Positions 1 through 64,000 of a stretch of DNA of 64,000 bases are shown one piece after another. Numbering within the stretch: the stretch's first letter is position 1; every line of letters starts with the position of its first letter. The stretch spans positions 79,890-143,889 of the forward strand of contig JBAZGN010000004.1 of assembly GCA_041652815.1 (NCBI GenBank), written 5' to 3'. Made by a program: the position numbers and the translations under genes. Under the pieces are notes generated by a model. The model made no database searches. It was not told the origin of the DNA and was given only the letters and a program-made list of their open reading frames with translations. Origin of the DNA: Candidatus Omnitrophota bacterium (GTDB lineage: Bacteria > Omnitrophota > Gorgyraeia > Duberdicusellales > 4484-171).

Positions 1-660
1 AAATCAAGCAAGGCCGACATAAGAATGCGCATATTCAATGCTGACGGTTCCGAGGCTGAAATGTGCGGCAATGGCGCGAGGTGTGCAGCATTTTGGCAAA
101 GCGTAAAGCACAAAACGAGCAATACAAAATTAAAAATAGAAACTAAAGCAGGGGTTGTTGAGTCAGAAATAAATGGGGATAATGTAAGGATTAAGTTTAC
201 AGAGCCGAAAGATATAAGATTAGATATTCCGCTTAAAGTGAATAACCGGAATTTAAAAGTGAATTTCATAAATACCGGCGTTCCGCATGCGATAGTTTTT
301 GTAGAAGGGCTTGATAAAATCGATGTGCACACAATCGGCAGAGCTATCCGTTATCATCAAAAATTCCAGCCCAATGGAACTAACGTGGATTTTGTCGAAA
401 TCGTCAATGATGATTTTATAAAAGTACGTACTTACGAAAGAGGAGTAGAAGCTGAAACGCTTGCCTGCGGCACGGGTTCAACCGCATCTGCAATATTTTC
501 AAGTTACGGGTCAGAAAAATCCGGAAACAGAGTTATCAAGGTAAAAACGAGAGGCGGGGAGATACTAAAAGTTTTCTTCAGCAAGACTAATTCTAAGGTT
601 AGCAATATTTGGCTTGAAGGTTTGGTCAGGATAGTTTACAAGGGGGGTTACTATGTTTAA
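1..660 (+). CDS. dapF: Diaminopimelate epimerase, C-terminal part (gene starts upstream of window)
   Basis: ORF 25..660 open to window start; the translated sequence (CGNGARC..., two-domain fold) looks like DapF; followed by dapA/dapB/dapL. Confidence 0.8.
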   Translation, partial: KSSKADIRMRIFNADGSEAEMCGNGARCAAFWQSVKHKTSNTKLKIETKAGVVESEINGDNVRIKFTEPKDIRLDIPLKVNNRNLKVNFINTGVPHAIVFVEGLDKIDVHTIGRAIRYHQKFQPNGTNVDFVEIVNDDFIKVRTYERGVEAETLACGTGSTASAIFSSYGSEKSGNRVIKVKTRGGEILKVFFSKTNSKVSNIWLEGLVRIVYKGGYYV

Positions 661-1528
661 GGGTTCAATAGTTGCAATTGTTACTCCGTTTAAAAATGAT
701 AACGTTGACGAAAAAGCATTAAGAAAGCTTATTGAATTTCATATAAAGAACGGAACCAGCGCAATTGTTCCTTGCGGTACAACCGGTGAATCTGCGACTT
801 TGAACTATGAAGAGCATGAAAGAGTGATAGAAATCTGTATTGAAGAGGCAAAAGGAAGAATCCCGATAATTGCCGGAACAGGCTCAAATTCAACACAGGA
901 AGCCATAGTGCTTACAAAGCACGCAGCAAAAGCAGGAGCAGCCGCGTCGCTACAGGTTTCACCTTATTATAACAAGCCCACACAAAACGGTTTATATGAG
1001 CATTTTAAGGCTATCGCCGAGGCGGCTGATATTCCTATGATTTTATATAATATTGCTTCCCGAACCGGAGTAAACATTGAACCGGAAACAATCGCAAAAT
1101 TGGCCCGTGATTGCAAGAATATTATTGCGGTTAAGGAGGCATCCGGAAATTTGGAGCAAATGTCGCGCATAAAACTTTTATGCGGAAAGAATTTTAACTT
1201 ATTGTCCGGTGATGATGCGCTCACTCTGCCTGTACTTTCGATAGGCGGTGTAGGAGTTATCTCAGTTGTTGCCAACATAGCACCTCGTGATGTTGCTAAT
1301 TTGGTAAACGAGTTTCAAAAAGGAAATATCGAAGCATCTCAAAAAATTCATTATAAGCTTCTGCCGCTGATTAAGGCAATGTTTATTGAAACTAACCCCA
1401 TACCTGTAAAAACCGCTATGGGTTTGATGAAGCTTTGCGAGCCTAGCCTACGGCTTCCGATGTGTGCGATGTCTGAAGGGAATTTGAGCAAGCTTAAAAA
1501 AGCCCTCATAGAATATGGCATTATTTGA
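653..1528 (+). CDS. dapA: 4-hydroxy-tetrahydrodipicolinate synthase
   Basis: 291 aa; typical DapA N-terminus (VTPF..., GTTGES) and Lys-containing TIM barrel; 8-nt overlap with dapF. Confidence 0.9.
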   Translation: MFKGSIVAIVTPFKNDNVDEKALRKLIEFHIKNGTSAIVPCGTTGESATLNYEEHERVIEICIEEAKGRIPIIAGTGSNSTQEAIVLTKHAAKAGAAASLQVSPYYNKPTQNGLYEHFKAIAEAADIPMILYNIASRTGVNIEPETIAKLARDCKNIIAVKEASGNLEQMSRIKLLCGKNFNLLSGDDALTLPVLSIGGVGVISVVANIAPRDVANLVNEFQKGNIEASQKIHYKLLPLIKAMFIETNPIPVKTAMGLMKLCEPSLRLPMCAMSEGNLSKLKKALIEYGII

Positions 1529-1561
1529 CTTACATAACTAATTAACCGTACAACCTAATCT

Positions 1562-4147
1562 ATGCCTGTAAATAAATTTAAAAAGTGGCTGGTGCTTACT
1601 ATACTAATTGCCGGTTCCATCTCAATTAATGTTTACATGCGTCTTAATACTTTGCGTCTGGACAGTTTTTATCAAATTACAAAAGAGTCGGTACACGCGA
1701 AAATCTCAGCAAATTTAGAAAAACATCTTAACGAGAATTACCCTACGATTGCTTCCGCGACAAAACAAAGATTTTCGAAAAGTTTGCTTGATGAGTATCT
1801 CATAAAAAATAAAGAAGAAGTTTCAGGGCAGATAGCTAAAGACAGTCAAGAAGCTAAAGAGGTTTTCTTCGACGCTAACGGTATGCCATACCTTTTGGAA
1901 ATAGATCCTTACCGATGGATGCGCCGCATTGATAATTTTTTAAATACCGGCCATTTCGGTACCAGTATTAAAAATGGTATTGAGTGGGATAATCTGCAAT
2001 TTACGCCATTTGGAAGGAAAGTAGAACCTATTAGATTTCATTATTATTTAGGTGCATTTTTCTACAAATTACTCAATTTCCTAAACGACAAAATATCTTT
2101 AATGAATGCGCTCGCATTTTATCCTGTTTTTCTTTCTTCAATTATGGTTGTGGCTATATTCTTTTTTTGTGGAACATTTGGCATTTCCCGCTGGAGTGGT
2201 TTTATTGCCAGCGTAGTTATTGGGCTATCGGAAGTTTTGCTGGTAAGATCCAGCCTGGGGTGGTTTGATACTGACCTGTATAACATAATTTTTGCTTTGT
2301 TTATTGTTTCAGTTTTAGCGCGCGGATTAAATTTCGAAACTAAAGCAAAAAAATATGTGTTTTTACTAATATCGGCATTTTTGGTGGGTATTTATTCGGC
2401 CTTTTGGGCGACATGGTGGCTTGTATTTTTCTGTATAATCTTTGGCTTATTTTTATATAAACTTGAATTTATAATTTACGATGAATGCCATAATTTATTT
2501 CCGAAAATAAAAGATTCATTTCTAATCATGGCTTTTTTTATTATTTTTTCATATTTATTTGTTTTTTTAATATCTGGCTTAAGCGCAATAAAAAATTCGT
2601 TTTTGGAGCCTCTTTTGTATATGAAAGCCAGAACCGGTTTGACGATTGAAAATTTCTGGCCGGACATAGCCTTTAGTATAGCGGAGCTAAAACGGCCATC
2701 AATTCCCACAGCCATAAAAGCCTGCGGCGGCAATGTTGTAGTTTTTGGAGGCATTATCGGGCTTATCTTGCTTTTTATTTTGAAAAGAAGGGTAAAAGGT
2801 GCGGATCAAAAGCGTTTTCTTCTGTTCATTCTCTTTGCCTGGCTTTTAGCCGGAATATTTTTATCTTTTTTTGGAACAAGATTTCTTATTTTTTTAGTGA
2901 TTCCTTTAGGTATTCCATTCGCTATGCTTTGGGATCTTTTGGCTGAACGGCGTATTATAAATAGAAAATTGTCCTGGATGCCACAAATTAACCGTAAAGT
3001 TTTGATCTTACCTATTGTTTTTATTTTGATGGTTTTGCCATCGATCAAAAATGTATCTGCATTGAATCTTTTTCCAATGATGAATGATGTTTGGTTTAAT
3101 ATGCTTGAGAAAATAGAAAAAAATACGCCCAAAAACGCTGTCATCAACACGCAATGGGATTACGGTGATTATATAATGACTATATCTAAACGCGCAACAC
3201 TCTATGATGCAAGCTGGCAATATACGCCAGTTGCATACTGGATTTCGCGGGCTTTAATTTCACAAAACGAAGAAGAAGCAATGGGTATATTTCGCATGCT
3301 TGATTCCGGTGGCAATTTGGCATTTGATGAGCTATATAAGATAATCAAGGATAAAATATTAACGTTTAATCTGGTAAATAAAATGATTTCAATGAACGAG
3401 AATGACAGCCGTGAGCTTCTGAATAAATATGTTAAAGATAAGGAAAAACTTATCCAGATTTTAAAACTTATGTATGGCCCGCCCCCGCCTGGTTATGTGC
3501 TTCTTGCTGATAGAATTTTGGACACAATGCTCATAATGAGTTCCGTAGCAAACTGGGATTTTAAAAAATCCGAAGCATGGCAAAAATTCAATCAACTAAA
3601 TAAAGAAGATTTCATTAATTACGCAGTGGCAAACCTAGGTTATTCACATAAAGAAATCCAACAATTGTATTCGACGATGGCGTTAATGGATAAATCGGAA
3701 GCTATTTCTTGGATAGCCAATTCTGGCTACCGGTTTTACTTTGTTCGTTCAGCCCAGCTAATGAATGACGAAAATTTAGTAATATTTGATAGCGGAATTA
3801 TATTTGACAAGAAAGCCCCAAAGGTTTATCTTGTGAATGATTTTTTTAAGGTGGGAGCAACTATACCGGGGTGCCTATTTTTGGTGGAAGGAGATACAAT
3901 GAAAGAATACGCGTACAGTGACGGAAACGCCAATTATACGGCATTTATATTGAAAAACGGAGATGAATACGAATCGTTTCTCGTAGACGCTCCGCTGGCA
4001 AAGAGTTTATTGGTGAAATTATATTTTTTACGAGGCAAAGGCTTGAAACGTTTTGAGTTAGTTGCTGAGCAAAAAAATAAAGATACGCCATACCGCATGT
4101 ATTTATATAAAATTAATTGGCCGGATAGTAAAAAAGGAGTTAAATAG
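1562..4147 (+). CDS. STT3/AglB/PglB-like GT-C oligosaccharyltransferase-family membrane protein
   Basis: 861 aa; TM1 then a long loop then ~12 TM helices; WDYGDY motif directly after the last TM cluster (cf. WWDYG of STT3); large C-terminal soluble domain. Confidence 0.5.
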   Translation: MPVNKFKKWLVLTILIAGSISINVYMRLNTLRLDSFYQITKESVHAKISANLEKHLNENYPTIASATKQRFSKSLLDEYLIKNKEEVSGQIAKDSQEAKEVFFDANGMPYLLEIDPYRWMRRIDNFLNTGHFGTSIKNGIEWDNLQFTPFGRKVEPIRFHYYLGAFFYKLLNFLNDKISLMNALAFYPVFLSSIMVVAIFFFCGTFGISRWSGFIASVVIGLSEVLLVRSSLGWFDTDLYNIIFALFIVSVLARGLNFETKAKKYVFLLISAFLVGIYSAFWATWWLVFFCIIFGLFLYKLEFIIYDECHNLFPKIKDSFLIMAFFIIFSYLFVFLISGLSAIKNSFLEPLLYMKARTGLTIENFWPDIAFSIAELKRPSIPTAIKACGGNVVVFGGIIGLILLFILKRRVKGADQKRFLLFILFAWLLAGIFLSFFGTRFLIFLVIPLGIPFAMLWDLLAERRIINRKLSWMPQINRKVLILPIVFILMVLPSIKNVSALNLFPMMNDVWFNMLEKIEKNTPKNAVINTQWDYGDYIMTISKRATLYDASWQYTPVAYWISRALISQNEEEAMGIFRMLDSGGNLAFDELYKIIKDKILTFNLVNKMISMNENDSRELLNKYVKDKEKLIQILKLMYGPPPPGYVLLADRILDTMLIMSSVANWDFKKSEAWQKFNQLNKEDFINYAVANLGYSHKEIQQLYSTMALMDKSEAISWIANSGYRFYFVRSAQLMNDENLVIFDSGIIFDKKAPKVYLVNDFFKVGATIPGCLFLVEGDTMKEYAYSDGNANYTAFILKNGDEYESFLVDAPLAKSLLVKLYFLRGKGLKRFELVAEQKNKDTPYRMYLYKINWPDSKKGVK

Positions 4148-4873
4148 ATGTTACAATTGGCAATATCGGGATTTTGCGGGAAAATGGGCCAGCGTATTTT
4201 TGCTTTAGCGCGCAGCGATAAAAACTTTAAAGTAGTCGTAGGGTTAGAAAGAAAAGGCCATCCACAGGTTGGTAAGATTGTAGACGGCGTTCGCGTTACG
4301 GATAATCTGGAAGCAATAAAAGAATGTGACTGCGTTATTGATTTTACTATTGCAGTAGCTACTTTAGAAAATTTGCCACATATTGTAAAATACAAAAAAT
4401 GCGCAGTTATTGGTACAACCGGCCTTGATATGAGCCAGCAAGAACAATTAGAAGAAGCTTCAAAAAAAATAGCAATTGTTTTTTCTCCGAATATGAGTGT
4501 GGGTGTTAATCTTTTGTTTGCTCTGGCTAAGACGGCAGCTTCAACTTTACGCGGATATAAAGTGTTAATTGAAGAAGCGCATCATATCCATAAAAAAGAT
4601 GCTCCTTCCGGAACAGCAAAGCGCATTGCGCAAATAATAAACGAGGAAGGGCTATCCTGCCAGGCCGAAGATATACGAGCTATACGTGAAGGCGAAATCG
4701 TCGGGGATCACAGAATAATTCTTGAAAGCGAAGTGGACAGGATTGAATTATTCCATCATGCAAAAACCCGTGATATATTCGTTAAGGGTGCGCTGATTGC
4801 CGCAAGATGGGTTGTTAATAAAAAAACTGGGCTGTATTCAATGGATGATGTTTTATCGGACAAAAACAAATAA
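4148..4873 (+). CDS. dapB: 4-hydroxy-tetrahydrodipicolinate reductase
   Basis: 241 aa; N-terminal Rossmann GxxGxxG (GFCGKMG); the C-terminal E..HH.HK.DAPSGTA motif looks like DapB. Confidence 0.85.
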   Translation: MLQLAISGFCGKMGQRIFALARSDKNFKVVVGLERKGHPQVGKIVDGVRVTDNLEAIKECDCVIDFTIAVATLENLPHIVKYKKCAVIGTTGLDMSQQEQLEEASKKIAIVFSPNMSVGVNLLFALAKTAASTLRGYKVLIEEAHHIHKKDAPSGTAKRIAQIINEEGLSCQAEDIRAIREGEIVGDHRIILESEVDRIELFHHAKTRDIFVKGALIAARWVVNKKTGLYSMDDVLSDKNK

Positions 4874-4882
4874 ACTAAACCG

Positions 4883-6037
4883 ATGAGAAATTTTGAATTA
4901 TCAAAAAGGCTTACTTCACTGCCGCCTTATTTATTTGCGGAAATTGACCGGCAAAAAAAAGAGTTACGTGATAAAGGAATAAAATTCATTGATTTAAGCA
5001 TAGGTGATCCTGATGTAGCTGCGCCGCAAGGAGTTATAGATAACTTATATCAGGCAGCTAAGAATAAAGAAAACCAAAAGTACGCCTTGGATCAGGGAAA
5101 ACAGGCGCTTAGGTCAAGTATCAGCCGTTGGTTTTTAAAGCGATTTGGCGTTAGCCTTGATGAAAATAAGGAAATACTGCCTTTGATAGGGTCAAAAGAG
5201 GGGCTTGTACATTTTCCTTTGGCGTTTATTGACAAAGGCGACTATGTAATTATACCCAGCCCGGGATACCCCGGATACCGCGGAGCTGCCGTTTTCGCAG
5301 GTGCGAAAATATATGAGATGCCGCTTTTAGAAAAAAATAATTTTTTACCCGATTTAGACAAAATACCTGAAAGCGTCAGGAATAAAGCAAAAATCATTTA
5401 TGTGAATTATCCGAATAACCCAACCAGCGCGGTCGCACCGCTTGAATTTCTTAAAAAGCTGGTTGCTTTTTGCGCTAAATACGGGATTATCCTTGCGTAC
5501 GATAATGCTTATTCTGAAATTTATTTTGAAGAAAAGCCTCACAGTATTCTTGAGGTTCCTGGCGCGCGCGAAATTGCCATAGAATTCCATTCATTTTCCA
5601 AGACCTTTTGTATGACCGGTTTTAGAGTTGGCTGGGCTGCTGGCTGCGAAAATTTGATAAAAGGCCTTTTGAAAGTAAAAACCAATATTGATTCCGGAAT
5701 TTTTGGAGCGATACAGGATGCTGCAGGTTTTGCTTTAGAGAAGGAAACAGCATACATGGAAGATATGAGAAAAATATTTAAAGAAAGAAGGGATTTTTTT
5801 GTGCAAAATATAAGGGGTAAAATTTTCAAAAATGTTCACGCTGACGCTACATTTTACGTTTGGGTAAAATTGCCACGCAAATTTAAATCGTCTATTGAGT
5901 TCTCAAAATATCTTATCCAGGAAAAACGGATAGTAGCCACTCCTGGCGTAGGTTTCGGAAAATACGGCGAAGGTTTTATGCGGTTTGCTTTGACGCGTGA
6001 TAAGCAGGTTCTCAAAGAAGCAATTGACTTGTTGTAA
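4883..6037 (+). CDS. dapL: LL-diaminopimelate aminotransferase (class I aminotransferase)
   Basis: 384 aa; N-terminus LPPYLFAEID typical of DapL; PLP-fold aminotransferase with SFSK Lys motif; sits in the dap cluster. Confidence 0.75.
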   Translation: MRNFELSKRLTSLPPYLFAEIDRQKKELRDKGIKFIDLSIGDPDVAAPQGVIDNLYQAAKNKENQKYALDQGKQALRSSISRWFLKRFGVSLDENKEILPLIGSKEGLVHFPLAFIDKGDYVIIPSPGYPGYRGAAVFAGAKIYEMPLLEKNNFLPDLDKIPESVRNKAKIIYVNYPNNPTSAVAPLEFLKKLVAFCAKYGIILAYDNAYSEIYFEEKPHSILEVPGAREIAIEFHSFSKTFCMTGFRVGWAAGCENLIKGLLKVKTNIDSGIFGAIQDAAGFALEKETAYMEDMRKIFKERRDFFVQNIRGKIFKNVHADATFYVWVKLPRKFKSSIEFSKYLIQEKRIVATPGVGFGKYGEGFMRFALTRDKQVLKEAIDLL

Positions 6038-6049
6038 TACCTAATATAG

Positions 6050-6472
6050 ATGTATGTTTATATCGGTATCGGTTCAAATTTAGGGGATCGGCTGGCTAAT
6101 ATAAATAGCGCGATAGAAGAACTGAAAAATAATCCCGCTATCAGAATAGAGAAAATTTCTTCAATTATTGAGACCGCGCCGGTAGGTGGGCCTTCCCAGG
6201 GAAACTACCTAAACGGTGTTATCAAAATAAAAACCGAAATCTCTGCTAAAAAGCTTCTATGTACTTTGCAAAATATAGAGAAAAAATTAGGAAGAATGCG
6301 GGCAATAAAGGACGGCCCGCGTACAATAGATTTAGATATACTTTTATATGGTGATAAAATAATAGATGAACCTGGTTTACAGGTGCCGCATCCAAAAATG
6401 TTTGAGCGTGAGTTTGTAATGAATCCGCTTCTTGAGATAGAACCCGATATTTTGAAACAAATTAAAAAATAA
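6050..6472 (+). CDS. folK: 2-amino-4-hydroxy-6-hydroxymethyldihydropteridine pyrophosphokinase
   Basis: 140 aa; YIGIGSNLGDR ... IDLDILLYG are HPPK signatures. Confidence 0.85.
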   Translation: MYVYIGIGSNLGDRLANINSAIEELKNNPAIRIEKISSIIETAPVGGPSQGNYLNGVIKIKTEISAKKLLCTLQNIEKKLGRMRAIKDGPRTIDLDILLYGDKIIDEPGLQVPHPKMFEREFVMNPLLEIEPDILKQIKK

Positions 6473-6479
6473 GGTTGCG

Positions 6480-6600
6480 TTAACCGGTTACGCATCTCGT
6501 ATCGGTTGCGTTACTCGTTGATCGTTTTTTGAGACGTAACCGATAAACGGTAAACGAAACAAGCCGCGCAAACGCAACCGTAAAACGTAGCCATAAGCCT
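6480..6600. repeat. Word-palindrome element (GGTTGCG / CGCAACC and CGTAAAACG words around a T6 centre)
   Basis: Imperfect inverted repeat in the folK-panC spacer: ggttgcgtt ... aacgcaacc; the same word family occurs at 17562-17700. Confidence 0.6.
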
Positions 6601-7455
6601 ATGTTAATAGCAAAAACTATCAAACAAGCAAAAAAAGCAATCAGCGAAGCAAAACTAAAGAATAGAACCATTGGTTTTGTGCCGACAATGGGCGCTTTAC
6701 ATTATGGCCATCTTTCTCTGGTAAGAGCAGCAAGAAAGAGCTGCGATTTTGTTGCTGTAAGCATTTTTGTTAACCCGGCACAATTTGGGCCGAAGGAAGA
6801 TTTTAGAAAATATCCAAGGGCGTTTATCCGGGATGAACGGCTATTACAAAAGGAGAAGGTTGATTTAATTTTTTATCCTTCTGTTGCCGAAATGTACCCA
6901 AAAGATTTTTCTACCTATGTTGAAGAAATATATTTAAGTAAGCCGCTTTGTGGGTTAATACGCCCGGGCCATTTCAGGGGAGTTTGTACGGTTGTGGCAA
7001 AGTTATTTAATATAATAGAGCCGGACACCGCCTATTTTGGCCAGAAAGATTATCAGCAGGCGTGTATTATAAAGCGTATGGTAAAAGATTTAAATTTCCC
7101 CGTCACTGTAAAAGTGGTTTCTACGGTGCGCGAGAAAGACGGTTTGGCAATGAGCTCGAGGAATGCATATTTGAATTGTCAGGAGAGAAAGGATGCTTTG
7201 GTTTTATTTGAATCAATAGAGCTTGCAAAGAAACTTGTAAGAGGCGGCGGAAAAAACCCAAAGAAAATAATCGCTAAGATGCGCAAGCTTATACTTTCCA
7301 AAAAAAGCGCCAAGATAGACTATATCGAAATAGTTGATGCGCAAAGCCTGCAGAAAGTTGACAAAATGCAAAAAAATGTGTTAATCGCTATTGCTGTATA
7401 TATCGGTAAAACAAGATTGATTGACAACGTAATCGTGCATCTTAAAGGGAGTTAA
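6601..7455 (+). CDS. panC: Pantoate--beta-alanine ligase
   Basis: 284 aa; PTMGALHYGH HIGH-like motif typical of PanC. Confidence 0.9.
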   Translation: MLIAKTIKQAKKAISEAKLKNRTIGFVPTMGALHYGHLSLVRAARKSCDFVAVSIFVNPAQFGPKEDFRKYPRAFIRDERLLQKEKVDLIFYPSVAEMYPKDFSTYVEEIYLSKPLCGLIRPGHFRGVCTVVAKLFNIIEPDTAYFGQKDYQQACIIKRMVKDLNFPVTVKVVSTVREKDGLAMSSRNAYLNCQERKDALVLFESIELAKKLVRGGGKNPKKIIAKMRKLILSKKSAKIDYIEIVDAQSLQKVDKMQKNVLIAIAVYIGKTRLIDNVIVHLKGS

Positions 7456-7470
7456 AACCAAGGAGGTTTT

Positions 7471-8292
7471 ATGCAGAGGAATAAGAATAAAACAAAAATA
7501 GGAATAGTTGGTTGCGGCGCGATAGGAGAAGGTGTTGCAACTTTTATAGATAAGCAATTGCGCGGTAAAGCGGTGTTATGCGCTATTGCCGATAAAGACA
7601 GCGAAAAGGCCGAATTTCTGATTGAAAAGCTTTCGGTTGTTCCAAGACTAAGCAGTATTCATGAATTGGTTAAATCTGTAGACCTGGTAATTGAAGCGGC
7701 ATCAGTTGAAGCAGCCGGTATTGTGCTTAACGAAGCTATAAAATTTAAAAAAGATGTTGTAATCTTAAGCGTAGGTGCATTTATCAATGATAAAACCATA
7801 ATAAAAAGATGCGAAGAGCAGGGGATTAATATTTATGTCCCGTCTGGCGCGATATGCGGGGTAGACGGCTTAGGTTCATTAAGCCTTGGAGAGATAAAGA
7901 AGATTTCCCTCACAACCTCAAAACCGCCCCGTGGGCTTCAGGGGGTTGATTATCTAAAAAAGAACAATATAAACCTCGATAATCTAAAAACGGCGAAAAT
8001 TGTATTTAAAGGAAGAGTGAAAGAGGCGATAAAATATTTTCCGCAGAATATAAATGTTGCAGCAATTTTGCTTTTAGCCTCCTCATTTAAAGACGTGGAA
8101 GTTATGATAAAAGCTGATCCGCAAGTAAAACGCAATATACATCGTATAGAAATAGATACCGAAGAAGCCAAGATAAATATATCTGTTGAGAATGTTCCTT
8201 CTAAGGCAAACCCTAAAACAAGCACTCTGGCGATTCTTTCCACCCAGTATCTGCTGAAGAAGATTTTTTCTTCTTTTAAAATAGGTAGTTGA
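7471..8292 (+). CDS. nadX: L-aspartate dehydrogenase-like (NadX family)
   Basis: 273 aa; GIVGCGAIG Rossmann; PSGAICGVDGL, PQNINVAA, ADP...RNIHRIEI, ENVPSKANPKTS resemble Thermotoga-type aspartate dehydrogenase. Confidence 0.65.
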   Translation: MQRNKNKTKIGIVGCGAIGEGVATFIDKQLRGKAVLCAIADKDSEKAEFLIEKLSVVPRLSSIHELVKSVDLVIEAASVEAAGIVLNEAIKFKKDVVILSVGAFINDKTIIKRCEEQGINIYVPSGAICGVDGLGSLSLGEIKKISLTTSKPPRGLQGVDYLKKNNINLDNLKTAKIVFKGRVKEAIKYFPQNINVAAILLLASSFKDVEVMIKADPQVKRNIHRIEIDTEEAKINISVENVPSKANPKTSTLAILSTQYLLKKIFSSFKIGS

Positions 8293-8545
8293 TTGTATAA
8301 TACACAGATTAGCGCAGATTTGAATGGATGAGCACAGATTTTTAAATCACAATATACAAACCACAAATCACAAACAATATACAATAAACAATTCCGAAAT
8401 CACAAAGGGATTTAAAATTTTGGTCATTGTGATTTTGGAATTGTGATTTGTTTGTAATTTGTAAATTGTGGTTTGTAATTTTCAATAACATCTGCGATCA
8501 TCTGTGATTTCCAATCTGTGATCATCTGTGTAATAATATATAAAA
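8293..8545. repeat. Nested word-palindrome (outer CACAGAT/ATCTGTG words, inner AATCACAA/TTGTGATT words)
   Basis: About 250-bp intergenic region: left half has 3x (c)acagat and 5x aatcacaa-like words, right half has their reverse complements; centre gggatttaaaatttt. Confidence 0.65.
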
Positions 8546-11356
8546 ATGAATGACTATATCATAATAAAGGGTGCCAAAGAGCACAACTTAAAGAATATAG
8601 ATTTAAAAATTCCAAAGAATAAGCTTGTCTGTATAACCGGTTTATCCGGCTCCGGTAAATCTTCTTTGGCGTTTGATACGATTTACGCCGAAGGCCAACG
8701 CCGCTACGTTGAAAGCCTTTCAAGCTACGCCCGTCAATTTTTAGAGCAATTGCATAAACCTGAGGTTGAACATATTGAAGGTTTATCTCCTGCTATTGCC
8801 ATTGAGCAAAGAACCGCAGGAGGTTCGCCTCGCTCAATTGTTGCTACGCAAACAGAAGTGTATGATTACTTAAGGCTTCTTTTTGCGCGTATTGGTAAGC
8901 CTCATTGCTATAAATGCGGAAAACCAATCAGCAAGCAAACTTCCCAGGAAATCATCGAAAAAATATTAGCTGTACCTTCAGGTAACAAGATATACATTCT
9001 TTCGCCGGTAATTCGTGGCAAAAAAGGCGAGTATTCAGCTTTATTTAGCAGGCTTATCAAAGAAGGGTTTTCTCGTGTACGTATTGACGGTAGTATCTAT
9101 GAGCTATCGGAAGAAATAAGATTAGCAAAATATAAAATTCATAATATAGAAATTGTTGTCGACAGGATACAGATTTCTTCTAATTATGCAAAAAGAATAG
9201 GCGATTCTGTAGAAACTGCTCTTAAACACTCAAATGGGTTGGTTATTGTGTATGATGAAACTCAGAATAAAGAATTTCTTTATAATTCGCAAATGAGTTG
9301 TTCAACCTGCGGTATTTCCATAGGTGAACTTGAACCAAGGATGTTCAGTTTTAATTCTCCTGACGGGGCTTGTCCTGCTTGTCGTGGTCTCGGGACTAAA
9401 CCTGAATTTGATACTGATTTAATAATACCCGATAAGAAAAAAACCTTAGAAGAAGGAGCTATAGAAGTCTGGCATCATGGAAGCCGCGGTTACGTAATGT
9501 TTCATAAGGCTTTGCTTAGAGAGCTATCTCATGAAGCAAATTTTTCTATGAGTACTCCATTTAAAGATTTACCCAAAGAAACAAGGCGCCTTATTTTGTA
9601 TGGAGCAGATGATGTGTATGTATGGGGAAAGCCTTATGAAGGGGTATTCAAACGGCTTGGAAGAATGTTCAGCAAGACCGAAAGCGCGTACATGAAAGAA
9701 GAGATAGCTAAATATATGTCAAAACTGCCTTGTCCGGAATGTAATGGGGCAAGAATCAGAAAAGAAAGCATAGCGGTGCGTGTAGGAGGAAAGTCTATTT
9801 GGGATATAGTTAAAATGAGCATAGGTGGCTGCCATGATTTTTTTGTCAGCCTTAAGCTAACTTCATACGAGGAAAAAATCGCATATTACATAATAAAAGA
9901 AATAAAAAAACGGTTTAGTTTTTGCATTGACGTGGGGCTTTCTTATCTTTCCCTGGACAGGCTAAGTTCGACACTTTCCGGAGGAGAAGCACAAAGGATA
10001 AGGCTCGCAACACAGGTCGGTTCTTCGCTTTCAGGCGTCATTTATATACTTGATGAACCAACCATAGGCCTGCATTCGCGCGACGATAAAAAACTTATCA
10101 ATACTTTAAAAAACTTAAGAGTTTTAGGAAATACCGTTATTGTTGTTGAGCATGATGAGCAGATGATAGACGCAAGTGACTGGGTAATTGACCTTGGCCC
10201 CGGAGCAGGCATAAATGGCGGCAGCATTGTATATAATGGAGCAAAAAAGGATGTTTTTAAGGCCAACACTCTTACCGCAAAATATTTACGCGGCGAAGAA
10301 AGAATAGAAATTCCAAAACACAGAAGGCCTTATGCCGATAAGCCTTATTTACATATAAAAAAAGCAACCGAACATAATCTTAAAAATATCGACATAAAAA
10401 TACCTCTTGAAGTTTTTGTTTGTGTAACCGGAGTGTCAGGTTCAGGAAAATCAACTTTGGTTGAGGATATATTGTATAAAGTATTGGCCAAAAATTTATA
10501 CGATTCCAGAGAAAAACCAGGAGCGCATAAAAAAATAGAGGGGCTTAATTCTGTCGATAAAGTAATAATTGTTGACCAGTCTCCGATAGGCAGAACTCCG
10601 CGTTCAAACCCGGCAACCTATACCGGGGTATTTACTTACATACGGGATGTTTTTAGCCAGCTTCCAGAAGCAAAACAAAGAGGGTATAAACCATCAAGGT
10701 TTAGCTTTAATGTCACAGGAGGCAGGTGCGAGGCCTGCCAGGGGGATGGAACAAAGAAAATAGAAATGCATTTTTTACCTGATGTGTATGTTCCTTGCGA
10801 AGTATGCGAAGGAAAAAGATTTAATAAGCAAACGCTTGAGATAACTTTTAAAGGAAAAAGCATATACGACTGCCTCATGATGAGTGTTGGCCAGGCCTAT
10901 GAGCTTTTCGAAAATTTTCCTCACATAAGGAATATTCTTAAAACAGTAGAGGATGTAGGATTGGGTTATATTACTTTGGGACAGGCTGCCACCACTCTTT
11001 CCGGCGGCGAAGCCCAAAGGATAAAGCTTGCCTCGCAGCTACGTAAAAAAGCAACAGGTAAAACTATCTATATACTGGATGAGCCCACAACAGGCCTGCA
11101 CTTTGACGATACAAAGAAGCTTTTGTCTGTACTCCATCGGCTTGTAGATAAAAAAAATACTGTTTTAGTTATTGAGCATAACCTCGATGTTATCAAATGC
11201 GCCGACTACATAATAGATTTGGGGCCGGAAGGCGGAGAGGCGGGTGGCTATCTTGTTGCTTGCGGAGCACCTGAAGAAGTTATAAAATATAAGTCTTCGT
11301 ATACGGGTATTTTTTTGAAAGAAAAATTAAAGCTATTGCAACCTAAAAAAATATGA
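8546..11356 (+). CDS. uvrA: Excinuclease ABC subunit A
   Basis: 936 aa; two ABC ATPase modules (GLSGSGKSSL, GVSGSGKSTL), zinc-finger CxxC pairs, LSGGEAQRI signature x2. Confidence 0.95.
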   Translation: MNDYIIIKGAKEHNLKNIDLKIPKNKLVCITGLSGSGKSSLAFDTIYAEGQRRYVESLSSYARQFLEQLHKPEVEHIEGLSPAIAIEQRTAGGSPRSIVATQTEVYDYLRLLFARIGKPHCYKCGKPISKQTSQEIIEKILAVPSGNKIYILSPVIRGKKGEYSALFSRLIKEGFSRVRIDGSIYELSEEIRLAKYKIHNIEIVVDRIQISSNYAKRIGDSVETALKHSNGLVIVYDETQNKEFLYNSQMSCSTCGISIGELEPRMFSFNSPDGACPACRGLGTKPEFDTDLIIPDKKKTLEEGAIEVWHHGSRGYVMFHKALLRELSHEANFSMSTPFKDLPKETRRLILYGADDVYVWGKPYEGVFKRLGRMFSKTESAYMKEEIAKYMSKLPCPECNGARIRKESIAVRVGGKSIWDIVKMSIGGCHDFFVSLKLTSYEEKIAYYIIKEIKKRFSFCIDVGLSYLSLDRLSSTLSGGEAQRIRLATQVGSSLSGVIYILDEPTIGLHSRDDKKLINTLKNLRVLGNTVIVVEHDEQMIDASDWVIDLGPGAGINGGSIVYNGAKKDVFKANTLTAKYLRGEERIEIPKHRRPYADKPYLHIKKATEHNLKNIDIKIPLEVFVCVTGVSGSGKSTLVEDILYKVLAKNLYDSREKPGAHKKIEGLNSVDKVIIVDQSPIGRTPRSNPATYTGVFTYIRDVFSQLPEAKQRGYKPSRFSFNVTGGRCEACQGDGTKKIEMHFLPDVYVPCEVCEGKRFNKQTLEITFKGKSIYDCLMMSVGQAYELFENFPHIRNILKTVEDVGLGYITLGQAATTLSGGEAQRIKLASQLRKKATGKTIYILDEPTTGLHFDDTKKLLSVLHRLVDKKNTVLVIEHNLDVIKCADYIIDLGPEGGEAGGYLVACGAPEEVIKYKSSYTGIFLKEKLKLLQPKKI

Positions 11357-13806
11357 AAATAGCAAAAAGGATTATCCTGATTTTTATCTTGATGCTTTCC
11401 TTAACCCAGGCAATTTTTGCTCTGGATAATGAAGAAGAAAAATTTTTCGTAGCGAGTAAGGCCTTCTCCGACGGGTTTTACGAAGCAAGCTTTTCGCTTT
11501 TTAAAAAATTTACAGAAGACTTTCCAGGCAGTAAGAATGTTTACAATGCTAAATTGTATATGGCAAAATGCCTTTATTATAAGGGTGATTATTCTGCCGC
11601 GCTGCCTATCCTAAATGACTTACTCTCAAAGCCTGACGCATCAGATGTTTATGATGAAGTCAACTATTTGCTTGCTCAGGTTTATTCAAGAGGGAAGAAT
11701 TTTTCCAATTCGCTTATCTGCGCAAAAAAAATCATTTCTGATTATCCTCAATCAAAGTTTCTTTGGCAGGCTTACTATCTGGCAGGAGTGAATTCGCTTG
11801 AGCTGGGAGATGTGGCTGCAGCCCAGGATTATCTTGAGCAGGCAATCTCACAGAGTAAAGAAAATGATACTATCGATAATGCCTATTCCAGCCTTTTTGA
11901 TTTCTATTTTCAAAAAAAGAACTACCCACGTATTATTTCCCTTGGAGAAAAATACGAAAAATTTTTGAAAGCTTATCCGAAAAGCAAAATTATTGCTACC
12001 ACCTATTTTTATCTCGGAGAATCTTTTTATGACCGCAAGGATTTCGAGCGTGCCAGCCGATATTATCGTCGTGCCTTGGAGGCAAGCAGCGATGATTATC
12101 TTGATGATTTAATTTATCAGGGGCTCGTCTTTTCCTCAGTAGCTAGAGGGAACAATGAAGAAGCAAAGAGCAGTATTTCTGAAATAAAGGATGCGCAGGT
12201 TAAGCTTTTTTGCGAGGGCACTTTTTATTTTCGTACAGGCAACTATCAAAATGCTTTAGATGCTTTCGAGAAATTTTTGAGAGATTTTTCGCAAAGCAAG
12301 ATGGTTTCGAATATTTACCTCGCAAAAGCTGATACGTTGTATGAAATGGGCAGAATCAATGATTCTTTGTCAGCATACAAGTATATTCTCGATAAGTTTA
12401 AAAATGCTCAATATTCAGATGTGCTCGATAAGGCACATTACGGGCTCGCGTGGTGCTATCTTAAAAAGGGAGAGTTCAAAAAGGCAATTGACGAATTTAA
12501 GAATACCTTAAAATATACGAATAACCAGGTTGTTATGGTAAGTTCGCAGATTCAAATAGCCGATGCCTATCAGGAGGCAGGTAATTTTAATCAGGCGCTG
12601 GATGTATATAATGAAATTCTCGCAAATAACCCAAATACGGTTTATACGGATTATATACAATTTCAGATAGGCATGGTTTTTTTGAAAAGTAAAAAATTAG
12701 AAGAATCTCTTGTCGCGTTACGAAATTTACAGAAAAATTTCCCATCTTCTAAGCTTATTCCTCAAGCGCAATATTATCTGGCAGTCGGCTACTTTAGCCA
12801 GGATAATTATCAGGAAACAAAATTGCTTCTGGAAGATTTTATGAAAAAGTTCCCGCAGGACGAGTTACTTGCGCGCGTTTATTACTTGTATGGAAAATGC
12901 TTTTTTAATGAAGGGAAATATCAAAAAGCAGCCGACACCTTTAAGGAAATGATAGATAAATTTAAGGATAGCCAAACGCAAGAGCTTGGATTTATAGATA
13001 TAGGCAACTGTTATCTTAATTTATCGGAGTTTGATAAAGCAAGAAAAACATGGGAAGAGTTTCTGATTAAATTTAAATCCTCTCCATATGCAGCGTCTGT
13101 CGCGTTATATCTTGGCGGGTTATACGAAAAAGAGCAGAATTACGTTGAAGCAGAAAAATATTATAGGATGACACTTGATAATTACCAGGATTCTTCAATT
13201 GCCGCGGAAGCCATGTTTTCATTAGGGCATCTTGCCATGATGAAGGAAGATTATACAAAGGCAGAAGATTATTTTAGAAAAATAGCGCTTTCAGATGACC
13301 CGGTTTCCCTGAAAGCAAAAATTTATCTTGCAAAGATTTATGCGCGTAAAGGTTTAACTAAAGATGCGCTAGGCGTTTATGATGATTTGATAAGCGCTTC
13401 TCCCAGTATTTCAAAGGCAGCAATGCTGGAGAAGGCATTACTGCTTAAAGATACCAGGGAATACGAACCGGCAAGTAAGCTTTTTAAAAAGCTGATTGGT
13501 GAAGGGGTGGATTCTATGGAAGTGAGATTCTCTTTAGCCTTTTGTTTAGAAAAAATGGAAAAAAATAAGGAAGCCATAGAGGAATATTTTAAGGTAATTT
13601 ATCTATTTTCTTCGGCAAAAGATTCTTCGGTTAAGGAATCGGATAGCGACTATGATGTTAAGGCGTATTTTAGAATTGCAAAAATTTATGAGAAAGAAAA
13701 TAGAATAGAAGCTGCAAAAGAGCTTTATCAAAAGATAGCAGGTTTTAATACCGAAGAGTCAAAAATTGCCAAGGTGCGCCTGGAAGAACTAGGTAAGAGT
13801 AAGTAA
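11353..13806 (+). CDS. Secreted tetratricopeptide-repeat protein
   Basis: 817 aa; signal peptide; many TPR-like 34-aa repeats (A..Y..G..Y..A). Confidence 0.7.
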   Translation: MKIAKRIILIFILMLSLTQAIFALDNEEEKFFVASKAFSDGFYEASFSLFKKFTEDFPGSKNVYNAKLYMAKCLYYKGDYSAALPILNDLLSKPDASDVYDEVNYLLAQVYSRGKNFSNSLICAKKIISDYPQSKFLWQAYYLAGVNSLELGDVAAAQDYLEQAISQSKENDTIDNAYSSLFDFYFQKKNYPRIISLGEKYEKFLKAYPKSKIIATTYFYLGESFYDRKDFERASRYYRRALEASSDDYLDDLIYQGLVFSSVARGNNEEAKSSISEIKDAQVKLFCEGTFYFRTGNYQNALDAFEKFLRDFSQSKMVSNIYLAKADTLYEMGRINDSLSAYKYILDKFKNAQYSDVLDKAHYGLAWCYLKKGEFKKAIDEFKNTLKYTNNQVVMVSSQIQIADAYQEAGNFNQALDVYNEILANNPNTVYTDYIQFQIGMVFLKSKKLEESLVALRNLQKNFPSSKLIPQAQYYLAVGYFSQDNYQETKLLLEDFMKKFPQDELLARVYYLYGKCFFNEGKYQKAADTFKEMIDKFKDSQTQELGFIDIGNCYLNLSEFDKARKTWEEFLIKFKSSPYAASVALYLGGLYEKEQNYVEAEKYYRMTLDNYQDSSIAAEAMFSLGHLAMMKEDYTKAEDYFRKIALSDDPVSLKAKIYLAKIYARKGLTKDALGVYDDLISASPSISKAAMLEKALLLKDTREYEPASKLFKKLIGEGVDSMEVRFSLAFCLEKMEKNKEAIEEYFKVIYLFSSAKDSSVKESDSDYDVKAYFRIAKIYEKENRIEAAKELYQKIAGFNTEESKIAKVRLEELGKSK

Positions 13807-13905
13807 TAGAAGCGGATTACCGCGGATTAAAACGCGGATTGCCGAAAGCTGAGTTAGCGTGCGTAAATCCGCGTAAATATCCGCGGTAATCCGCTTCTAC
13901 AAAAA
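13807..13905. repeat. Word-palindrome (3x GCGGATT / 3x AATCCGC), probable terminator hairpin
   Basis: tagaagcggattaccgcggatt...aatccgcggtaatccgcttcta; the outer 22 nt are perfectly inverted. Confidence 0.7.
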
Positions 13906-13916
13906 AGGGGGACATA

Positions 13917-14552
13917 ATGTGGCTGTGGATATCTAAGGGTGGCTTAATGATGGTGCCTATTATGCTCTGTTCAGTATTTACTTTAGCTATTATTGTTGAG
14001 CGTATTTTATTCTATTTTTCAAAGATTAAAGTAAATAGCCAGGATTTACTCAATCAAATAGTAGATCGTGTGCGTAAAAACAAAATTTCAGAGGCGGTTG
14101 ATATGTGCGAAAAAAATCCGTATTATATGACAAACATATTAAAAGCAGGTTTGGTTTATTACGAAGATTCCAGAGAGGCCATAAAAGAGGCCATAGAAAC
14201 TGCTTCGCTTTATGAGTTGCCTAAATTGGAGAAAAATTTAAGTTTCTTAAATATGTTGGCCAATATAACACCATTGCTTGGGCTTTTAGGCACGGCTATC
14301 GGTTTATTCAAAAGCTTCTATGCAATTTCACAAAAAGCAATTAGTGTTGGGATCGTTGCACAAGCTGATATAGCAATCGGTTTATGGCAGTCGTTAATTG
14401 TTACGGTAAGCGCTCTGGCAGTTGCGCTACTTGCGTCAATATTCTATCAATATTTTGTGCACAAGGTTAATTTTTATATTCTTGAAGCAGAGAGAGCTTC
14501 CGGAGAAGTGCTGGAAGCTTTGTCTCAGAGGAGATATGCAGGTGAAATTTAA
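13917..14552 (+). CDS. exbB: MotA/TolQ/ExbB proton-channel family protein
   Basis: 211 aa; 3 TM; LGLLGTAIGL motif of the TolQ/ExbB family. Confidence 0.8.
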   Translation: MWLWISKGGLMMVPIMLCSVFTLAIIVERILFYFSKIKVNSQDLLNQIVDRVRKNKISEAVDMCEKNPYYMTNILKAGLVYYEDSREAIKEAIETASLYELPKLEKNLSFLNMLANITPLLGLLGTAIGLFKSFYAISQKAISVGIVAQADIAIGLWQSLIVTVSALAVALLASIFYQYFVHKVNFYILEAERASGEVLEALSQRRYAGEI

Positions 14553-14931
14553 AAGGCGCCTGGGAAAAACCTCTTATTTCAATCAGGTAAACAATATTTC
14601 TTTTTTAAATATATTATTGTTATTCTTTGCTTTTCTTATGCTCGGTACCGGCTTTGCGATTGTGCCGGGATTGAACGTTAAACTCCCAAATGTTGTAACC
14701 TCAAAAGAGTTAAGTAAGATGATTGATGTCAGGATTTCAGATGACGATACAATATATATACAGGGTAAGCCGGCATTTATCAAAGATGTGGCTATATTCT
14801 TGAAAAAAAACAAGTATGATACTGTTTTTATCAAGGCAGACAAAAATTCAAATGTAGGAGTTTTAACCGAAGTATGGCAGGCCTGCAAAGAAGCAGGCAT
14901 AGGACGGATAAGCTTTGTTACAAACCAGTGA
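14536..14931 (+). CDS. exbD: ExbD/TolR family biopolymer transport protein
   Basis: Internal ATG of ORF 14422..14931 preceded by GGAG; single TM then ExbD-like periplasmic domain; 17-nt overlap with exbB. Confidence 0.7.
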   Translation: MQVKFKRRLGKTSYFNQVNNISFLNILLLFFAFLMLGTGFAIVPGLNVKLPNVVTSKELSKMIDVRISDDDTIYIQGKPAFIKDVAIFLKKNKYDTVFIKADKNSNVGVLTEVWQACKEAGIGRISFVTNQ

Positions 14932-14934
14932 TTT

Positions 14935-15105
14935 AATATAATAGTAACGCCTATGAGACTAAATAACCAAGATACAAGAAACAATAACCAAACAATAAAC
15001 AATATTCAAATTCCAATAACCAAACATTTCTGTTTGGTTATTGGTGATTGAGATTTGAATATTGTTTGTGTCTTGTCTCTTGGTTATTGGTTATTTTAAT
15101 CATGC
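14935..15105. repeat. Word-palindrome (AATAACCAA words / TTGGTTATT words)
   Basis: 5 direct copies of (a)ataacca then their reverse complements in the exbD-lgt spacer. Confidence 0.6.
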
Positions 15106-15125
15106 GGCAATAAAATTAAATAAAA

Positions 15126-15902
15126 ATGCATCCAATACTTTTCAAATTCGGTTCATTTACCATATATACTTATGGATTTTTTGTTTTTTTAGGAGTTTTG
15201 TTCGGATACTTTTTCTGCCTAAAGCAAGCCAAACGGGAAAACATAAACAAAAGTGTATTCTCCGATATAATTTTCTGGACTCTTATTTTTTCTTTTCTTG
15301 GCGCAAGAGTTTTTTATATATTCGCAGATTTTGAAAATTTTCTGCTTAATCCCTTGGAAATATTATTAAGCAGAAGCGGGTTTGTTTTTTATGGAGGAGT
15401 AGTTTTCGGGATAATTGCGCTTTATGCCCTGGCTAAGCTGCATAAAATAAATTTTTTTAAATTATCTGATATAATTGTTTCAGGTGTTCCCCTGGCGCAT
15501 GCCTTTGGAAGGCTGGGGTGTTTTTCTTATGGTTGTTGTTACGGCCGGCCAACTGATTCGTTTCTTGGCGTTTTATTTCCGAAAGATTCTCCTGCGGGTT
15601 TCGCAGGAGTTCGTGTGATACCTACGCAGTTAATAGAAGCATTGTCGCTTTTCTTGCTTTTTCTTGCTCTAATATTTTTGAGAAAGCGAAAGAAGTTTGA
15701 CGGCCAGCTTTTGGCATTTTATCTGATTTTTTATTCAATCATCAGATTTATTATCGAATTTCTCCGGGGCGATCCAAGAGGCAGTGTATTCTTCCTTTCG
15801 CTTTCGCAGTTTATTTCAGTAATTCTTATGGTTTTCGGTATATTTTTGCATTTCTGGCTTAGGCTGCGCAAACAGCAGGAAAAAACGAATAAAACTATAT
15901 AA
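15126..15902 (+). CDS. lgt: Prolipoprotein diacylglyceryl transferase
   Basis: 258 aa; polytopic; GRLGCFSYGCCYGRPT resembles the Lgt signature GR.GNF.N.E.WG. Confidence 0.8.
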   Translation: MHPILFKFGSFTIYTYGFFVFLGVLFGYFFCLKQAKRENINKSVFSDIIFWTLIFSFLGARVFYIFADFENFLLNPLEILLSRSGFVFYGGVVFGIIALYALAKLHKINFFKLSDIIVSGVPLAHAFGRLGCFSYGCCYGRPTDSFLGVLFPKDSPAGFAGVRVIPTQLIEALSLFLLFLALIFLRKRKKFDGQLLAFYLIFYSIIRFIIEFLRGDPRGSVFFLSLSQFISVILMVFGIFLHFWLRLRKQQEKTNKTI

Positions 15903-15905
15903 TCT

Positions 15906-17516
15906 ATGAGTATGTTAAAAGTTGCATTAGCTCAAATAAATCCTTGCGTTGGAGATTTGGATTATAATGCGAATAAAATCATTTCTAATATCAAGAGGGC
16001 AAAGAAAGCAAAGGCAGATATCGTTATATTTCCGGAATTGTCCCTTACGGGTTATCCACCGGAGGACCTTTTACTTAAGCCGCATTTCATTGATGAAAAT
16101 CTGCGCTATTTGAAGATTATTGAGAAAGAGTCAAAAGGCATAATAGTGCTTTTAGGATTTGTAGATAAATGCAACGATAGGATATATAATTCCTGCGCTT
16201 TTTTAAAAGATGGTAAGTTAAAAGATGTTTACCGGAAAATTTATCTTCCGAATTATGGAGTTTTTGATGAAAAACGATATTTTGTGCCCGGAAATCTTCT
16301 GTCCTTCTATGCATTTAAGGGGTATAAATTCTGTGTTAGCATATGCGAGGACATATGGAGAAAAGGTTTTGTAAACAACTTGGCCAGTAAAAAACTCGAT
16401 TTTATCATTAATATATCTGCTTCTCCGTTTCATCTCGGGAAAATCTCCATGCGGGAAGAAATTATTTCAAATCTTGCTAAACAAACCAATGCTTTTGTGT
16501 TTTACGCTGATTTAGTAGGAGGCCAGGACGAGCTTGTGTTTGATGGCACCAGTATGGTAGTTTCTCCTTCTGGCAAGATAGCTGCGGTTGCGAACAGGTT
16601 TAAGGAAGATTTTCTGCTTTTTGAATTGGGTAACAATAAAAAGTATCCCGTAAAGAAGATATCCATAAAGCAAGAAGACGAGGCGTTTTCTGCACTTAGG
16701 CTTGGTTTATGCGATTATGTGCATAAAAATAGTTTCAAGCGGGTTATAATCGGTGTAAGCGGAGGAATTGATTCTGCTGTTGTTGCGGCTCTCGCGGCGT
16801 CTGCTCTTGGAAAAGATAATGTCTGTGCGCTTATTATGCCTTCACGCTATACATCCAAAGCAACTTTTACGGATGCGAAAATCTTATGCGAAAATCTAGG
16901 TATAGATTATAAAATTATAAATATAAATGAAATGCTTGACGCATATTTAAAAATACTTTGGCCGCTGTTTAAGAAAAAAGATGGCACCAAGACGGAAGAA
17001 AATCTACAGGCAAGAATAAGAGGCAATTTGCTTATGGCTTATTCCAACGAGTTCGGATACCTTGTATTAAATACAGGAAATAAGAGCGAGGTTTCCTGCG
17101 GTTATTGCACTCTTTATGGCGATATGGTGGGCGGGTTTGGGTTGCTGAAAGATATACCGAAAATGCTGGTTTATAAAATCGCACGCTACATTAATCATAT
17201 TTATCCTAAGCCGGCAATCCCGCTTTCGGTTATACGCAGGGCCCCTTCAGCGGAACTTAAGCCCAATCAGAAGGACACGGATAGCTTGCCGCCGTATTCA
17301 TTGCTTGACCCGATTGTAAAATTATATGTCGAAGATGATTTTTCACTTGAAAAAATCGTAAAAAAAGGCTTTAATCAGAAACTGGCCCGTAAGGTAATGA
17401 CAATGATTGACTCAAGTGAGTATAAGCGCAGGCAAGGCCCAATAGGTATAAAAATTACGCCCCGCGCTTTTGGCAAAGACAGGCGTATGCCGATTACCAA
17501 CAAATTTAATTATTGA
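15906..17516 (+). CDS. nadE: Glutamine-dependent NAD+ synthetase
   Basis: 536 aa; N-terminal CN-hydrolase domain plus C-terminal PP-loop SGGIDS NAD synthetase domain. Confidence 0.9.
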   Translation: MSMLKVALAQINPCVGDLDYNANKIISNIKRAKKAKADIVIFPELSLTGYPPEDLLLKPHFIDENLRYLKIIEKESKGIIVLLGFVDKCNDRIYNSCAFLKDGKLKDVYRKIYLPNYGVFDEKRYFVPGNLLSFYAFKGYKFCVSICEDIWRKGFVNNLASKKLDFIINISASPFHLGKISMREEIISNLAKQTNAFVFYADLVGGQDELVFDGTSMVVSPSGKIAAVANRFKEDFLLFELGNNKKYPVKKISIKQEDEAFSALRLGLCDYVHKNSFKRVIIGVSGGIDSAVVAALAASALGKDNVCALIMPSRYTSKATFTDAKILCENLGIDYKIININEMLDAYLKILWPLFKKKDGTKTEENLQARIRGNLLMAYSNEFGYLVLNTGNKSEVSCGYCTLYGDMVGGFGLLKDIPKMLVYKIARYINHIYPKPAIPLSVIRRAPSAELKPNQKDTDSLPPYSLLDPIVKLYVEDDFSLEKIVKKGFNQKLARKVMTMIDSSEYKRRQGPIGIKITPRAFGKDRRMPITNKFNY

Positions 17517-17519
17517 TAA

Positions 17520-19298
<1,779 letters not shown>

Positions 19299-19382
19299 GT
19301 TGTTACAATCTACAGCACAGATATTTGCTCATTGTTAGAAAATATATTCGCGGGGTGGAGCAGACAGGTAGCTCGCAAGGCT

Positions 19383-20044
19383 CGATGGATACAAAACTTA
19401 AAGCTGACATTGCGGAATCAGCCGTAATCACTGAACTTCTTAAAAGAGGTTTTAGGGTGTTACGGCCGTAGGCGATAGGCTTTCCTATGATTTGGGTGTA
19501 GATTTTCAAGGAGAGTTTATCCGTATCCAGGTAAAAAGCGCGTGGTTTAACACAAAGGACAAGTGTTATATCGTTGATGCTCGGCGAACTAAGACTAATC
19601 GCCGGCGTATGTTAAGAGCGCATTACCGCAAGAACGACTTTGATTTCGCAATTGTTTACATCGCTGATTCAAATGTGTTCTACGTTATGCCTATAGCCGC
19701 GTTCTCTGGTTATAAAAGCACCATACATTTGTTGAATCAAAAAAGCGGCAGCGTGGGCCAAAAACAGCGATTTACAGAGAGCGATGGGATTTGTTATCCA
19801 ATGGGTCCCTCAGTCGGTAACGATTGATGGAAAACTTGTCAAATTCGGTGAAACTCTCGATGTTAAGTCAGAGCAATACCGAGCCAAGCCTTGACATTGC
19901 GTCAAGGAAGGTGTAGAGACTAGGTGGCAGGGACCCAACGCTAATTTAAAGTGTAACATAATTAGTGCTGGGTTAAGGTATAGTCCAGACTACAAACTCT
20001 TAACAAGCAGTTGTTAGGGGGCAGTGAAAACTGTAGCAGTAAAG
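19383..20044 (+). ncRNA. Group I intron (IC3-like, Azoarcus/cyanobacterial tRNA-intron type) carrying an ORF
   Basis: Core elements tcaaattcggtgaaact (P3/P4), gagccaagcc, gtgtagagactag (P7 5'), aaggtatagtccaga (P7 3'); omega G before the 3' exon. Confidence 0.8.
19385..19827 (+). pseudogene. Intron-encoded PD-(D/E)XK (Hjc/YraN-like, I-Ssp6803I-type) homing endonuclease, -1 frameshifted
   Basis: Frame 1 MDTKLKADIAESAVITELLKRGFRVLRP* stops at 19469-71; it continues in ORF 19492..19827 frame (GDRLSYDLGVDFQGEFIRIQVKSAW...), giving an E...D...(I/V)xVK nuclease motif. Confidence 0.55.
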
Positions 20045-20224
20045 CATAACCTTGAGGTCACAGGTTCAAATCCTGTCCCCGCAATGTCTTCTTTTTTACA
20101 TCATTTTCAAGCCAACGACACCATTCTTTTAACAATAGTAATATTTGGATGTAATAGTGCCTTCGGCACACTCCGCCTTCGGCGGAGATTACATACAAAT
20201 CCTGTCCCCGCAATGTCTTAAATT

Positions 20225-20270
20225 GAAGGCGTAGATTGAAGAAATTCAGTCTACGCCTTCGTTGTTTTTC
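20225..20270 (+). terminator. Rho-independent terminator
   Basis: gaaggcgtagattgaagaaattcagtctacgccttc stem followed by gttgttttt. Confidence 0.6.
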
Positions 20271-20377
20271 TCCCAGCTAAATTATTATCAAAAGTTCTAC
20301 CAAAAATTTTATTCTGTAATATAATAGAATATAATATACTGATATTATTATAAGGTATTTGTGATAATAGGGAATTT

Positions 20378-21109
20378 ATGGTTAGCAAACTAAAACTTTT
20401 TATATTTTTGTTACTGTTTTTTTCTGTTGCCGGAACAATTTATCCTGAAAATGAAGAGATAAAACTTCCCGATGTATGCGTGAGCGGAATTTTATACGAT
20501 ACTGATAGTTCTTTGGCAGTTGTTAACGGAGAATCTTTAAGGCAGGGAGAACAGATTAATGGAATGACAATAGTAAAAATTTCGGATTCGACGGTTTCTT
20601 TCGAATACAAAGGGAAAACATTTGAAAAAACAATAGGAGAAGGCTGCCTTACTCCCCAGCTTATTTATAAAAAAACTGCAGAAATAACGAAATTTATTAA
20701 CCGTCCGAAGTCTCAGCAGGCATCTCGAAAAAAATCCGGCAATAACCGCAGGGTGTCTAGCCTTGGTTATGAAAGTATTTTTGTGCTTACTCTCCTGGCT
20801 GTATCGATTGTGCTTTATATCTATAATTCGTTATGCCTGTCTAAAATAGCCAATAAAACAAATACGCCTTTTGGCTGGTTTGCTTGGCTTCCCATATTAA
20901 ACATATTTCTTATGCTGATGATAGCGAGGAAATCATTCTGGTGGCTTATTCTTTTGTTAATTCCGTTAGTGAATTTTATATGTATAATTATCATTTGGAT
21001 GGAAATTGCGAAAATGCGCAATAAACCGGCATGGCTGGGCCTTTTGATGATGTTACCATTACCATTTGCAAATTTTATAATTATTGGATATCTTGCTTTT
21101 TCCAGGTAA
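20378..21109 (+). CDS. Secreted/membrane protein with C-terminal 2-TM W..W.P..N domain (GspB/PilP-like N-terminal region)
   Basis: 243 aa; signal peptide; C-terminal ~85 aa homologous to the C-terminus of ORF 54862..56706. Confidence 0.5.
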   Translation: MVSKLKLFIFLLLFFSVAGTIYPENEEIKLPDVCVSGILYDTDSSLAVVNGESLRQGEQINGMTIVKISDSTVSFEYKGKTFEKTIGEGCLTPQLIYKKTAEITKFINRPKSQQASRKKSGNNRRVSSLGYESIFVLTLLAVSIVLYIYNSLCLSKIANKTNTPFGWFAWLPILNIFLMLMIARKSFWWLILLLIPLVNFICIIIIWMEIAKMRNKPAWLGLLMMLPLPFANFIIIGYLAFSR

Positions 21110-21149
21110 AATATAATTTTATGAGGATAAAGCCTCAAGGAGGATTAGC

Positions 21150-21494
21150 ATGTACAATGGAGTAGAAAGGCGGCGTTACCCCAGGGCAAATGCAGGTTTC
21201 CTTGTCAGCTATAAAGATATGTATTCAGATTCTAATTTCAATATTTCACAAACGGTGAATGTAAGCCAGGGAGGCATGCTTATCACAACGAGCGAAGTTT
21301 TTCCAATAGGGGCAACGCTTAAGATGCTTACTTTTCTTCCGTTTTTTTCTGAACGCGTAAATTTGTCCGGAAAAGTAGTAAGGCAAAAGGAGGTTGCGAA
21401 AGGCTTTATATACGAAACAGGGGTGGAATTTACAAATTTGGAGCAAATTATTTTCGAGAAACTCGGCGAATTCATCCAAAGAAAACCGCGTTAA
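21150..21494 (+). CDS. PilZ domain protein
   Basis: RRRYPRAN (RxxxR) and NVSQGGML (D/NxSxGG) c-di-GMP-binding motifs. Confidence 0.7.
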   Translation: MYNGVERRRYPRANAGFLVSYKDMYSDSNFNISQTVNVSQGGMLITTSEVFPIGATLKMLTFLPFFSERVNLSGKVVRQKEVAKGFIYETGVEFTNLEQIIFEKLGEFIQRKPR

Positions 21495-21592
21495 CGTTAA
21501 GCGTAATATTGATATTGATATCAAGAGTATGGTATCAAATTTGTGATAGTAGGGTTTTTGTATGTATGGTTGGTCATTAAAAGGAGGTAGTT

Positions 21593-22057
21593 ATGAAGTC
21601 CGGTAAAATATTTACACTATTGATAGGTGTTTTATTCATTGCTATAGCCGCTGCTACAGCTCTTAATTTTAAGCTATACAAGGATTGTGACGACAAAATA
21701 GAGCTTTCGAAAAAACAATATAAATCTTTGGATAATAAACTGAATGAATTTGAGATGAATATATCAAGCTTTAAACTGAATATTGAAGAATTTAAAATTG
21801 ATTACGAGAAATACAAAAATGATCTTTCCGGAAAGTTTGGCCAATCGGAACAGATTAAATCCGAAATTAATGGCAAAATAGAAAGCCTGAAAAAAGAAAT
21901 GAAAAGCATTCAGGAAAGTTATAAAGCAATGCAGAGCGATATTAAAGATAAATTAGACAGCATAAAAAAGGAATTCGAAACAAGCATTAAAGAAGGGGCA
22001 GAAAAAGTTGACCTTGGGGAGATTTCCGTAAAAAATGAAGAGCCAGCCAAAGAATAA
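21593..22057 (+). CDS. Membrane-anchored coiled-coil protein
   Basis: 154 aa; N-terminal TM; heptad-rich K/E sequence. Confidence 0.5.
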   Translation: MKSGKIFTLLIGVLFIAIAAATALNFKLYKDCDDKIELSKKQYKSLDNKLNEFEMNISSFKLNIEEFKIDYEKYKNDLSGKFGQSEQIKSEINGKIESLKKEMKSIQESYKAMQSDIKDKLDSIKKEFETSIKEGAEKVDLGEISVKNEEPAKE

Positions 22058-22066
22058 AATATAACA

Positions 22067-22960
22067 ATGGAGAAGACACTTATCCGGTTGTCCGGTATCT
22101 ATGTTTTATGCGTAGGTGTCATTGTGTCTATCACAATGGCACTTGGGCTGTTGGCTCGCGGCAATTTAACCAAGAATCCGCCTTTTTTAGGCGCAATCAT
22201 TCTTTATTTGCTATTTTTGGTTTTATGGCCGATAGCAACCGGACTAGGGATAACATTTAAAAAAAACTGGGCAAGGTATTCTATCATCGTTATGTCGGTA
22301 TTTGCAATATTCATAGGGATATCATCTGCCGTTTCGCTCATATTTATCCCTCAATCTGTTTATGATGCGCAAACAAAACCTGCGAATTATATTCCAGAAT
22401 TTTTTATTTCTGTTACAAATTTTATTTTCTTTATATGCATCCCGATGTATTTTATGATTTTTTTTAATAAGGGTGCAGTAAAAACAATATTCGGTGCAAA
22501 AAAACTTCAAATTACGAATAAAAAGAGGCCGCTTGGTATAACCCTTATATCGATATTGACATTTTTTACCGCTTTGTTTAGCGCTATTTTTATTTTTGTA
22601 CCGACGTATCCTAAGTCTCCTTTAATCGGAGGACTGTTTCTTTCCGGAACCGGCGAAAAGATTTATTTTTTATTGGTAAGCGTAATCAATTTGTATATTT
22701 CTATAGGTTTCTTACGGATGCGAAAAAATGCATGGACAGCTTACATTGTTTTTTATATCGTAAGTATCATTATTGGGATAGTTAACAGTTTTACTGCCTC
22801 AAAGATGACTTTTTTCGAGATAGTCCCGAGTATCCAAGGCAGTTACCATGAGATGCCGAATATTCTTTATAAATTTTCCGGAGTTATAGGGCTTATTTTG
22901 CCAACATTTCTTTTAATGTACGTTGTTTCCAAAAAGCGTTTATTCACGGCTAACAAATAA
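22067..22960 (+). CDS. Polytopic membrane protein
   Basis: 297 aa; about 8 predicted TM helices. Confidence 0.5.
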   Translation: MEKTLIRLSGIYVLCVGVIVSITMALGLLARGNLTKNPPFLGAIILYLLFLVLWPIATGLGITFKKNWARYSIIVMSVFAIFIGISSAVSLIFIPQSVYDAQTKPANYIPEFFISVTNFIFFICIPMYFMIFFNKGAVKTIFGAKKLQITNKKRPLGITLISILTFFTALFSAIFIFVPTYPKSPLIGGLFLSGTGEKIYFLLVSVINLYISIGFLRMRKNAWTAYIVFYIVSIIIGIVNSFTASKMTFFEIVPSIQGSYHEMPNILYKFSGVIGLILPTFLLMYVVSKKRLFTANK

Positions 22961-23109
22961 TTTTATCCGCCTTCGCCCTTTATTAGGATAGAAATAGCTA
23001 TGACGGGCTTCCTCCTACGCTAAAGCTTCGGAGGACAAGTCGGCGGATGTCACTAAATAAACAGGCCCCACGGTAGGCATGCTTAAGTGTTACAGGTTAG
23101 TATATTAAG

Positions 23110-23895
23110 GTGTTTCATATGGATAGAGAACCGAAAATTTTGGAAGCAGAAGCATATTCATTCCTTTATCAGGAAAAATTTGATGAAGCTTTTGGCCTGT
23201 TTAGAAAAGCAGGAGATATCTATAAAACCAAAGGCAATCATAAACAAGCGGCTATATGCCTTGCTGCAGCAGGAAGTAGCTGGAGTATAAAATGTGGCGA
23301 AAAAACCTTTTATAATTCGGCTATGTGTTACGAGGAAGCTTCCAAAGAAGCAGAGAGGGCCGGGGATTATGAATATGCGTCGTTGTTGTATAAATACGCT
23401 GCCGCTAACTATGAAAGGGATATGGAGTTTCTTCAATTTGCCGATTGTTTTTATAATTCCAAAGAATGCCGCAGGAAATTTCTAAACTATTTGCTTTTAA
23501 ATCGAAAGAAATTACACCCAATAGCAAAAAGCGAAGAAGAAAGGGGTGTTATGCCGTTTGCAAGGCGTGTTTGTTCCTGGCTGGCTTTGACCTTTTCCTA
23601 TATTATCTGGGGCCATGGCGAACGGCCTTCAAGGACAGTTTTGTCAGGATTAGCCATAATTTTTGCCTCGGCATTACTGTATACTCTTGGTTATCTTGCC
23701 AGAGATGGTGTCACTTTTAAGCCAGACTTTTTTGAAGCTTTGTATTTTAGCGTGGTAACTTTTTCTACGGTTGGCTACGGAGACATAATCGCTGTGGGTG
23801 CTACTAAGGCAGTTGTCATGTTTGAGGCGATGTGTGGGATGTTTGTTATGTCGATATTTATCGTTGGCCTTTCGCGTAAGTACCTAAGAATATAG
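23110..23895 (+). CDS. Potassium channel (ion_trans_2) with N-terminal TPR-like cytoplasmic domain
   Basis: C-terminal 2-TM pore with TVGYGD selectivity filter; GTG at 23110, ATG at 23119. Confidence 0.75.
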   Translation: MFHMDREPKILEAEAYSFLYQEKFDEAFGLFRKAGDIYKTKGNHKQAAICLAAAGSSWSIKCGEKTFYNSAMCYEEASKEAERAGDYEYASLLYKYAAANYERDMEFLQFADCFYNSKECRRKFLNYLLLNRKKLHPIAKSEEERGVMPFARRVCSWLALTFSYIIWGHGERPSRTVLSGLAIIFASALLYTLGYLARDGVTFKPDFFEALYFSVVTFSTVGYGDIIAVGATKAVVMFEAMCGMFVMSIFIVGLSRKYLRI

Positions 23896-24300
23896 TTGAT
23901 TGGGTATATTTATTAAGAATTAGACATTGTATTTTTAGGTTGACATATTCATTAGTAGAGATATAATTTCTTCCGCTTTTTGGTTGTTACCGTTTTAAAG
24001 GTTCCGTGGCAAAGGCATGGAGGCAGATCATGACAGAAAAAGTATTCAAGATAATTTGTAGCTCCGGCGAGCATCTTACCGCAGAAACAATTGCTATGGC
24101 TTTGCTTAAACAGGTTAGCCTGGAGTCAAAGAAATCCAAGGTATTTTTTGCGGTGAAGGAAGTAAGGAAAGAAAACCAAAACCGGAAGAATTCAAAGCAA
24201 ATCTGCTTTATAGAATAACACATTTTTCGTAAACGACTTACCTTGTCAGGATCGTAACATTTCTGTTGAAAAAAAACAAAAACATAGTATCATAGGTTCA

Positions 24301-24477
24301 ATGAGACAGAGCAGTTTACTTTCGTTGTTTTTTCTATTTTTGTTTTGTATGATTTTGAGCGGTTGTGAATTGCTTACTTTACCGCTTCAGTTGGTGGGTT
24401 CTGCTATTGGGCTTGCAGGCGATGCAATGAGTTTAGCGGGAAGCTTACCAATGCCACCTCCGTGGGTATTTTTTTAA
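24301..24477 (+). CDS. Small lipoprotein (58 aa)
   Basis: MRQSSLLSLFFLFLFCMILSGC lipobox; below the ORF-track size cutoff. Confidence 0.35.
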   Translation: MRQSSLLSLFFLFLFCMILSGCELLTLPLQLVGSAIGLAGDAMSLAGSLPMPPPWVFF

Positions 24478-24487
24478 CTTAATTATT

Positions 24488-24868
24488 ATGGCAGAAGCAG
24501 CTAGAAAAAAAATACTTATAGTCGACGACGAAGAAGCTACTTTAAGTTATCTTTGCCGTATTTTGGAACGCGAAAATTACAAGGTTTTTTCAACTACTAA
24601 AGGAAAAGAGGTTTTTGACCTTGCTGCAAATAATAGGCCAGATGTTATAGTCCTGGATATAATCCTTCCAGATATAGACGGAGGAGAAGTTGCCTCTCTT
24701 CTTTCAAAAAATGCCGCTACTTCAAATATTCCTATTATATTTCTGACAGGAATCCTTACAAAGAGCGAAGAAAGCTTTGCGGGAAAAACTGGCAAACGTT
24801 ACGTATTGGCAAAGCCAATTGCAAAAGAAAAACTGTTGGAAATGATACAAAAAGTTCTCTCCGAATAA
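24488..24868 (+). CDS. Response regulator receiver domain protein (CheY-like, stand-alone)
   Basis: 126 aa; KKILIVDDEE ... VLDIILPDIDG ... K; conserved Asp/Lys positions. Confidence 0.8.
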   Translation: MAEAARKKILIVDDEEATLSYLCRILERENYKVFSTTKGKEVFDLAANNRPDVIVLDIILPDIDGGEVASLLSKNAATSNIPIIFLTGILTKSEESFAGKTGKRYVLAKPIAKEKLLEMIQKVLSE

Positions 24869-24937
24869 TTAGACGTTACGAAGATTTTCTGTTCTTTTAA
24901 TAATTAATTTCAGTAATTTTTTAGCTATAAGCTGTTT

Positions 24938-25011
24938 GCGCCCGTAGATCAATTGGATAGATCGTCTGGCTACGGACCAGAAGGTTGCAGGTTCAACTCC
25001 TGCCGGGCGCG
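24938..25011 (+). tRNA. tRNA-Arg(ACG)
   Basis: gcgcccg acceptor, anticodon stem tctgg/ccaga, loop ctACGga, T-arm gcaggttcaactcctgc. Confidence 0.85.
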
Positions 25012-25140
25012 TTTACTATGAAAGGTTACGAAAGTTACGTAGGTTACGCAGGTTACGAAGGTTACACTAAACCCCGATGTTTTATTGTAACCTTCGTAAC
25101 TTCCGTAACATTCGTAACCTTCGTAACAATATACTGAGGA
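25012..25140. repeat. Word-palindrome (4x GGTTACG / 5x CGTAACC variants)
   Basis: gaaaggttacgaaagttacgtaggttacgcaggttacgaaggttac ... gtaaccttcgtaacttccgtaacattcgtaaccttcgtaac. Confidence 0.7.
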
Positions 25141-25147
25141 GGATACC

Positions 25148-25621
25148 ATGTCTAAAGTCGTCATTATCTACTATACCCGCACCGGAACCACAAAGAAAAT
25201 GGCTGAGATTATTCATAAAGAGATAAAAAATAATGATATCGAGGCGGATATCTTTCCGGTAGAATCCGTAAAGCCAAAGCAGCTTCTAGGCTACGACGGA
25301 ATAATTATAGGCTCCCCTACGTATTATGGTACTTTAGCAGCCCCGATAAAACAGTTTCTTGACGATAGCGTTGCTTTTCATGGAAAATTTGATGGCAAGA
25401 TTGGAATGGCTTTTTCTTCTTCTGCGAATATTGCCGGTGGAAACGAAACTACCATTTTATCAATTCTGCAGGCGCTACTGATACATGGAATGATTATCCA
25501 GGGAGATTTTAAGGGCGACCATTATGGGCCGGTCGCTATAGGAAAAATAGATAAAAGATGCGAAGATAATTGCCGGAGAATGGCATTTAGATTTATAGAG
25601 CTCGCCAGAAAATTAGCGTAG
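25148..25621 (+). CDS. Flavodoxin-like fold protein (flavodoxin/WrbA-type FMN protein)
   Basis: 157 aa; VIIYYTRTGTTKKMA ... GSPTYYG FMN-binding motifs. Confidence 0.7.
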   Translation: MSKVVIIYYTRTGTTKKMAEIIHKEIKNNDIEADIFPVESVKPKQLLGYDGIIIGSPTYYGTLAAPIKQFLDDSVAFHGKFDGKIGMAFSSSANIAGGNETTILSILQALLIHGMIIQGDFKGDHYGPVAIGKIDKRCEDNCRRMAFRFIELARKLA

Positions 25622-25645
25622 CTGCTTATTCTAATTGGAGGTAAC

Positions 25646-25972
25646 ATGGTTATAGCCGTATTAGTTGCTATTCCGGAAAAAGATGCAGAATCGCTTGCGA
25701 AGATGCTTTTGGGAGAGCGTGTATGCGCTTGTGTAAACATAGTCAATGGAGTCAAATCGTTATTTTGGTGGAAGGGTAAGCTTGACGAAGCCAACGAGTC
25801 ATTGCTTATTATCAAGACAAAAGAAGCATTATTTGCTAAACTAAAAATGCTTATTAAAAATAATCATCCCTACGAAGTTCCTGAAATAATAAGTTTTAAA
25901 ATAGACAATATAAACCAGGAATATCTTGACTGGTTGAACAAAGAGGCGAATGCTTTACCATTTTCTTCATAA
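25646..25972 (+). CDS. cutA: Divalent-cation tolerance protein CutA
   Basis: 108 aa; CutA1 fold motifs (C.C ... HPYEVPEI). Confidence 0.8.
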   Translation: MVIAVLVAIPEKDAESLAKMLLGERVCACVNIVNGVKSLFWWKGKLDEANESLLIIKTKEALFAKLKMLIKNNHPYEVPEIISFKIDNINQEYLDWLNKEANALPFSS

Positions 25973-26657
25973 TTTAGAGGAAATTTTTAATTCGTCGCCG
26001 ACATTAGGGTTGGGAGCAAGTTTCTTGGCTGGTATTCTGGTGAGCTTTTCTCCCTGTATTTTTCCGCTTGTGCCTATAACTTTGGGCGTTGTCGGAGCCA
26101 CATCTGTTTCTTCCCGTACTAAAGGCTTTTTTGTAAGCGCAGTTTTCGTTTTGGGCATAGCAACTATCTACACAGTTTTAGGCGTTATAGCTGCTTTATT
26201 CCATGTTATTTTTGAAAAATTTTTCATAAATCCCATTACGTATATTTTCCTAGGCCTGTTTTTTATCATAATGGGCTTGTCTTTACTGGGATTAATTAAG
26301 ATAAACTTTTTTTCTTTCTCCCATAATTATAAACATAAGCCAACGTACCCTTCAATTTTTGTACTTGGTTTAATAAGCGGGCTAAGCATAATTCCCTGTA
26401 ATTTTCCGGTTTTGGGCTCAATACTTACGCTTATTTCACTTAAAAAAGATATAGTTTACGGAGCAATTGCGCTTTTAATTTTTTCGCTTGGCTACGGTAC
26501 AGTTTTGATAATTCTTGGGACATTTACTTCGTTGATTGCCAAATTGCCAAAGCGAAGTAAAATGGTTATAATTATAAATAAATCTTTGGGGGTTGTTATG
26601 CTGCTCATGGGTATTTATTTCTTTTTAAAATTTGTTTCAATGAATGGCTGGCTTTAA
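25950..26657 (+). CDS. ccdA: Cytochrome c-type biogenesis protein CcdA / DsbD transmembrane domain
   Basis: 235 aa; 6 TM; SFSPCIFPLVP and second Cys in IIPCNFPVL. Confidence 0.8.
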   Translation: MLYHFLHNLEEIFNSSPTLGLGASFLAGILVSFSPCIFPLVPITLGVVGATSVSSRTKGFFVSAVFVLGIATIYTVLGVIAALFHVIFEKFFINPITYIFLGLFFIIMGLSLLGLIKINFFSFSHNYKHKPTYPSIFVLGLISGLSIIPCNFPVLGSILTLISLKKDIVYGAIALLIFSLGYGTVLIILGTFTSLIAKLPKRSKMVIIINKSLGVVMLLMGIYFFLKFVSMNGWL

Positions 26658-26669
26658 AAAAAGGCCAAT

Positions 26670-27119
26670 ATGAAAAAAATAATAGCACTGTTTATCTTTT
26701 TTTCTTCAATGACAGGCGCGGTTGCTTTAGATGAGGCATTTGGCACACTTAGTGGAGCCCGTATATCTTATGAACAGAATATCGCGCAAGGCGACACAAT
26801 GCTTTTTATTTGGACAAGCCGGTGCCCTTATTGTATAAGTGAGCTTAGGGAAATGAACAAAAATGAAGATCTTTGTAAATATTTTAAATGTTTTTTCGTA
26901 AACGTTGGCGAAGGAGAATCAAGCGTTAAAGAGGTGGTTAATTCGCTAAAGCTTAAAAGCCACATTTCACAAAATATCATTATGGATAAGTCTGCCAGCC
27001 TTGCGGGTAAGTTTTCTATCGTAGGCGTGCCGACTTTTATCTTCATGCGTGACGGAAAAGTTTTAAATCGTTCCTATCATTTTGACGAGACTGCTGTAAA
27101 ACAAATTTTTAAAAAATGA
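26670..27119 (+). CDS. TlpA/ResA-like periplasmic thioredoxin
   Basis: Signal peptide; W.SRCPYC CxxC motif; follows ccdA. Confidence 0.75.
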   Translation: MKKIIALFIFFSSMTGAVALDEAFGTLSGARISYEQNIAQGDTMLFIWTSRCPYCISELREMNKNEDLCKYFKCFFVNVGEGESSVKEVVNSLKLKSHISQNIIMDKSASLAGKFSIVGVPTFIFMRDGKVLNRSYHFDETAVKQIFKK

Positions 27120-27324
27120 AAGAACAGGGAACCAAGCACAGAGGACACATAATAAAAAAAGAAAACCTTTTGTGTTTTCTGTGATTAAGTTTTGACAGAA
27201 CGACGGTATTTTACCCCTTGCGTCTGTATATCGGTTAAATTTCACGGCCTGCGGCCAGGAAATTTAACCGAGACGCTTCGGGGTTAATTTTCCCGACGAA
27301 CGTCGGGAAAATTAAGGAGGCTAA

Positions 27325-28110
27325 ATGTCTAAATGCTATTTGGTTTCGTTTTTTATTAGTTTAATCATATTTCCAGGTAAGGTTTTTTCTCAAGGAACGC
27401 AAAATTATGATAAACGCGATCCCGTTATCGTTGAATACAGCGATAGAATAAAAATAAGCCCTAACCTTGAGCAAGCATATTATAAGCGTGCAAACGAGGA
27501 GTTAGATGCAGGAGATTACGAGCTGGCTATCTACGATTATACACGGGCACTGGAAATAAATCCTAACGATGCAGAGATTTACAACAATCGGGGTATAGCT
27601 TACAGCAAAAAAACACAATACGATGAAGCAATTGCCGACTACGTAAAGGCTCTGGAAGTAAATCCGCAGTCCGCAGAAAGCTATTATAATAGAGGCATTG
27701 CTTACAGCAAAAAAGGAAATTATTCGAAAGCAGTTGAGGATTATACAAGAGCCATAAAAATCATGCCTGATAACGCCGAAATTTATTACGCCAGGGCAAG
27801 GGCTAATGATGCAATCGGTAAGCGCCGGCAGGCAGTTAGCGATTATAATTCAACCAACAATTTAGATTCCCGGTTGGCGCAAGCTTATTACCATAGAGCG
27901 CTTGCCTATAGTGAGAAAAGAGACTATGAGAAAGCAATAGAAGATTATTCAAAGGCAATCGAGGCTAATCCTAAGTATGCAGATGCATATATACGAAGAG
28001 GCCTTGCGTATGGGCAAAAACAAAAATACCGTAAGTGCTGGGAGGATGTAAAAAGAGCTTTTGAATTGGGAGTTGTAACCGAGGAAGAGAATTTAAACAT
28101 TAATCAATGA
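27325..28110 (+). CDS. Secreted TPR-repeat protein
   Basis: 261 aa; repeated AxxYxxRAxAYxxxGxYxxAIxDYxxAIE units. Confidence 0.7.
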   Translation: MSKCYLVSFFISLIIFPGKVFSQGTQNYDKRDPVIVEYSDRIKISPNLEQAYYKRANEELDAGDYELAIYDYTRALEINPNDAEIYNNRGIAYSKKTQYDEAIADYVKALEVNPQSAESYYNRGIAYSKKGNYSKAVEDYTRAIKIMPDNAEIYYARARANDAIGKRRQAVSDYNSTNNLDSRLAQAYYHRALAYSEKRDYEKAIEDYSKAIEANPKYADAYIRRGLAYGQKQKYRKCWEDVKRAFELGVVTEEENLNINQ

Positions 28111-28583
28111 AGAAAAAAGATTTTGATATTTTACCGGTAGCTGAACGTAGGCGTTTTATACGGCACCCCTTAAGTATCCCTATTAGCTATAAAATTCTCA
28201 AAAAGACGCGAGACATTAACGAAAAGGGTGTACCGGCAGTGACAGCTAATGTAAGCATGGGGGGGTTATTGTTTTCGACGAAACGCCCGGTTAAGGTGGG
28301 CGCTTTGATTGAAATAAAATTACCATTTAAAGATAAGATATTTAATGTTAAATCAAAAGTTGTGCATTGTGCTAAAAGCTCCGAAGCAAAAGTTTATAAT
28401 GTCGGTAGTAGTTTTTATCGCTTTAGTGATGCTTTTAAAACCAAGTTGATTGAGCAAATTTATCTAATTGCTGAATACCGCGATTTACGCAGTATTCAGT
28501 TGGGCAGAGAAATTTCTCTTGAAGAGGCATCTCGTGAATGGATAGAGCGCTATGCTGAACGTTTTAAGAGGCTCTACTGGTAA
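28107..28583 (+). CDS. PilZ domain protein
   Basis: RRRFIRHP and NVSMGGLLF motifs. Confidence 0.65.
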   Translation: MKKKDFDILPVAERRRFIRHPLSIPISYKILKKTRDINEKGVPAVTANVSMGGLLFSTKRPVKVGALIEIKLPFKDKIFNVKSKVVHCAKSSEAKVYNVGSSFYRFSDAFKTKLIEQIYLIAEYRDLRSIQLGREISLEEASREWIERYAERFKRLYW

Positions 28584-28715
28584 ACCCCGTTAGAGAATTT
28601 CGTTCTCTAACGGTATTGCTCGACGGTGGCTTTAAACCACCGTCTTCGCCTAGATAATTACCACCGATTTTATCGGTGGCTTTCTCTAACGGGGTAAAAG
28701 TTTGAGTTATTATGT

Positions 28716-28991
28716 ATGCATAAAAAACTGGCAATTGCTATTTTATTAAGCATATTTTTCTTTGTTACCTGCCAATTGTTTGCTCAGGATATCCCTCAAG
28801 AAATACAGAATCTCGGGTTTACGCAAAACCTGCTTATAAGTTATGATAGAGAAGGCAGTGAGGAGTTTTTTACCTTTTCAGAATTAACCGCTATCCAGGT
28901 GGGAGAAACTATAACATTTATAGTTGAGAATGGGAAGGTAAAACAAAGGATTAAGGGGCAAATCGCAAAGTTTTTGGAAAAGAGCTCATAG
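28716..28991 (+). CDS. Small secreted protein
   Basis: 91 aa; signal peptide. Confidence 0.4.
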   Translation: MHKKLAIAILLSIFFFVTCQLFAQDIPQEIQNLGFTQNLLISYDREGSEEFFTFSELTAIQVGETITFIVENGKVKQRIKGQIAKFLEKSS

Positions 28992-29223
28992 CGATACGAT
29001 ATATAAAATTTCTGATGAATCTACGAAAATAAGCCTGGAGAATTTCCTTCCTGTGCGTTGATTAACCTTTTTTATAGTAGATTTTTTTATCCTTGAATGA
29101 TATAATTTTGAAACACAGATGATTGCAGATGGCAGACACAGATGATCACAGATGTTTGAAAGGTAGAAAATAGAAGGATAAACAATAAATTTCTATTAAT
29201 TTCCTAATTTCTGCCAATTTCTA

Positions 29224-29275
29224 TTGTCCGCCACCGATGACTTTTTATATGTGGGCGGATCCGCCTCTGGCGGAA
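29224..29275. repeat. ~50-nt MITE-like hairpin element (CCGCCAC..GTGGGCGGATCCGCCTCTGGCGGAA)
   Basis: Near-identical copy at 34903-34953 and a diverged copy at 35107-35150; internal palindrome ggcggatccgcc. Confidence 0.65.
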
Positions 29276-29389
29276 AATTGATAGAAATTTGCTTCGCGAA
29301 ATTTATAGAAGTTAGTTGTTTGCTAAAAACTCTTTATTCTTAATATCTGCGATCATCCGCTTCAAAATCTGTGCTAATCTGTGTATATC

Positions 29390-29462
29390 GGGCCATTAGC
29401 TCAGTTGGTAGAGCAGGACACTCTTAATGTCAAGGTCGTAGGTTCAAGTCCTACATGGCCCA
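29390..29462 (+). tRNA. tRNA-Lys(CUU)
   Basis: gggccat acceptor, D-arm tagctcagttggtagagc, loop ctCTTaa, T-arm gtaggttcaagtcctac. Confidence 0.8.
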
Positions 29463-29519
29463 TGTCTTCTTACGCAGATGATCACAGATGAAAGATACAG
29501 ATAATCACAGATATTCTTT

Positions 29520-29954
29520 GTGTTCTATATGAAAAAGTATGAGATTCTCGAACACACCGCAGATATACGAGCCAGAATTTTCTCGAAAACGCAGGAAGAT
29601 TTGTTTGTTAATTCAGCTATTTGTCTTTTTGAACTTTTAACCGATAAAAAGCTTAAAGCCGACAAGATAAAAAGTGTTGAGCTGGAAGCATCTAAATTAG
29701 AGGATTTGCTTATTCTTTGGCTCAATGAATTGATTTCCATTTTTTATGCCGATAAATTTTTTCCGGTTGAATATAAAATATCCATCAAAGAATTTTCCGG
29801 CACGAAAAAGCTTTTTGCTGAGATAAAAGGGCAAGATTTTAATCCCTACGACAGTAAAAGCATAAAGTCAGAAATTAAAGCTGCTACCTACCACAACCTA
29901 AAAATAGAAGAAGATAGAAACGGTTTCATAGCGGAAATTATATTTGACGTGTAA
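29520..29954 (+). CDS. Archease
   Basis: YEILEHTADIRARIFSKT is the archease N-terminal signature; about 140 aa. Confidence 0.8.
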   Translation: MFYMKKYEILEHTADIRARIFSKTQEDLFVNSAICLFELLTDKKLKADKIKSVELEASKLEDLLILWLNELISIFYADKFFPVEYKISIKEFSGTKKLFAEIKGQDFNPYDSKSIKSEIKAATYHNLKIEEDRNGFIAEIIFDV

Positions 29955-29963
29955 GCGAAGGGG

Positions 29964-31370
29964 GTGCGTATGAAGAATCTGGTGATTTTTGTTTTTGGTT
30001 TTCTTTTTTGTTTTTCTGTGTGCGCGCAGGAGAATGTAGAACTTACGGTTTACAACCAGAATTTTGCTTTAGTAAAGGACCAACGCAGCCTAGATTTAAA
30101 AAAAGGATTGAATAAAGTAGACTTCAAAGACGTAGCCTCCCTTATTGAGCCGACTTCGGTTCATTTTGTTTCTTTAACCGCCCCTGATTCGTGTTCTATT
30201 CTGGAACAGAATTACGAATATGATTTGATGAGTTCCGAAAAGCTTCTTTCCAAATATATCGATAAAAACATAAAAATCATAACTAAAGATGCAAAGACAT
30301 ACGAAGGAGTACTTTCGAGCTTTGATGCTAACAATATTATAATTTCCGGTCAGGATGGTTTAAGCATGATTGTCCGGCCTGATAATATAGCTCAGATAAG
30401 TTTCGATAAAACTCCGGAAGGGCTTATTACAAAGCCAACGCTTGTCTGGGAAATTGAAAATGGCAAAGAAGGAAAACACTTAACTGAAGTATCGTATCTT
30501 ACCGGCGGCGTAAACTGGCTCGCCGAATATGTAACCGTTTTGGATAGGGATGATAAAAAAGTGAGCCTCGATGGTTGGGTAAGTATAACTAACAATAGCG
30601 GCGTAGGTTATAAAAATGCAAAACTAAAACTCATTGCCGGAGATGTAAAACGAGTGCAGCCACAAGCAGGCGCAGTTATTTACAATAAAATGGCTCTCAG
30701 GGAAAAGGACGAGGCTATGCCGCAATTTCAGGAAAAAGCATTTTTTGAGTATCATATGTATACTTTGCAAAGAAAGGCAACCCTCAAGAATAATCAGATA
30801 AAGCAAATCTCTCTGCTTTCCGCAAACAACATACCCGTAAAAAAGGTTTTTATATATGACCCGGTAGATTATTACGGTTGGAATTGGTATCGCTATGATA
30901 ATAACCAAACTACAAAAGAACAAAAAATAAAAGTGAAAATTGAGCTTACCAACAGTAAGCAAAATAATTTGGGAATGCCTTTACCGAAAGGAAAAGTAAA
31001 AGTTTATAAAAAAGACGATGATGGCAGTTTACAATTTATAGGGGAAGATCAGATTGACCATACCCCTAAAGATGAAACTATAAAATTATATTTGGGGGAT
31101 GCTTTTGATGTGGTTGGAGAGCGAAAGAAAATGAACTACCGGACTGGTAATGATTGGGCAGAGGAAAGCTTTGAAATAACTTTACGTAACCATAAAGAGA
31201 GCGATATTGAAGTTAATGTTATTGAACATATGTGGCGTTATTCAAACTGGAAAATAATCAACAAATCTCACGAGTTTACCAAGAAAGACGCTCAAACCAT
31301 AGAGTTTAAGGTTCCTGTGGTAAAAGATGGAGAGGCAAAAGTAACTTATACGGTCAGGTATTGGTGGTAG
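29964..31370 (+). CDS. Secreted DUF4139-like protein
   Basis: 468 aa; signal peptide; general resemblance to the DUF4139/MuiA family; sits between archease and rtcB. Confidence 0.4.
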   Translation: MRMKNLVIFVFGFLFCFSVCAQENVELTVYNQNFALVKDQRSLDLKKGLNKVDFKDVASLIEPTSVHFVSLTAPDSCSILEQNYEYDLMSSEKLLSKYIDKNIKIITKDAKTYEGVLSSFDANNIIISGQDGLSMIVRPDNIAQISFDKTPEGLITKPTLVWEIENGKEGKHLTEVSYLTGGVNWLAEYVTVLDRDDKKVSLDGWVSITNNSGVGYKNAKLKLIAGDVKRVQPQAGAVIYNKMALREKDEAMPQFQEKAFFEYHMYTLQRKATLKNNQIKQISLLSANNIPVKKVFIYDPVDYYGWNWYRYDNNQTTKEQKIKVKIELTNSKQNNLGMPLPKGKVKVYKKDDDGSLQFIGEDQIDHTPKDETIKLYLGDAFDVVGERKKMNYRTGNDWAEESFEITLRNHKESDIEVNVIEHMWRYSNWKIINKSHEFTKKDAQTIEFKVPVVKDGEAKVTYTVRYWW

Positions 31371-31422
31371 ATACAGAGAACAGATAACAGAGTACAGAGA
31401 ACAGAAGGATAAATGAACTAAA

Positions 31423-32874
31423 ATGGAGAAAGTCGAATTTGAAAAAATTGACGATTATAGGTTTAGGATTCCTAAGAGCTATAAGCCGGGAATGCGCGTG
31501 GACGGTATTATTTATGCAAGTGAGAAGCTTCTTTCCGGAGTAAAAAACGATAATGCTTTTGAGCAGGTTGCAAATGTAGCATTTTTGCCGGGAATTGTTA
31601 AACATTCCTTGGCGATGCCGGACATCCATTGGGGTTATGGTTTTCCTATCGGCGGAGTTGCAGCTACAGACCCGGAAAATGACGGAGTAATCTCACCCGG
31701 AGGCGTGGGTTATGATATAAATTGCGGTGTGCGCTTACTTCGGACTAATTTAACCCTTGAAGATGTGCAGGGGAAAATTTCTAACATCGTAAATAAACTA
31801 TATCAAGATGTTCCTTCGGGTGTAGGCTCAACCGGTGAGATTAGCGTATCGGGAAAAGAGGAAAGAAGAGTCCTTCTTGAGGGGGCAAAATGGGCGGTAT
31901 CGCGCGGTTTTGGAGTAAAAGATGATTTGGAATCTTGTGAAGAGTTCGGAGCTATTGAAGGCGCTGACCCTGACAGCGTTTCCGAGCGCGCATATAAGAG
32001 GGGCAAAGAACAGACTGGGACTCTCGGAAGCGGAAACCATTTCCTTGAAGCCCAGGTTATCAGTGATATCTTTGATGCAAAAACCGCCGAGAAATTAGGT
32101 TTAAACATAGGCCAGATTACAGTTATGATTCATTCAGGCTCAAGAGGTTTAGGCTACCAGGTATGCGACGATTATGTAAGGCAAATGATTAGCTGTCTTA
32201 GCAAATACGCAATAAACGTGCCGGACAGGCAGCTTGCCTGTGCGCCAGTAAACAGCCCTGAAGCAAAGGAATATATCGGTGCAATGCGTGCGGCAGCAAA
32301 TTATGCCTGGGCAAACCGGCAAGTTTTAATGCACCTTACACGCTTGGCTTTTGAGAAGGTTTTTTCCAAAAGCTGGCAGTCTTTGGGTATGGATTTAATT
32401 TATGATGTTGCGCATAATATAGCAAAATTTGAAAAACATATTGTTGACGGTAAAGAAAAACTTTTGTGCGTGCATCGAAAAGGTGCAACGCGTTCCTTTG
32501 GCCCGGGCCACCCTGAACTTCCAGAAAAGTATAAGGAAACAGGCCAGCCGGTGATTATACCGGGAGATATGGGAAGGGCATCATATCTACTGGTTGGTAC
32601 TAAAAAAAGCGAAGAAGAAACTTTCGCAAGTACTTGTCACGGAGCCGGCAGAGTTTCTTCGCGCCACGAAGCATTAAAGAGAATAGATGTAAATGTTCTT
32701 TTAAAAGAACTTAAGGCTAAAGGCATAGAAGTAAGGGCAACCGGAAAAAAAACTATTGTCGAAGAAGCTCCTTCAGTGTATAAGAATATAGATGATGTTA
32801 TAGAGGTCGTACAGGAAAGTGGTATTTCCCGTAAGGTTTGCAGAATGCGGCCGTTAGCGGTTGTTAAGGGATGA
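31423..32874 (+). CDS. rtcB: RNA-splicing ligase RtcB
   Basis: 483 aa; GYDINCGVR, HSGSRGLG, TCHGAGR metal/GTP-binding motifs. Confidence 0.9.
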   Translation: MEKVEFEKIDDYRFRIPKSYKPGMRVDGIIYASEKLLSGVKNDNAFEQVANVAFLPGIVKHSLAMPDIHWGYGFPIGGVAATDPENDGVISPGGVGYDINCGVRLLRTNLTLEDVQGKISNIVNKLYQDVPSGVGSTGEISVSGKEERRVLLEGAKWAVSRGFGVKDDLESCEEFGAIEGADPDSVSERAYKRGKEQTGTLGSGNHFLEAQVISDIFDAKTAEKLGLNIGQITVMIHSGSRGLGYQVCDDYVRQMISCLSKYAINVPDRQLACAPVNSPEAKEYIGAMRAAANYAWANRQVLMHLTRLAFEKVFSKSWQSLGMDLIYDVAHNIAKFEKHIVDGKEKLLCVHRKGATRSFGPGHPELPEKYKETGQPVIIPGDMGRASYLLVGTKKSEEETFASTCHGAGRVSSRHEALKRIDVNVLLKELKAKGIEVRATGKKTIVEEAPSVYKNIDDVIEVVQESGISRKVCRMRPLAVVKG

Positions 32875-32923
32875 TTGGGCTATTATGTTTTTATGTTGTT
32901 AGGTTGTTAAGCAAGAGGGAAAT

Positions 32924-34195
32924 ATGTTGGATGCAAAGTTTATAAGAGAAAATCCGGATACAGTAAGGCAGGCTTTAAAAGACAGGAATGATAAATTCGA
33001 CCTGGATGGTTTTCTTTCTTTAGACGAAGAGAGAAGGCGGCTTATGCGTCAAATAGAGGAATTATCCGCACTCCAAAATAAGATTGACGCTGAGATGAAA
33101 ATAATTATTAAGGAAAAGAAAGAGCCTGCTGCAAAGATTGCGGAAGGTAGAGAAATAAAAAAGCAGATTAGCGAGTTAAACAAAAATTTTAACGAATTAG
33201 AAGCCAGATTTAAAGACCAGTTGCTGAGAATCCCGAATGTTCCGCATCCGTCTATACCAAAAGGGCATCCGTCAAATAATAAGGTTATTAAAGAATGGGG
33301 GAATAAACGTAGGTTTGATTTTAAGCCGCTTGATCACATTACGCTTGCCGAACATCTGGATATCATAGATTTTAAGCGTGCTGCCAAAATAAGCGGTTCG
33401 AATTTCGTTTTGTTCAAGGGCGCTGGCGCACGGCTTGAAAGAGCGCTGATTAATTTTATGCTTGATTTGCATACGCAAAAGCATGGATTTAAAGAAGTGT
33501 TTCCGCCGATGCTGGTTAACCGTGATTCAATGCGTGCAACAGGCCAATTACCGAAGCTTGAAGAGGATATGTATAAACTTCACGATGACGAACTTTTTCT
33601 TATTCCCACGGCGGAAGTCCCTGTAACCAACATTCACCGAGACGAAGTTTTGCGCGAAGAGGATTTGCCAATCTACTATACTGCGTATACCGCGTGTTTT
33701 AGAAGAGAAGCTGGTTCTTATGGAAAAGATACAAAGGGGTTAACGCGGGTGCACCAATTCGATAAAGTAGAGCTTGTTAAATTTGTAAAGCCAGATACTT
33801 CTTACGAGGAGCTTGAAAAACTGCTCACAAATGCATATACGGTTTTAGAGTTGTTGAATATTCCTTATAGGATATTAGAACTTGCAACCGGCGATATCAG
33901 TTTTGCCGCGGCAAAATGTTATGATATTGAAATTTATGCGCCGGGGATCGATAAATGGCTTGAAGTTTCAAGCTGCAGCAATTTTGAGGATTTTCAGGCA
34001 AGGCGCGCAAATATTCGCTACAAAGAAAAAGAAACCGGAAAACTTAAGTTTGTTCATACCTTAAACGGCTCAGGGGTTGCTTTGGCGCGCCTGGTGGTTG
34101 CTATCCTTGAAAACTATCAGCAAGCCGATGGCACAATTACGATACCTGAAGTTTTACGGACATACATGGGCGGGCTGGAAAAAATTTCCGAATAA
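32924..34195 (+). CDS. serS: Seryl-tRNA synthetase
   Basis: 423 aa; N-terminal coiled coil plus class II core (FRREAGS, GSG..ARL). Confidence 0.9.
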   Translation: MLDAKFIRENPDTVRQALKDRNDKFDLDGFLSLDEERRRLMRQIEELSALQNKIDAEMKIIIKEKKEPAAKIAEGREIKKQISELNKNFNELEARFKDQLLRIPNVPHPSIPKGHPSNNKVIKEWGNKRRFDFKPLDHITLAEHLDIIDFKRAAKISGSNFVLFKGAGARLERALINFMLDLHTQKHGFKEVFPPMLVNRDSMRATGQLPKLEEDMYKLHDDELFLIPTAEVPVTNIHRDEVLREEDLPIYYTAYTACFRREAGSYGKDTKGLTRVHQFDKVELVKFVKPDTSYEELEKLLTNAYTVLELLNIPYRILELATGDISFAAAKCYDIEIYAPGIDKWLEVSSCSNFEDFQARRANIRYKEKETGKLKFVHTLNGSGVALARLVVAILENYQQADGTITIPEVLRTYMGGLEKISE

Positions 34196-34216
34196 TTTAC
34201 AAGAGAGAGGTGCAAA

Positions 34217-34804
34217 ATGGATGAAAAAGTTACAAAACAAAATTCTTTCTTTACTTTAATTAAATTTTTTCTTTTTTTAATTATATTTTGTTTCGTAATT
34301 TCTATAAGCAAAGAATTTTTTAAAGAAATAAGAGCGCAGGAAGCGCTTAATATAAATATTCTTTTTTTCTCGGCACTTTCTGCTTTTTCGTTTTACACTT
34401 TCCTTGTCGATTTAAATGGGATTTATAAAAAGATACAGAATTTTTTCTTCCATTCATCGTTTCTCTCATATCTTGTGCCTTCGTTTCTTGTTCTTTTAAG
34501 CCTTGGTTATTTTATACTTCCAAAAGCATTTAACCTGGAAATCGATAAAGGAATTTTTGTTTTCCTTGGCGGTTTTGTTTTTACATCGCACCTTATTTTT
34601 ATTGCGCGGGAAAACAAAGGCAAGAATTTTGCCAGTGTTATAAATTATTTGTTTAATTTCAGCATTCTATATATAATAAACCTTTTGTTATTGGGAGTGT
34701 ATTTAATGGCAGCGTTTGAAATAAATCTGGGGAAGGTCTTAGTTGAGGGTTTAACCGGCGGCGCCTTATTGATTAAAAACTTGTTTACGCAGATTTTGCA
34801 TTGA
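34217..34804 (+). CDS. Membrane protein
   Basis: 195 aa; 5 TM helices. Confidence 0.45.
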   Translation: MDEKVTKQNSFFTLIKFFLFLIIFCFVISISKEFFKEIRAQEALNINILFFSALSAFSFYTFLVDLNGIYKKIQNFFFHSSFLSYLVPSFLVLLSLGYFILPKAFNLEIDKGIFVFLGGFVFTSHLIFIARENKGKNFASVINYLFNFSILYIINLLLLGVYLMAAFEINLGKVLVEGLTGGALLIKNLFTQILH

Positions 34805-34881
34805 TAGAATAGTTATTTTAAAGATTTCTCGTCTCACTTTCGGTGAGACTCGAAATCCAAAAAATTACTTCGTAATTTTTT

Positions 34882-35150
34882 GGAGAGGTGGCCGAGTGGT
34901 TTTCCGCCACTGATGACTTTTTATATGTGGGCGGATCCGCCTCTGGCGGAAAGGCGCCGGTTTGTTCAATGAAACTTAGCCTTTTTGTGTGTAACCACAA
35001 AAAGGCTTTAGTTGAATTAATCCGACCAACGAAGTGGTGGCGGACTAAACCGGTGTACGATCGTAAGGTTGTACCTGGGGTTCCCCGCCACCTTAATAAA
35101 AAATATATAGGCGGGCGGGTCCGCCTGCGGCGGAAAATCCCCACCTTAAT
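34882..35150 (+). pseudogene. Degenerate tRNA-Ser-like copy disrupted by three insertions
   Basis: ggagaggtggccgagtggtt | insert | aaggcgccggtttg | insert | accggtgtacgatcgtaaggttgtacctggggttc | insert | tccccacc; the 3' acceptor does not pair. Confidence 0.6.
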
Positions 35151-35169
35151 TTATACATAAACAGCGCTT

Positions 35170-35445
35170 TTGCTAAGTAATATGCCGTGGATATATGTGT
35201 TGCGAAGTAGTAAAGATAATAAGCTTTACATCGGCAGTACGAGAGATTTAAAAAATCGTATAAAATTGCACAATGCGGGAAAAGTAAAATCGACAAAATC
35301 AAGAAAGCCATTTGAATTGTTACATAGTGAAGAATATGAGACAATAATAGAAGTACGCAAAGGAGAAAATTTTTTGAAAACTGGCCATGGTAGAGAATGG
35401 CTAAAGAATGAAATAGTAGCTTGGAAGGGTGGCCGAGTGGTTTAA
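35170..35445 (+). CDS. GIY-YIG domain nuclease (UPF0213/YhbQ-like, 91 aa)
   Basis: WIYVLRSSKDNKLYIGSTRDLKNRIKLHN is a GIY-YIG motif; the 3' end overlaps tRNA-Ser. Confidence 0.7.
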   Translation: MLSNMPWIYVLRSSKDNKLYIGSTRDLKNRIKLHNAGKVKSTKSRKPFELLHSEEYETIIEVRKGENFLKTGHGREWLKNEIVAWKGGRVV

Positions 35446-35513
35446 GGCGCCGGTTTGCTAAACCGGTGTACGATCGTAAGGTTGTACCTGGGGTTCAAAT
35501 CCCCACCCTTCCG
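35423..35513 (+). tRNA. tRNA-Ser(GCU)
   Basis: Type II tRNA: ggaaggg acceptor, loop ttGCTaa, long variable arm tgtacgatcgtaaggttgtac, T-arm tggggttcaaatcccca. Confidence 0.85.
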
Positions 35514-35546
35514 TGATTGATTAATAAATTAAATAATTAACGAATT

Positions 35547-37259
35547 ATGGACTACATCGCATTTGCTTTAAAGTATCGCCCGCAGAATTTTGATGAAGTT
35601 ATAGGCCAGGAAAATGTTGTAACTTCTATCAAAAACGCTATTCTTAAAAAGCATATTCATCACGCCTATCTTTTTAGTGGGCCGCGCGGGACCGGCAAAA
35701 CTTCCCTTGCGCGAATTTTTGCAAAGGCACTTAATTGCGAAAGTGAAAATTCGCCGGTGGTATCGCCTTGCGGTAAATGCATCAGCTGTGTTGAAATTAC
35801 CAAAGGTTCTTCTTTGGATATTATCGAGGTTGATGGCGCTTCAAACAGGGGTATTGATGAAATACGCACGCTTCGCGAGAATGTTAAATTGTCCCCTGCG
35901 CATTCGCGCTACAAAGTATATATCATTGATGAAGTGCATATGCTTACCCAAGAAGCTTTTAACGCTCTCCTAAAAACACTTGAAGAGCCGCCTACCCACG
36001 TTAAATTTATTTTCGCAACTACTCATCCGCATAAAGTAATACCTACGATTTTATCAAGATGCCAGAAATTTCAATTTAAGCTTGTTGCGCTGGAGAAAAT
36101 TGTAAATAAACTGAAAAGTATTACAAAAATTGAAGGAGTAAAAATAAACGATAATCTTCTATATGCTATAGCAAGAGCTTCCGGCGGAAGTATCAGAGAC
36201 GCTGAGTCATTGCTTGATCAGCTTGTTCCTGTAGTGCTTGAAAAAGGTTCTATGGAGGATGTTTTTTCATTTTTGGGAATAATTGACGAGGACAGCTTGA
36301 GTAAAATGGCAGGTTTTATCGTAAACAAGGATTTACAGTCTTCGTTGGATTTTGTAGATAGAGTAGTTCAGGACGGCAAAGACTTAAGTATATTCGTAAA
36401 CGCGCTTATCGAGTATCTAAGAAATTTTCTCTTAGCCAAGGTAAGCCTAAAAACTTTCAATAGCCTGGAGGATATATCTACAGAGTCCAAGGCGTCGATT
36501 CTTAAGGCGTGCAGTTCAATTACCCTTTCGCAAATTTTAAAAATAATCGATTTGCTGATAGAAGCAAAAGAACTTTCCCACAGGCTAAATACGGTAAGGA
36601 TACCGCTTGAGCTTGCGCTTGTAAAATTCATTTTGCCGCAGGAATCCGATTATAAGAAGTCTGAAGAAAAAATCATGAATATGCCTGTTGATAAAAAAAG
36701 CCTGCCTGATAAAAAAGTAAACGCTGAAACTAAACTTTCGGATTCAAATATCAAGCTGGAAGGGGATTTTGATATAGACGATGAAGAGGGTAGCGTTAAA
36801 AAAGTGTCTTTATCACAAGAGTCACAAACTGAAACAAAAATTGATAATGATGGCCTTTTGCTTTCCGAAATTAAGGCAAGATGGGCGGAGATAATCGTAA
36901 ATATACAGAAGGTCCGTGCGGCTATAAGTTCGCATCTTTCGTTTGCCGAGCCCCTTTCTTCAAGTTCAAATATCGTAAAAATAGGATTTTCCAACAAAGA
37001 TTATTTTCACAAAGAAATAGTTGAGGAACCCAAGAACGTAAAATTTATCGAGGACGTTGTTTCTAAAATATTGAATAAAAAAATCGGTATAAAATTTATC
37101 CTTTCGGATAGGATTACGTCAAAAACTGTTAATATTGCGCAACATAAAGCAAGTTCTGCCCAAACGCAGGCGGAGGGTAATCCTTCCGGGCAGCAAAATG
37201 AATTTATAAACGAACTGATGGATACTTTTGGCGGCCAGTTTCATACGGACGATGAGTAA
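35547..37259 (+). CDS. dnaX: DNA polymerase III subunit gamma/tau
   Basis: 570 aa; GPRGTGKTS Walker A, SRC motif, Zn module CGKCISC. Confidence 0.9.
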   Translation: MDYIAFALKYRPQNFDEVIGQENVVTSIKNAILKKHIHHAYLFSGPRGTGKTSLARIFAKALNCESENSPVVSPCGKCISCVEITKGSSLDIIEVDGASNRGIDEIRTLRENVKLSPAHSRYKVYIIDEVHMLTQEAFNALLKTLEEPPTHVKFIFATTHPHKVIPTILSRCQKFQFKLVALEKIVNKLKSITKIEGVKINDNLLYAIARASGGSIRDAESLLDQLVPVVLEKGSMEDVFSFLGIIDEDSLSKMAGFIVNKDLQSSLDFVDRVVQDGKDLSIFVNALIEYLRNFLLAKVSLKTFNSLEDISTESKASILKACSSITLSQILKIIDLLIEAKELSHRLNTVRIPLELALVKFILPQESDYKKSEEKIMNMPVDKKSLPDKKVNAETKLSDSNIKLEGDFDIDDEEGSVKKVSLSQESQTETKIDNDGLLLSEIKARWAEIIVNIQKVRAAISSHLSFAEPLSSSSNIVKIGFSNKDYFHKEIVEEPKNVKFIEDVVSKILNKKIGIKFILSDRITSKTVNIAQHKASSAQTQAEGNPSGQQNEFINELMDTFGGQFHTDDE

Positions 37260-37349
37260 TTTGAACAAAAAAAGTTAAACCGATGGCAAGCTACAGATAG
37301 CAGGTGATTTTATCTGCTATTTGCCAAGCTGTCATCTACCATCTGTAAA

Positions 37350-37946
37350 ATGAGTTTTCCAAAAATATTTAACGAGTTAGTTACGAGTTTAGCGCGTTTC
37401 CCGGGAATAGGCAGGCGCAGTGCCGAGCGTATTGCTTTTTATATCCTTAAAATGTCTCCGGAGGATGTAAAAGACCTGTCGCGTAAAATAGAGGAAATCC
37501 ATAATCATATAAAACCCTGTAAACTATGTAATAACTTTTCAACCCATGAAGTTTGTTCCATATGCAGCGACTATAAACGCGACAAGGAAATGGTTTGTAT
37601 CATTGAAGAGCCCAAGGATATTTTAGCCATTGAAAAGACTTCGCAATATAATGGCCTTTATTATGTTCTTTTAGGCTCAATTTCACCCCTTGATGGAGTA
37701 AACGGCGAAGATTTAAACTTAAGAAAACTAATGAACCGTATCGAACAAGGAGAAATAAAGGAAATTATAATTTCTACGGATGCCGATAACGACGGAGAGT
37801 TAACTGCGCAATATTTGATTGAAAAAATTTCTCCTTATAAAATCAAAATGTACCGTATAGCCATAGGAGTTCCGCTTGGTACCCAGATTGAATATATTGA
37901 TTCCGCAACTCTAGGCAAAGCATTGCTCGAGAAGAGGCCGGTATAG
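37350..37946 (+). CDS. recR: Recombination protein RecR
   Basis: 198 aa; HhH, C4 zinc finger CKLCNNFSTHEVCSIC, Toprim domain. Confidence 0.9.
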   Translation: MSFPKIFNELVTSLARFPGIGRRSAERIAFYILKMSPEDVKDLSRKIEEIHNHIKPCKLCNNFSTHEVCSICSDYKRDKEMVCIIEEPKDILAIEKTSQYNGLYYVLLGSISPLDGVNGEDLNLRKLMNRIEQGEIKEIIISTDADNDGELTAQYLIEKISPYKIKMYRIAIGVPLGTQIEYIDSATLGKALLEKRPV

Positions 37947-38009
37947 GGTAAATCCAAACTTAAGTGTGTGTTGACGTAAAATAACAATTACGCTATAATT
38001 ACCCCTCGT

Positions 38010-38180
38010 TTGTTCTTTTACAAATTTATTCCCCGGTAGCCAAATTCGCCTTTTTCCACAATTTTGATAAAGGCGAATTTGTCCCGACGAACTCGGGGTA
38101 AATTTATGAAAGAAATTTACCCCGTATCTAGGTGAGTCGGGATAATAACATTGTTCTTTTACAAATTTATTCCCCGGTAG
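38010..38180 (+). repeat. 31-nt direct repeat (ttgttcttttacaaatttattccccggtagc), second copy includes the tRNA 5' end
   Basis: Copies at 38010-38040 and 38148-38178; hairpins between them. Confidence 0.6.
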
Positions 38181-38493
38181 CTCAATTGGTAGAGCGGCTG
38201 GCTGTGCGAGGCCGAAGGCCGAGCATCTCGAGGCGATAGCCGAGAGATCTTGAACTCAAGGTGTTAGCAGCTCTTATGGGAAACCGTAAGATGAAAAAGC
38301 GAGTAAATTCAGGGAAACCCCGACGTTACGTTGGGGCAATCCTGAGCCAAGCCCTGTATGGGAAGGTGCAGAGACTAGACACTCGCTGCCTAAATCCGAT
38401 GTGGACATGGCAAAGGTATAGTCCGACTCTCACAGTAATGTGAGTCAGCGTGTAACCAGTAGGTCGTAGGTTCGAGCCCTACCCGGGGAGCCA
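38171..38493 (+). tRNA. tRNA (Thr-UGU if spliced after U33; alternatively Asn-GUU) interrupted by a 247-nt group I intron
   Basis: 5' exon tccccggtagctcaattggtagagcggctggct, 3' exon tgtaaccagtaggtcgtaggttcgagccctacccggggagcca; intron 38204..38450 carries gcagagactaga / ggtatagtccg P7 elements and aaattcagggaaacc, gagccaagcc. Confidence 0.8.
38204..38450 (+). ncRNA. ORF-less group I intron (IC3-like)
   Basis: Conserved P3/P4/P7 sequences as in the Azoarcus tRNA-Ile and cyanobacterial tRNA introns; omega G; P1 ggct/ggcc with U.G at the splice site. Confidence 0.8.
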
Positions 38494-40107
38494 ATTCATT
38501 CTCTTATCAAACTGAGAGATAGAGCTGCCAGAAGAGCCTTTTTTAAGTTCTTCTGGCGTCTTTATTTCTGGTAGGTCATAGAAGGTAATCCTAATCTTTG
38601 AGGGATTCTCGTGATAGATAATCTTTTTGATAAGAAGATGTAGCAGTTCGCCTTGTTTGGTAGACGGCAGCTTATCAAATGTTTCACTGAACAATCTTAG
38701 GGTCTGAACTATAATAGCAGGGTCAAGTATCTTCGATTTTTCTCTTTCAATCTCAAGATTAAGTTCTTGAAGTCTGTTTTCTAAAGCCTCTTTTACTTCT
38801 TCAAGCTTTTCCAATGCCTCTTCAACAAGAGAGAATTTCTTCCGTTCGATAGACGCTATTAAAGGCTGTGCCTTGTTATTATTTTTGGTCAGCTTACCAA
38901 TAATTTCGGCTTTTTCTTTTTGTAAACCGGGTAGCTTGTTCTTAGATGATTTCATAGCAGCACTGACAATAGAGTCTATGATATTTTTGTGATTCGCTAT
39001 AAATTTGATTCTATCTATAACCAGATGTTCTAATTCTCTGGCAGGAGTGCTTTTGATACAGCAGGCGTTTTTATCCGAATGACCTACTCGCGTACATTTG
39101 TAATATAGATACGGCCTTCCTTTCTTTAGAGAATAGTTGGGCGACATCTGTGATTTGCAATGGTCGCACCAAACCAAGCCTCTTAGTAAATGACCATATT
39201 TATTTTCACTTACTGAACCTTTTGTTTGAGCATTTGAGTTAATGATACGCTGCACTCTATCAAATAAATTCTTGCTGATAATGGTTTTCCAATTCGCTTG
39301 AAAATACTCTCGTTCTTCTTTATCCCCTTTTCTTGTTATAGCCACAGTTTTACCTATGTAAACAGGATTCTTGAGAATATTCAATATAATACCTTCGGTA
39401 AATTTATTTCCTCCCTTGACATCACCCGTCTTGGTTTTCCACGTTTTTGTGCGATAGCCAAGACCATTAAAATATGTAGCGATACGATTTGCAGATTGCA
39501 CTTCGGTATATTTTGCGAAAATACGCTTTGCTATTTTTGTTTCTTTTGGGTTTACTTTCAGTATGCCTTTTTCGCTTGGATGAAAATCGTACCCTAAGGG
39601 AGGATATCCGCCGTGGAATAGGCCTTTTTTTGCACGATACCTCATTCTGTCTCTGGTTCTTTCGCTGGCAAGACGTCTTTCGAACTCGGCGAAACTTAGG
39701 AGAACCTGTAAGATTAACTTACCAGTGGCGTCAGCAGTACTAAATGTTTGACTGGCACAACATATATTTATACCGTGTTCTTCCAATTTAGGCCATATTT
39801 GGAAGAATTGCACAAGGTCTCTACTAAAGCGGTCGATGCTTTTGACAATTATCATATCAAATTTGCCCTGCTCAGCATCCTGTAATAGTCGTTTTAAGGC
39901 AGGTCTATCCAAAGTTCCGCCAGAGTAATTTCTATCATCGTATCTTGTTGGAATGAGTTTCCAGTGAGGGCGGGTTTTAAAAAAACTTTCGCATATGTCT
40001 CTTTGGCTTTCTATTGTATCACTTGGCGAAATTTCTTCTGGATCTTGGTCAGATATCCTTGTATATACTACGCAGGTAAATTTCTTCTCAGCGTCTTTTG
40101 TGAACAT
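38479..40107 (-). CDS. Large serine recombinase (resolvase N-domain + recombinase + zinc ribbon + coiled coil)
   Basis: 542 aa; N-terminal YTRIS(D)QD catalytic Ser region, DRFSRD; C-terminal CxxC Zn ribbon and coiled coil; the 3' end overlaps the tRNA. Confidence 0.85.
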   Translation of the reverse strand: MFTKDAEKKFTCVVYTRISDQDPEEISPSDTIESQRDICESFFKTRPHWKLIPTRYDDRNYSGGTLDRPALKRLLQDAEQGKFDMIIVKSIDRFSRDLVQFFQIWPKLEEHGINICCASQTFSTADATGKLILQVLLSFAEFERRLASERTRDRMRYRAKKGLFHGGYPPLGYDFHPSEKGILKVNPKETKIAKRIFAKYTEVQSANRIATYFNGLGYRTKTWKTKTGDVKGGNKFTEGIILNILKNPVYIGKTVAITRKGDKEEREYFQANWKTIISKNLFDRVQRIINSNAQTKGSVSENKYGHLLRGLVWCDHCKSQMSPNYSLKKGRPYLYYKCTRVGHSDKNACCIKSTPARELEHLVIDRIKFIANHKNIIDSIVSAAMKSSKNKLPGLQKEKAEIIGKLTKNNNKAQPLIASIERKKFSLVEEALEKLEEVKEALENRLQELNLEIEREKSKILDPAIIVQTLRLFSETFDKLPSTKQGELLHLLIKKIIYHENPSKIRITFYDLPEIKTPEELKKGSSGSSISQFDKRMNWLPG

Positions 40108-40312
40108 ATCCTCTTGCCCCCTTAGCTTAATTGACTTTGATTATATAGCAAAGTATAATAAATGACAATATTGCACAAGGAATGGAGGAGACTATGAGAC
40201 AATGCAAGAATCGTTAATGATTACTCGCGAAGTGGCTGAGTTGAGTTCCTCAGGGCTCGACAGATGAATCAGCGAGTGTGCTATTAGAAAAGATTAAACT
40301 GGATAAGAAGAA

Positions 40313-42697
40313 ATGAATCTCAAACCACTGCTTACAAAAATAAAGTATTATGCAACTACCTCTTGGACTCGAACAATAACTTTAAGTTCACACCTTCTTG
40401 AGAACCTTAAGAAATGCATTGTTGCGACTCGTAAGCGTATGATTTCCATTCGCCATAAACTTAAATCGATGATGGCTACCGCGCGACAGCGCGCCGGATT
40501 ATCTTATATACGAGTAATGAATTGTTATTTCACCGTGGCAGGTAGCGCTAAGAAGTGCTTTACAATTATTAGTAATTGTGCGGCTTCTATCTTCGGCTTA
40601 TTTATACTCTTTATTCTTTATATGCCATTGGCGCAGAGCGTAGTTGGTAAGATTAGCAATCTCGACGCCATATTTCTTGCGATAGGGGGTTTGATAGGTA
40701 CTATATTGGCCTTAGTTATCTCACTCTCAATAATCCCTATTCAAGCAGCTGCCGAAAGTTTCTCGTCCTCGATTATTCGACTATACAGAGAGGACAAGGT
40801 AACTCGATATATATTTGCATTGTTGTCAATTTTCTGTCTTATTTCTTTCCTAATGGCGATAGGTGAAGCATTTGGGTACGCAAAGGCAGTATTATTACCT
40901 ATAGCAATCTTGTTTGTTGCAATGTCCATTGATCTATTAAGGTGGCATCATCGCCACATAACAAATCTATTAGGATCCAATGATGCTATTAGCCAATTAT
41001 CGAGCACAGTTAAGTCTTATCTGGACAAGACTTGCAAGAACATTGCCTTTTGGGCCAGATTTAAATGGATGTTTTTACCAAAAGCAGAACAGGATAAATT
41101 ACCCGTTAAGGCAATGGAGCAGTTTTTGTCTCAACAATCTTACAATATAGGGCCGTTAAAGATTTGGTTAAACGAATTTGCAGAAGTAGCACATAAGGCA
41201 ATTGTAAAGCAAGAAGTATTAAGAGCTCAACTCGCGATATTTGCAATGGCAGATATTGCTTGTTATTTCTTGGACAAACGAAAAGATAATCTCCGCATTT
41301 ATGCAGAAACAGAAGCATTGGGGTTAGTTTTAGGCAGTGACGTGAATGATATCTTGACCCCAATCTATGAGCATTATCGCAATATCTCTCGTAATGCAAT
41401 AGATAAGAAAGTGGAAACGGCTGCGATTTGTGTAGTCCAAGCATTGGGTAAAATTTCTATACATATAACCAACCTTAAGTCTCCGGCATTCCATAAGAAT
41501 ACGGCGCCCTTAACCTATCTTCCAGTAGGATATTTGAGTACTTGTGTCGAGATGGCTCAAATAGAAAAAATGAATGATGTTGCATTACAAGGAGCCAATA
41601 TTCTTTTGGATGTTGTAAAGGCTTCTCCTGTCAATGTTGATATAGCGGATGTTCACCTTACCATACTCAAAGAACTAACGAAGATAGCTGTGGAATTTCT
41701 TGCAAAAGGCAATGTCGCTCTTAGTAACCACGTTATAACAAATATAATGACTGTGGGGCATATTGCTGTTGCGGGGAAACACTTTAACGTTGATGCAATA
41801 ATGAAACAGCTTTTGGATTATATATACAGTCTATTGGTAGGCGCAGTAACTCAACAACGACTTGCTCCAGCGACTTTCCTTAATTTGCCATTGACACCAC
41901 CGTATGACTTAACCCAAGAGGTTTCTTTGGGATATCTTGTTGCAAGAGCTCAAGATTTAATTGAGAAACCAGATGAGGAAAAGCACTGGATAAATCCGTA
42001 CAGCGATTTTATTGAACTAAATGAATCGATTACGCGTCATTTGTATAAGATTGGCGAGCAGATTGATTTCGGCCCCAATTTCCTTCTTTGGCATATAATT
42101 CATACGATAATGCACATCTCAAAAATTTTCTTTAGTCTATTACAAAAGCCAATAACAGACAATAGCGACCATATCAAGGAACTGAAAGATTGCTTCAAAT
42201 GGTATCTTAGTTTCTTCTGGCTTGTGTTTTCAAATAAGAAAACCTTTATTGAGCTGACATTTGCTGAAGAAGCCACAGACGGTCTTGCGGTTATCGGGAT
42301 GCTTTTCTACAGCATCGACCATAAAGATATCACTCAGATGTGTATTGATAACATTGCCTCTATTGCAGAATCCTATCAGGAGATAGCCAAACCAAATTCA
42401 CTCCCACAAGCAGCTTTTTCTTTTAATATAGTCGATGTTATAATGCCTCTTTGGCAGGTTCGTATTTTAATGGAAGCCAAAACAGATGCAGATTTCCTTA
42501 ATAAAATTGATAATAAGTTGGCAGTCTTCCTTAAAGGAAGGGTGATGTCCTTAGTGGGTGTTGAGCCTTTAGAAACAAGAAAACGGCAGCTACAAAGACA
42601 GCTTCAGGAAGAATTGCATTTTAGTCAATGGGAGAAGGCAGTAGGAGTACTTCAGCAACTTCTCAAACCTAACGATGTCAAGAATGATACAGATTGA
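40313..42697 (+). CDS. Hypothetical protein: N-terminal 5-6 TM then large alpha-helical cytoplasmic domain (island operon gene 1)
   Basis: 794 aa; no recognisable catalytic motif. Confidence 0.5.
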   Translation: MNLKPLLTKIKYYATTSWTRTITLSSHLLENLKKCIVATRKRMISIRHKLKSMMATARQRAGLSYIRVMNCYFTVAGSAKKCFTIISNCAASIFGLFILFILYMPLAQSVVGKISNLDAIFLAIGGLIGTILALVISLSIIPIQAAAESFSSSIIRLYREDKVTRYIFALLSIFCLISFLMAIGEAFGYAKAVLLPIAILFVAMSIDLLRWHHRHITNLLGSNDAISQLSSTVKSYLDKTCKNIAFWARFKWMFLPKAEQDKLPVKAMEQFLSQQSYNIGPLKIWLNEFAEVAHKAIVKQEVLRAQLAIFAMADIACYFLDKRKDNLRIYAETEALGLVLGSDVNDILTPIYEHYRNISRNAIDKKVETAAICVVQALGKISIHITNLKSPAFHKNTAPLTYLPVGYLSTCVEMAQIEKMNDVALQGANILLDVVKASPVNVDIADVHLTILKELTKIAVEFLAKGNVALSNHVITNIMTVGHIAVAGKHFNVDAIMKQLLDYIYSLLVGAVTQQRLAPATFLNLPLTPPYDLTQEVSLGYLVARAQDLIEKPDEEKHWINPYSDFIELNESITRHLYKIGEQIDFGPNFLLWHIIHTIMHISKIFFSLLQKPITDNSDHIKELKDCFKWYLSFFWLVFSNKKTFIELTFAEEATDGLAVIGMLFYSIDHKDITQMCIDNIASIAESYQEIAKPNSLPQAAFSFNIVDVIMPLWQVRILMEAKTDADFLNKIDNKLAVFLKGRVMSLVGVEPLETRKRQLQRQLQEELHFSQWEKAVGVLQQLLKPNDVKNDTD

Positions 42698-43916
42698 AAT
42701 TAAAGACAATAAGAAAGTTGAGTTTGCCTTAGAGGAGTTGAAGAAAACAGTGCACGATAATGTATTTCACCACTCCTTATGTAGTAATATTCTGCTTTTT
42801 AACGTTGACATAAAGGGAATTAAAAAAATCAGGGAAAGACTAAATTTGCTTCTTGTTTCCATTTCGAGATTCCAGAAATACACTTCGCATTCAATAGAAG
42901 ATTTTAAGAGGGCGATTTTGGAAGAAATTGAAGCAAGGAAAGGAATAAAACCCGAAGTTTTCCGTTTTATTTTTTATCTTAACATCGAACGTAGTAGTAT
43001 TGAAAAGAAACGGTTTTTTGCATTAAGAGGAAGTAAGCTTTTTAGCAGGACCCATAGTTTTATTGATAGGAATTTTAATTTAGAAAAATTTATTGCGGAA
43101 TCAAGACTTTATGTCAATGTTAAAATCCCACCGAGCCCTGCGATGTTCCAACCTTTTGAATGTATAGTTTCAGGAAGGAATGATGGAGAGGCATTTTGGA
43201 AAGCGTTTGATATATTTGAATTATTTAGAGCTATACTCAATTTTAGTAATAATTTTGGTGTCATTTCTGTTCATTTCGGCAGTAGGCACGCTTACTTAAA
43301 TAGTTTTTTGCCTTCACCGTTTTGTTTAGTTTATAATTCGAAAAGAGAATACCTTCATTTTAGATATGATTTAATCGAATACAAATATAAGACCTTTAAT
43401 AGAACCGGGGCATTCTTTAAACCCGAAGTTTTTAGACTGCTATTAAAAGTTTTTCGAGATGAAATCAAGGAAGAAAGCATAGAGGTAATTATATTAGAAG
43501 CCCTATTTCATTATGTAAAAGCGCTGGATTCTTTGGAGTGGGAGACAGATTTTCTTAAATTATGGAGGATTTTGGAAGTAATTACATTCTATTCTGAAGA
43601 ATCGACTATTAAGCTAACAGGCAATCGAATTAAACTATTATTTCATCAAACTCCCAAATGGAATTATGTCATTGATTTTTTATGTTCACTAAGGAATGAA
43701 TTGGTCCACAAAGGTAACTTCCCGGAAGAAGGTTCAGACCAAGTAAGTGCCTTGAAGTTCATAGTTGAAAATGCAATATCGATATTGATATCTATGCGAA
43801 AAGACTTTAAAGACAAAGCTGCTTTGAGGCTCTTTTATGAAAATGATTCTTCTGGCACAGGTGATTTAAGAAAGAAAATCTCTGTGATTAAAAAAATATT
43901 AGCTTACAGGAAATGA
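42675..43916 (+). CDS. HEPN-domain (Rx4H) Abi-like protein (island operon gene 2)
   Basis: 413 aa; C-terminal LRNELVHKGNF HEPN-type R-X4-H motif; 23-nt overlap with gene 1. Confidence 0.5.
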   Translation: MSRMIQIEIKDNKKVEFALEELKKTVHDNVFHHSLCSNILLFNVDIKGIKKIRERLNLLLVSISRFQKYTSHSIEDFKRAILEEIEARKGIKPEVFRFIFYLNIERSSIEKKRFFALRGSKLFSRTHSFIDRNFNLEKFIAESRLYVNVKIPPSPAMFQPFECIVSGRNDGEAFWKAFDIFELFRAILNFSNNFGVISVHFGSRHAYLNSFLPSPFCLVYNSKREYLHFRYDLIEYKYKTFNRTGAFFKPEVFRLLLKVFRDEIKEESIEVIILEALFHYVKALDSLEWETDFLKLWRILEVITFYSEESTIKLTGNRIKLLFHQTPKWNYVIDFLCSLRNELVHKGNFPEEGSDQVSALKFIVENAISILISMRKDFKDKAALRLFYENDSSGTGDLRKKISVIKKILAYRK

Positions 43917-43946
43917 GCAATATACTTTAACGACGAATCGGCGCGC

Positions 43947-45269
43947 GTGTTGTTGGAAAAAATAAAGTCGAGTAAGAGGACGAAAAAAATGGAAGAAAAT
44001 AATTTAGTGCAACGTATAGAGGTACTTTATGGTCAGTTATCTTCGCTTGGAGAAACGATAAAATCATCTATCAACCATAAAGATAAAAGCGATTCTTCTT
44101 ATCCTCAGGCCGCCAAAAGATACAATGTTATACTAAAACAGCTACAAGAATTAACTAAAGACATCGACTATATTCGAGAAAGTATATCACAGTTCACCGA
44201 ATATGAAGAAAAGAGCTTTATGTATCACGGTAATTACGGATACGCAATCAACCTATTAACAGATATCAATATGTTAGTTTCTTCTATTTCTAAATTTAAG
44301 AGCAGTATTGCTTTGGAGGCGAAAAAGATACAAGGCGAAAAGCCCTTGATATTTATTAGCTACGATGGAGACGAATTAGCACTCGCGGATTTCGTAAAAG
44401 TTATTATTACCAGATGGGCAGCAGACAAGATTGAAACATTCGTTGCTCGAAGAGATATTGGTTCCGGAGACAATCCGCTCAAGACTATGATGGAACTTAA
44501 GTTAAAAAATGCTGATGCTATAATTACAATTTGTTCAATTAAGTCTAAAGAAAGTGGTTGGGTGTGGTGGGAATCGGCTGTTTTATGGGCTAAAGACCGG
44601 AAAATTTTTCCTTTATGTAGCAATATATCTCCGGGTGGTTTTGGTGCCCCACTTAATTTGGTATCTCAAGGAAAATACTTTTTCGACGAAACTGAGTTTA
44701 TGGAAACTATTCAAGTGGTTTGTTCTGAATTTGACATCCAGACAGTAATAAAAGAGTTTTCTCAGGAAGAGAAAAAAGAGTATGAAAAGCTAAAGAGTGA
44801 ATATTCAATACCGAAGACAACCTCAAAAATAGATGTTGTTTTTGAAACGCTGGAAATGACTCAAAACTTGCACAAGTATTCCTTGATATTTGATGTATGG
44901 AATCTTGGAGATAAGGCATTTGAGAACGTAGTGGCTGAACTGTGGTTTCCTACTAAATATCTTGAAAAGACTGAATGGAATTATTCTCATTTACAAGCGG
45001 TTGAGTCAGAAGAAAAGAGGGGATATACTTGTTTGACCTTTGATTTTTCTGCTTTGCCAGACACCGGGAAGAGACAATTTGGGAAAGATTTGTTGCCAAA
45101 GAAGCGCTTGAGAATATTTGGTAAAGGTGGGATTTCAATACTCCAATATCATATGACCCACGATTTATGGTGGGACGTAACGAAGTATGAAGTTGTATGG
45201 AAGGTATACATCAATGGTGGAGCTCCCCACGAAGGTAAGATTTCTTTGCAGTCACTTCAACAATTTTGA
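43947..45269 (+). CDS. Coiled-coil + TIR-like domain protein (island operon gene 3)
   Basis: 440 aa; residues ~125-230 read IFISYDGDE...RRDIGSGDN...SGWVWWE, resembling TIR box1/box2 and the SxWCxxE helix with a conserved Glu. Confidence 0.5.
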   Translation: MLLEKIKSSKRTKKMEENNLVQRIEVLYGQLSSLGETIKSSINHKDKSDSSYPQAAKRYNVILKQLQELTKDIDYIRESISQFTEYEEKSFMYHGNYGYAINLLTDINMLVSSISKFKSSIALEAKKIQGEKPLIFISYDGDELALADFVKVIITRWAADKIETFVARRDIGSGDNPLKTMMELKLKNADAIITICSIKSKESGWVWWESAVLWAKDRKIFPLCSNISPGGFGAPLNLVSQGKYFFDETEFMETIQVVCSEFDIQTVIKEFSQEEKKEYEKLKSEYSIPKTTSKIDVVFETLEMTQNLHKYSLIFDVWNLGDKAFENVVAELWFPTKYLEKTEWNYSHLQAVESEEKRGYTCLTFDFSALPDTGKRQFGKDLLPKKRLRIFGKGGISILQYHMTHDLWWDVTKYEVVWKVYINGGAPHEGKISLQSLQQF

Positions 45270-46468
45270 AGGAAGGAACTATGAAGATTGATTGGACAAA
45301 TATTTGGTCTTGGATAGTTGTAACGATAGCGTCTATAGCTGGGATAGTTACTTTTTTATTGAATATTGGCAAAATCTTTTCTGGAATCGGAAAGGCTTGG
45401 CATTGGCTTTATCGTAGAATTACTCGATATCAACCGCGAGTGCCGAAAGAGACATTACGTTTAATACCGAAACCACGTCATAGCTGGTGGAGTATGGGGA
45501 CATTCGATGGCGAACCTTCTATGCAGCTTGTCTGTGATTGGTACGTTACAAACATAACAAATCAAGCTGTTAAGGTGTGTGGCGCCAGAGTACGGAAACC
45601 GAAAGTTGATGGTCATATGATGGTTCGACATCAAAAAGAAAATATATACGGGGGATACTATATCCCTCCTCAGTATACCACTGACGGAAGGGCAGATTTT
45701 TGGATTCATCCGCCTATAAAGAAAATTGGAGAGCCATTAGTCCTTGATCTCGAATTTATTGACCAATACGGAAATATTCATAGGGTTAAAAAGGTTAAAT
45801 TTAACGCTCCTCAACCAAAGAAGAAGGATGTTGAACCACCGATGGAATCAATAGCAACCATAAAAGACCCTATCGAAAAAGAGATTTTAAGCGTTCTTCA
45901 AAGCGAGGCGCATCGCTATAAAGACTGCGGACGACGAGTTGGAGGACTTGGTAGTGTTGTTCTAAACTATCAGGGGCGCAAAGTTACGGGTGTGGGAACT
46001 GATTGGAGAACGGCTGATTCCCCAGAAATGCAATCGATTGTTCCTGACCCACAGAGCGCAAAACTTGAATCCGACAATGGGACAATCCTTGTACGCTATT
46101 TTCAATCACTTACAGGAAAAGATATACAACGATTTTGTGAAGTTTTGCTTCAACGAATATCCAAAGGCAATGCTTATGCGCCAATCGGCTATTTTTTTCT
46201 GTATGTAGGATATCGAACAAATATATTGAAAGGTGTATTAAAATCTGCTAAAGATAATTTGAAGGGTGATTCGGGGTACGGATTCAGTGATTTACTTCGA
46301 CTTTTAGATGGTATACTTAAATATGAATACCAAAACTTTAATTCAGAAACCTTAGATATTATAGAACAATTTATTGATGGGTTGGACGATGAGTGTCTCT
46401 TCCGTATCCCAGAACGTGTTCGAGCAATAAGGGCATATATTCTATCTAATAAAATTATCTCATCATAA
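45266..46468 (+). CDS. Membrane-anchored hypothetical protein (island operon gene 4)
   Basis: 400 aa; one N-terminal TM; ATGA overlap with gene 3. Confidence 0.45.
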   Translation: MKEGTMKIDWTNIWSWIVVTIASIAGIVTFLLNIGKIFSGIGKAWHWLYRRITRYQPRVPKETLRLIPKPRHSWWSMGTFDGEPSMQLVCDWYVTNITNQAVKVCGARVRKPKVDGHMMVRHQKENIYGGYYIPPQYTTDGRADFWIHPPIKKIGEPLVLDLEFIDQYGNIHRVKKVKFNAPQPKKKDVEPPMESIATIKDPIEKEILSVLQSEAHRYKDCGRRVGGLGSVVLNYQGRKVTGVGTDWRTADSPEMQSIVPDPQSAKLESDNGTILVRYFQSLTGKDIQRFCEVLLQRISKGNAYAPIGYFFLYVGYRTNILKGVLKSAKDNLKGDSGYGFSDLLRLLDGILKYEYQNFNSETLDIIEQFIDGLDDECLFRIPERVRAIRAYILSNKIISS

Positions 46469-46765
46469 GTCTAATAATTGCTAACAAATTATATAATGAA
46501 TTATGATATATTAAGTTTGTCAGTAAAGTATCTTCCGTAAGACAGGATTAAAAAAGGAGGCGGAGTATAATCTAACAATAAAGGTTTCTATATAGAACAT
46601 AGATTTTCCTGATTTACAAACCAACTTGCAAGAGGAAAAGACTATGTCTCGAGCGTACAAACGTTTCGGGGCAAGCGGTCTTTCACTTTTACTTGCAAGT
46701 TGGGTGAGGGACTTAAAAATGCTTGCCCCCCTTTTATTTTTGGGCAGGCAAGGAGGTGTCTGTAT

Positions 46766-47156
46766 GAAAGAAGCAATTTATCTGATAGTTATCTTAACGT
46801 TAGTAGGCGGCTGCGCAAGCTTATCTGAAAAAGGAGATATTTATCTTCATAATTTAGAAAGACATAAACACTCTAAGGAAATAGTAGTGAGCAGTTCTTA
46901 TGACGAGGCATTTAATGCAGTAATAGAAACTTTTCGCGATTTGGGCATCAATGTGCTCAAGAAGGATTATGAAAATAAGAAAATTTTAGGCTCGCTTTAT
47001 CCTGAGCATTATATGAATCATTACGGAGTGTTTTTTAGCGATATGGGAGATAACAAGATAAAAATCACCCTGAAGGCAACGGGTTTTCTTATTAACGAAG
47101 ATACGATTTTGGAGAAAATAAACGAAACATTATCACAACCTAAACTTAAAAAATAA
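46766..47156 (+). CDS. Lipoprotein
   Basis: The internal Met of ORF 46626..47156 gives MKEAIYLIVILTLVGGCAS lipobox. Confidence 0.45.
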
Positions 47157-47194
47157 GAGATTATTATTGTTTGGAGAACAAATAAAGAAGGAGG

Positions 47195-47512
47195 ATGGAT
47201 ATGAAAAATTTAATTCTGGTTTTTGTAGCTATTCTAATCTCTTCTGGTTGCGCAACGTGCTTTGAAGATTTACATATCAGGCAACAGGAAGCCTCTCTAT
47301 ATACTGGAATGTCATATTATGAAGTAGTAAAGATAGTAGGTAGAGAACCGAACCCTGCTCGAGATACGATTCTTCAGGGAACAGACTCAGAAGGTCAATG
47401 GATGACTTGGGTGGTCGGACAAAGCAAACTATTAAGGAGCAACTCAAATTTTACTCAGACTTATCATTTAAAATTCAGAAACAGGAAGCTTACTGAATGG
47501 TGGAGTTCTTAG
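47195..47512 (+). CDS. Lipoprotein
   Basis: LISSGCATC lipobox; 105 aa. Confidence 0.45.
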   Translation: MDMKNLILVFVAILISSGCATCFEDLHIRQQEASLYTGMSYYEVVKIVGREPNPARDTILQGTDSEGQWMTWVVGQSKLLRSNSNFTQTYHLKFRNRKLTEWWSS

Positions 47513-47576
47513 TAAATAATTATAAGCTTCTTGACACCAGCATTATATTAGTATATACTATTTAGTAAATACTAAT

Positions 47577-48191
47577 ATGAAATGGTCAATTTCTTCAAAT
47601 CAGCCAAAGCTTTGTAGCGCTACAAAAATACTTAAAGAGCTTGGTGGAAAACTTAGCAAGAAGATGTTTGAGTATCTCCGGGATACCTTTCGTCTAATTC
47701 CACCTCCCATCAAAAGAAGTGAAGGTAAAGGTATCATAGCCCTATATCCGGAATCCGTTGTGTTTTATTTGCGCCGAATTTTGATTAAGCAGAGCAAAGG
47801 ATTTACCTTCAAGCAGATTAAAGAAAAGCTAAAAATTGATACAGAGCGAATTTTCCAAGAAACCGATGCCTTGAAGCGTCAGTTCGAATTAGAGAAAGAA
47901 TTTAAGAGGCGCTTAGTTCGTGGTTTGAAGACGGGTGACCATCCCGCTTTTGATGATGGAAACGTTATTGGTAGTGCTAATAAGCAGAGTGAAGACATAG
48001 AGTCAATGATAGAGATTGTTAAGAAGGAGTTTAAGAGACAAGCAAGCAAATTAGACGATGTATCAATCAAGGCTATAAGGACCTTGAGAAAGAAATTGGA
48101 TGAACTGGAAAAGCTTGAAGGCGAAAAAAAATTTTCGCAATATGTAATCGAAGAAATTACAAAGGTGGCAAATGAAAAGACAAGGGATTAA
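47577..48191 (+). CDS. MerR/excisionase-like HTH protein with C-terminal coiled coil
   Basis: 204 aa; the N-terminal ~80 aa resemble MerR-type winged HTH; directly upstream of a recombinase. Confidence 0.35.
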   Translation: MKWSISSNQPKLCSATKILKELGGKLSKKMFEYLRDTFRLIPPPIKRSEGKGIIALYPESVVFYLRRILIKQSKGFTFKQIKEKLKIDTERIFQETDALKRQFELEKEFKRRLVRGLKTGDHPAFDDGNVIGSANKQSEDIESMIEIVKKEFKRQASKLDDVSIKAIRTLRKKLDELEKLEGEKKFSQYVIEEITKVANEKTRD

Positions 48192-48741
48192 ATATTTTAC
48201 AAGTGAATTAAAAGGAATCTTGATCAAGACATTAAAATTGCGCCGAGATGCAGTTAGATCATATGCGCTATACGATTTAATGCTTAATACTGGTTTGCGT
48301 TTGGCTGAGGTTATGGGACTTGATGTTGGAGACGTAGAAAACAGAACAGTTCTCGAGGTGATTGGCAAGGGTTCTAAATTTCGAGAAATACCTCTCAATA
48401 AGGCAATCAGAGAGCATATACAAGATTTTTTGAGTTGGAAGAAAAAGAAGGGTGAAGGTTTGTCTGCGGATTCGCCATTATTCGTTAGTAGACTTGGAAA
48501 ACGTCTTAGTAAGCGAGCCGTGCAGCGAGACCTCGCTAAATGGGTTAAGCAAGCTGGAATCGAGGGGCACTTTACGCCGCACTCTCTTAGGCATACGGTT
48601 GGAACAGAATTGTTAAATAAGACAGGGAATTTACGGGTAGTGCAGGAATTTCTCGGCCACGCAGATATATCAACAACTCAGATATATACTCACGTTAGCA
48701 GGGAGCAGATACAGCAGGCTGCTGACCTTTTGGCGATATAA
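48172..48741 (+). CDS. Tyrosine recombinase catalytic domain (truncated, no N-terminal core-binding domain)
   Basis: 189 aa; R(LRLAE)...HSLRHT...GH...Y(IYTHV) catalytic tetrad region. Confidence 0.6.
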   Translation: MKRQGIKYFTSELKGILIKTLKLRRDAVRSYALYDLMLNTGLRLAEVMGLDVGDVENRTVLEVIGKGSKFREIPLNKAIREHIQDFLSWKKKKGEGLSADSPLFVSRLGKRLSKRAVQRDLAKWVKQAGIEGHFTPHSLRHTVGTELLNKTGNLRVVQEFLGHADISTTQIYTHVSREQIQQAADLLAI

Positions 48742-48828
48742 CGACGCATTATATAGAAAAAGCGTCGTTCAATAGCGTTTTTGTGCATAAAGATGGTCAA
48801 AAAATAGGGTATAAAGCGGCGTTCGGAG

Positions 48829-49665
48829 GTGGACAAAATGGACAAAATTGGACCAAGATGGTATAGGGATGAGTCAGGTATTCACGTAGATGTCGAACTT
48901 TTGCCTGAAATAAATATCCTTGTTGAGTTTAACCTGACCGAGAACGAATACAATCAACAAATAGGTATGCTTCTTAATTGGCGTATTACTCGCATAGAAC
49001 AAGAAGCCAAACTGCATTTTGCTGAAAAGAAACCTTTCCGTGTGATAGCTGATATTGTTGGTGTCTCTAAGTCACAGGTTTGCAATGATATTGCTGATTA
49101 TCGTAGAACAATTTTAAAGAGCATCGGGCAAGATATACAAGCTAACGGGTCGGCGCTTGGTCTGTTGGTAGAATTAACTGTGCAGGTTGCGAGCAGAATA
49201 CAGCTTTATTGGGATAAGTATAACGAACTTCAGCGTTCATCGCAAGTGCTGGGAATTCTTTTAGATAGGACATATAACAGGCTTCAAAAGAATCCTAATG
49301 CGAGGGTAACGAATGCCAGCACCTTAAAGGATATAGCTCGAGAGAGACGCGCAATAGCAGAATCACAAAAGAATACCCTTGCGCAGCTTAGAGCAGAAAC
49401 CCAGCAATTGCTAAATATTTATGAGGCTTTTGGTTTGACCAGCATAGAGGCTCTCAGTTTGGTGAACACTGGCGAAGGATATCTACAACAAAAAATAGAT
49501 GAGGTTAAGAGTCTTATGCCTGTGTTAATAAAAATTATCAAGTTAGAAGTTACAGATGAGACACAAAAACGAAACATTTTCGGGAGGCTTGCAAATTTTA
49601 TTAGGGAAAATGCCCTTTCAAAACATTTAAACAATAGTGAGGTGGATTATGAATTTAGAGTATAG
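48829..49665 (+). CDS. Hypothetical protein with putative HTH
   Basis: 278 aa; RVIADIVGVSKSQVCNDI HTH-like segment. Confidence 0.35.
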   Translation: MDKMDKIGPRWYRDESGIHVDVELLPEINILVEFNLTENEYNQQIGMLLNWRITRIEQEAKLHFAEKKPFRVIADIVGVSKSQVCNDIADYRRTILKSIGQDIQANGSALGLLVELTVQVASRIQLYWDKYNELQRSSQVLGILLDRTYNRLQKNPNARVTNASTLKDIARERRAIAESQKNTLAQLRAETQQLLNIYEAFGLTSIEALSLVNTGEGYLQQKIDEVKSLMPVLIKIIKLEVTDETQKRNIFGRLANFIRENALSKHLNNSEVDYEFRV

Positions 49666-49939
49666 CCCAAAAGAAAGATACAACAAGATAGTCGAGATAT
49701 TAGCAGAGGGCGTTATTAGTCTTATCAGATACAGGTTGCGCTTATCTGCAATGTTACACAAGGGTATGAATGAATGCTTGAGTAGAATTATGGATATAAT
49801 GTCTAAGGATAAGTCAGTTAAGTCTTGTGCGATTAGTGGTTATTTTGTCGAGGCTACTATCGAGAAAAATAAACAAAAACGTTATATTGAGCCATTTGGA
49901 AAGGTTTATTCTTTTTCTCAAATGATTACACGCGATTAA
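49637..49939 (+). CDS. Hypothetical protein
   Basis: 100 aa; overlaps the previous ORF. Confidence 0.3.
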   Translation: MRWIMNLEYSPKERYNKIVEILAEGVISLIRYRLRLSAMLHKGMNECLSRIMDIMSKDKSVKSCAISGYFVEATIEKNKQKRYIEPFGKVYSFSQMITRD

Positions 49940-49953
49940 CGCGAGTATCGACA

Positions 49954-50745
49954 ATGTCTTATATTTGTAAAACAGGAAAAGGCGAAGAAGCAGACCCAAG
50001 TTTAGCCATTTTTCCAATCCTCAAAGAGGTAGATGGAAAAAGATTGGTTGTGGGCTCTGCTTTTTTTATTACTAATACGGGAATTTTTGTTACAGCAAAA
50101 CACGTTATAAAGGATGTATTCGACGAAAGAGGCAAGCAAAAATATCCAATATTTGGTTTACAAATTTTACCCGATGATAAATATATAATAAGACCAGTCC
50201 TTAGCTGTTATTCCAATACAAAATCTGATGTGGTGGTCGGTGCATTAGAGCAACAAAGGCATAAAATTACCGGTGAGCCACGATCCAATAAGCTTCTTGT
50301 TCTAACTTTAATTGAGCCAAAACAAGGGGCAAGGATAGTAACTTATGCTTATCCGGGGTCTAAAACCGAAATAGAAGGTAACGTGCAAACCCTTACATTA
50401 AAACCTGAATATTATGATGGAGTATTGGAAGATTATCTTCCGGAAGGTAGAGACAAATCAATGCTTCCTTTTCCGTGTTACAGGGGAAGTATAAGAATTA
50501 TTGGTGGGGCCAGTGGAGGTCCGGTGATGGATGAGCAAGGTCGAGTATTTGGGATAAATTGTACAGGATTCGAAGGAACGAACATCAGTTTTTTTGCCAG
50601 AATAAATGAAATTTTAGCATTGAGAGTTGACGATTTGGTGATAAATGGCGTTCACAGAGATAGTATTGATATTATTGAATTAGCTGAAAGAAAAGTAATT
50701 ATATTTGAACCGTCTTTTAAACGAAGTCAGATAATAAAAAAATAG
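49954..50745 (+). CDS. Trypsin-like (S1/chymotrypsin fold) serine peptidase
   Basis: TAKHV (His), GGASGGPV (Ser) motifs. Confidence 0.65.
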   Translation: MSYICKTGKGEEADPSLAIFPILKEVDGKRLVVGSAFFITNTGIFVTAKHVIKDVFDERGKQKYPIFGLQILPDDKYIIRPVLSCYSNTKSDVVVGALEQQRHKITGEPRSNKLLVLTLIEPKQGARIVTYAYPGSKTEIEGNVQTLTLKPEYYDGVLEDYLPEGRDKSMLPFPCYRGSIRIIGGASGGPVMDEQGRVFGINCTGFEGTNISFFARINEILALRVDDLVINGVHRDSIDIIELAERKVIIFEPSFKRSQIIKK

Positions 50746-50762
50746 TTCCCTCATTTATTTAG

Positions 50763-51026
50763 TTAAGACACGGGAAACATCCTTCTGAGATAATTAACTG
50801 GAATCCTTTCCTTCATTGATACTGGTAGGTCTTCAGGTATATAGTAAATCGGTTTTAAAATCAAACGTTTTTGTCCGTGGGCCGTTCTCAGGATATCAAA
50901 CTCAAATTCATCCGTAAATGCAGTTTGAAGAGAGAGCGTCTCGGGGAGCCATAAAAAAATTGCCCCACCCATTTTCGGGTGGGGTTTAATTTTTTTATGC
51001 TTTTTGTATAAGGCTCGAACCGTCAA
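50763..51026 (-). CDS. Hypothetical protein
   Basis: 87 aa; the only minus-strand ORF near the island right end. Confidence 0.3.
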   Translation of the reverse strand: MTVRALYKKHKKIKPHPKMGGAIFLWLPETLSLQTAFTDEFEFDILRTAHGQKRLILKPIYYIPEDLPVSMKERIPVNYLRRMFPVS

Positions 51027-51221
51027 GGGAGTTTGAGGGAAAGTATTTCCCTCAAATTATTTAAGCTTCTTCGTAAGGAAGGGGAGTGACAGGTGTGAAT
51101 CCGAAGGATGAGCCCGCCAGAGAGGGGAAACGTAGTTTCCTCTTTGTGGAGAGGAATGAGCGAAGTGAATGACGAAGGTTCGCCGAAGGGAAAGCCCTAC
51201 CCGGGGAGTTTTGACAAAAAT

Positions 51222-51248
51222 AGCCCAGCTTTATGCTGGGCTTTTTTG
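51222..51248 (+). terminator. Rho-independent terminator inside repeat copy A
   Basis: agcccagc ttta tgctgggct + tttttg; the same terminator occurs at 51972-51998 and 60273-60300. Confidence 0.6.
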
Positions 51249-51374
51249 TCAAATTGCCTTGGTAAAAGGGCGAGAACACCTGCCGAGTCTGTGTAAATTT
51301 ACTTCGTAAATTTACACAGTATCCAGCGAGGCGGGACGAGAGCCCATTCCAACTTCAAAAGACGGGGGAGTTTT

Positions 51375-51412
51375 TGACTTTTAAACCCTCTGTGATAATA
51401 TATTGCAGAGGG
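51375..51412 (+). promoter_or_regulatory. Promoter/operator module copy 1 (TTGACT-N16-TAATAT; palindrome AACCCTCTG..CAGAGGGTT around the -10)
   Basis: tttttgacttttaaaccctctgtgataatatattgcagagggtt. Confidence 0.6.
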
Positions 51413-51464
51413 TTTTTTGGTTTATTTTTTTAAAGTTAATTGGTATAAAAAAGGAGGGTTGGAT

Positions 51465-51908
51465 ATGAGAGGAAGGTGTATAATTATTTTATCCTTAGCG
51501 ATAAACCTATTTTTTTGTTTTGTTTCGTTTAGTGCGACTCTTCCTGATGAGAATGCTGCAAAAGATTTAACTAATAAAATTATGACAAAAATTGCCAACG
51601 GAGACATCGATAATGCCTTTAAGCTTATGAAGCCTTACGTCCCTATTAGTGCAACAGAAATTGATTCAGCTGCAATTCAGACGAAAGCACAATTAGAACA
51701 GTATGGGCAAAGGTATGGTGAACCGATTGGTTTTGAATTTATTGATTCAACAAAAATTGGTGATTCCGTGTTCAGATTTCGTTATCTTGCAAAAATGAAA
51801 AATAACGCTTTGCCCTGGGTTTTTATTTTTTATAAAACCACAGACGGATGGACATTGAATAACTTTAGTTGGAAGGATAGCGTAGTAAACTTATTTGAAA
51901 AGAATTAA
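51465..51908 (+). CDS. Secreted hypothetical protein
   Basis: ATG after AAGGAGGG; signal peptide MRGRCIIILSLAINLFFCFVSFSA. Confidence 0.5.
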   Translation: MRGRCIIILSLAINLFFCFVSFSATLPDENAAKDLTNKIMTKIANGDIDNAFKLMKPYVPISATEIDSAAIQTKAQLEQYGQRYGEPIGFEFIDSTKIGDSVFRFRYLAKMKNNALPWVFIFYKTTDGWTLNNFSWKDSVVNLFEKN

Positions 51909-51944
51909 CATTAGTTTCTTAACATCAACCAGTTGCTAAATTCG

Positions 51945-52200
51945 TCCAACCAGGGGAGTTTTGACAAAAATAGCCCAGCTTTATGCTGGGCTTTTTTGTC
52001 AAATTGCCTTGGTAAAAGGGCGAGAACACCTGCCGAGTCTGTGTAAATTTACGAAGTAAATTTACACAGTATCAGCGAGGCAGGTGGAGAGCCCTACCCA
52101 ACTCAACCTTAATATATGTATACAGAGAGTTGTCCCTTTAGGGGTTGGGGAGTTTTTGACTTTCTAACCCTCTGTGATAATATATTGCAGAGGGGTTTGT
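51945..52200. repeat. Long composite repeat, copy B
   Basis: Near-identical to copy C 60247-60500, including the perfect 31-nt palindrome ctgtgtaaatttacgaagtaaatttacacag (52039-52069). Confidence 0.7.
52154..52195 (+). promoter_or_regulatory. Promoter/operator module copy 2
   Basis: tttttgactttctaaccctctgtgataatatattgcagagggg. Confidence 0.6.
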
Positions 52201-52250
52201 TTACAATATAAAATACACATTATATATAGTAGAAAAACATAGGAGGTTCG

Positions 52251-53459
52251 ATGCTGAAAAAACATTTGTTATCCATAGTGGCTTTGCTGGCGATAAGCTT
52301 GAGTATGCCGCTTTCTAGGCTATGCGCTGAAGAATCAAATGGTGTTGTAGCTGCCAATAATCAATTTGCTTTTGAGCTTTATGCCAAATACAAATCAAAA
52401 GACGGAAATATTTTCTTCTCTCCTTACAGTATTTCTTCGGCATTAGCAATGACATATGAAGGCGCAAGGGGAAAGACCGCAGAGGAAATGCTGGTAGTGT
52501 TTCATTTTCCTAAGGATGGCGCTCTCCGTAGAGAAGGCTTCTTAGCCATAAATAATCAAATAAATAAGCAAGATAAAAAATATGAGCTACGTGTAGCAAA
52601 TGCTTTATGGGCAGAGAAGGATTACACATTCCTTGAGAATTATTTTAAGTTAATAAAAGATTACTATGGCGGAGGAGTGACAAATTTGGATTTTAAGTAT
52701 GACGCCGAAAATTCACGCCTTGCAATAAATACTTGGGTTGAAGAGCAAACAAATAATAAAATAAGGAATTTAATTCCTCCGGGCATAATTAATAATATGA
52801 CACGGTTAGTCCTTACTAATGCAATTTATTTTAAAGGAAAATGGCTTAAGCAGTTTGATGAAAAAAATACCATTGATGATGATTTTAGAATAAGCCCGGA
52901 GAAGTCTATTAAAGTTAAAATGATGAAATTAACCAGTAATAAACCAGATTTTAGTTATGCGGAAACAGACAAACTCCAGGTATTGGAATTACCTTATGAT
53001 GGCAAAGAGTTATCAATGTTGATACTTCTTCCCAAGGCGGGCGATTTAAAATCCGTAGAAGAATCACTAAATTCTCAAATGTTGACAGAATTAAAAAACA
53101 ACCTTTATGCAAACTACGTTGACATATTTTTACCAAAATTTAAGGTTGAAAGTAAATATTTTATGGCTGATGATCTTAAAGAAATGGGCATGCCTATGGC
53201 ATTTTCGGATAAGGATGCTGATTTTTCAGGTATGGATGGCATGAGAATTTTATTTATTGGACAAGTGATACACCAGGCTTTTGTTGAGGTGAACGAAGAA
53301 GGCACAGAGGCAGCTGCTGCAACAGCTGTAGTTATGGAATGCACGGGTATCTTTGAACGAAAAGTATTCAAAGCTGACCACCCATTTATATTTATAATTC
53401 AAGAAAAAAAATCCGGAAATATTTTATTTTTGGGAAGGGTTAATAATCCAGAAAGTTAA
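52251..53459 (+). CDS. Serpin (serine protease inhibitor), secreted
   Basis: 402 aa; signal peptide; NAIYFKGKW, reactive-centre-loop hinge EEGTEAAAATAV, C-terminal FKADHPFIFIIQE...ILFLGRVNNP serpin signature. Confidence 0.85.
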   Translation: MLKKHLLSIVALLAISLSMPLSRLCAEESNGVVAANNQFAFELYAKYKSKDGNIFFSPYSISSALAMTYEGARGKTAEEMLVVFHFPKDGALRREGFLAINNQINKQDKKYELRVANALWAEKDYTFLENYFKLIKDYYGGGVTNLDFKYDAENSRLAINTWVEEQTNNKIRNLIPPGIINNMTRLVLTNAIYFKGKWLKQFDEKNTIDDDFRISPEKSIKVKMMKLTSNKPDFSYAETDKLQVLELPYDGKELSMLILLPKAGDLKSVEESLNSQMLTELKNNLYANYVDIFLPKFKVESKYFMADDLKEMGMPMAFSDKDADFSGMDGMRILFIGQVIHQAFVEVNEEGTEAAAATAVVMECTGIFERKVFKADHPFIFIIQEKKSGNILFLGRVNNPES

Positions 53460-53470
53460 TCATGAGGTAT

Positions 53471-53505
53471 TTTTGACTTTCCAACCCTCTGTGATAATAT
53501 ATTGC
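53471..53505 (+). promoter_or_regulatory. Promoter/operator module copy 3 (right palindrome half absent)
   Basis: tttttgactttccaaccctctgtgataatatattgccagcc. Confidence 0.5.
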
Positions 53506-53564
53506 CAGCCTCGCATAGCTCGGTAGGCGGGCAGAGAGTTTCTGATTGAGGTGCAATTCAGTAT

Positions 53565-53906
53565 ATGGAAATAGTTACAAATACATTGGATCTTAATAGG
53601 CTTAGAGAGATGGCAGCTGGTATTTTTGGCAACCTAGTAAAAGCAGTTGTCGACGTTGATAAAGAACTACTCGCAGTTGACGGGGAGTTACATTCTGATT
53701 TAGAAGCGTTGTTACTTGAGAGCGGTTCAAGGCAAAAAAGCCTTTGGGGGATTAATCTTTATCCGGAGATGCAGGGGAAAGATTTTATTGAGTTTGATTC
53801 CGTGATAAATATGCGTCCTTCCCAAGATAACAGGAGCCGCGGAGTGGATGATGAACAAATACGCAAGAAAATTATAGAAGTTGTTAGCAAGAGGATTAAA
53901 CAATGA
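53565..53906 (+). CDS. Hypothetical protein
   Basis: 113 aa; 4-nt overlap with the next ORF. Confidence 0.4.
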   Translation: MEIVTNTLDLNRLREMAAGIFGNLVKAVVDVDKELLAVDGELHSDLEALLLESGSRQKSLWGINLYPEMQGKDFIEFDSVINMRPSQDNRSRGVDDEQIRKKIIEVVSKRIKQ

Positions 53907-54235
53907 GTTATCAACATAAAAGCCTTGCGGCTGGACGTTGGAAGCAATTATCATTTATTGAACAAATGGCAAACATTGGAAGCGAGGTAGAACGCGCTCT
54001 CAACTGGCAAGCTAAACATAATCCCGCCTACACGCAGCAGGCATTTGAGCGTTCTCTGGAATTAATAGATTTGACTATGGATAATTTAAAAGGGTTCCCC
54101 CGCCTTAAAGAACTCGCCCGTTTACGAGAAGCAATCGTGGATTATTTTTTTGGAGAAAACCAGTTTAAATTTACTGATAAATCTTTAAGGGGTTATTTCC
54201 TAAATTTTATATTTGCAGCCCGCAGGAACCATTAG
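53903..54235 (+). CDS. Hypothetical protein
   Basis: 110 aa; ATGA overlap with the upstream ORF. Confidence 0.4.
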   Translation: MSYQHKSLAAGRWKQLSFIEQMANIGSEVERALNWQAKHNPAYTQQAFERSLELIDLTMDNLKGFPRLKELARLREAIVDYFFGENQFKFTDKSLRGYFLNFIFAARRNH

Positions 54236-54333
54236 CGCTGTTAAACAGCATAACACATTTTTTTGTTTTATTCAGACTCACCAAAAAAAATCGAGCTCAA
54301 TAGACAATATAGATATTTTTCCCAATAGGGCAT

Positions 54334-54375
54334 TTTGACTTTTCAACCCTCTATGATAATAAATTGCAGAGGGTT
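54334..54375 (+). promoter_or_regulatory. Promoter/operator module copy 4
   Basis: attttgacttttcaaccctctatgataataaattgcagagggtt. Confidence 0.55.
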
Positions 54376-54416
54376 TTTTCTTTGGGATAAAATAATAAAG
54401 AAGATGGAGGTAGATT

Positions 54417-54653
54417 TTGATAGGTATCAGCTTACCGCAGGCTGACGATTTTAGTGCAGCAAAAATCTTCGCTTGCTTTATTTTTAGTACGATTGGGTTT
54501 GCTGTTTTTGTGTATGGTAAAAAAAATAAATTATTGCGGCCTATGATTATCGGGGCTGCCTTAATGGTGTATCCCTATTTTTTCTCAGAAACGCTTGTCA
54601 TTTATCTTGTCGGTATTGCCCTTACCGTGGCATTGTATTTCTGGCGGGAGTAG
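54417..54653 (+). CDS. Small 2-TM membrane protein
   Basis: 78 aa; followed by terminator 54692-54717. Confidence 0.4.
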   Translation: MIGISLPQADDFSAAKIFACFIFSTIGFAVFVYGKKNKLLRPMIIGAALMVYPYFFSETLVIYLVGIALTVALYFWRE

Positions 54654-54691
54654 ACAGAAGCAATTTAAATAATAATAGCCAATAAAAAAAT

Positions 54692-54717
54692 GCCCGTCTT
54701 TTTGACGGGCTTTTTTA
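54692..54717 (+). terminator. Rho-independent terminator
   Basis: gcccgtc tttttg acgggc + ttttttat. Confidence 0.65.
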
Positions 54718-54845
54718 TCGTTGTCCTCTGGCGGCGAGAGTTTTTTGGCGATAGCCAAGGTTAAGTAAGGGTAATTCTCGTAGCAATCGCAGGCATGTCT
54801 CTGTTCTTTACGCGGAAGTTCCCGCTATTTCAACGAAAAATTTTG

Positions 54846-54872
54846 ATTTTGACGAAATCTTGTGATAATATT
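54846..54872 (+). promoter_or_regulatory. Degenerate promoter/operator module copy 5 (TTGACG..TGTGATAATATTG)
   Basis: ttttgacgaaatcttgtgataatattgtgg just upstream of the ORF start. Confidence 0.4.
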
Positions 54873-56706
54873 GTGGCATATGAAAATAAGCTATAAAAGC
54901 TTATTTGTAACGATTGTTTTTCTGGCTTTTCTGGCAAGCGGACTGTTAGCCGATTCCTATGCCGACTCTGGGTCATATAAAAAACCCGTATATAAAATAA
55001 AACCCACTTACAAGAAACCACCCTCTACAGGCGGAGCAACGGTTTATCCGACTACAACAACTTCGCCTGAAACGCCTGTATATACAACAAAACCTACTTA
55101 CAAGAAACCACCTTCTACAGGCGGATCAACTGTTTACCCAACTACAACAACTTATCCTGAAAATCCAGTATATACAATAAACCCTAACTATAAGAAGCCA
55201 CCCGCTACAGGCGGAGCAACGGTTTATCCTCCTGCTACAACTTCGCCTGAAACGCCTGTATATATAATAAAGCCTACTTATCCGCTTCCTTCATTTTCGC
55301 CTTCGCTGCCTTCACAGCCGCAGCAGCAGGAAGACGAGCCAGAGCTTGGCCGGACACAGCATGCGCTTGGTCTTGGTGTCTTTAGTGACGCGTGGGACTA
55401 CGTCTCAGGTAAGGCAAGCGATGGTTATGATGCTTTAAGAGACCTCGCCGAAGGCGGTTATGATAGAGCTAGGGATGCTGCTAGCGACACCGGAAATTGG
55501 TTTTCGGATTGGTTTACGGATCCTGTGGGGGCGTCTAATGATTTGTTTAACGCGGCGGTTGATACGTTTCAGGATTTTTTAAACGGAGTCGCGGATTTCG
55601 GGCAAAGCATTTTTAACGGAGCAGTCGATGCATCTCAATATATCGGCAATCGTTTCGTAGATTTTTTCCAGGATATAACCGGCATTGACGGATTTGTAGA
55701 CAGGGCGCAGGGTTGGGCGAATGACGCTACAGACGCGATTCAGGATGGTATTAATGACTTTATAGATTCAGCGCAGGCTGTGCAAAATGACGCTATTGAT
55801 GCTGCTCAGGATGGTGCAAACAGCGTTTTTGATTCCATATATGATGCCGCAAGAAACGCCAGAGAAGCCTTTGAAGACGCGATTGATGCGGCACTGGGAC
55901 GAAACAGAGGGCAGACCGGAGCAGGCAGTCAGGGTGCTGAACCAGCCGTCGGACCCGAAGAAGAAGCGCCTTCTGGACAAGGACCTGCTGGACAAGGACC
56001 TGCTGGACAAGGACCTGCTGGACAAGGACCTGCTGGACAAGGACCTGCTGGACAAGGACCTGCTGGACAAGGACCTGCTGGACAAGGACCTGATGGACAA
56101 GGACCTGCTGGACAAGGACCTGCTGGACAAGGACCTGCTGGACAAGGACCTGCTGGACAAGGACCTGCTGGACAAGGACCTGCTGGACAAGGACTTCCTA
56201 ATCAGCCACCCGCTCAGATTATCGTTCCTAACGCTCCGGTCCAAGTTCTCCCAGGCCAGCCTGTGACAACTCAGACAACCGCCATTCCGAACGCGAGTTC
56301 TGGAGCGCAGCAGATTTCAAAACAGCCGGGAAGTGCGGAGTCATTAACGCCGCATCCTGAAAGGCTTCTCGTAAAAAAAGCAAGGCCGGCAACTCCTGCG
56401 TGGATTTTACTTCTATTATATGCCTACATGGCAATGTGCTTACAGCGTATCGCCAAAAAAACCGCTACGTCGAAGGGATGGTTAGCATGGGTGCCTTTTG
56501 TTAATTTGTATTTATCCTGTAAGATCGCACGAAAGCCTGGCTGGACGACATTATTTTTCTTTATTCCGGTTATGAATATAGTGATGGCAATTATCGTAAG
56601 TATCGGTATTGCCAAAGCGAGGGGTAAGCCTGGCTGGCTAGGCCTTTTTTCGTTCATTCCTGTAGCCAATCTTATACTGCCGGCATATCTGGCCCTTTCC
56701 AGGTAG
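54862..56706 (+). CDS. Secreted repeat protein: Pro-rich YKKPPSTGG-TVYPTTTTSPETPVYT repeats, D/A-rich region, ~13x GQGPAG collagen-like repeats, C-terminal 2-TM W..W.P..N domain
   Basis: 614 aa; signal peptide; 18-bp DNA tandem repeats at 55966-56202; C-terminus homologous to ORF 20378..21109. Confidence 0.6.
   Translation: MIILWHMKISYKSLFVTIVFLAFLASGLLADSYADSGSYKKPVYKIKPTYKKPPSTGGATVYPTTTTSPETPVYTTKPTYKKPPSTGGSTVYPTTTTYPENPVYTINPNYKKPPATGGATVYPPATTSPETPVYIIKPTYPLPSFSPSLPSQPQQQEDEPELGRTQHALGLGVFSDAWDYVSGKASDGYDALRDLAEGGYDRARDAASDTGNWFSDWFTDPVGASNDLFNAAVDTFQDFLNGVADFGQSIFNGAVDASQYIGNRFVDFFQDITGIDGFVDRAQGWANDATDAIQDGINDFIDSAQAVQNDAIDAAQDGANSVFDSIYDAARNAREAFEDAIDAALGRNRGQTGAGSQGAEPAVGPEEEAPSGQGPAGQGPAGQGPAGQGPAGQGPAGQGPAGQGPAGQGPDGQGPAGQGPAGQGPAGQGPAGQGPAGQGPAGQGLPNQPPAQIIVPNAPVQVLPGQPVTTQTTAIPNASSGAQQISKQPGSAESLTPHPERLLVKKARPATPAWILLLLYAYMAMCLQRIAKKTATSKGWLAWVPFVNLYLSCKIARKPGWTTLFFFIPVMNIVMAIIVSIGIAKARGKPGWLGLFSFIPVANLILPAYLALSR
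55966..56202 (+). repeat. 18-bp tandem repeat (ggacctgctggacaagga) x~13 inside a CDS, encoding (GQGPAG)n
   Basis: Near-perfect copies with one GAT variant. Confidence 0.8.
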
Positions 56707-56774
56707 CGCAAAGAATAAGGGGCAAGTTGTGCTAGTTCGATAATTCGTTAACTCCGTTTCCCCAAACATCAACC

Positions 56775-56858
56775 AGTTGCGAAATTCGTCTAATGAGCCA
56801 GCATCTTTTGAAGCTGAAGGCGCACAAAAGTGCGTTGGCGAATTATCCCCGAAGGGGA
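56775..56858 (+). repeat. ~85-nt repeated leader element (copy 1)
   Basis: agttgcgaaattcgtctaatgagccagcatcttttgaagctgaaggcgcacaaaagtgcgttggcgaattatccccgaaggggac is identical at 61751-61834. Confidence 0.7.
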
Positions 56859-56873
56859 CTACTATGTCAGTTT

Positions 56874-56913
56874 TTGACTTTCCAACCCTTTGTGATAATA
56901 TATCACAAAGGGT
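56874..56913 (+). promoter_or_regulatory. Promoter/operator module copy 6 (extended perfect palindrome ccctttgtgata-ata-tatcacaaaggg)
   Basis: tttttgactttccaaccctttgtgataatatatcacaaagggtt. Confidence 0.6.
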
Positions 56914-56964
56914 TTTTATTTTAAGTCAAATAGGAGGATCATAGAATTAGATAAAGGATTAGGC

Positions 56965-57744
56965 ATGGATAACATTAAGATTTGGTTACCGTTATTATTA
57001 GCTTTTTTGGCTGGGCTCTTTACATTGCTTGGTAGCCTTGTTTGTTTTCTTGTAAGAGACCTTAAGAAATCTTATCTGGAATTTTCTCTGGGGTTGTCAG
57101 CTGGAGTAATGATTTATATTGCCTTTGTAGAATTATTAACTTCGTCAATTAGAAACATCGGTTTCTTAAAAGCAAATATGTCATTCTTCGGAGGTATTAT
57201 CCTGATTATGTTTCTCGATTTTGTTATTCCCCACGAATATATTGACGAACATATTCAAAGGACAGGGGGAGATAAGAAAATTATGAAAGCCGGAATATTT
57301 ATTGCCATTGGCTTGGCAATTCATAATTTTCCGGAGGGCTTAGCGGTTTTTATGAGCTCTATGGTAAATATTAAATTAGGTATTTCTTTAGCTGTAGCAA
57401 TAGCGTTGCATAATATTCCCGAAGGTGTAGCTATAGCAATGCCGATTTTTTACGCCACCAAAAGCAGAAGAAAAGCATTCTGGTATTCTTCTTTATCAGG
57501 GATTGCCGAACCCATTGGAGCTATTGTAGGTATGTTGGTATTAATGCCATTTCTTAAATCAAACGTTTTATCTTATTGTCTTGCTGCTATTGCCGGGATA
57601 ATGGTTTTTATCAGTTTTGATGAACTTCTGCCTTTATCATGCGAGAATAAGAAGTCGCATGTGACTATTTTAGGTATTATATTAGGAATGTTAATGATCT
57701 TCCCCCGAAAAAGTGGACACAACGAAGAGTTGGTATTAGCATAA
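56965..57744 (+). CDS. zupT: ZIP-family zinc transporter ZupT
   Basis: 259 aa; HNFPEGLAVF and HNIPEGVAIA metal-binding helices. Confidence 0.8.
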   Translation: MDNIKIWLPLLLAFLAGLFTLLGSLVCFLVRDLKKSYLEFSLGLSAGVMIYIAFVELLTSSIRNIGFLKANMSFFGGIILIMFLDFVIPHEYIDEHIQRTGGDKKIMKAGIFIAIGLAIHNFPEGLAVFMSSMVNIKLGISLAVAIALHNIPEGVAIAMPIFYATKSRRKAFWYSSLSGIAEPIGAIVGMLVLMPFLKSNVLSYCLAAIAGIMVFISFDELLPLSCENKKSHVTILGIILGMLMIFPRKSGHNEELVLA

Positions 57745-57773
57745 AAACCGACTCTTAAAAAGGAGGATGTCCA

Positions 57774-58082
57774 ATGGAAGGTCAAAGCGTCAGAATGAAA
57801 CGGTTTGATAAGGCATTTAAGATTCAAGCTGTCAAAATGGTTACTGAAGAAGGCCAAAAAGCCTCAGAGGTAGCCCGTTCATTAGGAATCCATGCTAACA
57901 TGCTCTACAATTGGAAAAAAAGATACTCCGCTGAAGGCGACAAAACCTTCGTAGGCAAAGGTCATCTGAGTGAGATAGTATCTCTGCGGCGGAAGCTACG
58001 TGACGCCGAGATGGAGATAGAAATCCTAAAAAAAGCAGTCGGCATATTTTCAAAAACGACCGAGAACGGTGCGAGTTTATAG
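57774..58082 (+). CDS. IS3-family transposase OrfA (HTH)
   Basis: 102 aa; HTH; ends just past the A7G slippery site ctaaaaaaagc. Confidence 0.75.
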   Translation: MEGQSVRMKRFDKAFKIQAVKMVTEEGQKASEVARSLGIHANMLYNWKKRYSAEGDKTFVGKGHLSEIVSLRRKLRDAEMEIEILKKAVGIFSKTTENGASL

Positions 58083-58114
58083 ACTCAAATCGTTTAAGCT
58101 ATCCGCTTGAGAAA

Positions 58115-58930
58115 ATGTGCCGGGCAGTAGAAGTATCCAGGAGCGGATACTATGACTTCAAAAGAAGGCCTAAAAGTAAGAACAGAATCAATAACGAGAA
58201 GCTGCTCATTGAAATACGCAGGGTATTCTGGGATAATAACCGTAATTACGGTAGCCCTCGAGTATGGGATCAGTTGCGTAATAAGGAACAGATTCTTTGT
58301 TCTTTGAATCGCGTTGCCAGGCTTATGCGCTACAATAACCTGGTTGCCATACAAAGGCGTAAATTCCGGGTAACAACAAATTCAAAGCATAACTATCCCG
58401 TATGGCCGAATGTCTTAAATAGAAACTTCTCTGTAGAAAAGCCCAACGCTGTCTGGGTAACGGATATAACCTATATCTGGACATTTGAGGGCTGGCTGTA
58501 TCTTGCGGCAATCATGGATTTGCATTCCAGAGGTATCGTAGGCCTTGCTATGGATAAGACTATTTCCGATACCTTGACGCTGCAGGCATTGGGACAGGCA
58601 ATCCTAAGACGTTCACCGCCCAAAGGGTTGATTTGTCATTCCGACAGAGGAACTCAGTATGCCTGCAACGATTTTAAGGCATTATTGGCTCAGCATGAAC
58701 TTATCGGCAGCATGAGCAAAAAAGGCGATTGCTGGGATAATGCCGTTGCTGAGAGTTTTTTCCATACGCTTAAAGTAGAGCTTATACACCGGATGAAATT
58801 CAGAACCAGAGAAGAAGCGAAAAGAAAGATATTTGAATACGTGGAAATGTATTACAACACCAAGAGGGCACATTCAACACTTGGCTACTTAAGCCCTTTT
58901 GAGTATGAAAAGCAGGCGCTAGTATTTTAA
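58115..58930 (+). CDS. IS3-family transposase OrfB (integrase core DDE)
   Basis: 271 aa; D...D...E rve domain (WVTDITYI, HSDRGTQY, E in VAESFF); -1 frame relative to orfA. Confidence 0.8.
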   Translation: MCRAVEVSRSGYYDFKRRPKSKNRINNEKLLIEIRRVFWDNNRNYGSPRVWDQLRNKEQILCSLNRVARLMRYNNLVAIQRRKFRVTTNSKHNYPVWPNVLNRNFSVEKPNAVWVTDITYIWTFEGWLYLAAIMDLHSRGIVGLAMDKTISDTLTLQALGQAILRRSPPKGLICHSDRGTQYACNDFKALLAQHELIGSMSKKGDCWDNAVAESFFHTLKVELIHRMKFRTREEAKRKIFEYVEMYYNTKRAHSTLGYLSPFEYEKQALVF

Positions 58931-58944
58931 AGGAGAAAGGAAAT

Positions 58945-59559
58945 ATGAAAAAATTAATAATTTCAACACTTTTATCATTTTGCTTTTTATCTCTTGTGTA
59001 TGCGAGCGAGTCTGATAATTTCCTTAAAAAAGGAAATCAGTATTTTAGAGAAAAATCATATGAGAAGGCTTTAGGACAATATCAAGAGGCTCTGAAAATG
59101 TCACCCAATGATGCTGAGGCATATTTCAATATTGGCCTCATATACAGGGAGAAAGGGAATTATAAAGAGGCTAAAGAAAAATTTCTAAAGGCTGAAGAAT
59201 TATACACACTGCGCAATCAACAAGAAAAAAAGAAAGAGGCAGAAAAGTTACGAAGATCAATGGAGCTTGTGTTAAGAAATCAAAGAAGGGCCGGATATCT
59301 ATTATTTATCTTTATCCCTTTATTCATCTTTAGCGTGTTTCAAATGAACAAAAAAAGAATAAAATTCTCTCAAGCTAATAATGTAATAGCCTTCCTTCTA
59401 ATCATAACAAGTTTATTAGCTAATCGTTTTTTGCCATTTTTTCAACGGCAGTCTTTATTGTGGTGGAATAGAGCGATTATATGTTTTGGAACAGGTGTTG
59501 GGGGTTTATTTTTTCTTGTAAAAGGTTTATTAACCTATTATAAGCTAAGAAAAAAATAA
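58945..59559 (+). CDS. TPR-repeat protein with C-terminal TM helices
   Basis: 204 aa; signal peptide; 2 TPR; 2 C-terminal TM. Confidence 0.5.
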   Translation: MKKLIISTLLSFCFLSLVYASESDNFLKKGNQYFREKSYEKALGQYQEALKMSPNDAEAYFNIGLIYREKGNYKEAKEKFLKAEELYTLRNQQEKKKEAEKLRRSMELVLRNQRRAGYLLFIFIPLFIFSVFQMNKKRIKFSQANNVIAFLLIITSLLANRFLPFFQRQSLLWWNRAIICFGTGVGGLFFLVKGLLTYYKLRKK

Positions 59560-59718
59560 AATGGAGTTTTTAGTCACTGAAAACAGGCGTTATTATCTTA
59601 ACAATCTGTCCACTAAAGAGGGGAAGGTCATAATAATTGCTTTGAGCCTATACTTGTTTTAAGGATACTATTTTGATCGAGTTTTAATTTAGTAAAGTAT
59701 AATCAGTTACTGCGAGTT

Positions 59719-59758
59719 TTGACTTTCTAACCCTCTGTGATAATATATTGCAGAGGGT
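59719..59758 (+). promoter_or_regulatory. Promoter/operator module copy 7
   Basis: gttttgactttctaaccctctgtgataatatattgcagagggtt. Confidence 0.6.
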
Positions 59759-59796
59759 TTTTTTGATTGGGGTGAAATAAAGAAGAAGGAGAAAAG

Positions 59797-60183
59797 ATGG
59801 AGATTAAACGACCAAGAGGCGTCATAATTTTTACTTTATTAGGCATATTTTTCCTTGTTATGGGTTCAACAAGATGGTTGCCTTTCAAACCACTACAATT
59901 AAGCATATTTATAATTTGGCTAATTTTATATTATTTCCTTTTTCAATTAAAGAATTGGAGCAGGATTGTTCTTTTGATTCTTAATATATTTTTAGGTGGG
60001 GCGGTTATTTTGCTTGTTGTTGGATTCATAGTATTATATATTTTTAAACCAGATATGCTTCTTATGGATAGAATAACCAATCAACCAATTTCTTACTGGC
60101 TTGGTTTTGCTCTACAAATGATTTATGTCTATACTTTTATCTATTATTTTACTCGTCCCGCAGTAAAGGCACAGTTTAAATAA
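59797..60183 (+). CDS. Small 4-TM membrane protein
   Basis: 128 aa. Confidence 0.45.
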   Translation: MEIKRPRGVIIFTLLGIFFLVMGSTRWLPFKPLQLSIFIIWLILYYFLFQLKNWSRIVLLILNIFLGGAVILLVVGFIVLYIFKPDMLLMDRITNQPISYWLGFALQMIYVYTFIYYFTRPAVKAQFK

Positions 60184-60246
60184 TCAGAGTCATTTCTTTG
60201 GTCAGTTTTTCCGCTTCCCTAAACATCACCCAGTTGCTAAATTCGT

Positions 60247-60500
60247 CCAGCCCGGGGAGTTTTGACAAAAATAGCCCAGCTTTATGCTGGGCTATTTTTG
60301 TCAAATTGCCTTGGTGAAAGGGCGAGAACACCTGCCGAGTCTGTGTAAATTTACGAAGTAAATTTACACAGTATCCAGCGAGGCAGGTGGAGAGCCCTAC
60401 CCAACTCAACCTTAATATATGTATACAGAGAGTTGTCCCTTTAGGGGTTGGGGAGTTTTTGACTTTCTAACCCTCTGTGATAATATATTGCAGAGGGTTT
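60247..60500. repeat. Long composite repeat, copy C
   Basis: cccggggagttttgacaaaaatagcccagc...; perfect palindrome 60341-60371; promoter module at the 3' end. Confidence 0.7.
60458..60500 (+). promoter_or_regulatory. Promoter/operator module copy 8
   Basis: tttttgactttctaaccctctgtgataatatattgcagagggtt. Confidence 0.6.
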
Positions 60501-60535
60501 TTTATTTTAAATAATACCGTTAAAAAGGAGAGCGA

Positions 60536-61678
60536 ATGTTTTTAAAAAAAATGCGCATAGTAAAATTTATTATTTTTATTTCCCTGGCGTTATCTTTTGG
60601 TTTAAGCAATGTTTTAGCACGAGAAACTCCCGCAGAAGCTTTTACGATTTATGATAAGGGAATAAAATATAATGAGAAAGGCAGTTATGATGAGGCAATA
60701 AGTGCGTTTAACAAAGTTATAGAACTTGATTCTAACTTTGTGAACGCTTATATACAACGTGGCTTTGCATATTATTCTAAAGGCAATTTTGATAAGGCTA
60801 TCTCTGACCTCACCAAAGCTATTGAAATTAATCCTACTAATGATGTTTCTTACTATTATAGAGGTGTGGTTTACTTTAGTAAGAATAACTACGACAAAGC
60901 TATATTAGACTATACTAAAGCCATTGAATCAAATCCTAAATATGCAGAGGCTTATTACAGACGTGGGCTTACCTATGGGATGCAAGGTAGCTTTGCCCAG
61001 GCTATATATGACTTTAACAAAGCCATTGAATTAAATCCTAAATATGCAGAGGCTTATTACGGACGTGCTGGGTTTGCCTATGCTAAGCAAGGTAAGCGCT
61101 TTCAAGCTATCTCTGATTTTACTAAGGCTATTGAATTAAATCCTAACTTTGCAGAGGCCTATTGCGGCCGTGGGGTTATCTATGGAATGCAAGGCAATTT
61201 TTCCCAAGCCATATCTGACCACACTAAAGCCATTGAAATAAATCCTAACATTGCAAAAGCCTATTACGGACGTGGGTATGGCTATGCCAAACAAGGCAAT
61301 TTTTCCCAAGCCATATCTGACTATACTAAAGCCATTGAAATAAATCCTAAAGATGAAAAAGCTTATACTAATCGGGCAGATGTGTATCTTAAGAAAGGTG
61401 ATTATGACAAAGCTATTTTAGATAGCACAAAGGCAATACAAATCAATCCCAATGGGTTTATAGCCTATTACAACCGAGGGCTTGCTTATTATTGTATGGG
61501 GCAATACGATAAAGCGTTAGCAGGTTACAAAGAAGCTATAAAGATAAAGCCAGATAAGGAAGCTTATGACGACTTTGTTAAATATGTTCCAGAGAAGAAG
61601 TCTTCTGATGCTAAAGACATAAGAGAGGAAATACTTCAACTTCTTAAAGAAAAACTGGATTTAACGGATAAGAAGTAA
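60536..61678 (+). CDS. Secreted TPR-repeat protein
   Basis: 380 aa; signal peptide; ~9 tandem 34-aa TPR units (AISD.TKAIE.NP..A.AYY.RG..Y). Confidence 0.75.
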   Translation: MFLKKMRIVKFIIFISLALSFGLSNVLARETPAEAFTIYDKGIKYNEKGSYDEAISAFNKVIELDSNFVNAYIQRGFAYYSKGNFDKAISDLTKAIEINPTNDVSYYYRGVVYFSKNNYDKAILDYTKAIESNPKYAEAYYRRGLTYGMQGSFAQAIYDFNKAIELNPKYAEAYYGRAGFAYAKQGKRFQAISDFTKAIELNPNFAEAYCGRGVIYGMQGNFSQAISDHTKAIEINPNIAKAYYGRGYGYAKQGNFSQAISDYTKAIEINPKDEKAYTNRADVYLKKGDYDKAILDSTKAIQINPNGFIAYYNRGLAYYCMGQYDKALAGYKEAIKIKPDKEAYDDFVKYVPEKKSSDAKDIREEILQLLKEKLDLTDKK

Positions 61679-61750
61679 TGTTCTTAGACTATCTTAGCGC
61701 AATTTGACCCAGTTTTTCACATAATTCTTTTTGATTATCGAACAGTAGAA

Positions 61751-61834
61751 AGTTGCGAAATTCGTCTAATGAGCCAGCATCTTTTGAAGCTGAAGGCGCA
61801 CAAAAGTGCGTTGGCGAATTATCCCCGAAGGGGA
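61751..61834 (+). repeat. ~85-nt repeated leader element (copy 2)
   Basis: Identical to 56775-56858. Confidence 0.7.
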
Positions 61835-61848
61835 CAACCCGGGGAGTT

Positions 61849-61885
61849 TTTGACTTTCCAATCCCCTGTGATAATATATTAAGAA
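61849..61885 (+). promoter_or_regulatory. Promoter/operator module copy 9 (diverged palindrome)
   Basis: tttttgactttccaatcccctgtgataatatattaagaagg. Confidence 0.5.
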
Positions 61886-61917
61886 GGTTTTTGTCCTAAT
61901 TTTAATATCTAAAAACT

Positions 61918-62460
61918 ATGGGAAACGAAGAAAAAAACAAACAACAGGAAATCCAGGAGGCGCGTGAATATGCGGAGTGTATCATTAACGCTGTGCGTGA
62001 GCCACTGGTGGTTCTGGATCAAGATTTAAAGATAATTTCAGTCAGTAATTCTTTTTACGATATTTTTAAAGTAAAACCTGAAGAGACTATCGGGAAGCTT
62101 ATCTATGACGTAGGCAATCGTCAATGGGATGTTTCTAAGCTGAGAGAGTTATTGGAGACTATTCTTCCAAAAAGTGCCAGTTTTGATAATTTTGAGATTG
62201 AGCATGATTTCCCCGGCCTTGGCAAGCGTATAATGCTTCTAAACGCCCGGAAAATTCCAAGGCCTTCAGGAAAACCAAACATAATTCTCTTAGCCATTGA
62301 AGATATCACTGAAGCTAAAAAGATATTGGATGGGCTGCGCGAAGAGATAAGGCGGTTAGAAGCATTACAGAGAGCAGCGTCTACCCGAGAACACACTATG
62401 ATGGAATTAAAAAGGAAAGTAGACGAACTGGAAAGAAGGGTATTACGGAGGCATTCATAG
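61918..62460 (+). CDS. PAS-domain protein with C-terminal coiled coil
   Basis: 180 aa; PAS-like segment IINAVREPLVVLDQDLKIISVSNSFYDIF; no output domain. Confidence 0.55.
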   Translation: MGNEEKNKQQEIQEAREYAECIINAVREPLVVLDQDLKIISVSNSFYDIFKVKPEETIGKLIYDVGNRQWDVSKLRELLETILPKSASFDNFEIEHDFPGLGKRIMLLNARKIPRPSGKPNIILLAIEDITEAKKILDGLREEIRRLEALQRAASTREHTMMELKRKVDELERRVLRRHS

Positions 62461-62518
62461 CCGCGCATTTGTTCCTTCCATGAGAATATATTGCAAGAGA
62501 TTTATTTGAGCGAATATT

Positions 62519-63280
62519 ATGAAAATAATAAAAAAAATTATTATCTTTTTTGGCATAATCTTTTTAACCTTAGTCTTGCTGTTGTCTGTTTTATTCTTAG
62601 TGATAAGAAATATCAAAGCAAAAGAGTTGATTGTAAATGAAATTAAAAAAGAGTTAGGGATAGACGTTACAATAAAAGAATTAGAATTTTCGCCACTGCT
62701 TACGTTGATTCGCGCAAAAGGTATAACTGTTTATAATCCTGATGGTTTTGAGGAAAAGGAGTTAGCTTATTTGGGTTCCCTAAACCTTGTCTGGGACCCG
62801 ATGGAAATAATTATCCATAAGCGGCCCAACATATATATTGCAACGCTGGATTTGAGGCGTTTAAATATTATTAAAAATAAACAGGGCAAAGTTAACATAA
62901 AAGAATTAATTCCTGTTAAAAATGCAAATGTTTCCGATAATAAAGATGAAACTCCTTTCCATTTCGATTTATTGATTTTAAGTATAGGGGAAATAAATTA
63001 TACTGAATACAGCGGCGACGTGAAAAAGGTAAGTAAACATAAAATAGGGATAAAAAACCAGGTATTCGTCAATTTGAAAGATGAAGACGAACTGGTGCGA
63101 TTGGTCATTTATAAGGCAATACAAAATACCGAAATCGGAAAATTAATTAATTTGACTTTAATTCCTGTTACTTCCAACGTTTTTGGTACCGTCGATGAGG
63201 CAATCGGCACAGCTAAAACCGGAGCACGAAGCCTTTTTGATGCAGCTTCAGTGCCTTTTAAAATGCTTTTGGGCAAATGA
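62519..63280 (+). CDS. Membrane-anchored hypothetical protein
   Basis: 253 aa; one N-terminal TM. Confidence 0.4.
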   Translation: MKIIKKIIIFFGIIFLTLVLLLSVLFLVIRNIKAKELIVNEIKKELGIDVTIKELEFSPLLTLIRAKGITVYNPDGFEEKELAYLGSLNLVWDPMEIIIHKRPNIYIATLDLRRLNIIKNKQGKVNIKELIPVKNANVSDNKDETPFHFDLLILSIGEINYTEYSGDVKKVSKHKIGIKNQVFVNLKDEDELVRLVIYKAIQNTEIGKLINLTLIPVTSNVFGTVDEAIGTAKTGARSLFDAASVPFKMLLGK

Positions 63281-63453
63281 AGCTCCCTGGCTACCCGGAC
63301 TTTTTCATTTCAGGATTTCTCTCGTTGTGCGAAATCCTGAGCAGTTTCGCCAAGGCGGGGTTATTGAATGGGTAATTTTTCAAGTATGAATTTGCTAGTT
63401 TGATGATAATTTTTTACAAACGGTTTCACAAAATAAAGCAAAGAGGAGGTAGA

Positions 63454-63945
63454 ATGGGGAAAAATAAATTGTTTAATTTTCTTATAATATTTTTTGGATT
63501 AATGTTTATTGTTAATACAGCGAAAACAGAAAACCTTACATCTGACGATAAAAAAATATTAGTTAAAAATCTAGTTAATGAAGCAGCTGAACTCATCGAA
63601 ACAAAGGGGCAGGCTGGAGTTGATGCTATCGCAGATAAAAACGGAAAGTTCAACACAAAAGATGCATATGTTTTTGTTACATCTGAGTCCGGCGCTGACT
63701 TGATAAATCCTGCCTTTGAGGATATTGAAGGCTTACCGTTAGAAGCATATACTGATACTGACGCGAAAGCAGCACAGATAGCAATAGTTGATGCTGTAAA
63801 AGATAAAGATACAGCATGGATAGAATATTTATGGCCGAAGCCGGGAGAAACAAAACCATCTAAAAAGATTTGCTATTTGAAAAAAATAGTTGTTAACGGG
63901 AAAATACGTATTGTGGGAGCGGGTTTTTATCCTGAGGGGCAGTAA
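63454..63945 (+). CDS. Secreted hypothetical protein
   Basis: ATG after AGAGGAGG; signal peptide; start refined from ORF 63400..63945. Confidence 0.45.
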   Translation: MGKNKLFNFLIIFFGLMFIVNTAKTENLTSDDKKILVKNLVNEAAELIETKGQAGVDAIADKNGKFNTKDAYVFVTSESGADLINPAFEDIEGLPLEAYTDTDAKAAQIAIVDAVKDKDTAWIEYLWPKPGETKPSKKICYLKKIVVNGKIRIVGAGFYPEGQ

Positions 63946-64000
63946 ATTTAATTATTTTTTAGGGGCACGAAAGTTCATTTATCCTGTAGCGTTTTATACC

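Follow-up and report, generated by a model that had tools for sequence, protein, structure and literature searches.

Large serine recombinases (LSRs) of temperate phages and integrative elements, such as those of phiC31, Bxb1, TP901-1 and Listeria A118 (LI integrase), combine Resolvase, Recombinase and zinc-ribbon domains with a coiled coil, and they integrate into protein-coding genes. The SCCmec cassettes are moved by the large serine recombinases CcrAB and CcrC and target rlmH (orfX); the recombinase gene is internal to the cassette and not crossed by the att site. Elements with serine recombinases in tRNA genes have been called rare, the examples being Mycobacterium AICEs in tRNA-Leu and the phage phiRSM1 in tRNA-Ser (Ghinet et al. 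2011, PMC3218068), and according to the Islander paper serine recombinases are not known to target tRNA genes (PMC4383910). Integrase frames that span attP have been described from the Myxococcus phage Mx8 (IntP/IntX) and from 'suicidal' integrases of the SSV1 type (PMC4383910, PMC7253208).

The locus analyzed here lies in a DNA stretch of 64,000 nucleotides (the window) from the genome of an uncultured Candidatus Omnitrophota. Positions 38494-50951 (12,458 bp) are very probably an integrative element that was put into the last bases of tRNA-Asn(GUU) by its own LSR. The enzyme resembles those of phiC31, Bxb1, TP901-1 and A118 in its domains and size class, but its target is a tRNA 3' end instead of a protein-coding gene, its attP lies inside the reading frame of the recombinase itself, and its identity to anything characterized is low, the enzyme being known here from sequence. 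As in SCCmec, an LSR island sits at the very 3' end of a conserved housekeeping gene, which is not inactivated, and short direct repeats flank variable cargo between conserved backbone genes; unlike in SCCmec, the target is a tRNA and not the protein gene rlmH, and the att site crosses the recombinase gene. With the Mycobacterium AICEs and phiRSM1 the locus shares integration of a serine-family recombinase at a tRNA gene, and it differs from them in host phylum (Omnitrophota), in target (tRNA-Asn with a group I intron) and in element type. The phiRSM enzyme is small and resolvase-like and not an LSR as in the window. The original prediction had called a serine integrase at a tRNA notable, a fair remark, yet one for which precedents exist (PMC3218068).

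Target gene and borders of the island

The target gene and the two ends of the island include the following features:

38171-38205, plus strand: tRNA-Asn(GUU) exon 1
38206-38452, plus strand: group I intron (Rfam RF00028) in the anticodon loop, between U35 and U36
38453-38493, plus strand: tRNA-Asn exon 2 with encoded CCA, the chromosomal side of attL
38484-38493, plus strand: attL core, left direct-repeat copy CGGGGAGCCA, comprising acceptor-stem 3' strand, discriminator and CCA
50942-50951, plus strand: attR core, right copy of CGGGGAGCCA; next comes the sequence that natively lies downstream of the tRNA (L088, L037, L030, L046)
50952-50998, plus strand: native tRNA-Asn terminator (TAAAAAAATTGCCCCACCCATTTTCGGGTGGGG...), outside the island, found directly after the tRNA in L088 and L037

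The exon borders were set by comparison with L002, whose tRNA-Asn is intronless, and ARAGORN recognized the spliced sequence as a 76-nt tRNA-Asn(gtt), the gene being intact beside the island. The Rfam match to RF00028 spans 38242-38445 (82.3 bits), and the intron measures 247 nt from the exon borders. Exon 2 is identical in the window, L002, L005, L008, L018 and L088.

The position of the junction is fixed by an empty site in L088, a close relative with RecR 92%, DnaX 81% and flanking DNA 78-87% identical to the window; all genomes compared were metagenome assemblies. The empty site reads ...CCCTACCCGGGGAGCCA joined directly to TAAAAAAATTGCCCCACCC... and matches window positions 50942-51189 with 87% identity, so that the homologue of 50952 onward lies directly 3' of the tRNA. 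The same native sequence takes this place also in L037, L030 and L046, and L003 (RecR 93%) and L005 are likewise island-free at tRNA-Asn. The 10-mer CGGGGAGCCA has exactly two copies in the window against 0.07 expected, and the copy at 50942-50951 is all there is of a displaced tRNA 3' fragment at the far island end. Since the element brings a new copy of the final tRNA bases, the tRNA stays intact and its terminator is displaced, here by 12.5 kb. The attL junction was also seen in the independent assemblies L001 (left 9.4 kb of the island) and L002 (42 nt). The locus thus shows the Islander-type signature of an intact tRNA at one end, a displaced 3' fragment at the other and an uninterrupted target in relatives (L088, L003, L005, L030, L037, L046), but a serine recombinase takes the place at the junction of a tyrosine integrase adjoining the att site.

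In tetranucleotide composition the island is an outlier among 12.5-kb segments (L1 distance 0.198, at most 0.113 elsewhere). GC content and GC skew did not distinguish it from the flanks, and the skew comparison proposed in the original prediction therefore gave no island signal. The equal GC content would suit an ancestral, immobile gene cluster deleted in the relatives, as would a degraded excisionase-like gene in the island. Such a history is extremely improbable, as several lineages would need a base-precise deletion at a 10-bp repeat, a sibling of the island occurs as a circle, and other genomes have this backbone with different cargo. An integrated element is preferred. Metagenome contigs scanned with one degenerate attB/attP/attL/attR pattern yielded the L088 empty site and no attP of the island, nor was an excised form or an empty site of exactly this island found, the same scan having missed also the window's own junctions, which leaves the negative result without weight.

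The conserved element beyond the right border

The original prediction had drawn the island as 38476-51208, with the 15-mer GCCCTACCCGGGGAG as the att repeat left by integration. The exact recurrence of the 15-mer at 51194-51208 was confirmed: it has two copies, at 38476 and 51194, where 0.02 are expected by chance, and also the repeat sequence said to begin past the island is real, a repeat family starting right after 51208. Besides being exact far beyond chance, the match looks like the classical signature of a tRNA island, a tRNA gene together with a displaced tRNA fragment (PMC4383910). As a border it is nevertheless very improbable. The homologue of 50952-51189 directly 3' of the L088 tRNA makes these 257 bp native, the 15-mer region is found about 200-300 nt past the tRNA in the island-free L088, L030, L003 and L005, and the LSR frame runs across the junction at 50951 and not at 51208. 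The island predicted at this tRNA with a serine recombinase is upheld by the empty sites, a circular sibling and the LSR-type symmetry of attP, while its right border has to be moved from 51208 to 50951 on the grounds of the L088 empty site and the LSR frame. Empty sites, which had been proposed as a check, do exist in relatives, but in L088, L037, L030 and L046 the tRNA joins the counterpart of 50952 onward and not the 51.2 kb region.

The second 15-mer is part of another feature:

50996-51208, plus strand: conserved and structured element, some 210 nt long, outside the island, with a tRNA-Asn-like 3' end that holds the second 15-mer

Homologues of this element are in place in the island-free L088, L030, L005 and L003, and for this reason the 15-mer at 51194 is not an att site; in spirit this is the outcome that the original prediction had itself named as telling against an att site, a match belonging to a wider sequence family. 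A further homologue lies beside the attR of the island in L099. The element ends in AGGTTCG, a 10-nt insert and then AGCCCTACCCGGGGAG. Its RNA fold has a z-score of -5.9, and seven pairs show compensatory changes. An Rfam search of 50900-52250 with permissive thresholds gave only chance-level matches for the element, and neither a protein-coding, a tmRNA-like nor a group I intron remnant reading fitted its conserved end. The 15-mer at 51194 also adjoins a repeated intergenic module.

The 15-mer at 51194 could also be a displaced tRNA-Asn 3' fragment that a much older integration left behind, such as one by a tyrosine integrase with a T-loop crossover, the LSR island then being the newest member of a tandem array and the 210-nt element the remains of an older island. 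The match indeed extends beyond the 15-mer (AGGTTCG, the insert, then AGCCCTACCCGGGGAG), and in L088 and L099 the fragment has a terminator of its own behind it. The fragment has an encoded CCA in L088 and lacks the CCA in L099 like the native tRNA end of that genome, and in L003 it carries the T-stem variant of the L003 tRNA. More degenerate tRNA-Asn 3' halves occur at about 51930-51958 and 60231-60259, and the repeated module that comes after the fragments is found directly behind the real tRNA in L018 and L029. On the other hand, the element is kept in at least five species with compensatory hairpin changes and a strongly non-random fold, which fit a functional RNA better than a decaying remnant, the insert within the identity block is unlike a simple attR, and an integrase remnant is absent. 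An older integration is thus regarded as rather unlikely, and either way the LSR island ends at 50951.

The large serine recombinase and its divided reading frame

The recombinase gene is found in two parts, one at each end of the island, and the remnant of a small gene lies beside the larger part:

38479-40107, minus strand: LSR, integrated form, 542 aa, ending in ...NWLPG and a stop, the last codons antisense to the tRNA 3' end
50763-50951, minus strand: displaced LSR 3' end, 62 codons, WLPETLSLQTAFTDEFEFDILRTAHGQKRL...PVS and a stop, in frame with the LSR across attP
40202-40267, plus strand: remnant (21 codons) of a 59-aa HTH_17/MerR excisionase-like gene

The 542-aa serine recombinase ending in the tRNA 3' end, as originally proposed, was verified both by its domains and by its stop, TAG, the complement of 38479-38481 within tRNA-Asn exon 2. 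All domains are intact in Pfam searches: Resolvase (PF00239, 3.6e-34) covers residues 13-162, with R17 and S19 in the motif YTRIS, and is followed by Recombinase (PF07508, 6.8e-17) and the zinc ribbon (PF13408, Zn_ribbon_recom, 6.3e-09). The columns C14, Y17, R19 and S21 are invariant in the clade alignment of LSRs, and AlphaFold placed long helices past the zinc ribbon of the sibling protein P0010 (residues 354-456). The enzyme has the sequence features of a serine integrase, namely a resolvase domain with catalytic serine, the Recombinase and zinc-ribbon/coiled-coil parts, and short dyad att sites.

The attP site lies within the LSR reading frame. Reconstruction of the attP junction, GAGAGAGCGTCTCGGGGAGCCAATTCATTCTCTTATCAAACTG, joins the two parts, 38494-40107 and 50763-50951, into a single frame of 600 aa, the last 59 codons of which sit at the far island end as a still intact, conserved frame; the corresponding attB junction is GAGCCCTACCCGGGGAGCCATAAAAAAATTGCCCCACCC. 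Natural contiguous forms are P0010 and P0007, to whose C-termini the displaced tail aligns (residues 539-580, E 4e-11, and 539-573, E 2e-9, respectively). At the right end of the second integrated island, L099, the tail frame is likewise intact and shares the stop position, with 43 of 62 aa identical and 18 synonymous against 19 non-synonymous codon differences; the conservation of the first few residues and of the FDKR and LQT motifs is confounded with that of the DNA site itself. The 62-aa tail had no Pfam match. AlphaFold on P0010 (15-row alignment) gave no confident structure for residues 510-584 (pLDDT about 30), and the tail is therefore regarded as having no recognizable folded domain. 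A full HMMER search with P0010 returned the close clade as one 50% cluster with an integrated-form representative and no more tail-bearing relatives.

Integrated homologues end in tRNA-antisense peptides (WLPREDSNLG..., WLPGEGSNLG...), and those of L090 and L094 have group I introns at their 3' ends. LSRs of about 30% identity in L004 and L014 have the tRNA-Asn position and frame found here, ending in ...NWLPGEGSNLGHPG and ...DWLPG, each before a stop. 'WLP' LSRs of uncultured phyla may specialize on tRNA 3' ends, their C-terminal motif being the antisense of ...GGGAGCCA.

A sibling element was recovered as a circle from three assemblies. The contigs L082, L083 and L084 overlap at their ends by 141, 123 and 30 nt, differ from one another by circular permutation, and each resolve to 11,282 bp. 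Their LSR, the tail of which is contiguous, is 48% identical to that of the window, and the remaining shared genes follow in matching order. The contigs of P0124 that were examined showed no island junction. Beside the recombinase every sibling has the 59-aa HTH_17 gene intact, and tblastn with the sibling protein found it in L082-84 and L090-96 and not in the window, where only about the first 14 codons align. Like the small excisionase-like genes of phage serine integrases it is a candidate directionality factor, and the protein may be an excision cofactor; with the gene lost in the window copy, the island may excise poorly.

As in phages with large serine integrases, attP is a short site of about 48 bp that forms an imperfect inverted repeat round a central crossover, and integration leaves a short repeat. 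Four attP sites have the 48-bp pattern GTTTGA-N36-TCAAAC, with each of the two outer motifs 18 nt away from the centre; in attB the motif on the tRNA side is 13 nt away. The core common to attP and attB is 10 bp. Strand exchange would take place at the attP centre, where GGGG meets AGCC on the tRNA strand (approximately tRNA positions 71/72), with GA of this strand as the putative central dinucleotide, and one attB half-site would have the tRNA T-loop GTTCGA for its outer recognition motif, both the crossover position and the half-site assignment being suggested by symmetry alone. In the LI-integrase structural model of Rutherford et al. from 2013, the outer motif of attB is reportedly nearer to the centre than that of attP, by 5 bp. 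The T-loop motif shows the same 5-bp offset, as that model predicts for serine integrases.

The empty site, the occupied site and the circular sibling are indirect signs of a putative integration reaction of the LSR on attP and attB. The free circle would encode the 600-aa LSR, and integration would shift its last 59 codons to the other island end and leave the 542-aa form with its tRNA-antisense WLPG end, whereas excision would rejoin the gene. The frame crosses attP and its 3' part is split off as in the Mx8/SSV type, but the fold is that of a serine and not a tyrosine recombinase; the LSR acts like these integrases without belonging to their class. It shares with Mx8 and SSV1, both with tyrosine recombinases, the attP within the integrase gene and the tRNA target, with Mx8 the alteration of the integrase C-terminus upon integration, and with SSV the splitting of the gene between the island ends; in both, excision restores the gene. 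While the split in SSV takes away essential parts and inactivates the enzyme, the window LSR keeps about 90% of its length with all recognizable domains and loses only a 59-residue tail predicted to be disordered. A literature search, of incomplete coverage and hence weak as evidence, found no report of an LSR with attP inside its own gene. As a tentative proposal, the 600-aa LSR, made only from the free circle, might drive integration and the tail-less 542-aa form might be altered in direction, activity or stability, thereby locking or regulating the island; the arrangement could then be the rule for the wide 'WLP' group.

Gene content of the element and its relatives

Between the two parts of the recombinase gene the island contains the following:

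40108-40201, between the divergent LSR and cargo: promoter region with TTGTCA-17-TATAAT (minus strand) and TTGACT-17-TATAAT (plus strand)
40313-42697, plus strand: cargo, 794-aa membrane protein, weakly DUF2254-like (Pfam 1.5e-06, under the curated cut-off)
42675-43916, plus strand: cargo, 413-aa protein with no family match
43947-45269, plus strand: cargo, 440-aa protein with coiled coil and TIR_2 (Pfam 3.4e-08)
45266-46468, plus strand: 400-aa protein, a widely shared gene, 60% identical in the circle L082 and 95% in L094
46626-47512, plus strand: two small ORFs of 176 and 105 aa, 82-94% identical in L094
47577-48741, plus strand: 204-aa protein (weak MerR_1) overlapping a 189-aa tyrosine-recombinase catalytic domain
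48829-50745, plus strand: right-end module of a 278-aa protein, a 100-aa protein and a 263-aa trypsin-like serine protease (Trypsin_2 1.1e-10)

The block TTGACTTTGATTATATAGCAAAGTATAAT of the promoter region is conserved in sibling elements, and the backbone is shared with different cargo in other genomes. The right-end trio keeps its gene order in the circle L082 (48%, 54% and 60% identical) and is 58%, 53% and 75% identical in L099; the protease homologue P0136 proved to be an unrelated chromosomal gene. The 794-aa protein has a 61%-identical homologue in sibling L092. In L094 the TIR_2 protein is 94% identical, though the LSR of that element is just 81% identical. The slot that holds these genes in the window is occupied by a type I restriction-modification system in the circular sibling. 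The slot beside the LSR is likely a place for exchangeable defence cargo, to judge from gene content: the DUF2254-like, 413-aa and TIR proteins here and type I restriction-modification in siblings, the defence reading following from the TIR_2 domain and the restriction-modification genes. PADLOC gave no match for the 794-aa, 413-aa, TIR or 400-aa proteins and only weak domain-level matches for the protease, and PADLOC, NCBIfam and PHROGs provided no useful names for cargo or backbone genes. Neither phage structural nor conjugation genes were recognized on the element of 11-12.5 kb.

Most of the cargo named in the original prediction was found again as TIR_2, DUF2254-like, Phage_integrase (189 aa) and Trypsin_2 matches, the trypsin-like protease thus being real. 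The MerR-like call does not hold well, since the match of the 204-aa protein is weak (E 0.007-0.08); this protein is 37-43% identical in L082, L085, L090 and L092. Neither is the tyrosine recombinase truncated by chance: the 189-aa protein (48172-48741) covers profile positions 11-170 of 172 of PF00589 (2.5e-42), a whole catalytic domain, and is equal in length and 73-77% identical in the siblings L090 and L092.

Tyrosine integrases being the usual agents at tRNA genes (PMC4383910), this complete and, in two siblings, conserved domain could be thought to move the island, with the LSR as cargo or resolvase. The idea carries very little probability. The protein lacks a DNA-binding domain at its N-terminus and is encoded 2.2 kb away from the closer end of the island, and the circular sibling L082 is without a copy, yet has an LSR with internal attP. 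Moreover, the repeat is just 10 bp, attP has the symmetry of a serine-integrase site, and many elements keep the LSR frame across the junction. The LSR remains the preferred agent of integration.

The locus provides base-precise attP, attB, attL and attR sites for an LSR family that targets a universally conserved tRNA 3' end. LSR-class enzymes serve as genome-insertion tools, and this target is present in every cell of the host lineage. Well-documented cases, from a phylum without genetics, join the few serine recombinases reported so far from tRNA genes. As a serine-recombinase counterpart of Mx8 and SSV, in which integration cuts the integrase gene, the system allows direct tests of what the C-terminal tail does for directionality. 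For the Omnitrophota, it points to a compact backbone of 11-12.5 kb that swaps what is likely defence cargo among their genomes.

Borders of the island in the tRNA-Asn gene

ARAGORN run on the unspliced window sequence found no tRNA near 38476. A group I intron was detected at 38242-38445 (Rfam, 82 bits), and the pieces flanking it are joined without intron in the relative L002, placing the end of exon 1 at 38205 and the start of exon 2 at 38453. From the spliced sequence, ARAGORN identified a 76-nt tRNA-Asn(GUU) consisting of 38171-38205 and 38453-38493, with the CCA encoded. The ORF at 38479-40107 on the minus strand includes Resolvase, Recombinase and zinc-ribbon domains and is a large serine recombinase (LSR). 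It ends in ...NWLPG*; GGGGAGCCA and the T-stem, read in antisense, give its WLPG and stop codons. The domains, the spliced tRNA and the antisense codons together show that the original prediction is correct for the left end, a serine recombinase gene ending in the tRNA 3' end. The window has kept the full tRNA-Asn sequence with its CCA and lost the terminator, and tRNA-Asn transcription is predicted to go now antisense into the LSR gene.

The right border was originally set at 51208, with the 15-mer GCCCTACCCGGGGAG as the att repeat. Exact copies of this 15-mer are present at 38476 and 51194 (chance expectation 0.02). A shorter second fragment of the tRNA end, the 10-mer CGGGGAGCCA, is located at 50942-50951 and has no further copy in the window beyond that of attL (0.07 expected). 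Searching with RecR, the gene directly upstream of the tRNA, produced 80 loci, the closer ones nearly all from Candidatus Omnitrophota MAGs. Directly behind the tRNA-Asn of L037, L030 and L046 come TAAAAA..., then a hairpin rich in GC, then GGCTCGAACC...GAGGGAAAG, the same as in the window after 50951. The metagenome contig L088, found by pattern scan, has a RecR 92% and a DnaX 81% identical and a tRNA with the same kind of intron; its empty site has the sequence ...CCCTACCCGGGGAGCCA/TAAAAAAATTGCCCCACCC..., with 87% identity to window 50942-51189. The island was also absent from L003 (RecR 93%) and L005 (85%). The uninterrupted sites of the relatives therefore define the insertion as 38494-50951 (12,458 bp), bounded by CGGGGAGCCA. 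The border at 51208 and the 15-mer as att repeat are wrong, as L088, L037, L030 and L046 all place the end at 50951, with CGGGGAGCCA as the repeat. The LSR island in tRNA-Asn is real and precisely bounded.

The relative L002 (RecR 96% identical) has its intronless tRNA-Asn at 3875-3952, with exons identical to window 38169-38493, and the 42 nt that follow the tRNA on the LSR side are also identical. Presence of the group I intron thus varies between very close lineages apparently sharing the same island. A second group I intron match lies at 19783-19996 (RF00028, 63.7 bits), where ARAGORN called no surrounding tRNA. The first 11 nt of the tRNA and 20 nt upstream are present twice, at 38010-38046 and 38151-38187 (95% identical, at a distance of 141 nt), and the stretch separating them is rich in hairpins; because this arrangement was also found in the island-free L088, it is an old feature independent of the island.

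The folded element and the repeats beyond the right end

The sequence at 50996-51208, which includes the second 15-mer copy, has homologues at the same position in four island-free relatives and beside the right end of another island.

Homologues of the folded element
Window, 50996-51208, plus strand
L088, 2291-2527, minus strand, island-free
L030, 8622-8843, island-free
L005, 11400-11668, island-free
L003, 10775-10955, island-free
L099, 2303-2496, beside the other island's right end

The element, approximately 200-260 nt, directly follows the tRNA-Asn terminator. Its end consists of AGGTTCG, an insert (10 nt; 55 nt in L088) and AGCCCTACCCGGGGAG, which is the T-loop-to-acceptor sequence of the tRNA with an insertion; a terminator of its own follows in L088 and L099, and L088 also has an encoded CCA. 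The window element folds much more stably than shuffled sequence (z = -5.9), into three hairpins with compensatory changes, the structure being closed by an invariant CGAACC/GGTTCG stem, and it had no match in Rfam. It could be an old displaced tRNA fragment, a functional, new small RNA, or both. The element was in place before the LSR island, of which it is not an att site.

Directly behind the second 15-mer copy lies a 128-nt repeat, to which a further copy at 51946 is 96% identical, and promoter-like GGGGAGTTTTTGAC motifs are found at four places beyond that copy. An intergenic module of about 250 nt is repeated at 51193-51416, 51943-52198 and 60244-60490, with a partial copy at 61831-61880, standing before genes whose products are small secreted, TPR or serpin-type proteins; one copy precedes a bacterial serpin (52251-53459; Pfam Serpin, E 3e-122) just downstream of the island region. 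The four components of the module are a degenerate tRNA-Asn 3' half, a terminator hairpin between TTTTGACAAAAA and TTTTTGTCAAA, the palindrome GTGTAAATTTAC, and the promoter-like GGGGAGTTTTTGACTTT...TGTGATAATAT, which has a hairpin CCCTCTG/CAGAGGG. The module lies directly 3' of the real tRNA-Asn gene in L018 and L029.

The recombinase gene split by integration

The frame ending in WLPG* at attL is taken up again at attR, where it runs from the WLP codons without a shift into the minus-strand stretch 50763-50951, and thus a circular element would encode a 600-aa LSR ending WLPETLSLQTAFTDEFEFDILRTAHGQKRL...PVS. Database searching with this form found a close clade (48-81% identity) with two kinds of C-termini. 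Most continue from WLP into an antisense-tRNA peptide (REDSNLGHSGY..., GEGSNLGHPGY...), often on into the antisense intron, and these are integrated copies. The tail is contiguous in P0010 (WLPDTTTHQTTFRDEFRFGIRR...) and P0007 (WLPVTLPNQTTFTDVFQYQLL...), to the C-termini of which the displaced tail of the window aligns with E-values of 4e-11 and 2e-9. At the right end of a second integrated island (L099/L100/L101) the tail frame is also intact, with the same stop position; its protein is 69% identical to that of the window, with 18 synonymous and 19 non-synonymous codon differences. The sequences point to purifying selection on the displaced tail, a gene piece usable only after excision. P0010 has no predicted structure past approximately residue 507 (AlphaFold), and all folded domains therefore remain in the 542-aa form; according to the model, the tail would be at most a flexible extension.

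The attP site was reconstructed for the window island and the island of P0002 and compared with those occurring naturally in L082 and L085. In each of the four, GTTTGA stands 18 nt left and TCAAAC 18 nt right of a centre at GGCT/CCCC (tRNA strand GGGG/AGCC), while in attB the T-loop antisense TCGAAC is 13 nt from the centre. For comparison only, the structural model of how serine integrases recognise their sites predicts such a 5-bp shift between attB and attP. Since the attP motifs lie inside the reading frame, some of the conserved residues beside the junction (FDKR, WLP, LQT) also reflect conservation of the DNA site. Conservation of the tail extends well past the 48-bp site.

The window island has kept an intact LSR, two intact att cores and an intact tail frame, and its divergent promoters are conserved. 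Of the 59-aa HTH_17/MerR-type gene, which all siblings and among them the circle have in intact form, a remnant of 21 codons is left. Its protein may be the excision cofactor; if so, the window island may be poorly excisable.

The LSR P0003 (676 aa, 62% identical; L092 10001-12031) has another and longer tail beyond WLP, which includes a ParB-type HTH domain, and its site has GCGAAC 18 nt from the centre, an attP-like spacing. Its 57-kb contig carries ArdC-N, methylase and metal-transport genes. The same recombinase module may here be carried by a larger plasmid or conjugative element. In L085 (906-4036), a 469-aa SecY homologue, which may be either cargo or chromosomal, comes after the tail-bearing P0007; the two genes are arranged tail to tail and overlap by 4 nt, the SecY gene standing in the place occupied by the protease gene in other elements.

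Sibling elements and tRNA targeting

Three contigs, each from a different assembly source, encode P0010 and have terminal overlaps of 141, 123 and 30 nt. The contigs are circular permutations of one another, each resolving to 11,282 bp. The gene order of the circle is that of the window island: LSR, 59-aa HTH_17 gene, cargo, and homologues of the 400-aa, 204-aa, 278-aa, 100-aa and protease genes. As cargo, the circle has a type I restriction-modification system and the window the DUF2254-like/413-aa/TIR set. Modules are mixed in the integrated siblings L090, L092 and L094; in L094 the TIR and 400-aa genes are 94-95% identical to those of the window and the LSR only 81%. The gene contents support an exchangeable cargo slot and make a defence role of the cargo plausible; PADLOC recognised none of the window cargo.

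An overlapping gene pair (window 47577-48741; L090 1757-2739; L092 1345-2474) encodes a 138-204-aa protein with a weak MerR-like match and then a tyrosine-recombinase catalytic domain of exactly 189 aa. The conserved pair appears to be a recombinase in two pieces, not a broken gene, and it is absent from the circular sibling L082.

According to the Islander paper, serine recombinases were not known to target tRNA genes, and the integrases of Mx8 and SSV reach across attP (PMC4383910). Ghinet et al. considered serine-recombinase integration into tRNA genes rare, citing phiRSM1 (tRNA-Ser) and reporting mycobacterial elements in tRNA-Leu (PMC3218068). The integrases of SSV type, which split the gene encoding them, belong to the tyrosine recombinases (PMC7253208); the split integrase gene of the window island encodes a serine recombinase. 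In the literature search, of incomplete coverage, no LSR was found described with attP within the gene that encodes it. The LSR island in a tRNA gene is thus of a rare kind with precedent, its split integrase gene being the unusual feature. LSRs of approximately 30% identity in L004 and L014 adjoin tRNA-Asn in the same position and frame (...NWLPGEGSNLGHPG*, ...DWLPG*), and several more distant database LSRs have a C-terminal WLP or tRNA-antisense peptide. The choice of target is thus old and common to a wider group of these recombinases.

Follow-up and report, generated by a model that had tools for sequence, protein, structure and literature searches.

The stretch of DNA analysed here (the window) comprises 64,000 nt, and the gene cluster under study occupies positions 40313-46468; all coordinates are window positions (Table 1). 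The cluster belongs to an island of approximately 12.5 kb in a MAG of Candidatus Omnitrophica, and the island has integrated at the 3′ end of a tRNA-Thr(UGU) gene that contains an intron. The target gene was recognised as tRNA-Thr(tgt) by ARAGORN (introns allowed), which places the intron at position 34, and the intron matches the group I family of Rfam (RF00028, 82 bits). The large serine recombinase that abuts this tRNA contains the Pfam domains Resolvase, Recombinase and Zn_ribbon_recom; it is 81% identical to its copy in a sister island (L109) and is conserved in another one (L014) as well. The four genes of the cluster are followed by two further small genes, the small genes being present in L109 and absent from a third sister island (L016). 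Beyond them follows a backbone with Pfam matches to Phage_integrase and Trypsin_2 that is kept in L014, L016 and L109. Similarity among the sister islands stops at 50951, and the repeat at 50942..50951 is likely attR, whereas the repeat at 51193..51208 is possibly a leftover of an earlier integration. A site-specific recombinase, a tRNA target and flanking repeats of the tRNA 3′ end, the hallmarks of an integrative island, are all present, and the sister islands carry other cargo, which bears out the mobile setting proposed by the first-pass annotation of this DNA.

Table 1. Features of the island and of the gene cluster (window coordinates)
Feature	Position	Strand	Description
tRNA-Thr(UGU)	38171..38493	+	island integration target, attL side; holds a 247-nt group I intron
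Large serine recombinase, 542 aa	38479..40107	-	marks the left end of the island; its stop and the 3′ end of the tRNA overlap
Promoter-like site TTGACT-17-TATAAT	40131..40159	+	upstream of gene 1; consensus match only, 11/12
Gene 1, 794 aa	40313..42697	+	polytopic membrane protein; DUF2254-like TM region (residues ~81-237), uncharacterised C-terminal domain of ~550 aa
Gene 2, 410 aa	42684..43916	+	413 aa from start 42675; N-terminal alpha/beta domain and C-terminal HEPN domain
LRNELVH (HEPN Rx4H, R337...H342)	43689..43709	+	residues 336-342 of 410
Gene 2-gene 3 spacer	43917..43988	.	contains the cargo-swap breakpoint
Gene 3, 426 aa	43989..45269	+	440 aa from GTG at 43947; N-terminal helical/coiled-coil region, TIR ~113-270, C-terminal domain ~280-426
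E195 codon (Glu of WxWWE)	44571..44573	+	predicted TIR catalytic residue
Gene 4, 395 aa	45281..46468	+	N-terminal TM helix, beta-sandwich (residues 59-175), helical domain
Two small genes, 176 and 105 aa	46626..47512	+	further cargo; hydrophobic, lipobox-like N-termini
Island backbone	47577..50745	+	204-aa protein, 189-aa tyrosine recombinase, 278-aa protein, small ORF, trypsin-like protease
attR candidate CGGGGAGCCA	50942..50951	+	repeats the last 10 nt of the tRNA; end of the backbone common to sister islands
Second att-like repeat	51193..51208	+	16-nt exact copy of tRNA positions 38475-38490 (repeat search)

The four open reading frames are all on the + strand. When they are taken at maximal length, genes 1 and 2 overlap by 23 nt (42675-42697), genes 2 and 3 are 30 nt apart and genes 3 and 4 overlap by 4 nt, as previously described. 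With the starts used by gene callers on identical public contigs (42684 for gene 2, 43989 for gene 3 and 45281 for gene 4), the first overlap shrinks to 14 nt and the other two junctions become gaps of 72 and 11 nt, so the layout is operon-like either way; good Shine-Dalgarno sequences are available for the starts at 43989 (AAGAGGA) and 45281 (GGAAGGA). A promoter-like site lies upstream of gene 1, in a region where the count of such sites is not above that of shuffled sequence, and no strong terminator was found inside the cluster (40313-46468). The four genes are probably co-transcribed. Since all of them have homologues elsewhere, they are real genes. Per-gene GC and GC3 are similar across genes 1-4, with gene 2 slightly richer in AT, and are too alike to provide an argument either way on separate origins.

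Domains and distribution of the four protein families

Gene 1 was previously described as a membrane protein, and hydropathy analysis agrees, with approximately 4-5 hydrophobic segments in residues 81-212. Its TM region resembles DUF2254 (PF10011), a family of predicted membrane proteins, and precomputed PF10011 matches are present in most members (9 of 14) of the gene-1 family, which consists of 14 clusters. However, gene 1 itself scores just below the curated cutoff (27.8 vs 28.8 bits, aligned with profile positions 40-167 of 368), and it differs from DUF2254 in its additional C-terminal domain. Profiles of the gene-1, gene-2 and gene-4 families were searched against PDB sequences, none of them giving a match. 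Homologues of gene 1 were found without genes 2-4 in two independent contexts: in L012, where the gene adjoins a CHAT/TPR protein, and in L014, where a homologue with 61% identity is located on the sister island together with a Dcm/Vsr R-M system.

Gene 2 was thought to end with an LRNELVH motif typical of HEPN RNases. The motif is indeed present and belongs to the C-terminal domain, though it stops short of the end of the protein (Table 1). This all-alpha domain matches HEPN folds, as had been anticipated, and RNxxxH, which fits the Rx4-6H pattern of HEPN proteins, is kept in all full-length relatives (7/7). No curated HEPN sequence family in Pfam, NCBIfam or PADLOC matched gene 2 at E<=1. 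The N-terminal alpha/beta domain, which has the conserved motifs RAILNFSNN and NSFLPSP, stays unplaced because a Foldseek search of the gene 2 model against the PDB returned no significant match. The closest known proteins to this type of HEPN are those involved in abortive infection or acting as toxins, including AbiV, the HEPN domain of AbiA, HEPN-MNT toxins and Csm6/Csx1. Homologues of gene 2 (74-35% identity) occur in seven unrelated contexts without genes 1, 3 and 4, one of which (L006) is an island of R-M, SNF2-PLD and nSTAND genes. Gene 2 is probably a stand-alone HEPN protein with predicted RNase activity: the conserved N-terminal domain would restrain the C-terminal Rx4H RNase until a trigger is received, after which RNA cleavage would result in growth arrest.

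A TIR domain had been proposed for gene 3 on the basis of the segments IFISY, RRDIGSGDN and SGWVWWE. All three are present, and Pfam TIR_2 (PF13676) matches residues 135-226 of the 440-aa ORF above its cutoff (34.4 vs 28 bits, E=3.4e-8). The conserved Glu indicated in the TIR core corresponds to E195, which is invariant in an alignment of 12 members of the gene-3 family and, in hmmsearch alignments, pairs with the corresponding Glu of L6 (WCLME) and RPS4 (WCVRE), two TIRs from plants in which this Glu is the catalytic residue. A total of 268 relatives were found, about 11 of which have the TIR plus the C-terminal domain; the latter family was detected in environmental lineages only (Omnitrophota, Desulfobacterota-type MAGs, Nitrospirae and Brocadia). 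The N-terminal domain of gene 3 also occurs fused to GGDEF. At the 13 gene-3 loci, neither gene 1, 2 or 4 nor any recurrent neighbour was found, and several homologues of gene 3 and of gene 2 sit among housekeeping genes outside defence islands. It appears that gene 3 is a stand-alone TIR protein, in which infection may be sensed or oligomerisation driven by the C-terminal domain, by the N-terminal helical region or by the two together; the TIR with its predicted catalytic Glu195 would then hydrolyse NAD+ and thereby cause abortive infection.

Gene 4, also described earlier as a membrane protein, has one N-terminal TM helix. The architecture of TM helix, beta-sandwich and helical domain is a confident prediction, and the helical domain contains an invariant CGRxxGGLGS loop. 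The family of gene 4 is widespread: at least 159 clusters at 90% identity were identified in many bacterial phyla and in one Promethearchaeota MAG, and the family is without existing annotation. Homologues were not found in PLSDB plasmids. At 80 gene-4 loci, many of which are on short contigs with at least 1.4 kb of upstream sequence in only 36, there was no gene 1, 2 or 3, no recurrent neighbour and, using a broad TIR HMM, no TIR of any family nearby. The neighbours include BrxC, type I S subunits, mad2/mad5, methylases, integrases, transposases and PIN proteins. The family is often located on integrative elements and beside R-M, BREX or MADS genes, so that gene 4 is best guessed to act in defence or exclusion as a single gene. 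A more specific proposal, which we put forward only tentatively, is that these proteins form a new single-gene, membrane-anchored group acting in anti-phage defence or exclusion, and that in this Omnitrophota lineage gene 4 may in addition be coupled to gene 3 as a two-gene module.

Linkage of the four families and exchange of cargo

The first-pass annotation considered genes 1-4 as the parts of one undescribed defence system and made this depend on the cassette being conserved as a unit elsewhere, which the results below do not bear out. We searched six-frame ORFs of 108 fetched loci with profile HMMs of the four families. The only loci with all four were L001-L003, and these are copies of this very element; co-occurrence as a unit across unrelated genomes, by which a multi-gene system is recognised, was not observed for genes 1-4. 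Each family occurs without the other three elsewhere and with variable neighbours: gene 2 at 7 independent loci, gene 1 at 2, gene 3 at 13 and gene 4 at 80; for genes 1 and 2 this is a thin sample. No member of the four families was found in the viral contigs searched. A pairing of genes 1 and 2 was also considered and rejected, as the homologue of gene 1 with 61% identity (L014) is without gene 2 and that of gene 2 with 74% identity (L010) is without gene 1.

The sister islands show how the cargo differs between copies. L109 shares a single block of 5.7 kb (87.6% DNA identity) with the window, which starts at position 43983, within the spacer between genes 2 and 3; upstream of this breakpoint, an HTH gene, hsdRMS (type I R-M) and a 309-aa gene take the place of genes 1-2. 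Genes 3 and 4 are 95% identical in L109-L111, the only close relatives seen, where their adjacency is kept at a distance of 11 nt. In L016, hsdRMS is directly upstream of a gene-4 homologue (60% identity), which is followed by the backbone. Homologues of gene 4 with identities between these values include P0010 (79%) and P0011 and P0012 (62-65%). Two of the sister islands have a single one of the cargo families, namely gene 1 in L014 and gene 4 in L016.

We therefore consider it reasonably likely, with a probability of about 0.7, that positions 40313-46468 form the variable slot in which an integrative island carries its cargo, and that this slot contains four independent single-gene modules rather than one system. 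The serine recombinase lies at the left end of the island and the backbone with its tyrosine recombinase at the right, and genes 1-4 would occupy the slot between them as separate modules assembled by cargo exchange and not as parts of one machine. The membrane proteins encoded by genes 1 and 4 would also act individually. A counterpoint is that the spacing and overlaps suit a single transcript, and genes that are transcribed together can cooperate even when their assembly is recent. If this were the case for the whole cluster, genes 1 and 4 might serve as membrane sensors or anchors and the TIR and HEPN proteins as effectors of one integrated defence system. Such a system would be consistent with the common strand, the short gaps and overlaps, the single strong promoter-like site upstream and the presence of two effector-type domains alongside two membrane proteins; however, it appears very improbable, considering that the families are joined only on this element, that every one of them is found alone elsewhere, that L014 has gene 1 alone, L016 gene 4 alone and L109 genes 3-4 without genes 1-2, and that the breakpoint falls between genes 2 and 3.

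Comparison with known systems and biological meaning

Cargo regions of integrative elements are established hotspots of defence genes, such as the P2/P4-type hotspots and defence islands. The island described here resembles them in its conserved recombinase backbone and in a slot that holds R-M genes in some copies and small defence-type genes in others. It differs in its Omnitrophota host, in the combination of a large serine and a short tyrosine recombinase, in the intron-containing tRNA-Thr target and in the uncharacterised cargo families. Searches with PADLOC, NCBIfam and PHROGs yielded no usable result for the four proteins, and the absence of PADLOC matches for all four agrees with the earlier remark that the cluster matches no named system. 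CBASS and Pycsar do not apply either, as no cyclase domain was detected in the four proteins using Pfam, NCBIfam and PADLOC.

Single-protein TIR defence systems have been experimentally validated in E. coli (PMC11350192). Similar to these systems, gene 3 is one gene encoding a TIR with a Glu conserved at the catalytic position and extra non-catalytic regions, has no fixed partner and is found on mobile or defence islands. On the other hand, its family is confined to environmental lineages, has unannotated N- and C-terminal domains and lacks a PADLOC model match.

In Thoeris (types I-XI), a ThsB TIR is combined with an effector, and the effectors are diverse, with TM proteins and domains of unknown function among them (10.64898/2025.12.03.692087). 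The TIR gene 3 immediately precedes gene 4, which encodes a TM helix and uncharacterised domains, and this is the general plan of several Thoeris types. Genes 3 and 4 might form a Thoeris-like module of two genes specific to this lineage, in which the TIR senses infection and either makes an NAD-derived signal or acts directly, gene 4 is the membrane-anchored effector and genes 1-2 are unrelated cargo. The gap of 11 nt, the overlap of the gene 4 Shine-Dalgarno sequence with the end of gene 3 and the adjacency kept in L109, L110 and L111 despite replaced upstream cargo are in line with this idea, although the adjacency is not independent evidence because these loci are of the same element lineage (95% identity). 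An effector that needs a TIR-made signal should, however, travel with the TIR, whereas no TIR of any family lies near the L016 homologue of gene 4 (60% identity) or near another 79 gene-4 loci, and the 13 gene-3 loci without gene 4 have no consistent membrane neighbour. In addition, PADLOC reported no Thoeris match, the ThsB_TIR score of gene 3 is below the cutoff (18.0 vs 21.2 bits), and the cluster has no known Thoeris effector; the pairing of a ThsB-type TIR gene with an effector gene conserved next to it was not found here. We regard this two-gene module as rather unlikely.

A defence role of the individual genes, as assumed for the independent modules preferred here, is plausible. Alternatively, some or all of the genes may not be anti-phage but may encode toxins for addiction or stabilisation of the island, or membrane proteins with another function for the host or the element. 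In line with this are the lack of PADLOC and PHROGs matches, the uninformative searches of solved structures with gene 4, the null sequence search with gene 1 and the several homologues of genes 2 and 3 among housekeeping genes; moreover, HEPN and TIR domains are found in toxin-antitoxin and other conflict systems too. Nevertheless, the equivalent slot in sister islands contains type I R-M (L016, L109) or Dcm/Vsr (L014), BREX, R-M and MADS genes are among the gene-4 neighbours, and the gene-2 homologue of L006 is surrounded by R-M, SNF2-PLD and nSTAND genes. Considering also that TIRs with an intact catalytic Glu and HEPN domains with Rx4H are typical abortive-infection effectors, a role of these genes outside defence seems improbable.

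The analysis removes a false lead, in that the proposed four-part system of TIR, HEPN and membrane proteins is not a unit, and it illustrates that genes on an island may be tightly packed and overlapping without this being evidence of a multi-gene system. It also delineates a family of integrative islands from Omnitrophota, a poorly studied group; the variable slot of these islands holds R-M systems or genes of the present cluster. The four protein families, which are absent from Pfam and PADLOC, are candidates for single-gene defence screens, the best of them being that of gene 4, which is widespread, and that of gene 2, which is rare and combines a new N-terminal domain with HEPN.

Integration site and architecture of the island

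The island is bounded on the left by the 3′ end of tRNA-Thr(UGU) and on the right by repeats of that tRNA end. This intron-bearing tRNA gene, which serves as the integration site, was missed by ARAGORN with default settings and was detected by Rfam and by ARAGORN with introns allowed. A large serine recombinase, whose ORF overlaps the tRNA 3′ end, forms the left end, and the right-hand backbone includes proteins of 204 and 278 aa, a tyrosine recombinase and a trypsin-like protease. The presence of two separate tRNA-Thr 3′-end repeats suggests either successive integrations at the same tRNA or a decayed tandem island. In addition, a 37-nt direct repeat (38010-38046 and 38151-38187, 95% identical) duplicates the tRNA-Thr 5′ end and upstream sequence, and may be the scar of an earlier rearrangement at this site.

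Features of the island and its gene cluster (positions along the window)
Feature	Position	Strand	Length	Remarks
tRNA-Thr(UGU)	38171-38493			247-nt group I intron in anticodon loop, after position 33 (Rfam, ARAGORN)
Gene 1 ORF	40313-42697	+	794 aa	
Gene 2 maximal ORF	42675-43916	+	413 aa	
Gene 3 maximal ORF	43947-45269	+	440 aa	
Gene 4 maximal ORF	45266-46468	+	400 aa	
Two small ORFs	46626-47512		176 and 105 aa	3′ of gene 4
Trypsin-like protease	49954-50745			Part of island backbone
Repeats of tRNA-Thr 3′ end	50942-50951 and 51193-51208			Right of island

Several other features were observed in the window. A second group I intron (19783-19996, Rfam 63.7 bits) has a 3′ flank resembling a tRNA T-arm and acceptor end, and no tRNA was resolved there by ARAGORN with introns allowed. 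Just outside the island, whose backbone includes the trypsin-like protease, lies a serpin gene (52251-53459), and in a Planctomycetes genome a serpin is found approximately 6 kb from a gene-2 homologue; this may be a coincidence. A 43-62-nt element containing TTGACTTT, the inverted repeat CCCTCTG...CAGAGGG and GATAATAT occurs in four copies (51364-51433, 52146-52215, 53463-53505 and 54325-54394) ahead of consecutive genes, among them the serpin, and looks like a shared promoter-operator unit. A 128-nt repeat is present at 51196 and 51946, and three tandem copies with 90-nt spacing (54980-55280, 83-86% identity to the reference copy) lie within a 614-aa ORF (54862-56706), in a region of unusually high GC content (0.47-0.49, compared to 0.38 for the window).

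The four genes and their families

As the first-pass annotation had stated, the four maximal ORFs share one strand and are joined by a 23-nt overlap (genes 1/2), a 30-nt gap (2/3) and a 4-nt overlap (3/4). Three public metagenomic contigs (L001-L003) carry identical copies of this region, on which gene callers place the starts of genes 2, 3 and 4 at 42684, 43989 and 45281, respectively, the last two preceded by good Shine-Dalgarno sequences; with these starts the junctions become a 14-nt overlap, a 72-nt gap and an 11-nt gap. Since a strong promoter-like site (TTGACT-17-TATAAT, 40131-40159) is present and no convincing terminator was found within the cluster, co-transcription of the four genes is plausible. 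By the label of its identical gene-2 protein in a source database, the host is a Candidatus Omnitrophica MAG.

The TIR domain proposed for gene 3 was borne out by a Pfam TIR_2 match above the curated cutoff (34.4 vs 28 bits). An exhaustive HMMER search yielded 268 relatives. The TIR and C-terminal domains (residues 113-426) are common to approximately 11 representatives with variable N-termini, and FxSY, RD and WxWWE are invariant in their alignment; E195 (counted on the 426-aa protein) falls at the position of the Glu in the TIR domains of plant L6 and RPS4. Coiled-coil families gave only weak matches to the N-terminal ~100 residues. This N-terminal helical domain (43989-44290) recurs in another protein, P0253, fused not to TIR but to GGDEF (a diguanylate cyclase/Cas10-palm-like domain), which shows domain shuffling, and the C-terminal domain is present on proteins with other N-termini, indicating that sensor and effector parts are exchanged as modules. 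Gene 3 would be a TIR NADase that acts alone. In E. coli, single-protein TIR systems have been experimentally validated (PMC11350192), and a recent systematic survey explicitly separates stand-alone TIRs from Thoeris (10.64898/2025.12.03.692087).

Gene 2 has no match in Pfam, NCBIfam, PADLOC or PDB sequences and belongs to a very rare family (8 clusters among 5.8 billion), all seven full-length members of which keep RNxxxH. Its AlphaFold model (pLDDT 78, pTM 0.73) comprises a C-terminal helical domain and an N-terminal alpha/beta domain with the invariant motifs RAILNFSNN and NSFLPSP, the latter domain being unplaced because Foldseek returned nothing significant. Gene 2 would act alone as a HEPN RNase under the control of its N-terminal domain.

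Gene 1 has approximately 4-5 hydrophobic segments, scores 1 bit below the DUF2254 cutoff and represents a family of 14 clusters, one homologue of which adjoins a CHAT-TPR protein. Gene 4, although without a match in family libraries and PDB sequences, has a confident model (pLDDT 90.8) with a TM helix, a beta-sandwich and a helical domain, and its at least 159 homologous clusters span many phyla, including one archaeal MAG. The two genes closest to gene-4 homologues on either side encode 148 proteins, which include integrases, transposases, DNA methylases, PIN proteins, ResIII helicases and type I S subunits; PADLOC identified BrxC, mad2, mad5 and type I specificity subunits among them. Gene-4 homologues therefore keep defence-island company, without a fixed partner.

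Separate genes in a probable cargo slot

While its domain identities held, the first-pass annotation's reading of genes 1-4 as a single defence system did not. When the six-frame ORFs of all 108 loci were searched with profile HMMs of the four families, L001-L003, copies of the window's own element, were the only loci in which the families co-occurred. Genes 1, 2 and 4 are each also found singly. Six gene-2 homologues (74%, 53%, 42%, 41%, 41% and 35% identity) have unrelated neighbourhoods, such as CODH/ACS genes, an SNF2-PLD/methylase/nSTAND island, housekeeping genes and a DUF2958/DprA-type element, with no relatives of genes 1, 3 or 4 nearby. A four-gene system is thus highly improbable and was rejected. 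Furthermore, a broad TIR HMM built from ~130 diverse relatives detected no TIR proteins near homologues of genes 4, 2 or 1 elsewhere, which makes it less likely that gene 4 or gene 2 is an effector driven by a TIR signal.

Adjacency of genes 3 and 4 is kept in the only close relatives available (L109-L111), and a lineage-specific pair therefore retains some probability. We consider it unlikely: at the 13 genome loci of gene 3, relatives of genes 1, 2 and 4 were absent, no neighbour recurred and no membrane partner was consistent (neighbours being housekeeping genes, a methylase, a resolvase, ArdA and another TIR), and the 80 metagenomic gene-4 loci showed no relatives of genes 1, 2 or 3 and no recurrent neighbour.

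The segment is best read as a cargo slot holding independent single-gene modules. The backbone of the island is common to three sister islands. L014 (ENA ERZ27247363 k141_2258918) carries RadC, Dcm, Vsr, DUF6338 and a gene-1 homologue, and L016 carries hsdR, hsdM, hsdS and a gene-4 homologue, each followed directly by the backbone. In L109 (JGI Ga0255811_10136734), HTH, hsdR, hsdM, hsdS and a 309-aa gene precede genes 3-4 (95% identity), after which come the two small genes and then the backbone. A single 5.7-kb DNA block (87.6% identity) is common to the window and L109; it starts at 43983, within the gene 2-gene 3 spacer, and upstream of it the recombinase gene is all that the two have in common. 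A type I R-M system can therefore take the place of genes 1-2. The 176- and 105-aa ORFs, with hydrophobic N-termini and lipobox-like Cys motifs, are kept in L109 and missing from L016. Searches of IMG/VR viral contigs detected no member of the four families.

L014 and L109 belong to a family of Omnitrophota integrative islands in which a large serine recombinase is paired with a tyrosine recombinase of only 189 aa; the slot between the two is variable and holds Dcm/Vsr (L014) or type I R-M (L109) as cargo. The gene 1-4 segment is defence-type cargo on such an island, made of unannotated families with a putative role in defence.

Follow-up and report, generated by a model that had tools for sequence, protein, structure and literature searches.

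Long modular repeats downstream of an intron-bearing tRNA-Asn gene in Omnitrophota as probable junctions of an array of integrated DNA

Introduction

tRNA genes are known landing sites for mobile DNA, and units without recombination genes can accumulate at such sites. The definition of CIMEs, for example, requires att sites, demonstrated or inferred, whose integrase is known. Hairpin-based modular repeats between genes, such as BIME/REP, Correia and BOX, have terminator or promoter activity and are scattered around the genome in tens to hundreds of copies. In the tandem ssrA islands of Dehalococcoides a CcrB-family recombinase of ~540 aa adjoins attL on the reverse strand, and many direct repeats lie downstream with a conserved motif beside each; units that lack a recombinase have been interpreted as cis-mobilizable elements (PMC3146451). 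Small inversions in plastid hairpins leave the loop in both orientations, several bases being changed in one step (PMC6824564; Kelchner and Wendel 1996 cited there).

The DNA analysed here is a stretch of 64,000 nucleotides (the window) from a Candidatus Omnitrophota bacterium. An initial annotation of its sequence had described three long modular repeats and had proposed a MITE-like element, a footprint of serial integrations or an insulated expression cassette. Below, the repeats are placed in their locus and compared with the same region in related metagenome-assembled genomes (MAGs).

Results

The three long repeats are real and lie where they had been reported (Table 1), each with a tRNA-end core, a terminator, a perfect 31-nt palindrome and a promoter module. 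The shared block starts with (C)C(A/C)GGGGAG, runs into the hairpin AGCCCAGC-TTTAT-GCTGGGCT with its T-run, and continues through GGGCGAGAACACCTGCCGAG and the palindrome to GCGAGGC(G/A)GG, after which the promoter module (M4) follows. The repeat can be divided into core, S and M4, where S consists of a terminator hairpin and a conserved rod hairpin. Copy A is 92% identical to copies B and G over ~160 nt, and B and G are 96.9% identical to each other over 288 nt. From the core to the end of M4 the latter two are ~99% identical secondary copies with only three differences; the genes flanking them are unrelated, both copies being located at junctions between unrelated genes.

The palindrome has perfect 14-nt arms (CTGTGTAAATTTAC and GTAAATTTACACAG) that enclose three central bases, TTC in copy A and GAA in B and G. 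The flipped centre of the initial annotation is real but comprises 3 nt, the four-base reading (ttcg/gaag) being off by one; exact reverse complements are TTC and GAA, or CTTCG and CGAAG if the closing pair is included. To call the palindrome locally inverted is correct as a description, but no special machinery is needed because recombination between perfect hairpin arms flips the loop, which is well known from plastid DNA (PMC6824564). No polymorphism of loop orientation was seen in the other assemblies of this population across the region. For this reason, and because a 3-nt segment is not invertible by synapsis of two sites, an invertible switch and a lox/dif-like site were rejected.

Table 1. 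Features of the tRNA-Asn locus, with positions in the window
Feature	Position	Strand	Description
S-like element 5' of tRNA-Asn	38010-38187	+	hairpin 38041-38081, rod 38083-38141
tRNA-Asn(GUU) gene	38171-38493	+	exon 1 38171-38205, exon 2 38453-38490, encoded CCA 38491-38493
Group I intron of tRNA-Asn	38206-38452	+	Rfam Intron_gpI match at 38242-38445
Large serine recombinase ORF (542 aa)	38479-40107	-	Pfam Resolvase + Recombinase + Zn_ribbon_recom
Integrated island, 12.5 kb	38494-50951		between tRNA-Asn and element X/copy A
Island cargo			DUF2254 and TIR proteins, trypsin-like protease
Truncated Xer-like tyrosine recombinase	48172-48741		within island
Element X, 257 nt	50952-51208	+	terminator 50962-50985, then ~200-nt conserved non-coding element
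Long repeat, copy A	51194-51420		
Long repeat, copy B	51945-52200		
Long repeat, copy G	60247-60505		
S copy A	51209-51364	+	TTTTGAC, bidirectional terminator hairpin 51222-51242, rod hairpin
Rod of S copy A	51268-51345		outer 51268-51345; inner 51279-51335; palindrome 51289-51319, loop TTC
S copy B	51959-52146	+	terminator 51972-51992; rod inner 52029-52084; loop GAA
S copy G	60260-60449	+	perfect-palindrome terminator; rod inner 60331-60387; loop GAA; then M3
Palindrome	51289-51319 (A); 52039-52069 (B); 60341-60371 (G)		
M4, good copies	51371, 52153, 53470, 54332, 56871, 59716, 60456, 61847	+ (all)	
Core remnant GGGGAG + M4 copy A	51365-51420	+	-35 TTGACT 51374-51379; TG-extended -10 TAATAT 51396-51401; hairpin 51383-51415, then T-run
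147-aa secreted-type ORF	51465-51908	+	downstream of M4 copy A
M1 + core CCAGGGGAG	51921-51958	+	left side of junction, just after 147-aa ORF stop
Core GGGGAG + M4 copy B	52147-52200	+	upstream of serpin gene 52251-53459
M4 copy C	53470-53550	+	upstream of DUF5674 (53565-53906) and 110-aa ORF; 3' hairpin arm split by 26-nt GC-rich hairpin resembling rod base
M4 copy D	54332-54380	+	upstream of 78-aa membrane ORF
Degenerate M4-like site	~54841-54870	+	upstream of 614-aa ORF
Junction E	56765-56916	+	M1 56765-56793, M2b 56794-56863, decayed core, M4 56871-56916 with perfect 11-bp hairpin variant; upstream of ZIP transporter gene 56965-57744
M4 copy F	59716-59763	+	decayed core GCGAG; upstream of 128-aa membrane ORF 59797-60183
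M1 + core CCCGGGGAG, junction G	60222-60259	+	
Core GGGGAG + M4 copy G	60450-60505	+	upstream of TPR gene 60536-61678
Junction H, last of array	61741-61892	+	M1, M2b, core CCCGGGGAG 61838-61846, M4 with degenerate hairpin; upstream of PAS gene 61918-62460

The locus is laid out as tRNA-Asn, island, element X and an array of 10.7 kb, with the tRNA as the integration target. ARAGORN missed the tRNA gene in the window because of its group I intron. Exon 1 with the leader is 90.6% identical, and exon 2 100% identical, to the tRNA-Asn of the relative L015, an intron-less gene called as tRNA-Asn by ARAGORN. This gene is the anchor (attB) of the whole region. The core CCCGGGGAG occurs four times in the window (38482, 51200, 60251 and 61838) against 0.14 expected occurrences. 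The earlier remark that it matches a tRNA 3' end was right, since the copy at 38482-38490 is the end of the tRNA-Asn gene; the additional recurrence that had been listed is also present, at 61838 rather than 61836. Same-orientation cores of 6-16 nt lie at 50942, 51193, 51365, 51950, 52147, 60251, 60450 and 61838, and at five of these positions (50942, 51193, 51950, 60251 and 61838) the last 9-16 nt of the tRNA are repeated.

The island is bounded by the direct repeat CGGGGAGCCA (38484-38493 and 50942-50951), of which the second copy is a displaced fragment of the tRNA 3' end. The gene for the serine recombinase, on the reverse strand, directly adjoins the tRNA end, and its CcrB/XisF-like NCBIfam matches are below the curated cut-offs. 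The island is absent from the relatives L015, L020 and STA_84. In L019 a different recombinase (27% identical) occupies the same tRNA-adjoining position, and both recombinases end in WLPG, encoded across the tRNA end. All the marks of a tRNA-integrated island are present, namely an intact tRNA, a displaced 3' repeat, an adjoining recombinase and an uninterrupted site in relatives. The right end of the island shows no resemblance to M1, and the truncated Xer-like protein is the sole other recombinase nearby. The surroundings of tRNA genes in this lineage are crowded with small GIY-YIG genes and further short insertions.

At the start of element X, part of the tRNA T-arm is repeated in inverted orientation, and its last 16 nt (51193-51208) equal those of the tRNA 3' end (38475-38490), a 16/16 match that was reached in 0 of 2000 shuffles. 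A homologue of X comes straight after tRNA-Asn in L015, and after the island in L008. The variation in X is too low for covariation, and neither ARAGORN nor Rfam supported its identification as tmRNA or another known RNA.

Relatives' tRNA-Asn flanks were reached via RecR neighbours, a route that was informative for L013-L015 and L019-L021; in many cases the contig stops right behind the tRNA, and the gene order of L015-type genomes is different. In STA_84 a homologue of S, with a terminator of different sequence and a homologous rod, directly follows tRNA-Asn. In L020 this position is taken by a near-identical copy of the terminator half of S only. Because the terminator, or terminator and rod, directly follows tRNA-Asn in these related Omnitrophota MAGs, copy A is the native 3' flank of the tRNA, displaced 12.7 kb from it. 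B and G are later copies of S at internal junctions; in copy B the rod is followed by M3 with a 33-nt extra segment.

All copies of the long repeat lie in the array, which is one-directional and contains about eight small gene units. The junctions between units are composed of M1 just after the stop codon, a core that repeats the final 6-16 nt of the tRNA, in some cases S, M2b or M3 (all non-coding), and M4. The promoter module that had been noted in the three repeats is present there but has eight good copies rather than three, with none expected by chance. M4 is absent from the other ~53 kb of the window and the next ~8 kb of the contig, and the latter holds no further modules of any kind after junction H. 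Its sequence is TTGACT-16-TAATAT, with an upstream TG in seven of the eight copies and TAATAA in copy D; five copies have a hairpin of 12-15 pairs with a T-run. In prediction M4 scores both as a sigma-70-type promoter and as an intrinsic terminator, and it lies 40-67 nt upstream of + strand start codons, most of which have a ribosome-binding site. The suggested insulated expression cassette holds to this extent, at the level of sequence. Covariation did not support the M4 hairpin (92% of cells paired, no better than shuffles). Most M4 copies are preceded by a decaying tRNA-end core; cores are intact elsewhere, and M4 is conserved throughout.

Pfam and NCBIfam scans of the array ORFs gave serpin, DUF5674, ZIP, TPR, PAS and unknown proteins, with no recombination genes of their own; the sole mobility genes within the units belong to an inserted IS3 element (57774-58930). 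Distant homologues of the 128-aa protein (P0123 and P0124) are found in trp operons without the modules and are therefore uninformative on cassette mobility. A possible origin of M1 as a decayed tRNA-Asn 3' half was dropped because the likeness is significant only within the core.

Of 185,579 species genomes scanned, only three, all Omnitrophota MAGs, contained the strict M4 pattern. In each genome M4 was found in a single short array, and in the two genomes where tRNA-Asn could be placed the array lies against that gene; in L007 and L008 the surroundings of M4 yielded no tRNA-Asn. Every M4 match of STA_84 lies within 4.4 kb downstream of tRNA-Asn, and in ~74 kb of the genome studied here there is no copy outside the locus. 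Across MAGs M4 is ~90% or more identical, which exceeds the identity of the genes it separates. STA_84, whose RecR is only 71% identical to that of the window, shares the gene order small membrane protein, TPR, PAS. The membrane protein/TPR junction is empty in STA_84 (M1-core-M4) and filled here (M1-core-S-M3-core-M4). Some units are common to the window, L008 and STA_84, while others and the order of units differ.

A metagenome scan with the S pattern (GGGCGAGAA..GAGGCRGG..GAGAGCCC) gave two chance matches, in unrelated GC-rich or coding DNA, and in scans of viral contigs S had a single chance match and M4 had no match. Across the region the window agrees with the other assemblies of this population except for tandem-repeat copy number, with no excision, circular junctions or polymorphism of junction layout seen among them. 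Assemblies of this population break here because of the repeats.

Discussion

Serial integration is the best supported of the readings proposed in the initial annotation: the core is the 3' end of the intron-bearing tRNA-Asn, an island with a serine recombinase lies between the tRNA and copy A, and in relatives the flank directly follows the tRNA. We lean towards the view that each long repeat is a junction sequence in an array of integrated DNA that is anchored at tRNA-Asn and was formed by serial site-specific integration or accretion and by recombination between junctions. Against this view count the lack of any excision or junction polymorphism among the assemblies of this population, an island right end unlike M1, a likeness of M1 to the tRNA that is significant within the core alone, and an M4 hairpin in which covariation does not exceed sequence conservation.

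In such a process each incoming element would have recombined at the tRNA end and regenerated the tRNA, leaving a displaced tRNA-end fragment, together with whatever followed it, at the far side of the element. Units without a recombinase would behave like cis-mobilizable cassettes, and recombination between near-identical junctions would move blocks around. The segment S+M3 was probably copied between junctions B and G very recently, and the spread of S could be explained by homologous recombination alone. The TTC/GAA flip would be a one-step inversion through recombination between the perfect arms. Some junction modules are old and vertically inherited, since a distant relative shows synteny with part of the array, and this too counts against the integration view. 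M4 is predicted to stop transcription arriving from the tRNA or an upstream unit, because the full hairpin and T-run are then transcribed. It would also act as the promoter of the next gene; with the -10 inside the hairpin, transcripts started by M4 itself would lack the 5' hairpin arm and escape termination.

A different origin can be considered for S. The terminator and rod (~110-190 nt) could form a non-autonomous mobile element, mobilised in trans by a recombinase or homing nuclease, which inserts at GGGGAG/TTTT(T)GAC-type sites and at the 5' end of tRNA-Asn and duplicates its target. The direct repeat GGGGAGTTTT(T)GAC stands on both sides of S in STA_84 as well as in the three copies here. 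The related hairpin and rod upstream of tRNA-Asn lie between two 31-37-nt repeats, which consist of the tRNA leader and the first 11 nt of the tRNA, and L013 has an empty site at this position. Mobility would also fit the junction filled here and empty in STA_84, the conservation of the rod with compensatory changes in four lineages, and the crowding of this lineage's tRNA genes by GIY-YIG genes and short insertions. However, there are only three to four copies here, all at one locus, and flanking repeats of 13-14 nt in one case and 31-37 nt in the other are unlike the target duplications made by transposases. The first hairpin is not homologous between genomes, only the rod is, and the flanking homology (M1 and core on the left, M4 on the right) suffices for plain homologous recombination. 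We regard a mobile S as a real but minor possibility. The proposed MITE-like element is weakly supported. The filled and empty versions of the orthologous junction do show that the terminator and rod block can be gained as a unit; the location of every copy found in one locus per genome, the unequal flanking repeats and the lack of a transposase-type terminal inverted repeat argue against it. A MITE should have a target-site duplication of fixed length, which the unequal repeats are not, and the complementarity of S is internal, in the rod. A classical MITE is unsupported.

The internal junctions could instead belong to an old, vertically inherited gene cluster that never underwent site-specific integration there. 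Its intergenic regions would be alike through gene conversion and selection, the GGGGAG before M4 would belong to a regulatory module, and local duplication would account for the copies of S. The conserved order of membrane protein, TPR and PAS genes with M1 and M4 at the same junctions in STA_84, despite the divergence in RecR, accords with this proposal, as do the identity of M4 across MAGs above that of the genes it separates and the resemblance of B and G to a recent conversion tract. Yet GGGGAG decays freely at four junctions where M4 is intact, so it is not needed by M4, and the longest cores, of 9-16 nt, reproduce the tRNA end exactly. The window, L008 and STA_84 do not have the same units in the same order, and the locus demonstrably receives integrating elements. 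We consider this origin of the internal junctions quite unlikely.

The rod could also be a functional structured RNA. It could be a small RNA, or it could serve processing or protein binding in the flanks of the tRNA-Asn precursor and in 3' UTRs; its copies would then be kept for function. Folding z-scores range from -3.3 to -6.8. The ~21 pairs of the rod helix are intact in every one of the six copies, which represent four lineages, and compensatory changes affect at least seven positions; the pairs were parsed by hand and checked by script, MAFFT misplacing the 5' helix by one column. An unpaired GA/GA is conserved, as is a bulge of the TATYYA type (TATCCA, TATTTA and TATCTA; TATATA in L015; one base shorter in copy B). 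The 5' copies of the rod (38083-38141 in the window, 11741-11798 in L015) are probably transcribed, because they are located between the tRNA promoter and the tRNA. In A, B and G, however, the rod comes after a strong terminator and before the next promoter, and compensatory changes in just four independent lineages would equally fit a folded single-stranded DNA site or a cruciform. A search of Rfam 15 with S, X, M2b and M4 gave no match at the gathering score and chance-level matches only at E <= 10. A role as RNA appears very improbable.

An integron or integron-like cassette platform with the repeats as attC sites, as might be suggested by small unrelated genes that all point one way, are separated by conserved junction repeats and lie next to recombinase genes, can practically be dismissed: IntI is absent, the sole tyrosine recombinase is a 189-aa Xer-like catalytic domain scoring 90.7 bits on the integron-integrase model TIGR02249 against a cut-off of 265, the junctions, read directly, contain no RYYYAAC...GTTRRRY boxes in M1, S, M2b or M4, and every unit has its own promoter.

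If serial integration at tRNA-Asn is accepted, the long repeats record, layer upon layer, how DNA has landed at a single tRNA gene of an uncultivated phylum. The locus is a tidy, fairly ordinary example of a known process, and it extends the tandem-island pattern of Dehalococcoides ssrA to tRNA-Asn in Omnitrophota. The compact M4 module seems to combine the end of one transcript with the start of the following one, and it is near-unchanged across genera that are ~30% apart in a housekeeping protein. The rod represents a small family of hairpins whose evolution has clearly been compensatory and for which Rfam gave no relative. A bolder conjecture, to which we attach little probability, is that Omnitrophota possess a tRNA-Asn-anchored gene-capture platform, integron-like in its working but differently built. 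Site-specific recombination at a core imitating the tRNA acceptor end would bring in, remove and reorder self-expressed M4-gene-M1 cassettes, and the rod would be a folded nucleic-acid site for recombination or its control. Were the junctions active recombination sites, they would provide a second, integron-independent way to stack ready-to-express genes at one address.

Comparison with known systems

The palindrome centre differs from the plastid small inversions in that it is found in a bacterial genome and has a 3-nt loop with two states, one per repeat lineage; there is no sign of ongoing loop switching. Unlike BIME/REP, Correia and BOX elements, the modules described here were each time found in a single short array of the genome. 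The array shares with integron arrays a one-directional series of small unrelated genes with structured repeats between them, but not IntI or attC boxes, and it differs in the promoter present in every unit. It resembles CIMEs and accretion with ICEs/IMEs in that units bounded by att-type sequences and devoid of recombination genes are stacked at one tRNA-linked site, whereas the M1-core-M4 junctions are putative att sites. With the tRNA islands found by Islander/TIGER the locus shares the intact tRNA, the displaced 3' fragment, the adjoining integrase and the uninterrupted relatives; those tools are built around tyrosine integrases, while a large serine recombinase and a short 10-nt repeat are found here (PMC4383910).

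The likeness to the Dehalococcoides ssrA islands extends to a large (~540 aa) CcrB-family serine recombinase on the reverse strand adjoining the regenerated RNA gene, to many downstream direct repeats of the gene 3' end, all in one orientation and each with extra conserved sequence beside it, to units without a recombinase, and to content that varies between strains. In contrast to Dehalococcoides, the units here are putatively mobile, and the target is a tRNA-Asn with a group I intron instead of tmRNA. Most units are of only 0.2-3 kb with one or two genes, three being non-coding (X, S), and at least two core types occur (GGGGAGCCA and GGGGAG/TTTT). A further difference is the conserved combined terminator/promoter predicted at each junction.

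Composition of the three repeats

The long non-coding repeat proposed in the initial annotation is indeed present in three copies (A, B and G), each composed of a core resembling a tRNA end, a block S with a terminator hairpin and a rod-shaped hairpin, an optional module M3, and a module M4. Copies B and G share 96.9% identity over 288 nt and have only three differences in the stretch that starts with the core and ends with M4; copy A aligns with both over about 160 nt at 92% identity. Of the recent exchange events, the one between B and G is the clearest. A palindrome in the repeats has perfect arms of 14 nt each (CTGTGTAAATTTAC and GTAAATTTACACAG), which enclose three bases. These read TTC in copy A and in the related Omnitrophota genome STA_84, and GAA in B and G, so the suggested flip of the palindrome centre stands, but its length is 3 nt, or 5 nt including the closing C–G pair, instead of 4 nt. 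One inversion between the perfect arms, by recombination or template switching, explains the three simultaneous base changes, and plastid DNA offers well-documented cases of hairpins whose loop has flipped (PMC6824564). Apart from the copy number of tandem repeats, the remaining assemblies of this population agree with the window in this region, and thus give no sign of ongoing switching of the centre. Independently assembled contigs of the population from other samples (L002–L005) end inside M4 of copy B (52165) or inside M3 (52081/2), which shows that the repeats limit assembly.

The tRNA-Asn gene and its 3' flank

ARAGORN called three tRNAs in the window, none of them near the cores. Reading the flanks of a group I intron (Rfam, 38242-38445) gave a tRNA-Asn gene that the program had overlooked. 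The related contig L015 has an intron-less tRNA-Asn, called by ARAGORN, that matches exon 2 at 100% identity and exon 1 with its leader at 90.6%. The gene ends in ...GAGCCCTACCCGGGGAG-CCA; this terminus is the core, in agreement with the earlier remark that the core matches a tRNA 3' end. The window has four occurrences of CCCGGGGAG, where 0.14 would be expected. At most junctions S or M4 is preceded by a core that resembles the tRNA end. The core is exact over 9-16 nt at 51193, 60251 and 61838 and 8/9 at 51950; at 51365, 52147 and 60450 it reads GGGGAG, and at four other junctions it is decayed. M4 is conserved even at junctions with a decayed core, so the core does not belong to what keeps M4 conserved and looks like a recombination scar. 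In L013 the tRNA-Asn intron carries an HNH-type ORF.

Block S is the 3' flank of tRNA-Asn in this lineage. In STA_84 (JAQTOI010000004.1) GGGGAG-TTTTG comes immediately after an intron-bearing tRNA-Asn and leads to a terminator hairpin, a rod homologous to that of the repeats and a promoter module; in L020 an intron-less tRNA-Asn precedes a terminator about 90% identical to that of the window over 85 nt; the RecR DNA of L020 and the window is only 72% identical. Copy A is the native tRNA flank, pushed away by an island and a non-coding element, X. S opens with a bidirectional terminator, predicted on both strands, and the blocks found after a tRNA-end core (S, M4 and the start of X) all have a terminator first. 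Such a leading terminator would be exactly what an element that rebuilds a tRNA needs.

The rod consists of a 5-6-bp helix, tandem GA/GA, a 2-3-bp helix and a 12-14-bp AT-rich hairpin, with a conserved bulge on the 3' side (TATCCA, TATTTA or TATCTA; TATATA in L015; one base shorter in copy B). No copy has lost any of the pairs, and compensatory double changes occur at seven positions or more; the hairpin is thus under selection as a folded structure, either as RNA or as single-stranded DNA. No relative was found in Rfam. The rods of A, B and G lie between a terminator and the following promoter, and those of the 5' copies separate the tRNA from its promoter.

Positions of the features (window coordinates unless another contig is named)
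Feature	Position	Remarks
Repeat copy A	51194-51420	
Repeat copy B	51945-52200	
Repeat copy G	60247-60505	
tRNA-Asn(GUU)	38171-38205; 38206-38452; 38453-38490	exon 1; intron; exon 2, then CCA
Rod		in S of copies A, B, G and of STA_84
Rod, 5' copy	38083-38141	between duplicated tRNA-Asn leaders
Rod, 5' copy	L015 11741-11798	upstream of tRNA-Asn
Island	38494-50951	12.5 kb, directly after CCA; flanked by direct repeat CGGGGAGCCA
Large serine recombinase	overlaps tRNA end, 38479-38493	542 aa, first island gene, reverse strand; Pfam Resolvase, Recombinase, Zn_ribbon_recom; NCBIfam CcrB/XisF-like
Element X	50952-51208	after right repeat of island; terminator, then ~200-nt conserved non-coding element
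M1 (..CAGTTGCGAAATTCGTCCAA..)		immediately past stop codons, four junctions
M2b	56794-56863; 61770-61837; L008 6795-6866	two junctions in window, one in L008
M3		copies B and G
IS3-family element	57774-58930	inserted in the array, between ZIP gene and 204-aa TPR gene; orfA/orfB, HTH_Tnp_1 and rve domains
53-nt two-hairpin repeat	29224-29276; 34900-34952; 35084-35136; STA_84 L009 ~960-1030	minus strand in L009
GIY-YIG genes upstream of tRNAs	35170-35445; STA_84 RC 7050-7322; L015 12028-12285	

The island and element X

Among the cargo genes of the island are those for a truncated, Xer-like tyrosine recombinase and for DUF2254 and TIR proteins. A recombinase in L019, only 27% identical to the serine recombinase of the window, is located and oriented in the same way. 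Both terminate in W-L-P-G-stop (L019 11657-11671), encoded by the complement of CCCGGGGAGCCA at the tRNA-Asn 3' end, which places the att site inside the recombinase reading frame. The last 16 nt of X are identical to the tRNA end, and copy A begins where X ends. In relatives X lies directly 3' of tRNA-Asn (L015, 12538-12760) or after an island remnant (L008, 3650-3906). Its ends are able to pair, the 5' end being complementary to the 3' end, which resembles a tRNA T-arm. X had no Rfam match, and its variation is too low for structure testing.

The gene array and its junctions

The array genes are mutually unrelated and encode a 147-aa secreted-type protein, a serpin, a DUF5674 protein and its 110-aa partner, small membrane proteins, a 614-aa repeat protein, a ZIP transporter, two TPR proteins and a PAS protein. 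Eight copies of M4 (~50 nt, (GGGGAG)TTTTTGACTTTnnAACCCTCTGTGATAATATATTGCAGAGGGTTTTTT) are found at 51.3-61.9 kb, with a degenerate ninth near 54841; they are on the + strand without exception, and every copy lies 40-67 nt upstream of a start codon on the same strand. Outside the core, the similarity of M1 to the tRNA 3' half is not significant, and it was dropped as evidence. Conservation of M2b between MAGs is about 90%, and its only Rfam match, to PyrR, was at chance level; by eye, M2b possibly forms two hairpins within a stem made with M1 (AATTCGTC / GGCGAATT), plus a CCCC-GAA-GGGG hairpin. The modules are absent from the first 38 kb of the window, the island interior and about 8 kb past the window. 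Two array ORFs vary between samples of one population, by a 15-nt tandem repeat of PAGQG units (55906-56244 in ORF 54862-56706; 614 versus 548 aa) and by 102-nt TPR repeats (60693-61478 in ORF 60536-61678; 380 versus 346 aa).

M4 could have two roles. A consensus scan predicts a promoter (TTGACT, 16 nt, TAATAT, with TG upstream), and M4 also scores as an intrinsic terminator, by a hairpin of 12-15 pairs followed by a T-run (fold z = −5.3 to −6.1; no covariation above sequence conservation). The predicted −10 sits within the hairpin. With this layout, a transcript begun further upstream would include the full hairpin and stop, and one initiated at M4 would lack its 5' arm and read on.

The strict M4 pattern, searched in 185,579 species with a single genome each, was found in four stretches of three Omnitrophota MAGs. 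In STA_84 all matches are on the same strand, at most 4.4 kb downstream of tRNA-Asn. Its array starts with tRNA-Asn, S, M4, a 137-aa membrane protein, M1-core-M4, a TPR gene and M1-core-M4, and continues with three genes, the last encoding a PAS protein 83% identical to that of the window, followed by M1, an S-like hairpin and M4. Both genomes have membrane protein, TPR and PAS genes in this order, the homology of the membrane proteins being weak but supported, and part of the array is therefore old. The membrane protein/TPR junction contains S and M3 in the window versus neither in STA_84, a comparison of a filled with an empty site. In the closer relative L008 the right part of the island and X are present, as are junctions of the M4 and M1-M2b-M4 types; its gene set and gene order differ in part.

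Elements at other tRNA genes

Besides an intact tRNA-Ser (35422-35514) there is a second tRNA-Ser(GCU) copy (34882-35145), without the acceptor 3' strand and split by inserts in the D-loop (50 nt), anticodon loop (80 nt) and T-loop (53 nt). After removal of the three inserts ARAGORN calls tRNA-Ser(gct). It could be a pseudogene struck by small elements, or something stranger. A family of 53-nt two-hairpin repeats (..CCGCCAC..GGCGGATCCGCCTCTGGCGGAAA) occurs in or beside tRNA genes (Lys, Ser, Asn), often near a small GIY-YIG ORF. Genes for such nucleases (~85-90 aa) lie directly upstream of tRNA genes, flanked on both sides by partial duplicates of the 5' part of the tRNA concerned. Upstream of the gene, L015 has a stack of two or more partial tRNA-Asn 5' pieces, a 5' mirror of the stacking at the 3' end. 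A second group I intron (19783-19996, Rfam 63.7 bits) is followed at ~20040-20085 by an apparent tRNA 3' half with a CAU anticodon (..CATAACCTTGAGGTCACAGGTTCAAATCCTGTCCCCGCAA), not called by ARAGORN. Downstream of tRNA-Arg, 25013-25130 is a long imperfect palindrome of repeated GGTTACGAA / TTCGTAACC units; its ACGAAGT / ACTTCGT tip motif is shared with the S palindrome and a hairpin just upstream of tRNA-Ser (34851-34878).

Origin of the repeats and comparison with known systems

Tandem integration at an RNA gene fits the pattern, and the repeats are therefore read as the displaced tRNA flank plus att-type junctions, which later exchanged sequence with one another. Ordinary homologous recombination between junctions could be behind much of the pattern. 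The MITE-like element considered in the initial annotation was not borne out by the MITE features that were tested. An integron is ruled out by the lack of IntI and attC boxes and by a predicted promoter in each unit.

Island ends are known to be marked by the regenerated gene and its displaced fragment (PMC4383910). The closest described case of tandem integration at an RNA gene is that of the Dehalococcoides ssrA islands (PMC3146451), where a CcrB-family recombinase of ~540 aa, the counterpart of the 542-aa protein found here, adjoins attL on the reverse strand. As in the window, there are numerous downstream direct repeats, conserved sequence next to the repeats, and units without a recombinase, interpreted there as cis-mobilizable elements. 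The array is a variant of this known tandem-island or accretion pattern, from which it differs in that the units are miniature, each with its own predicted promoter, and in that the junction is a conserved, predicted dual terminator/promoter.
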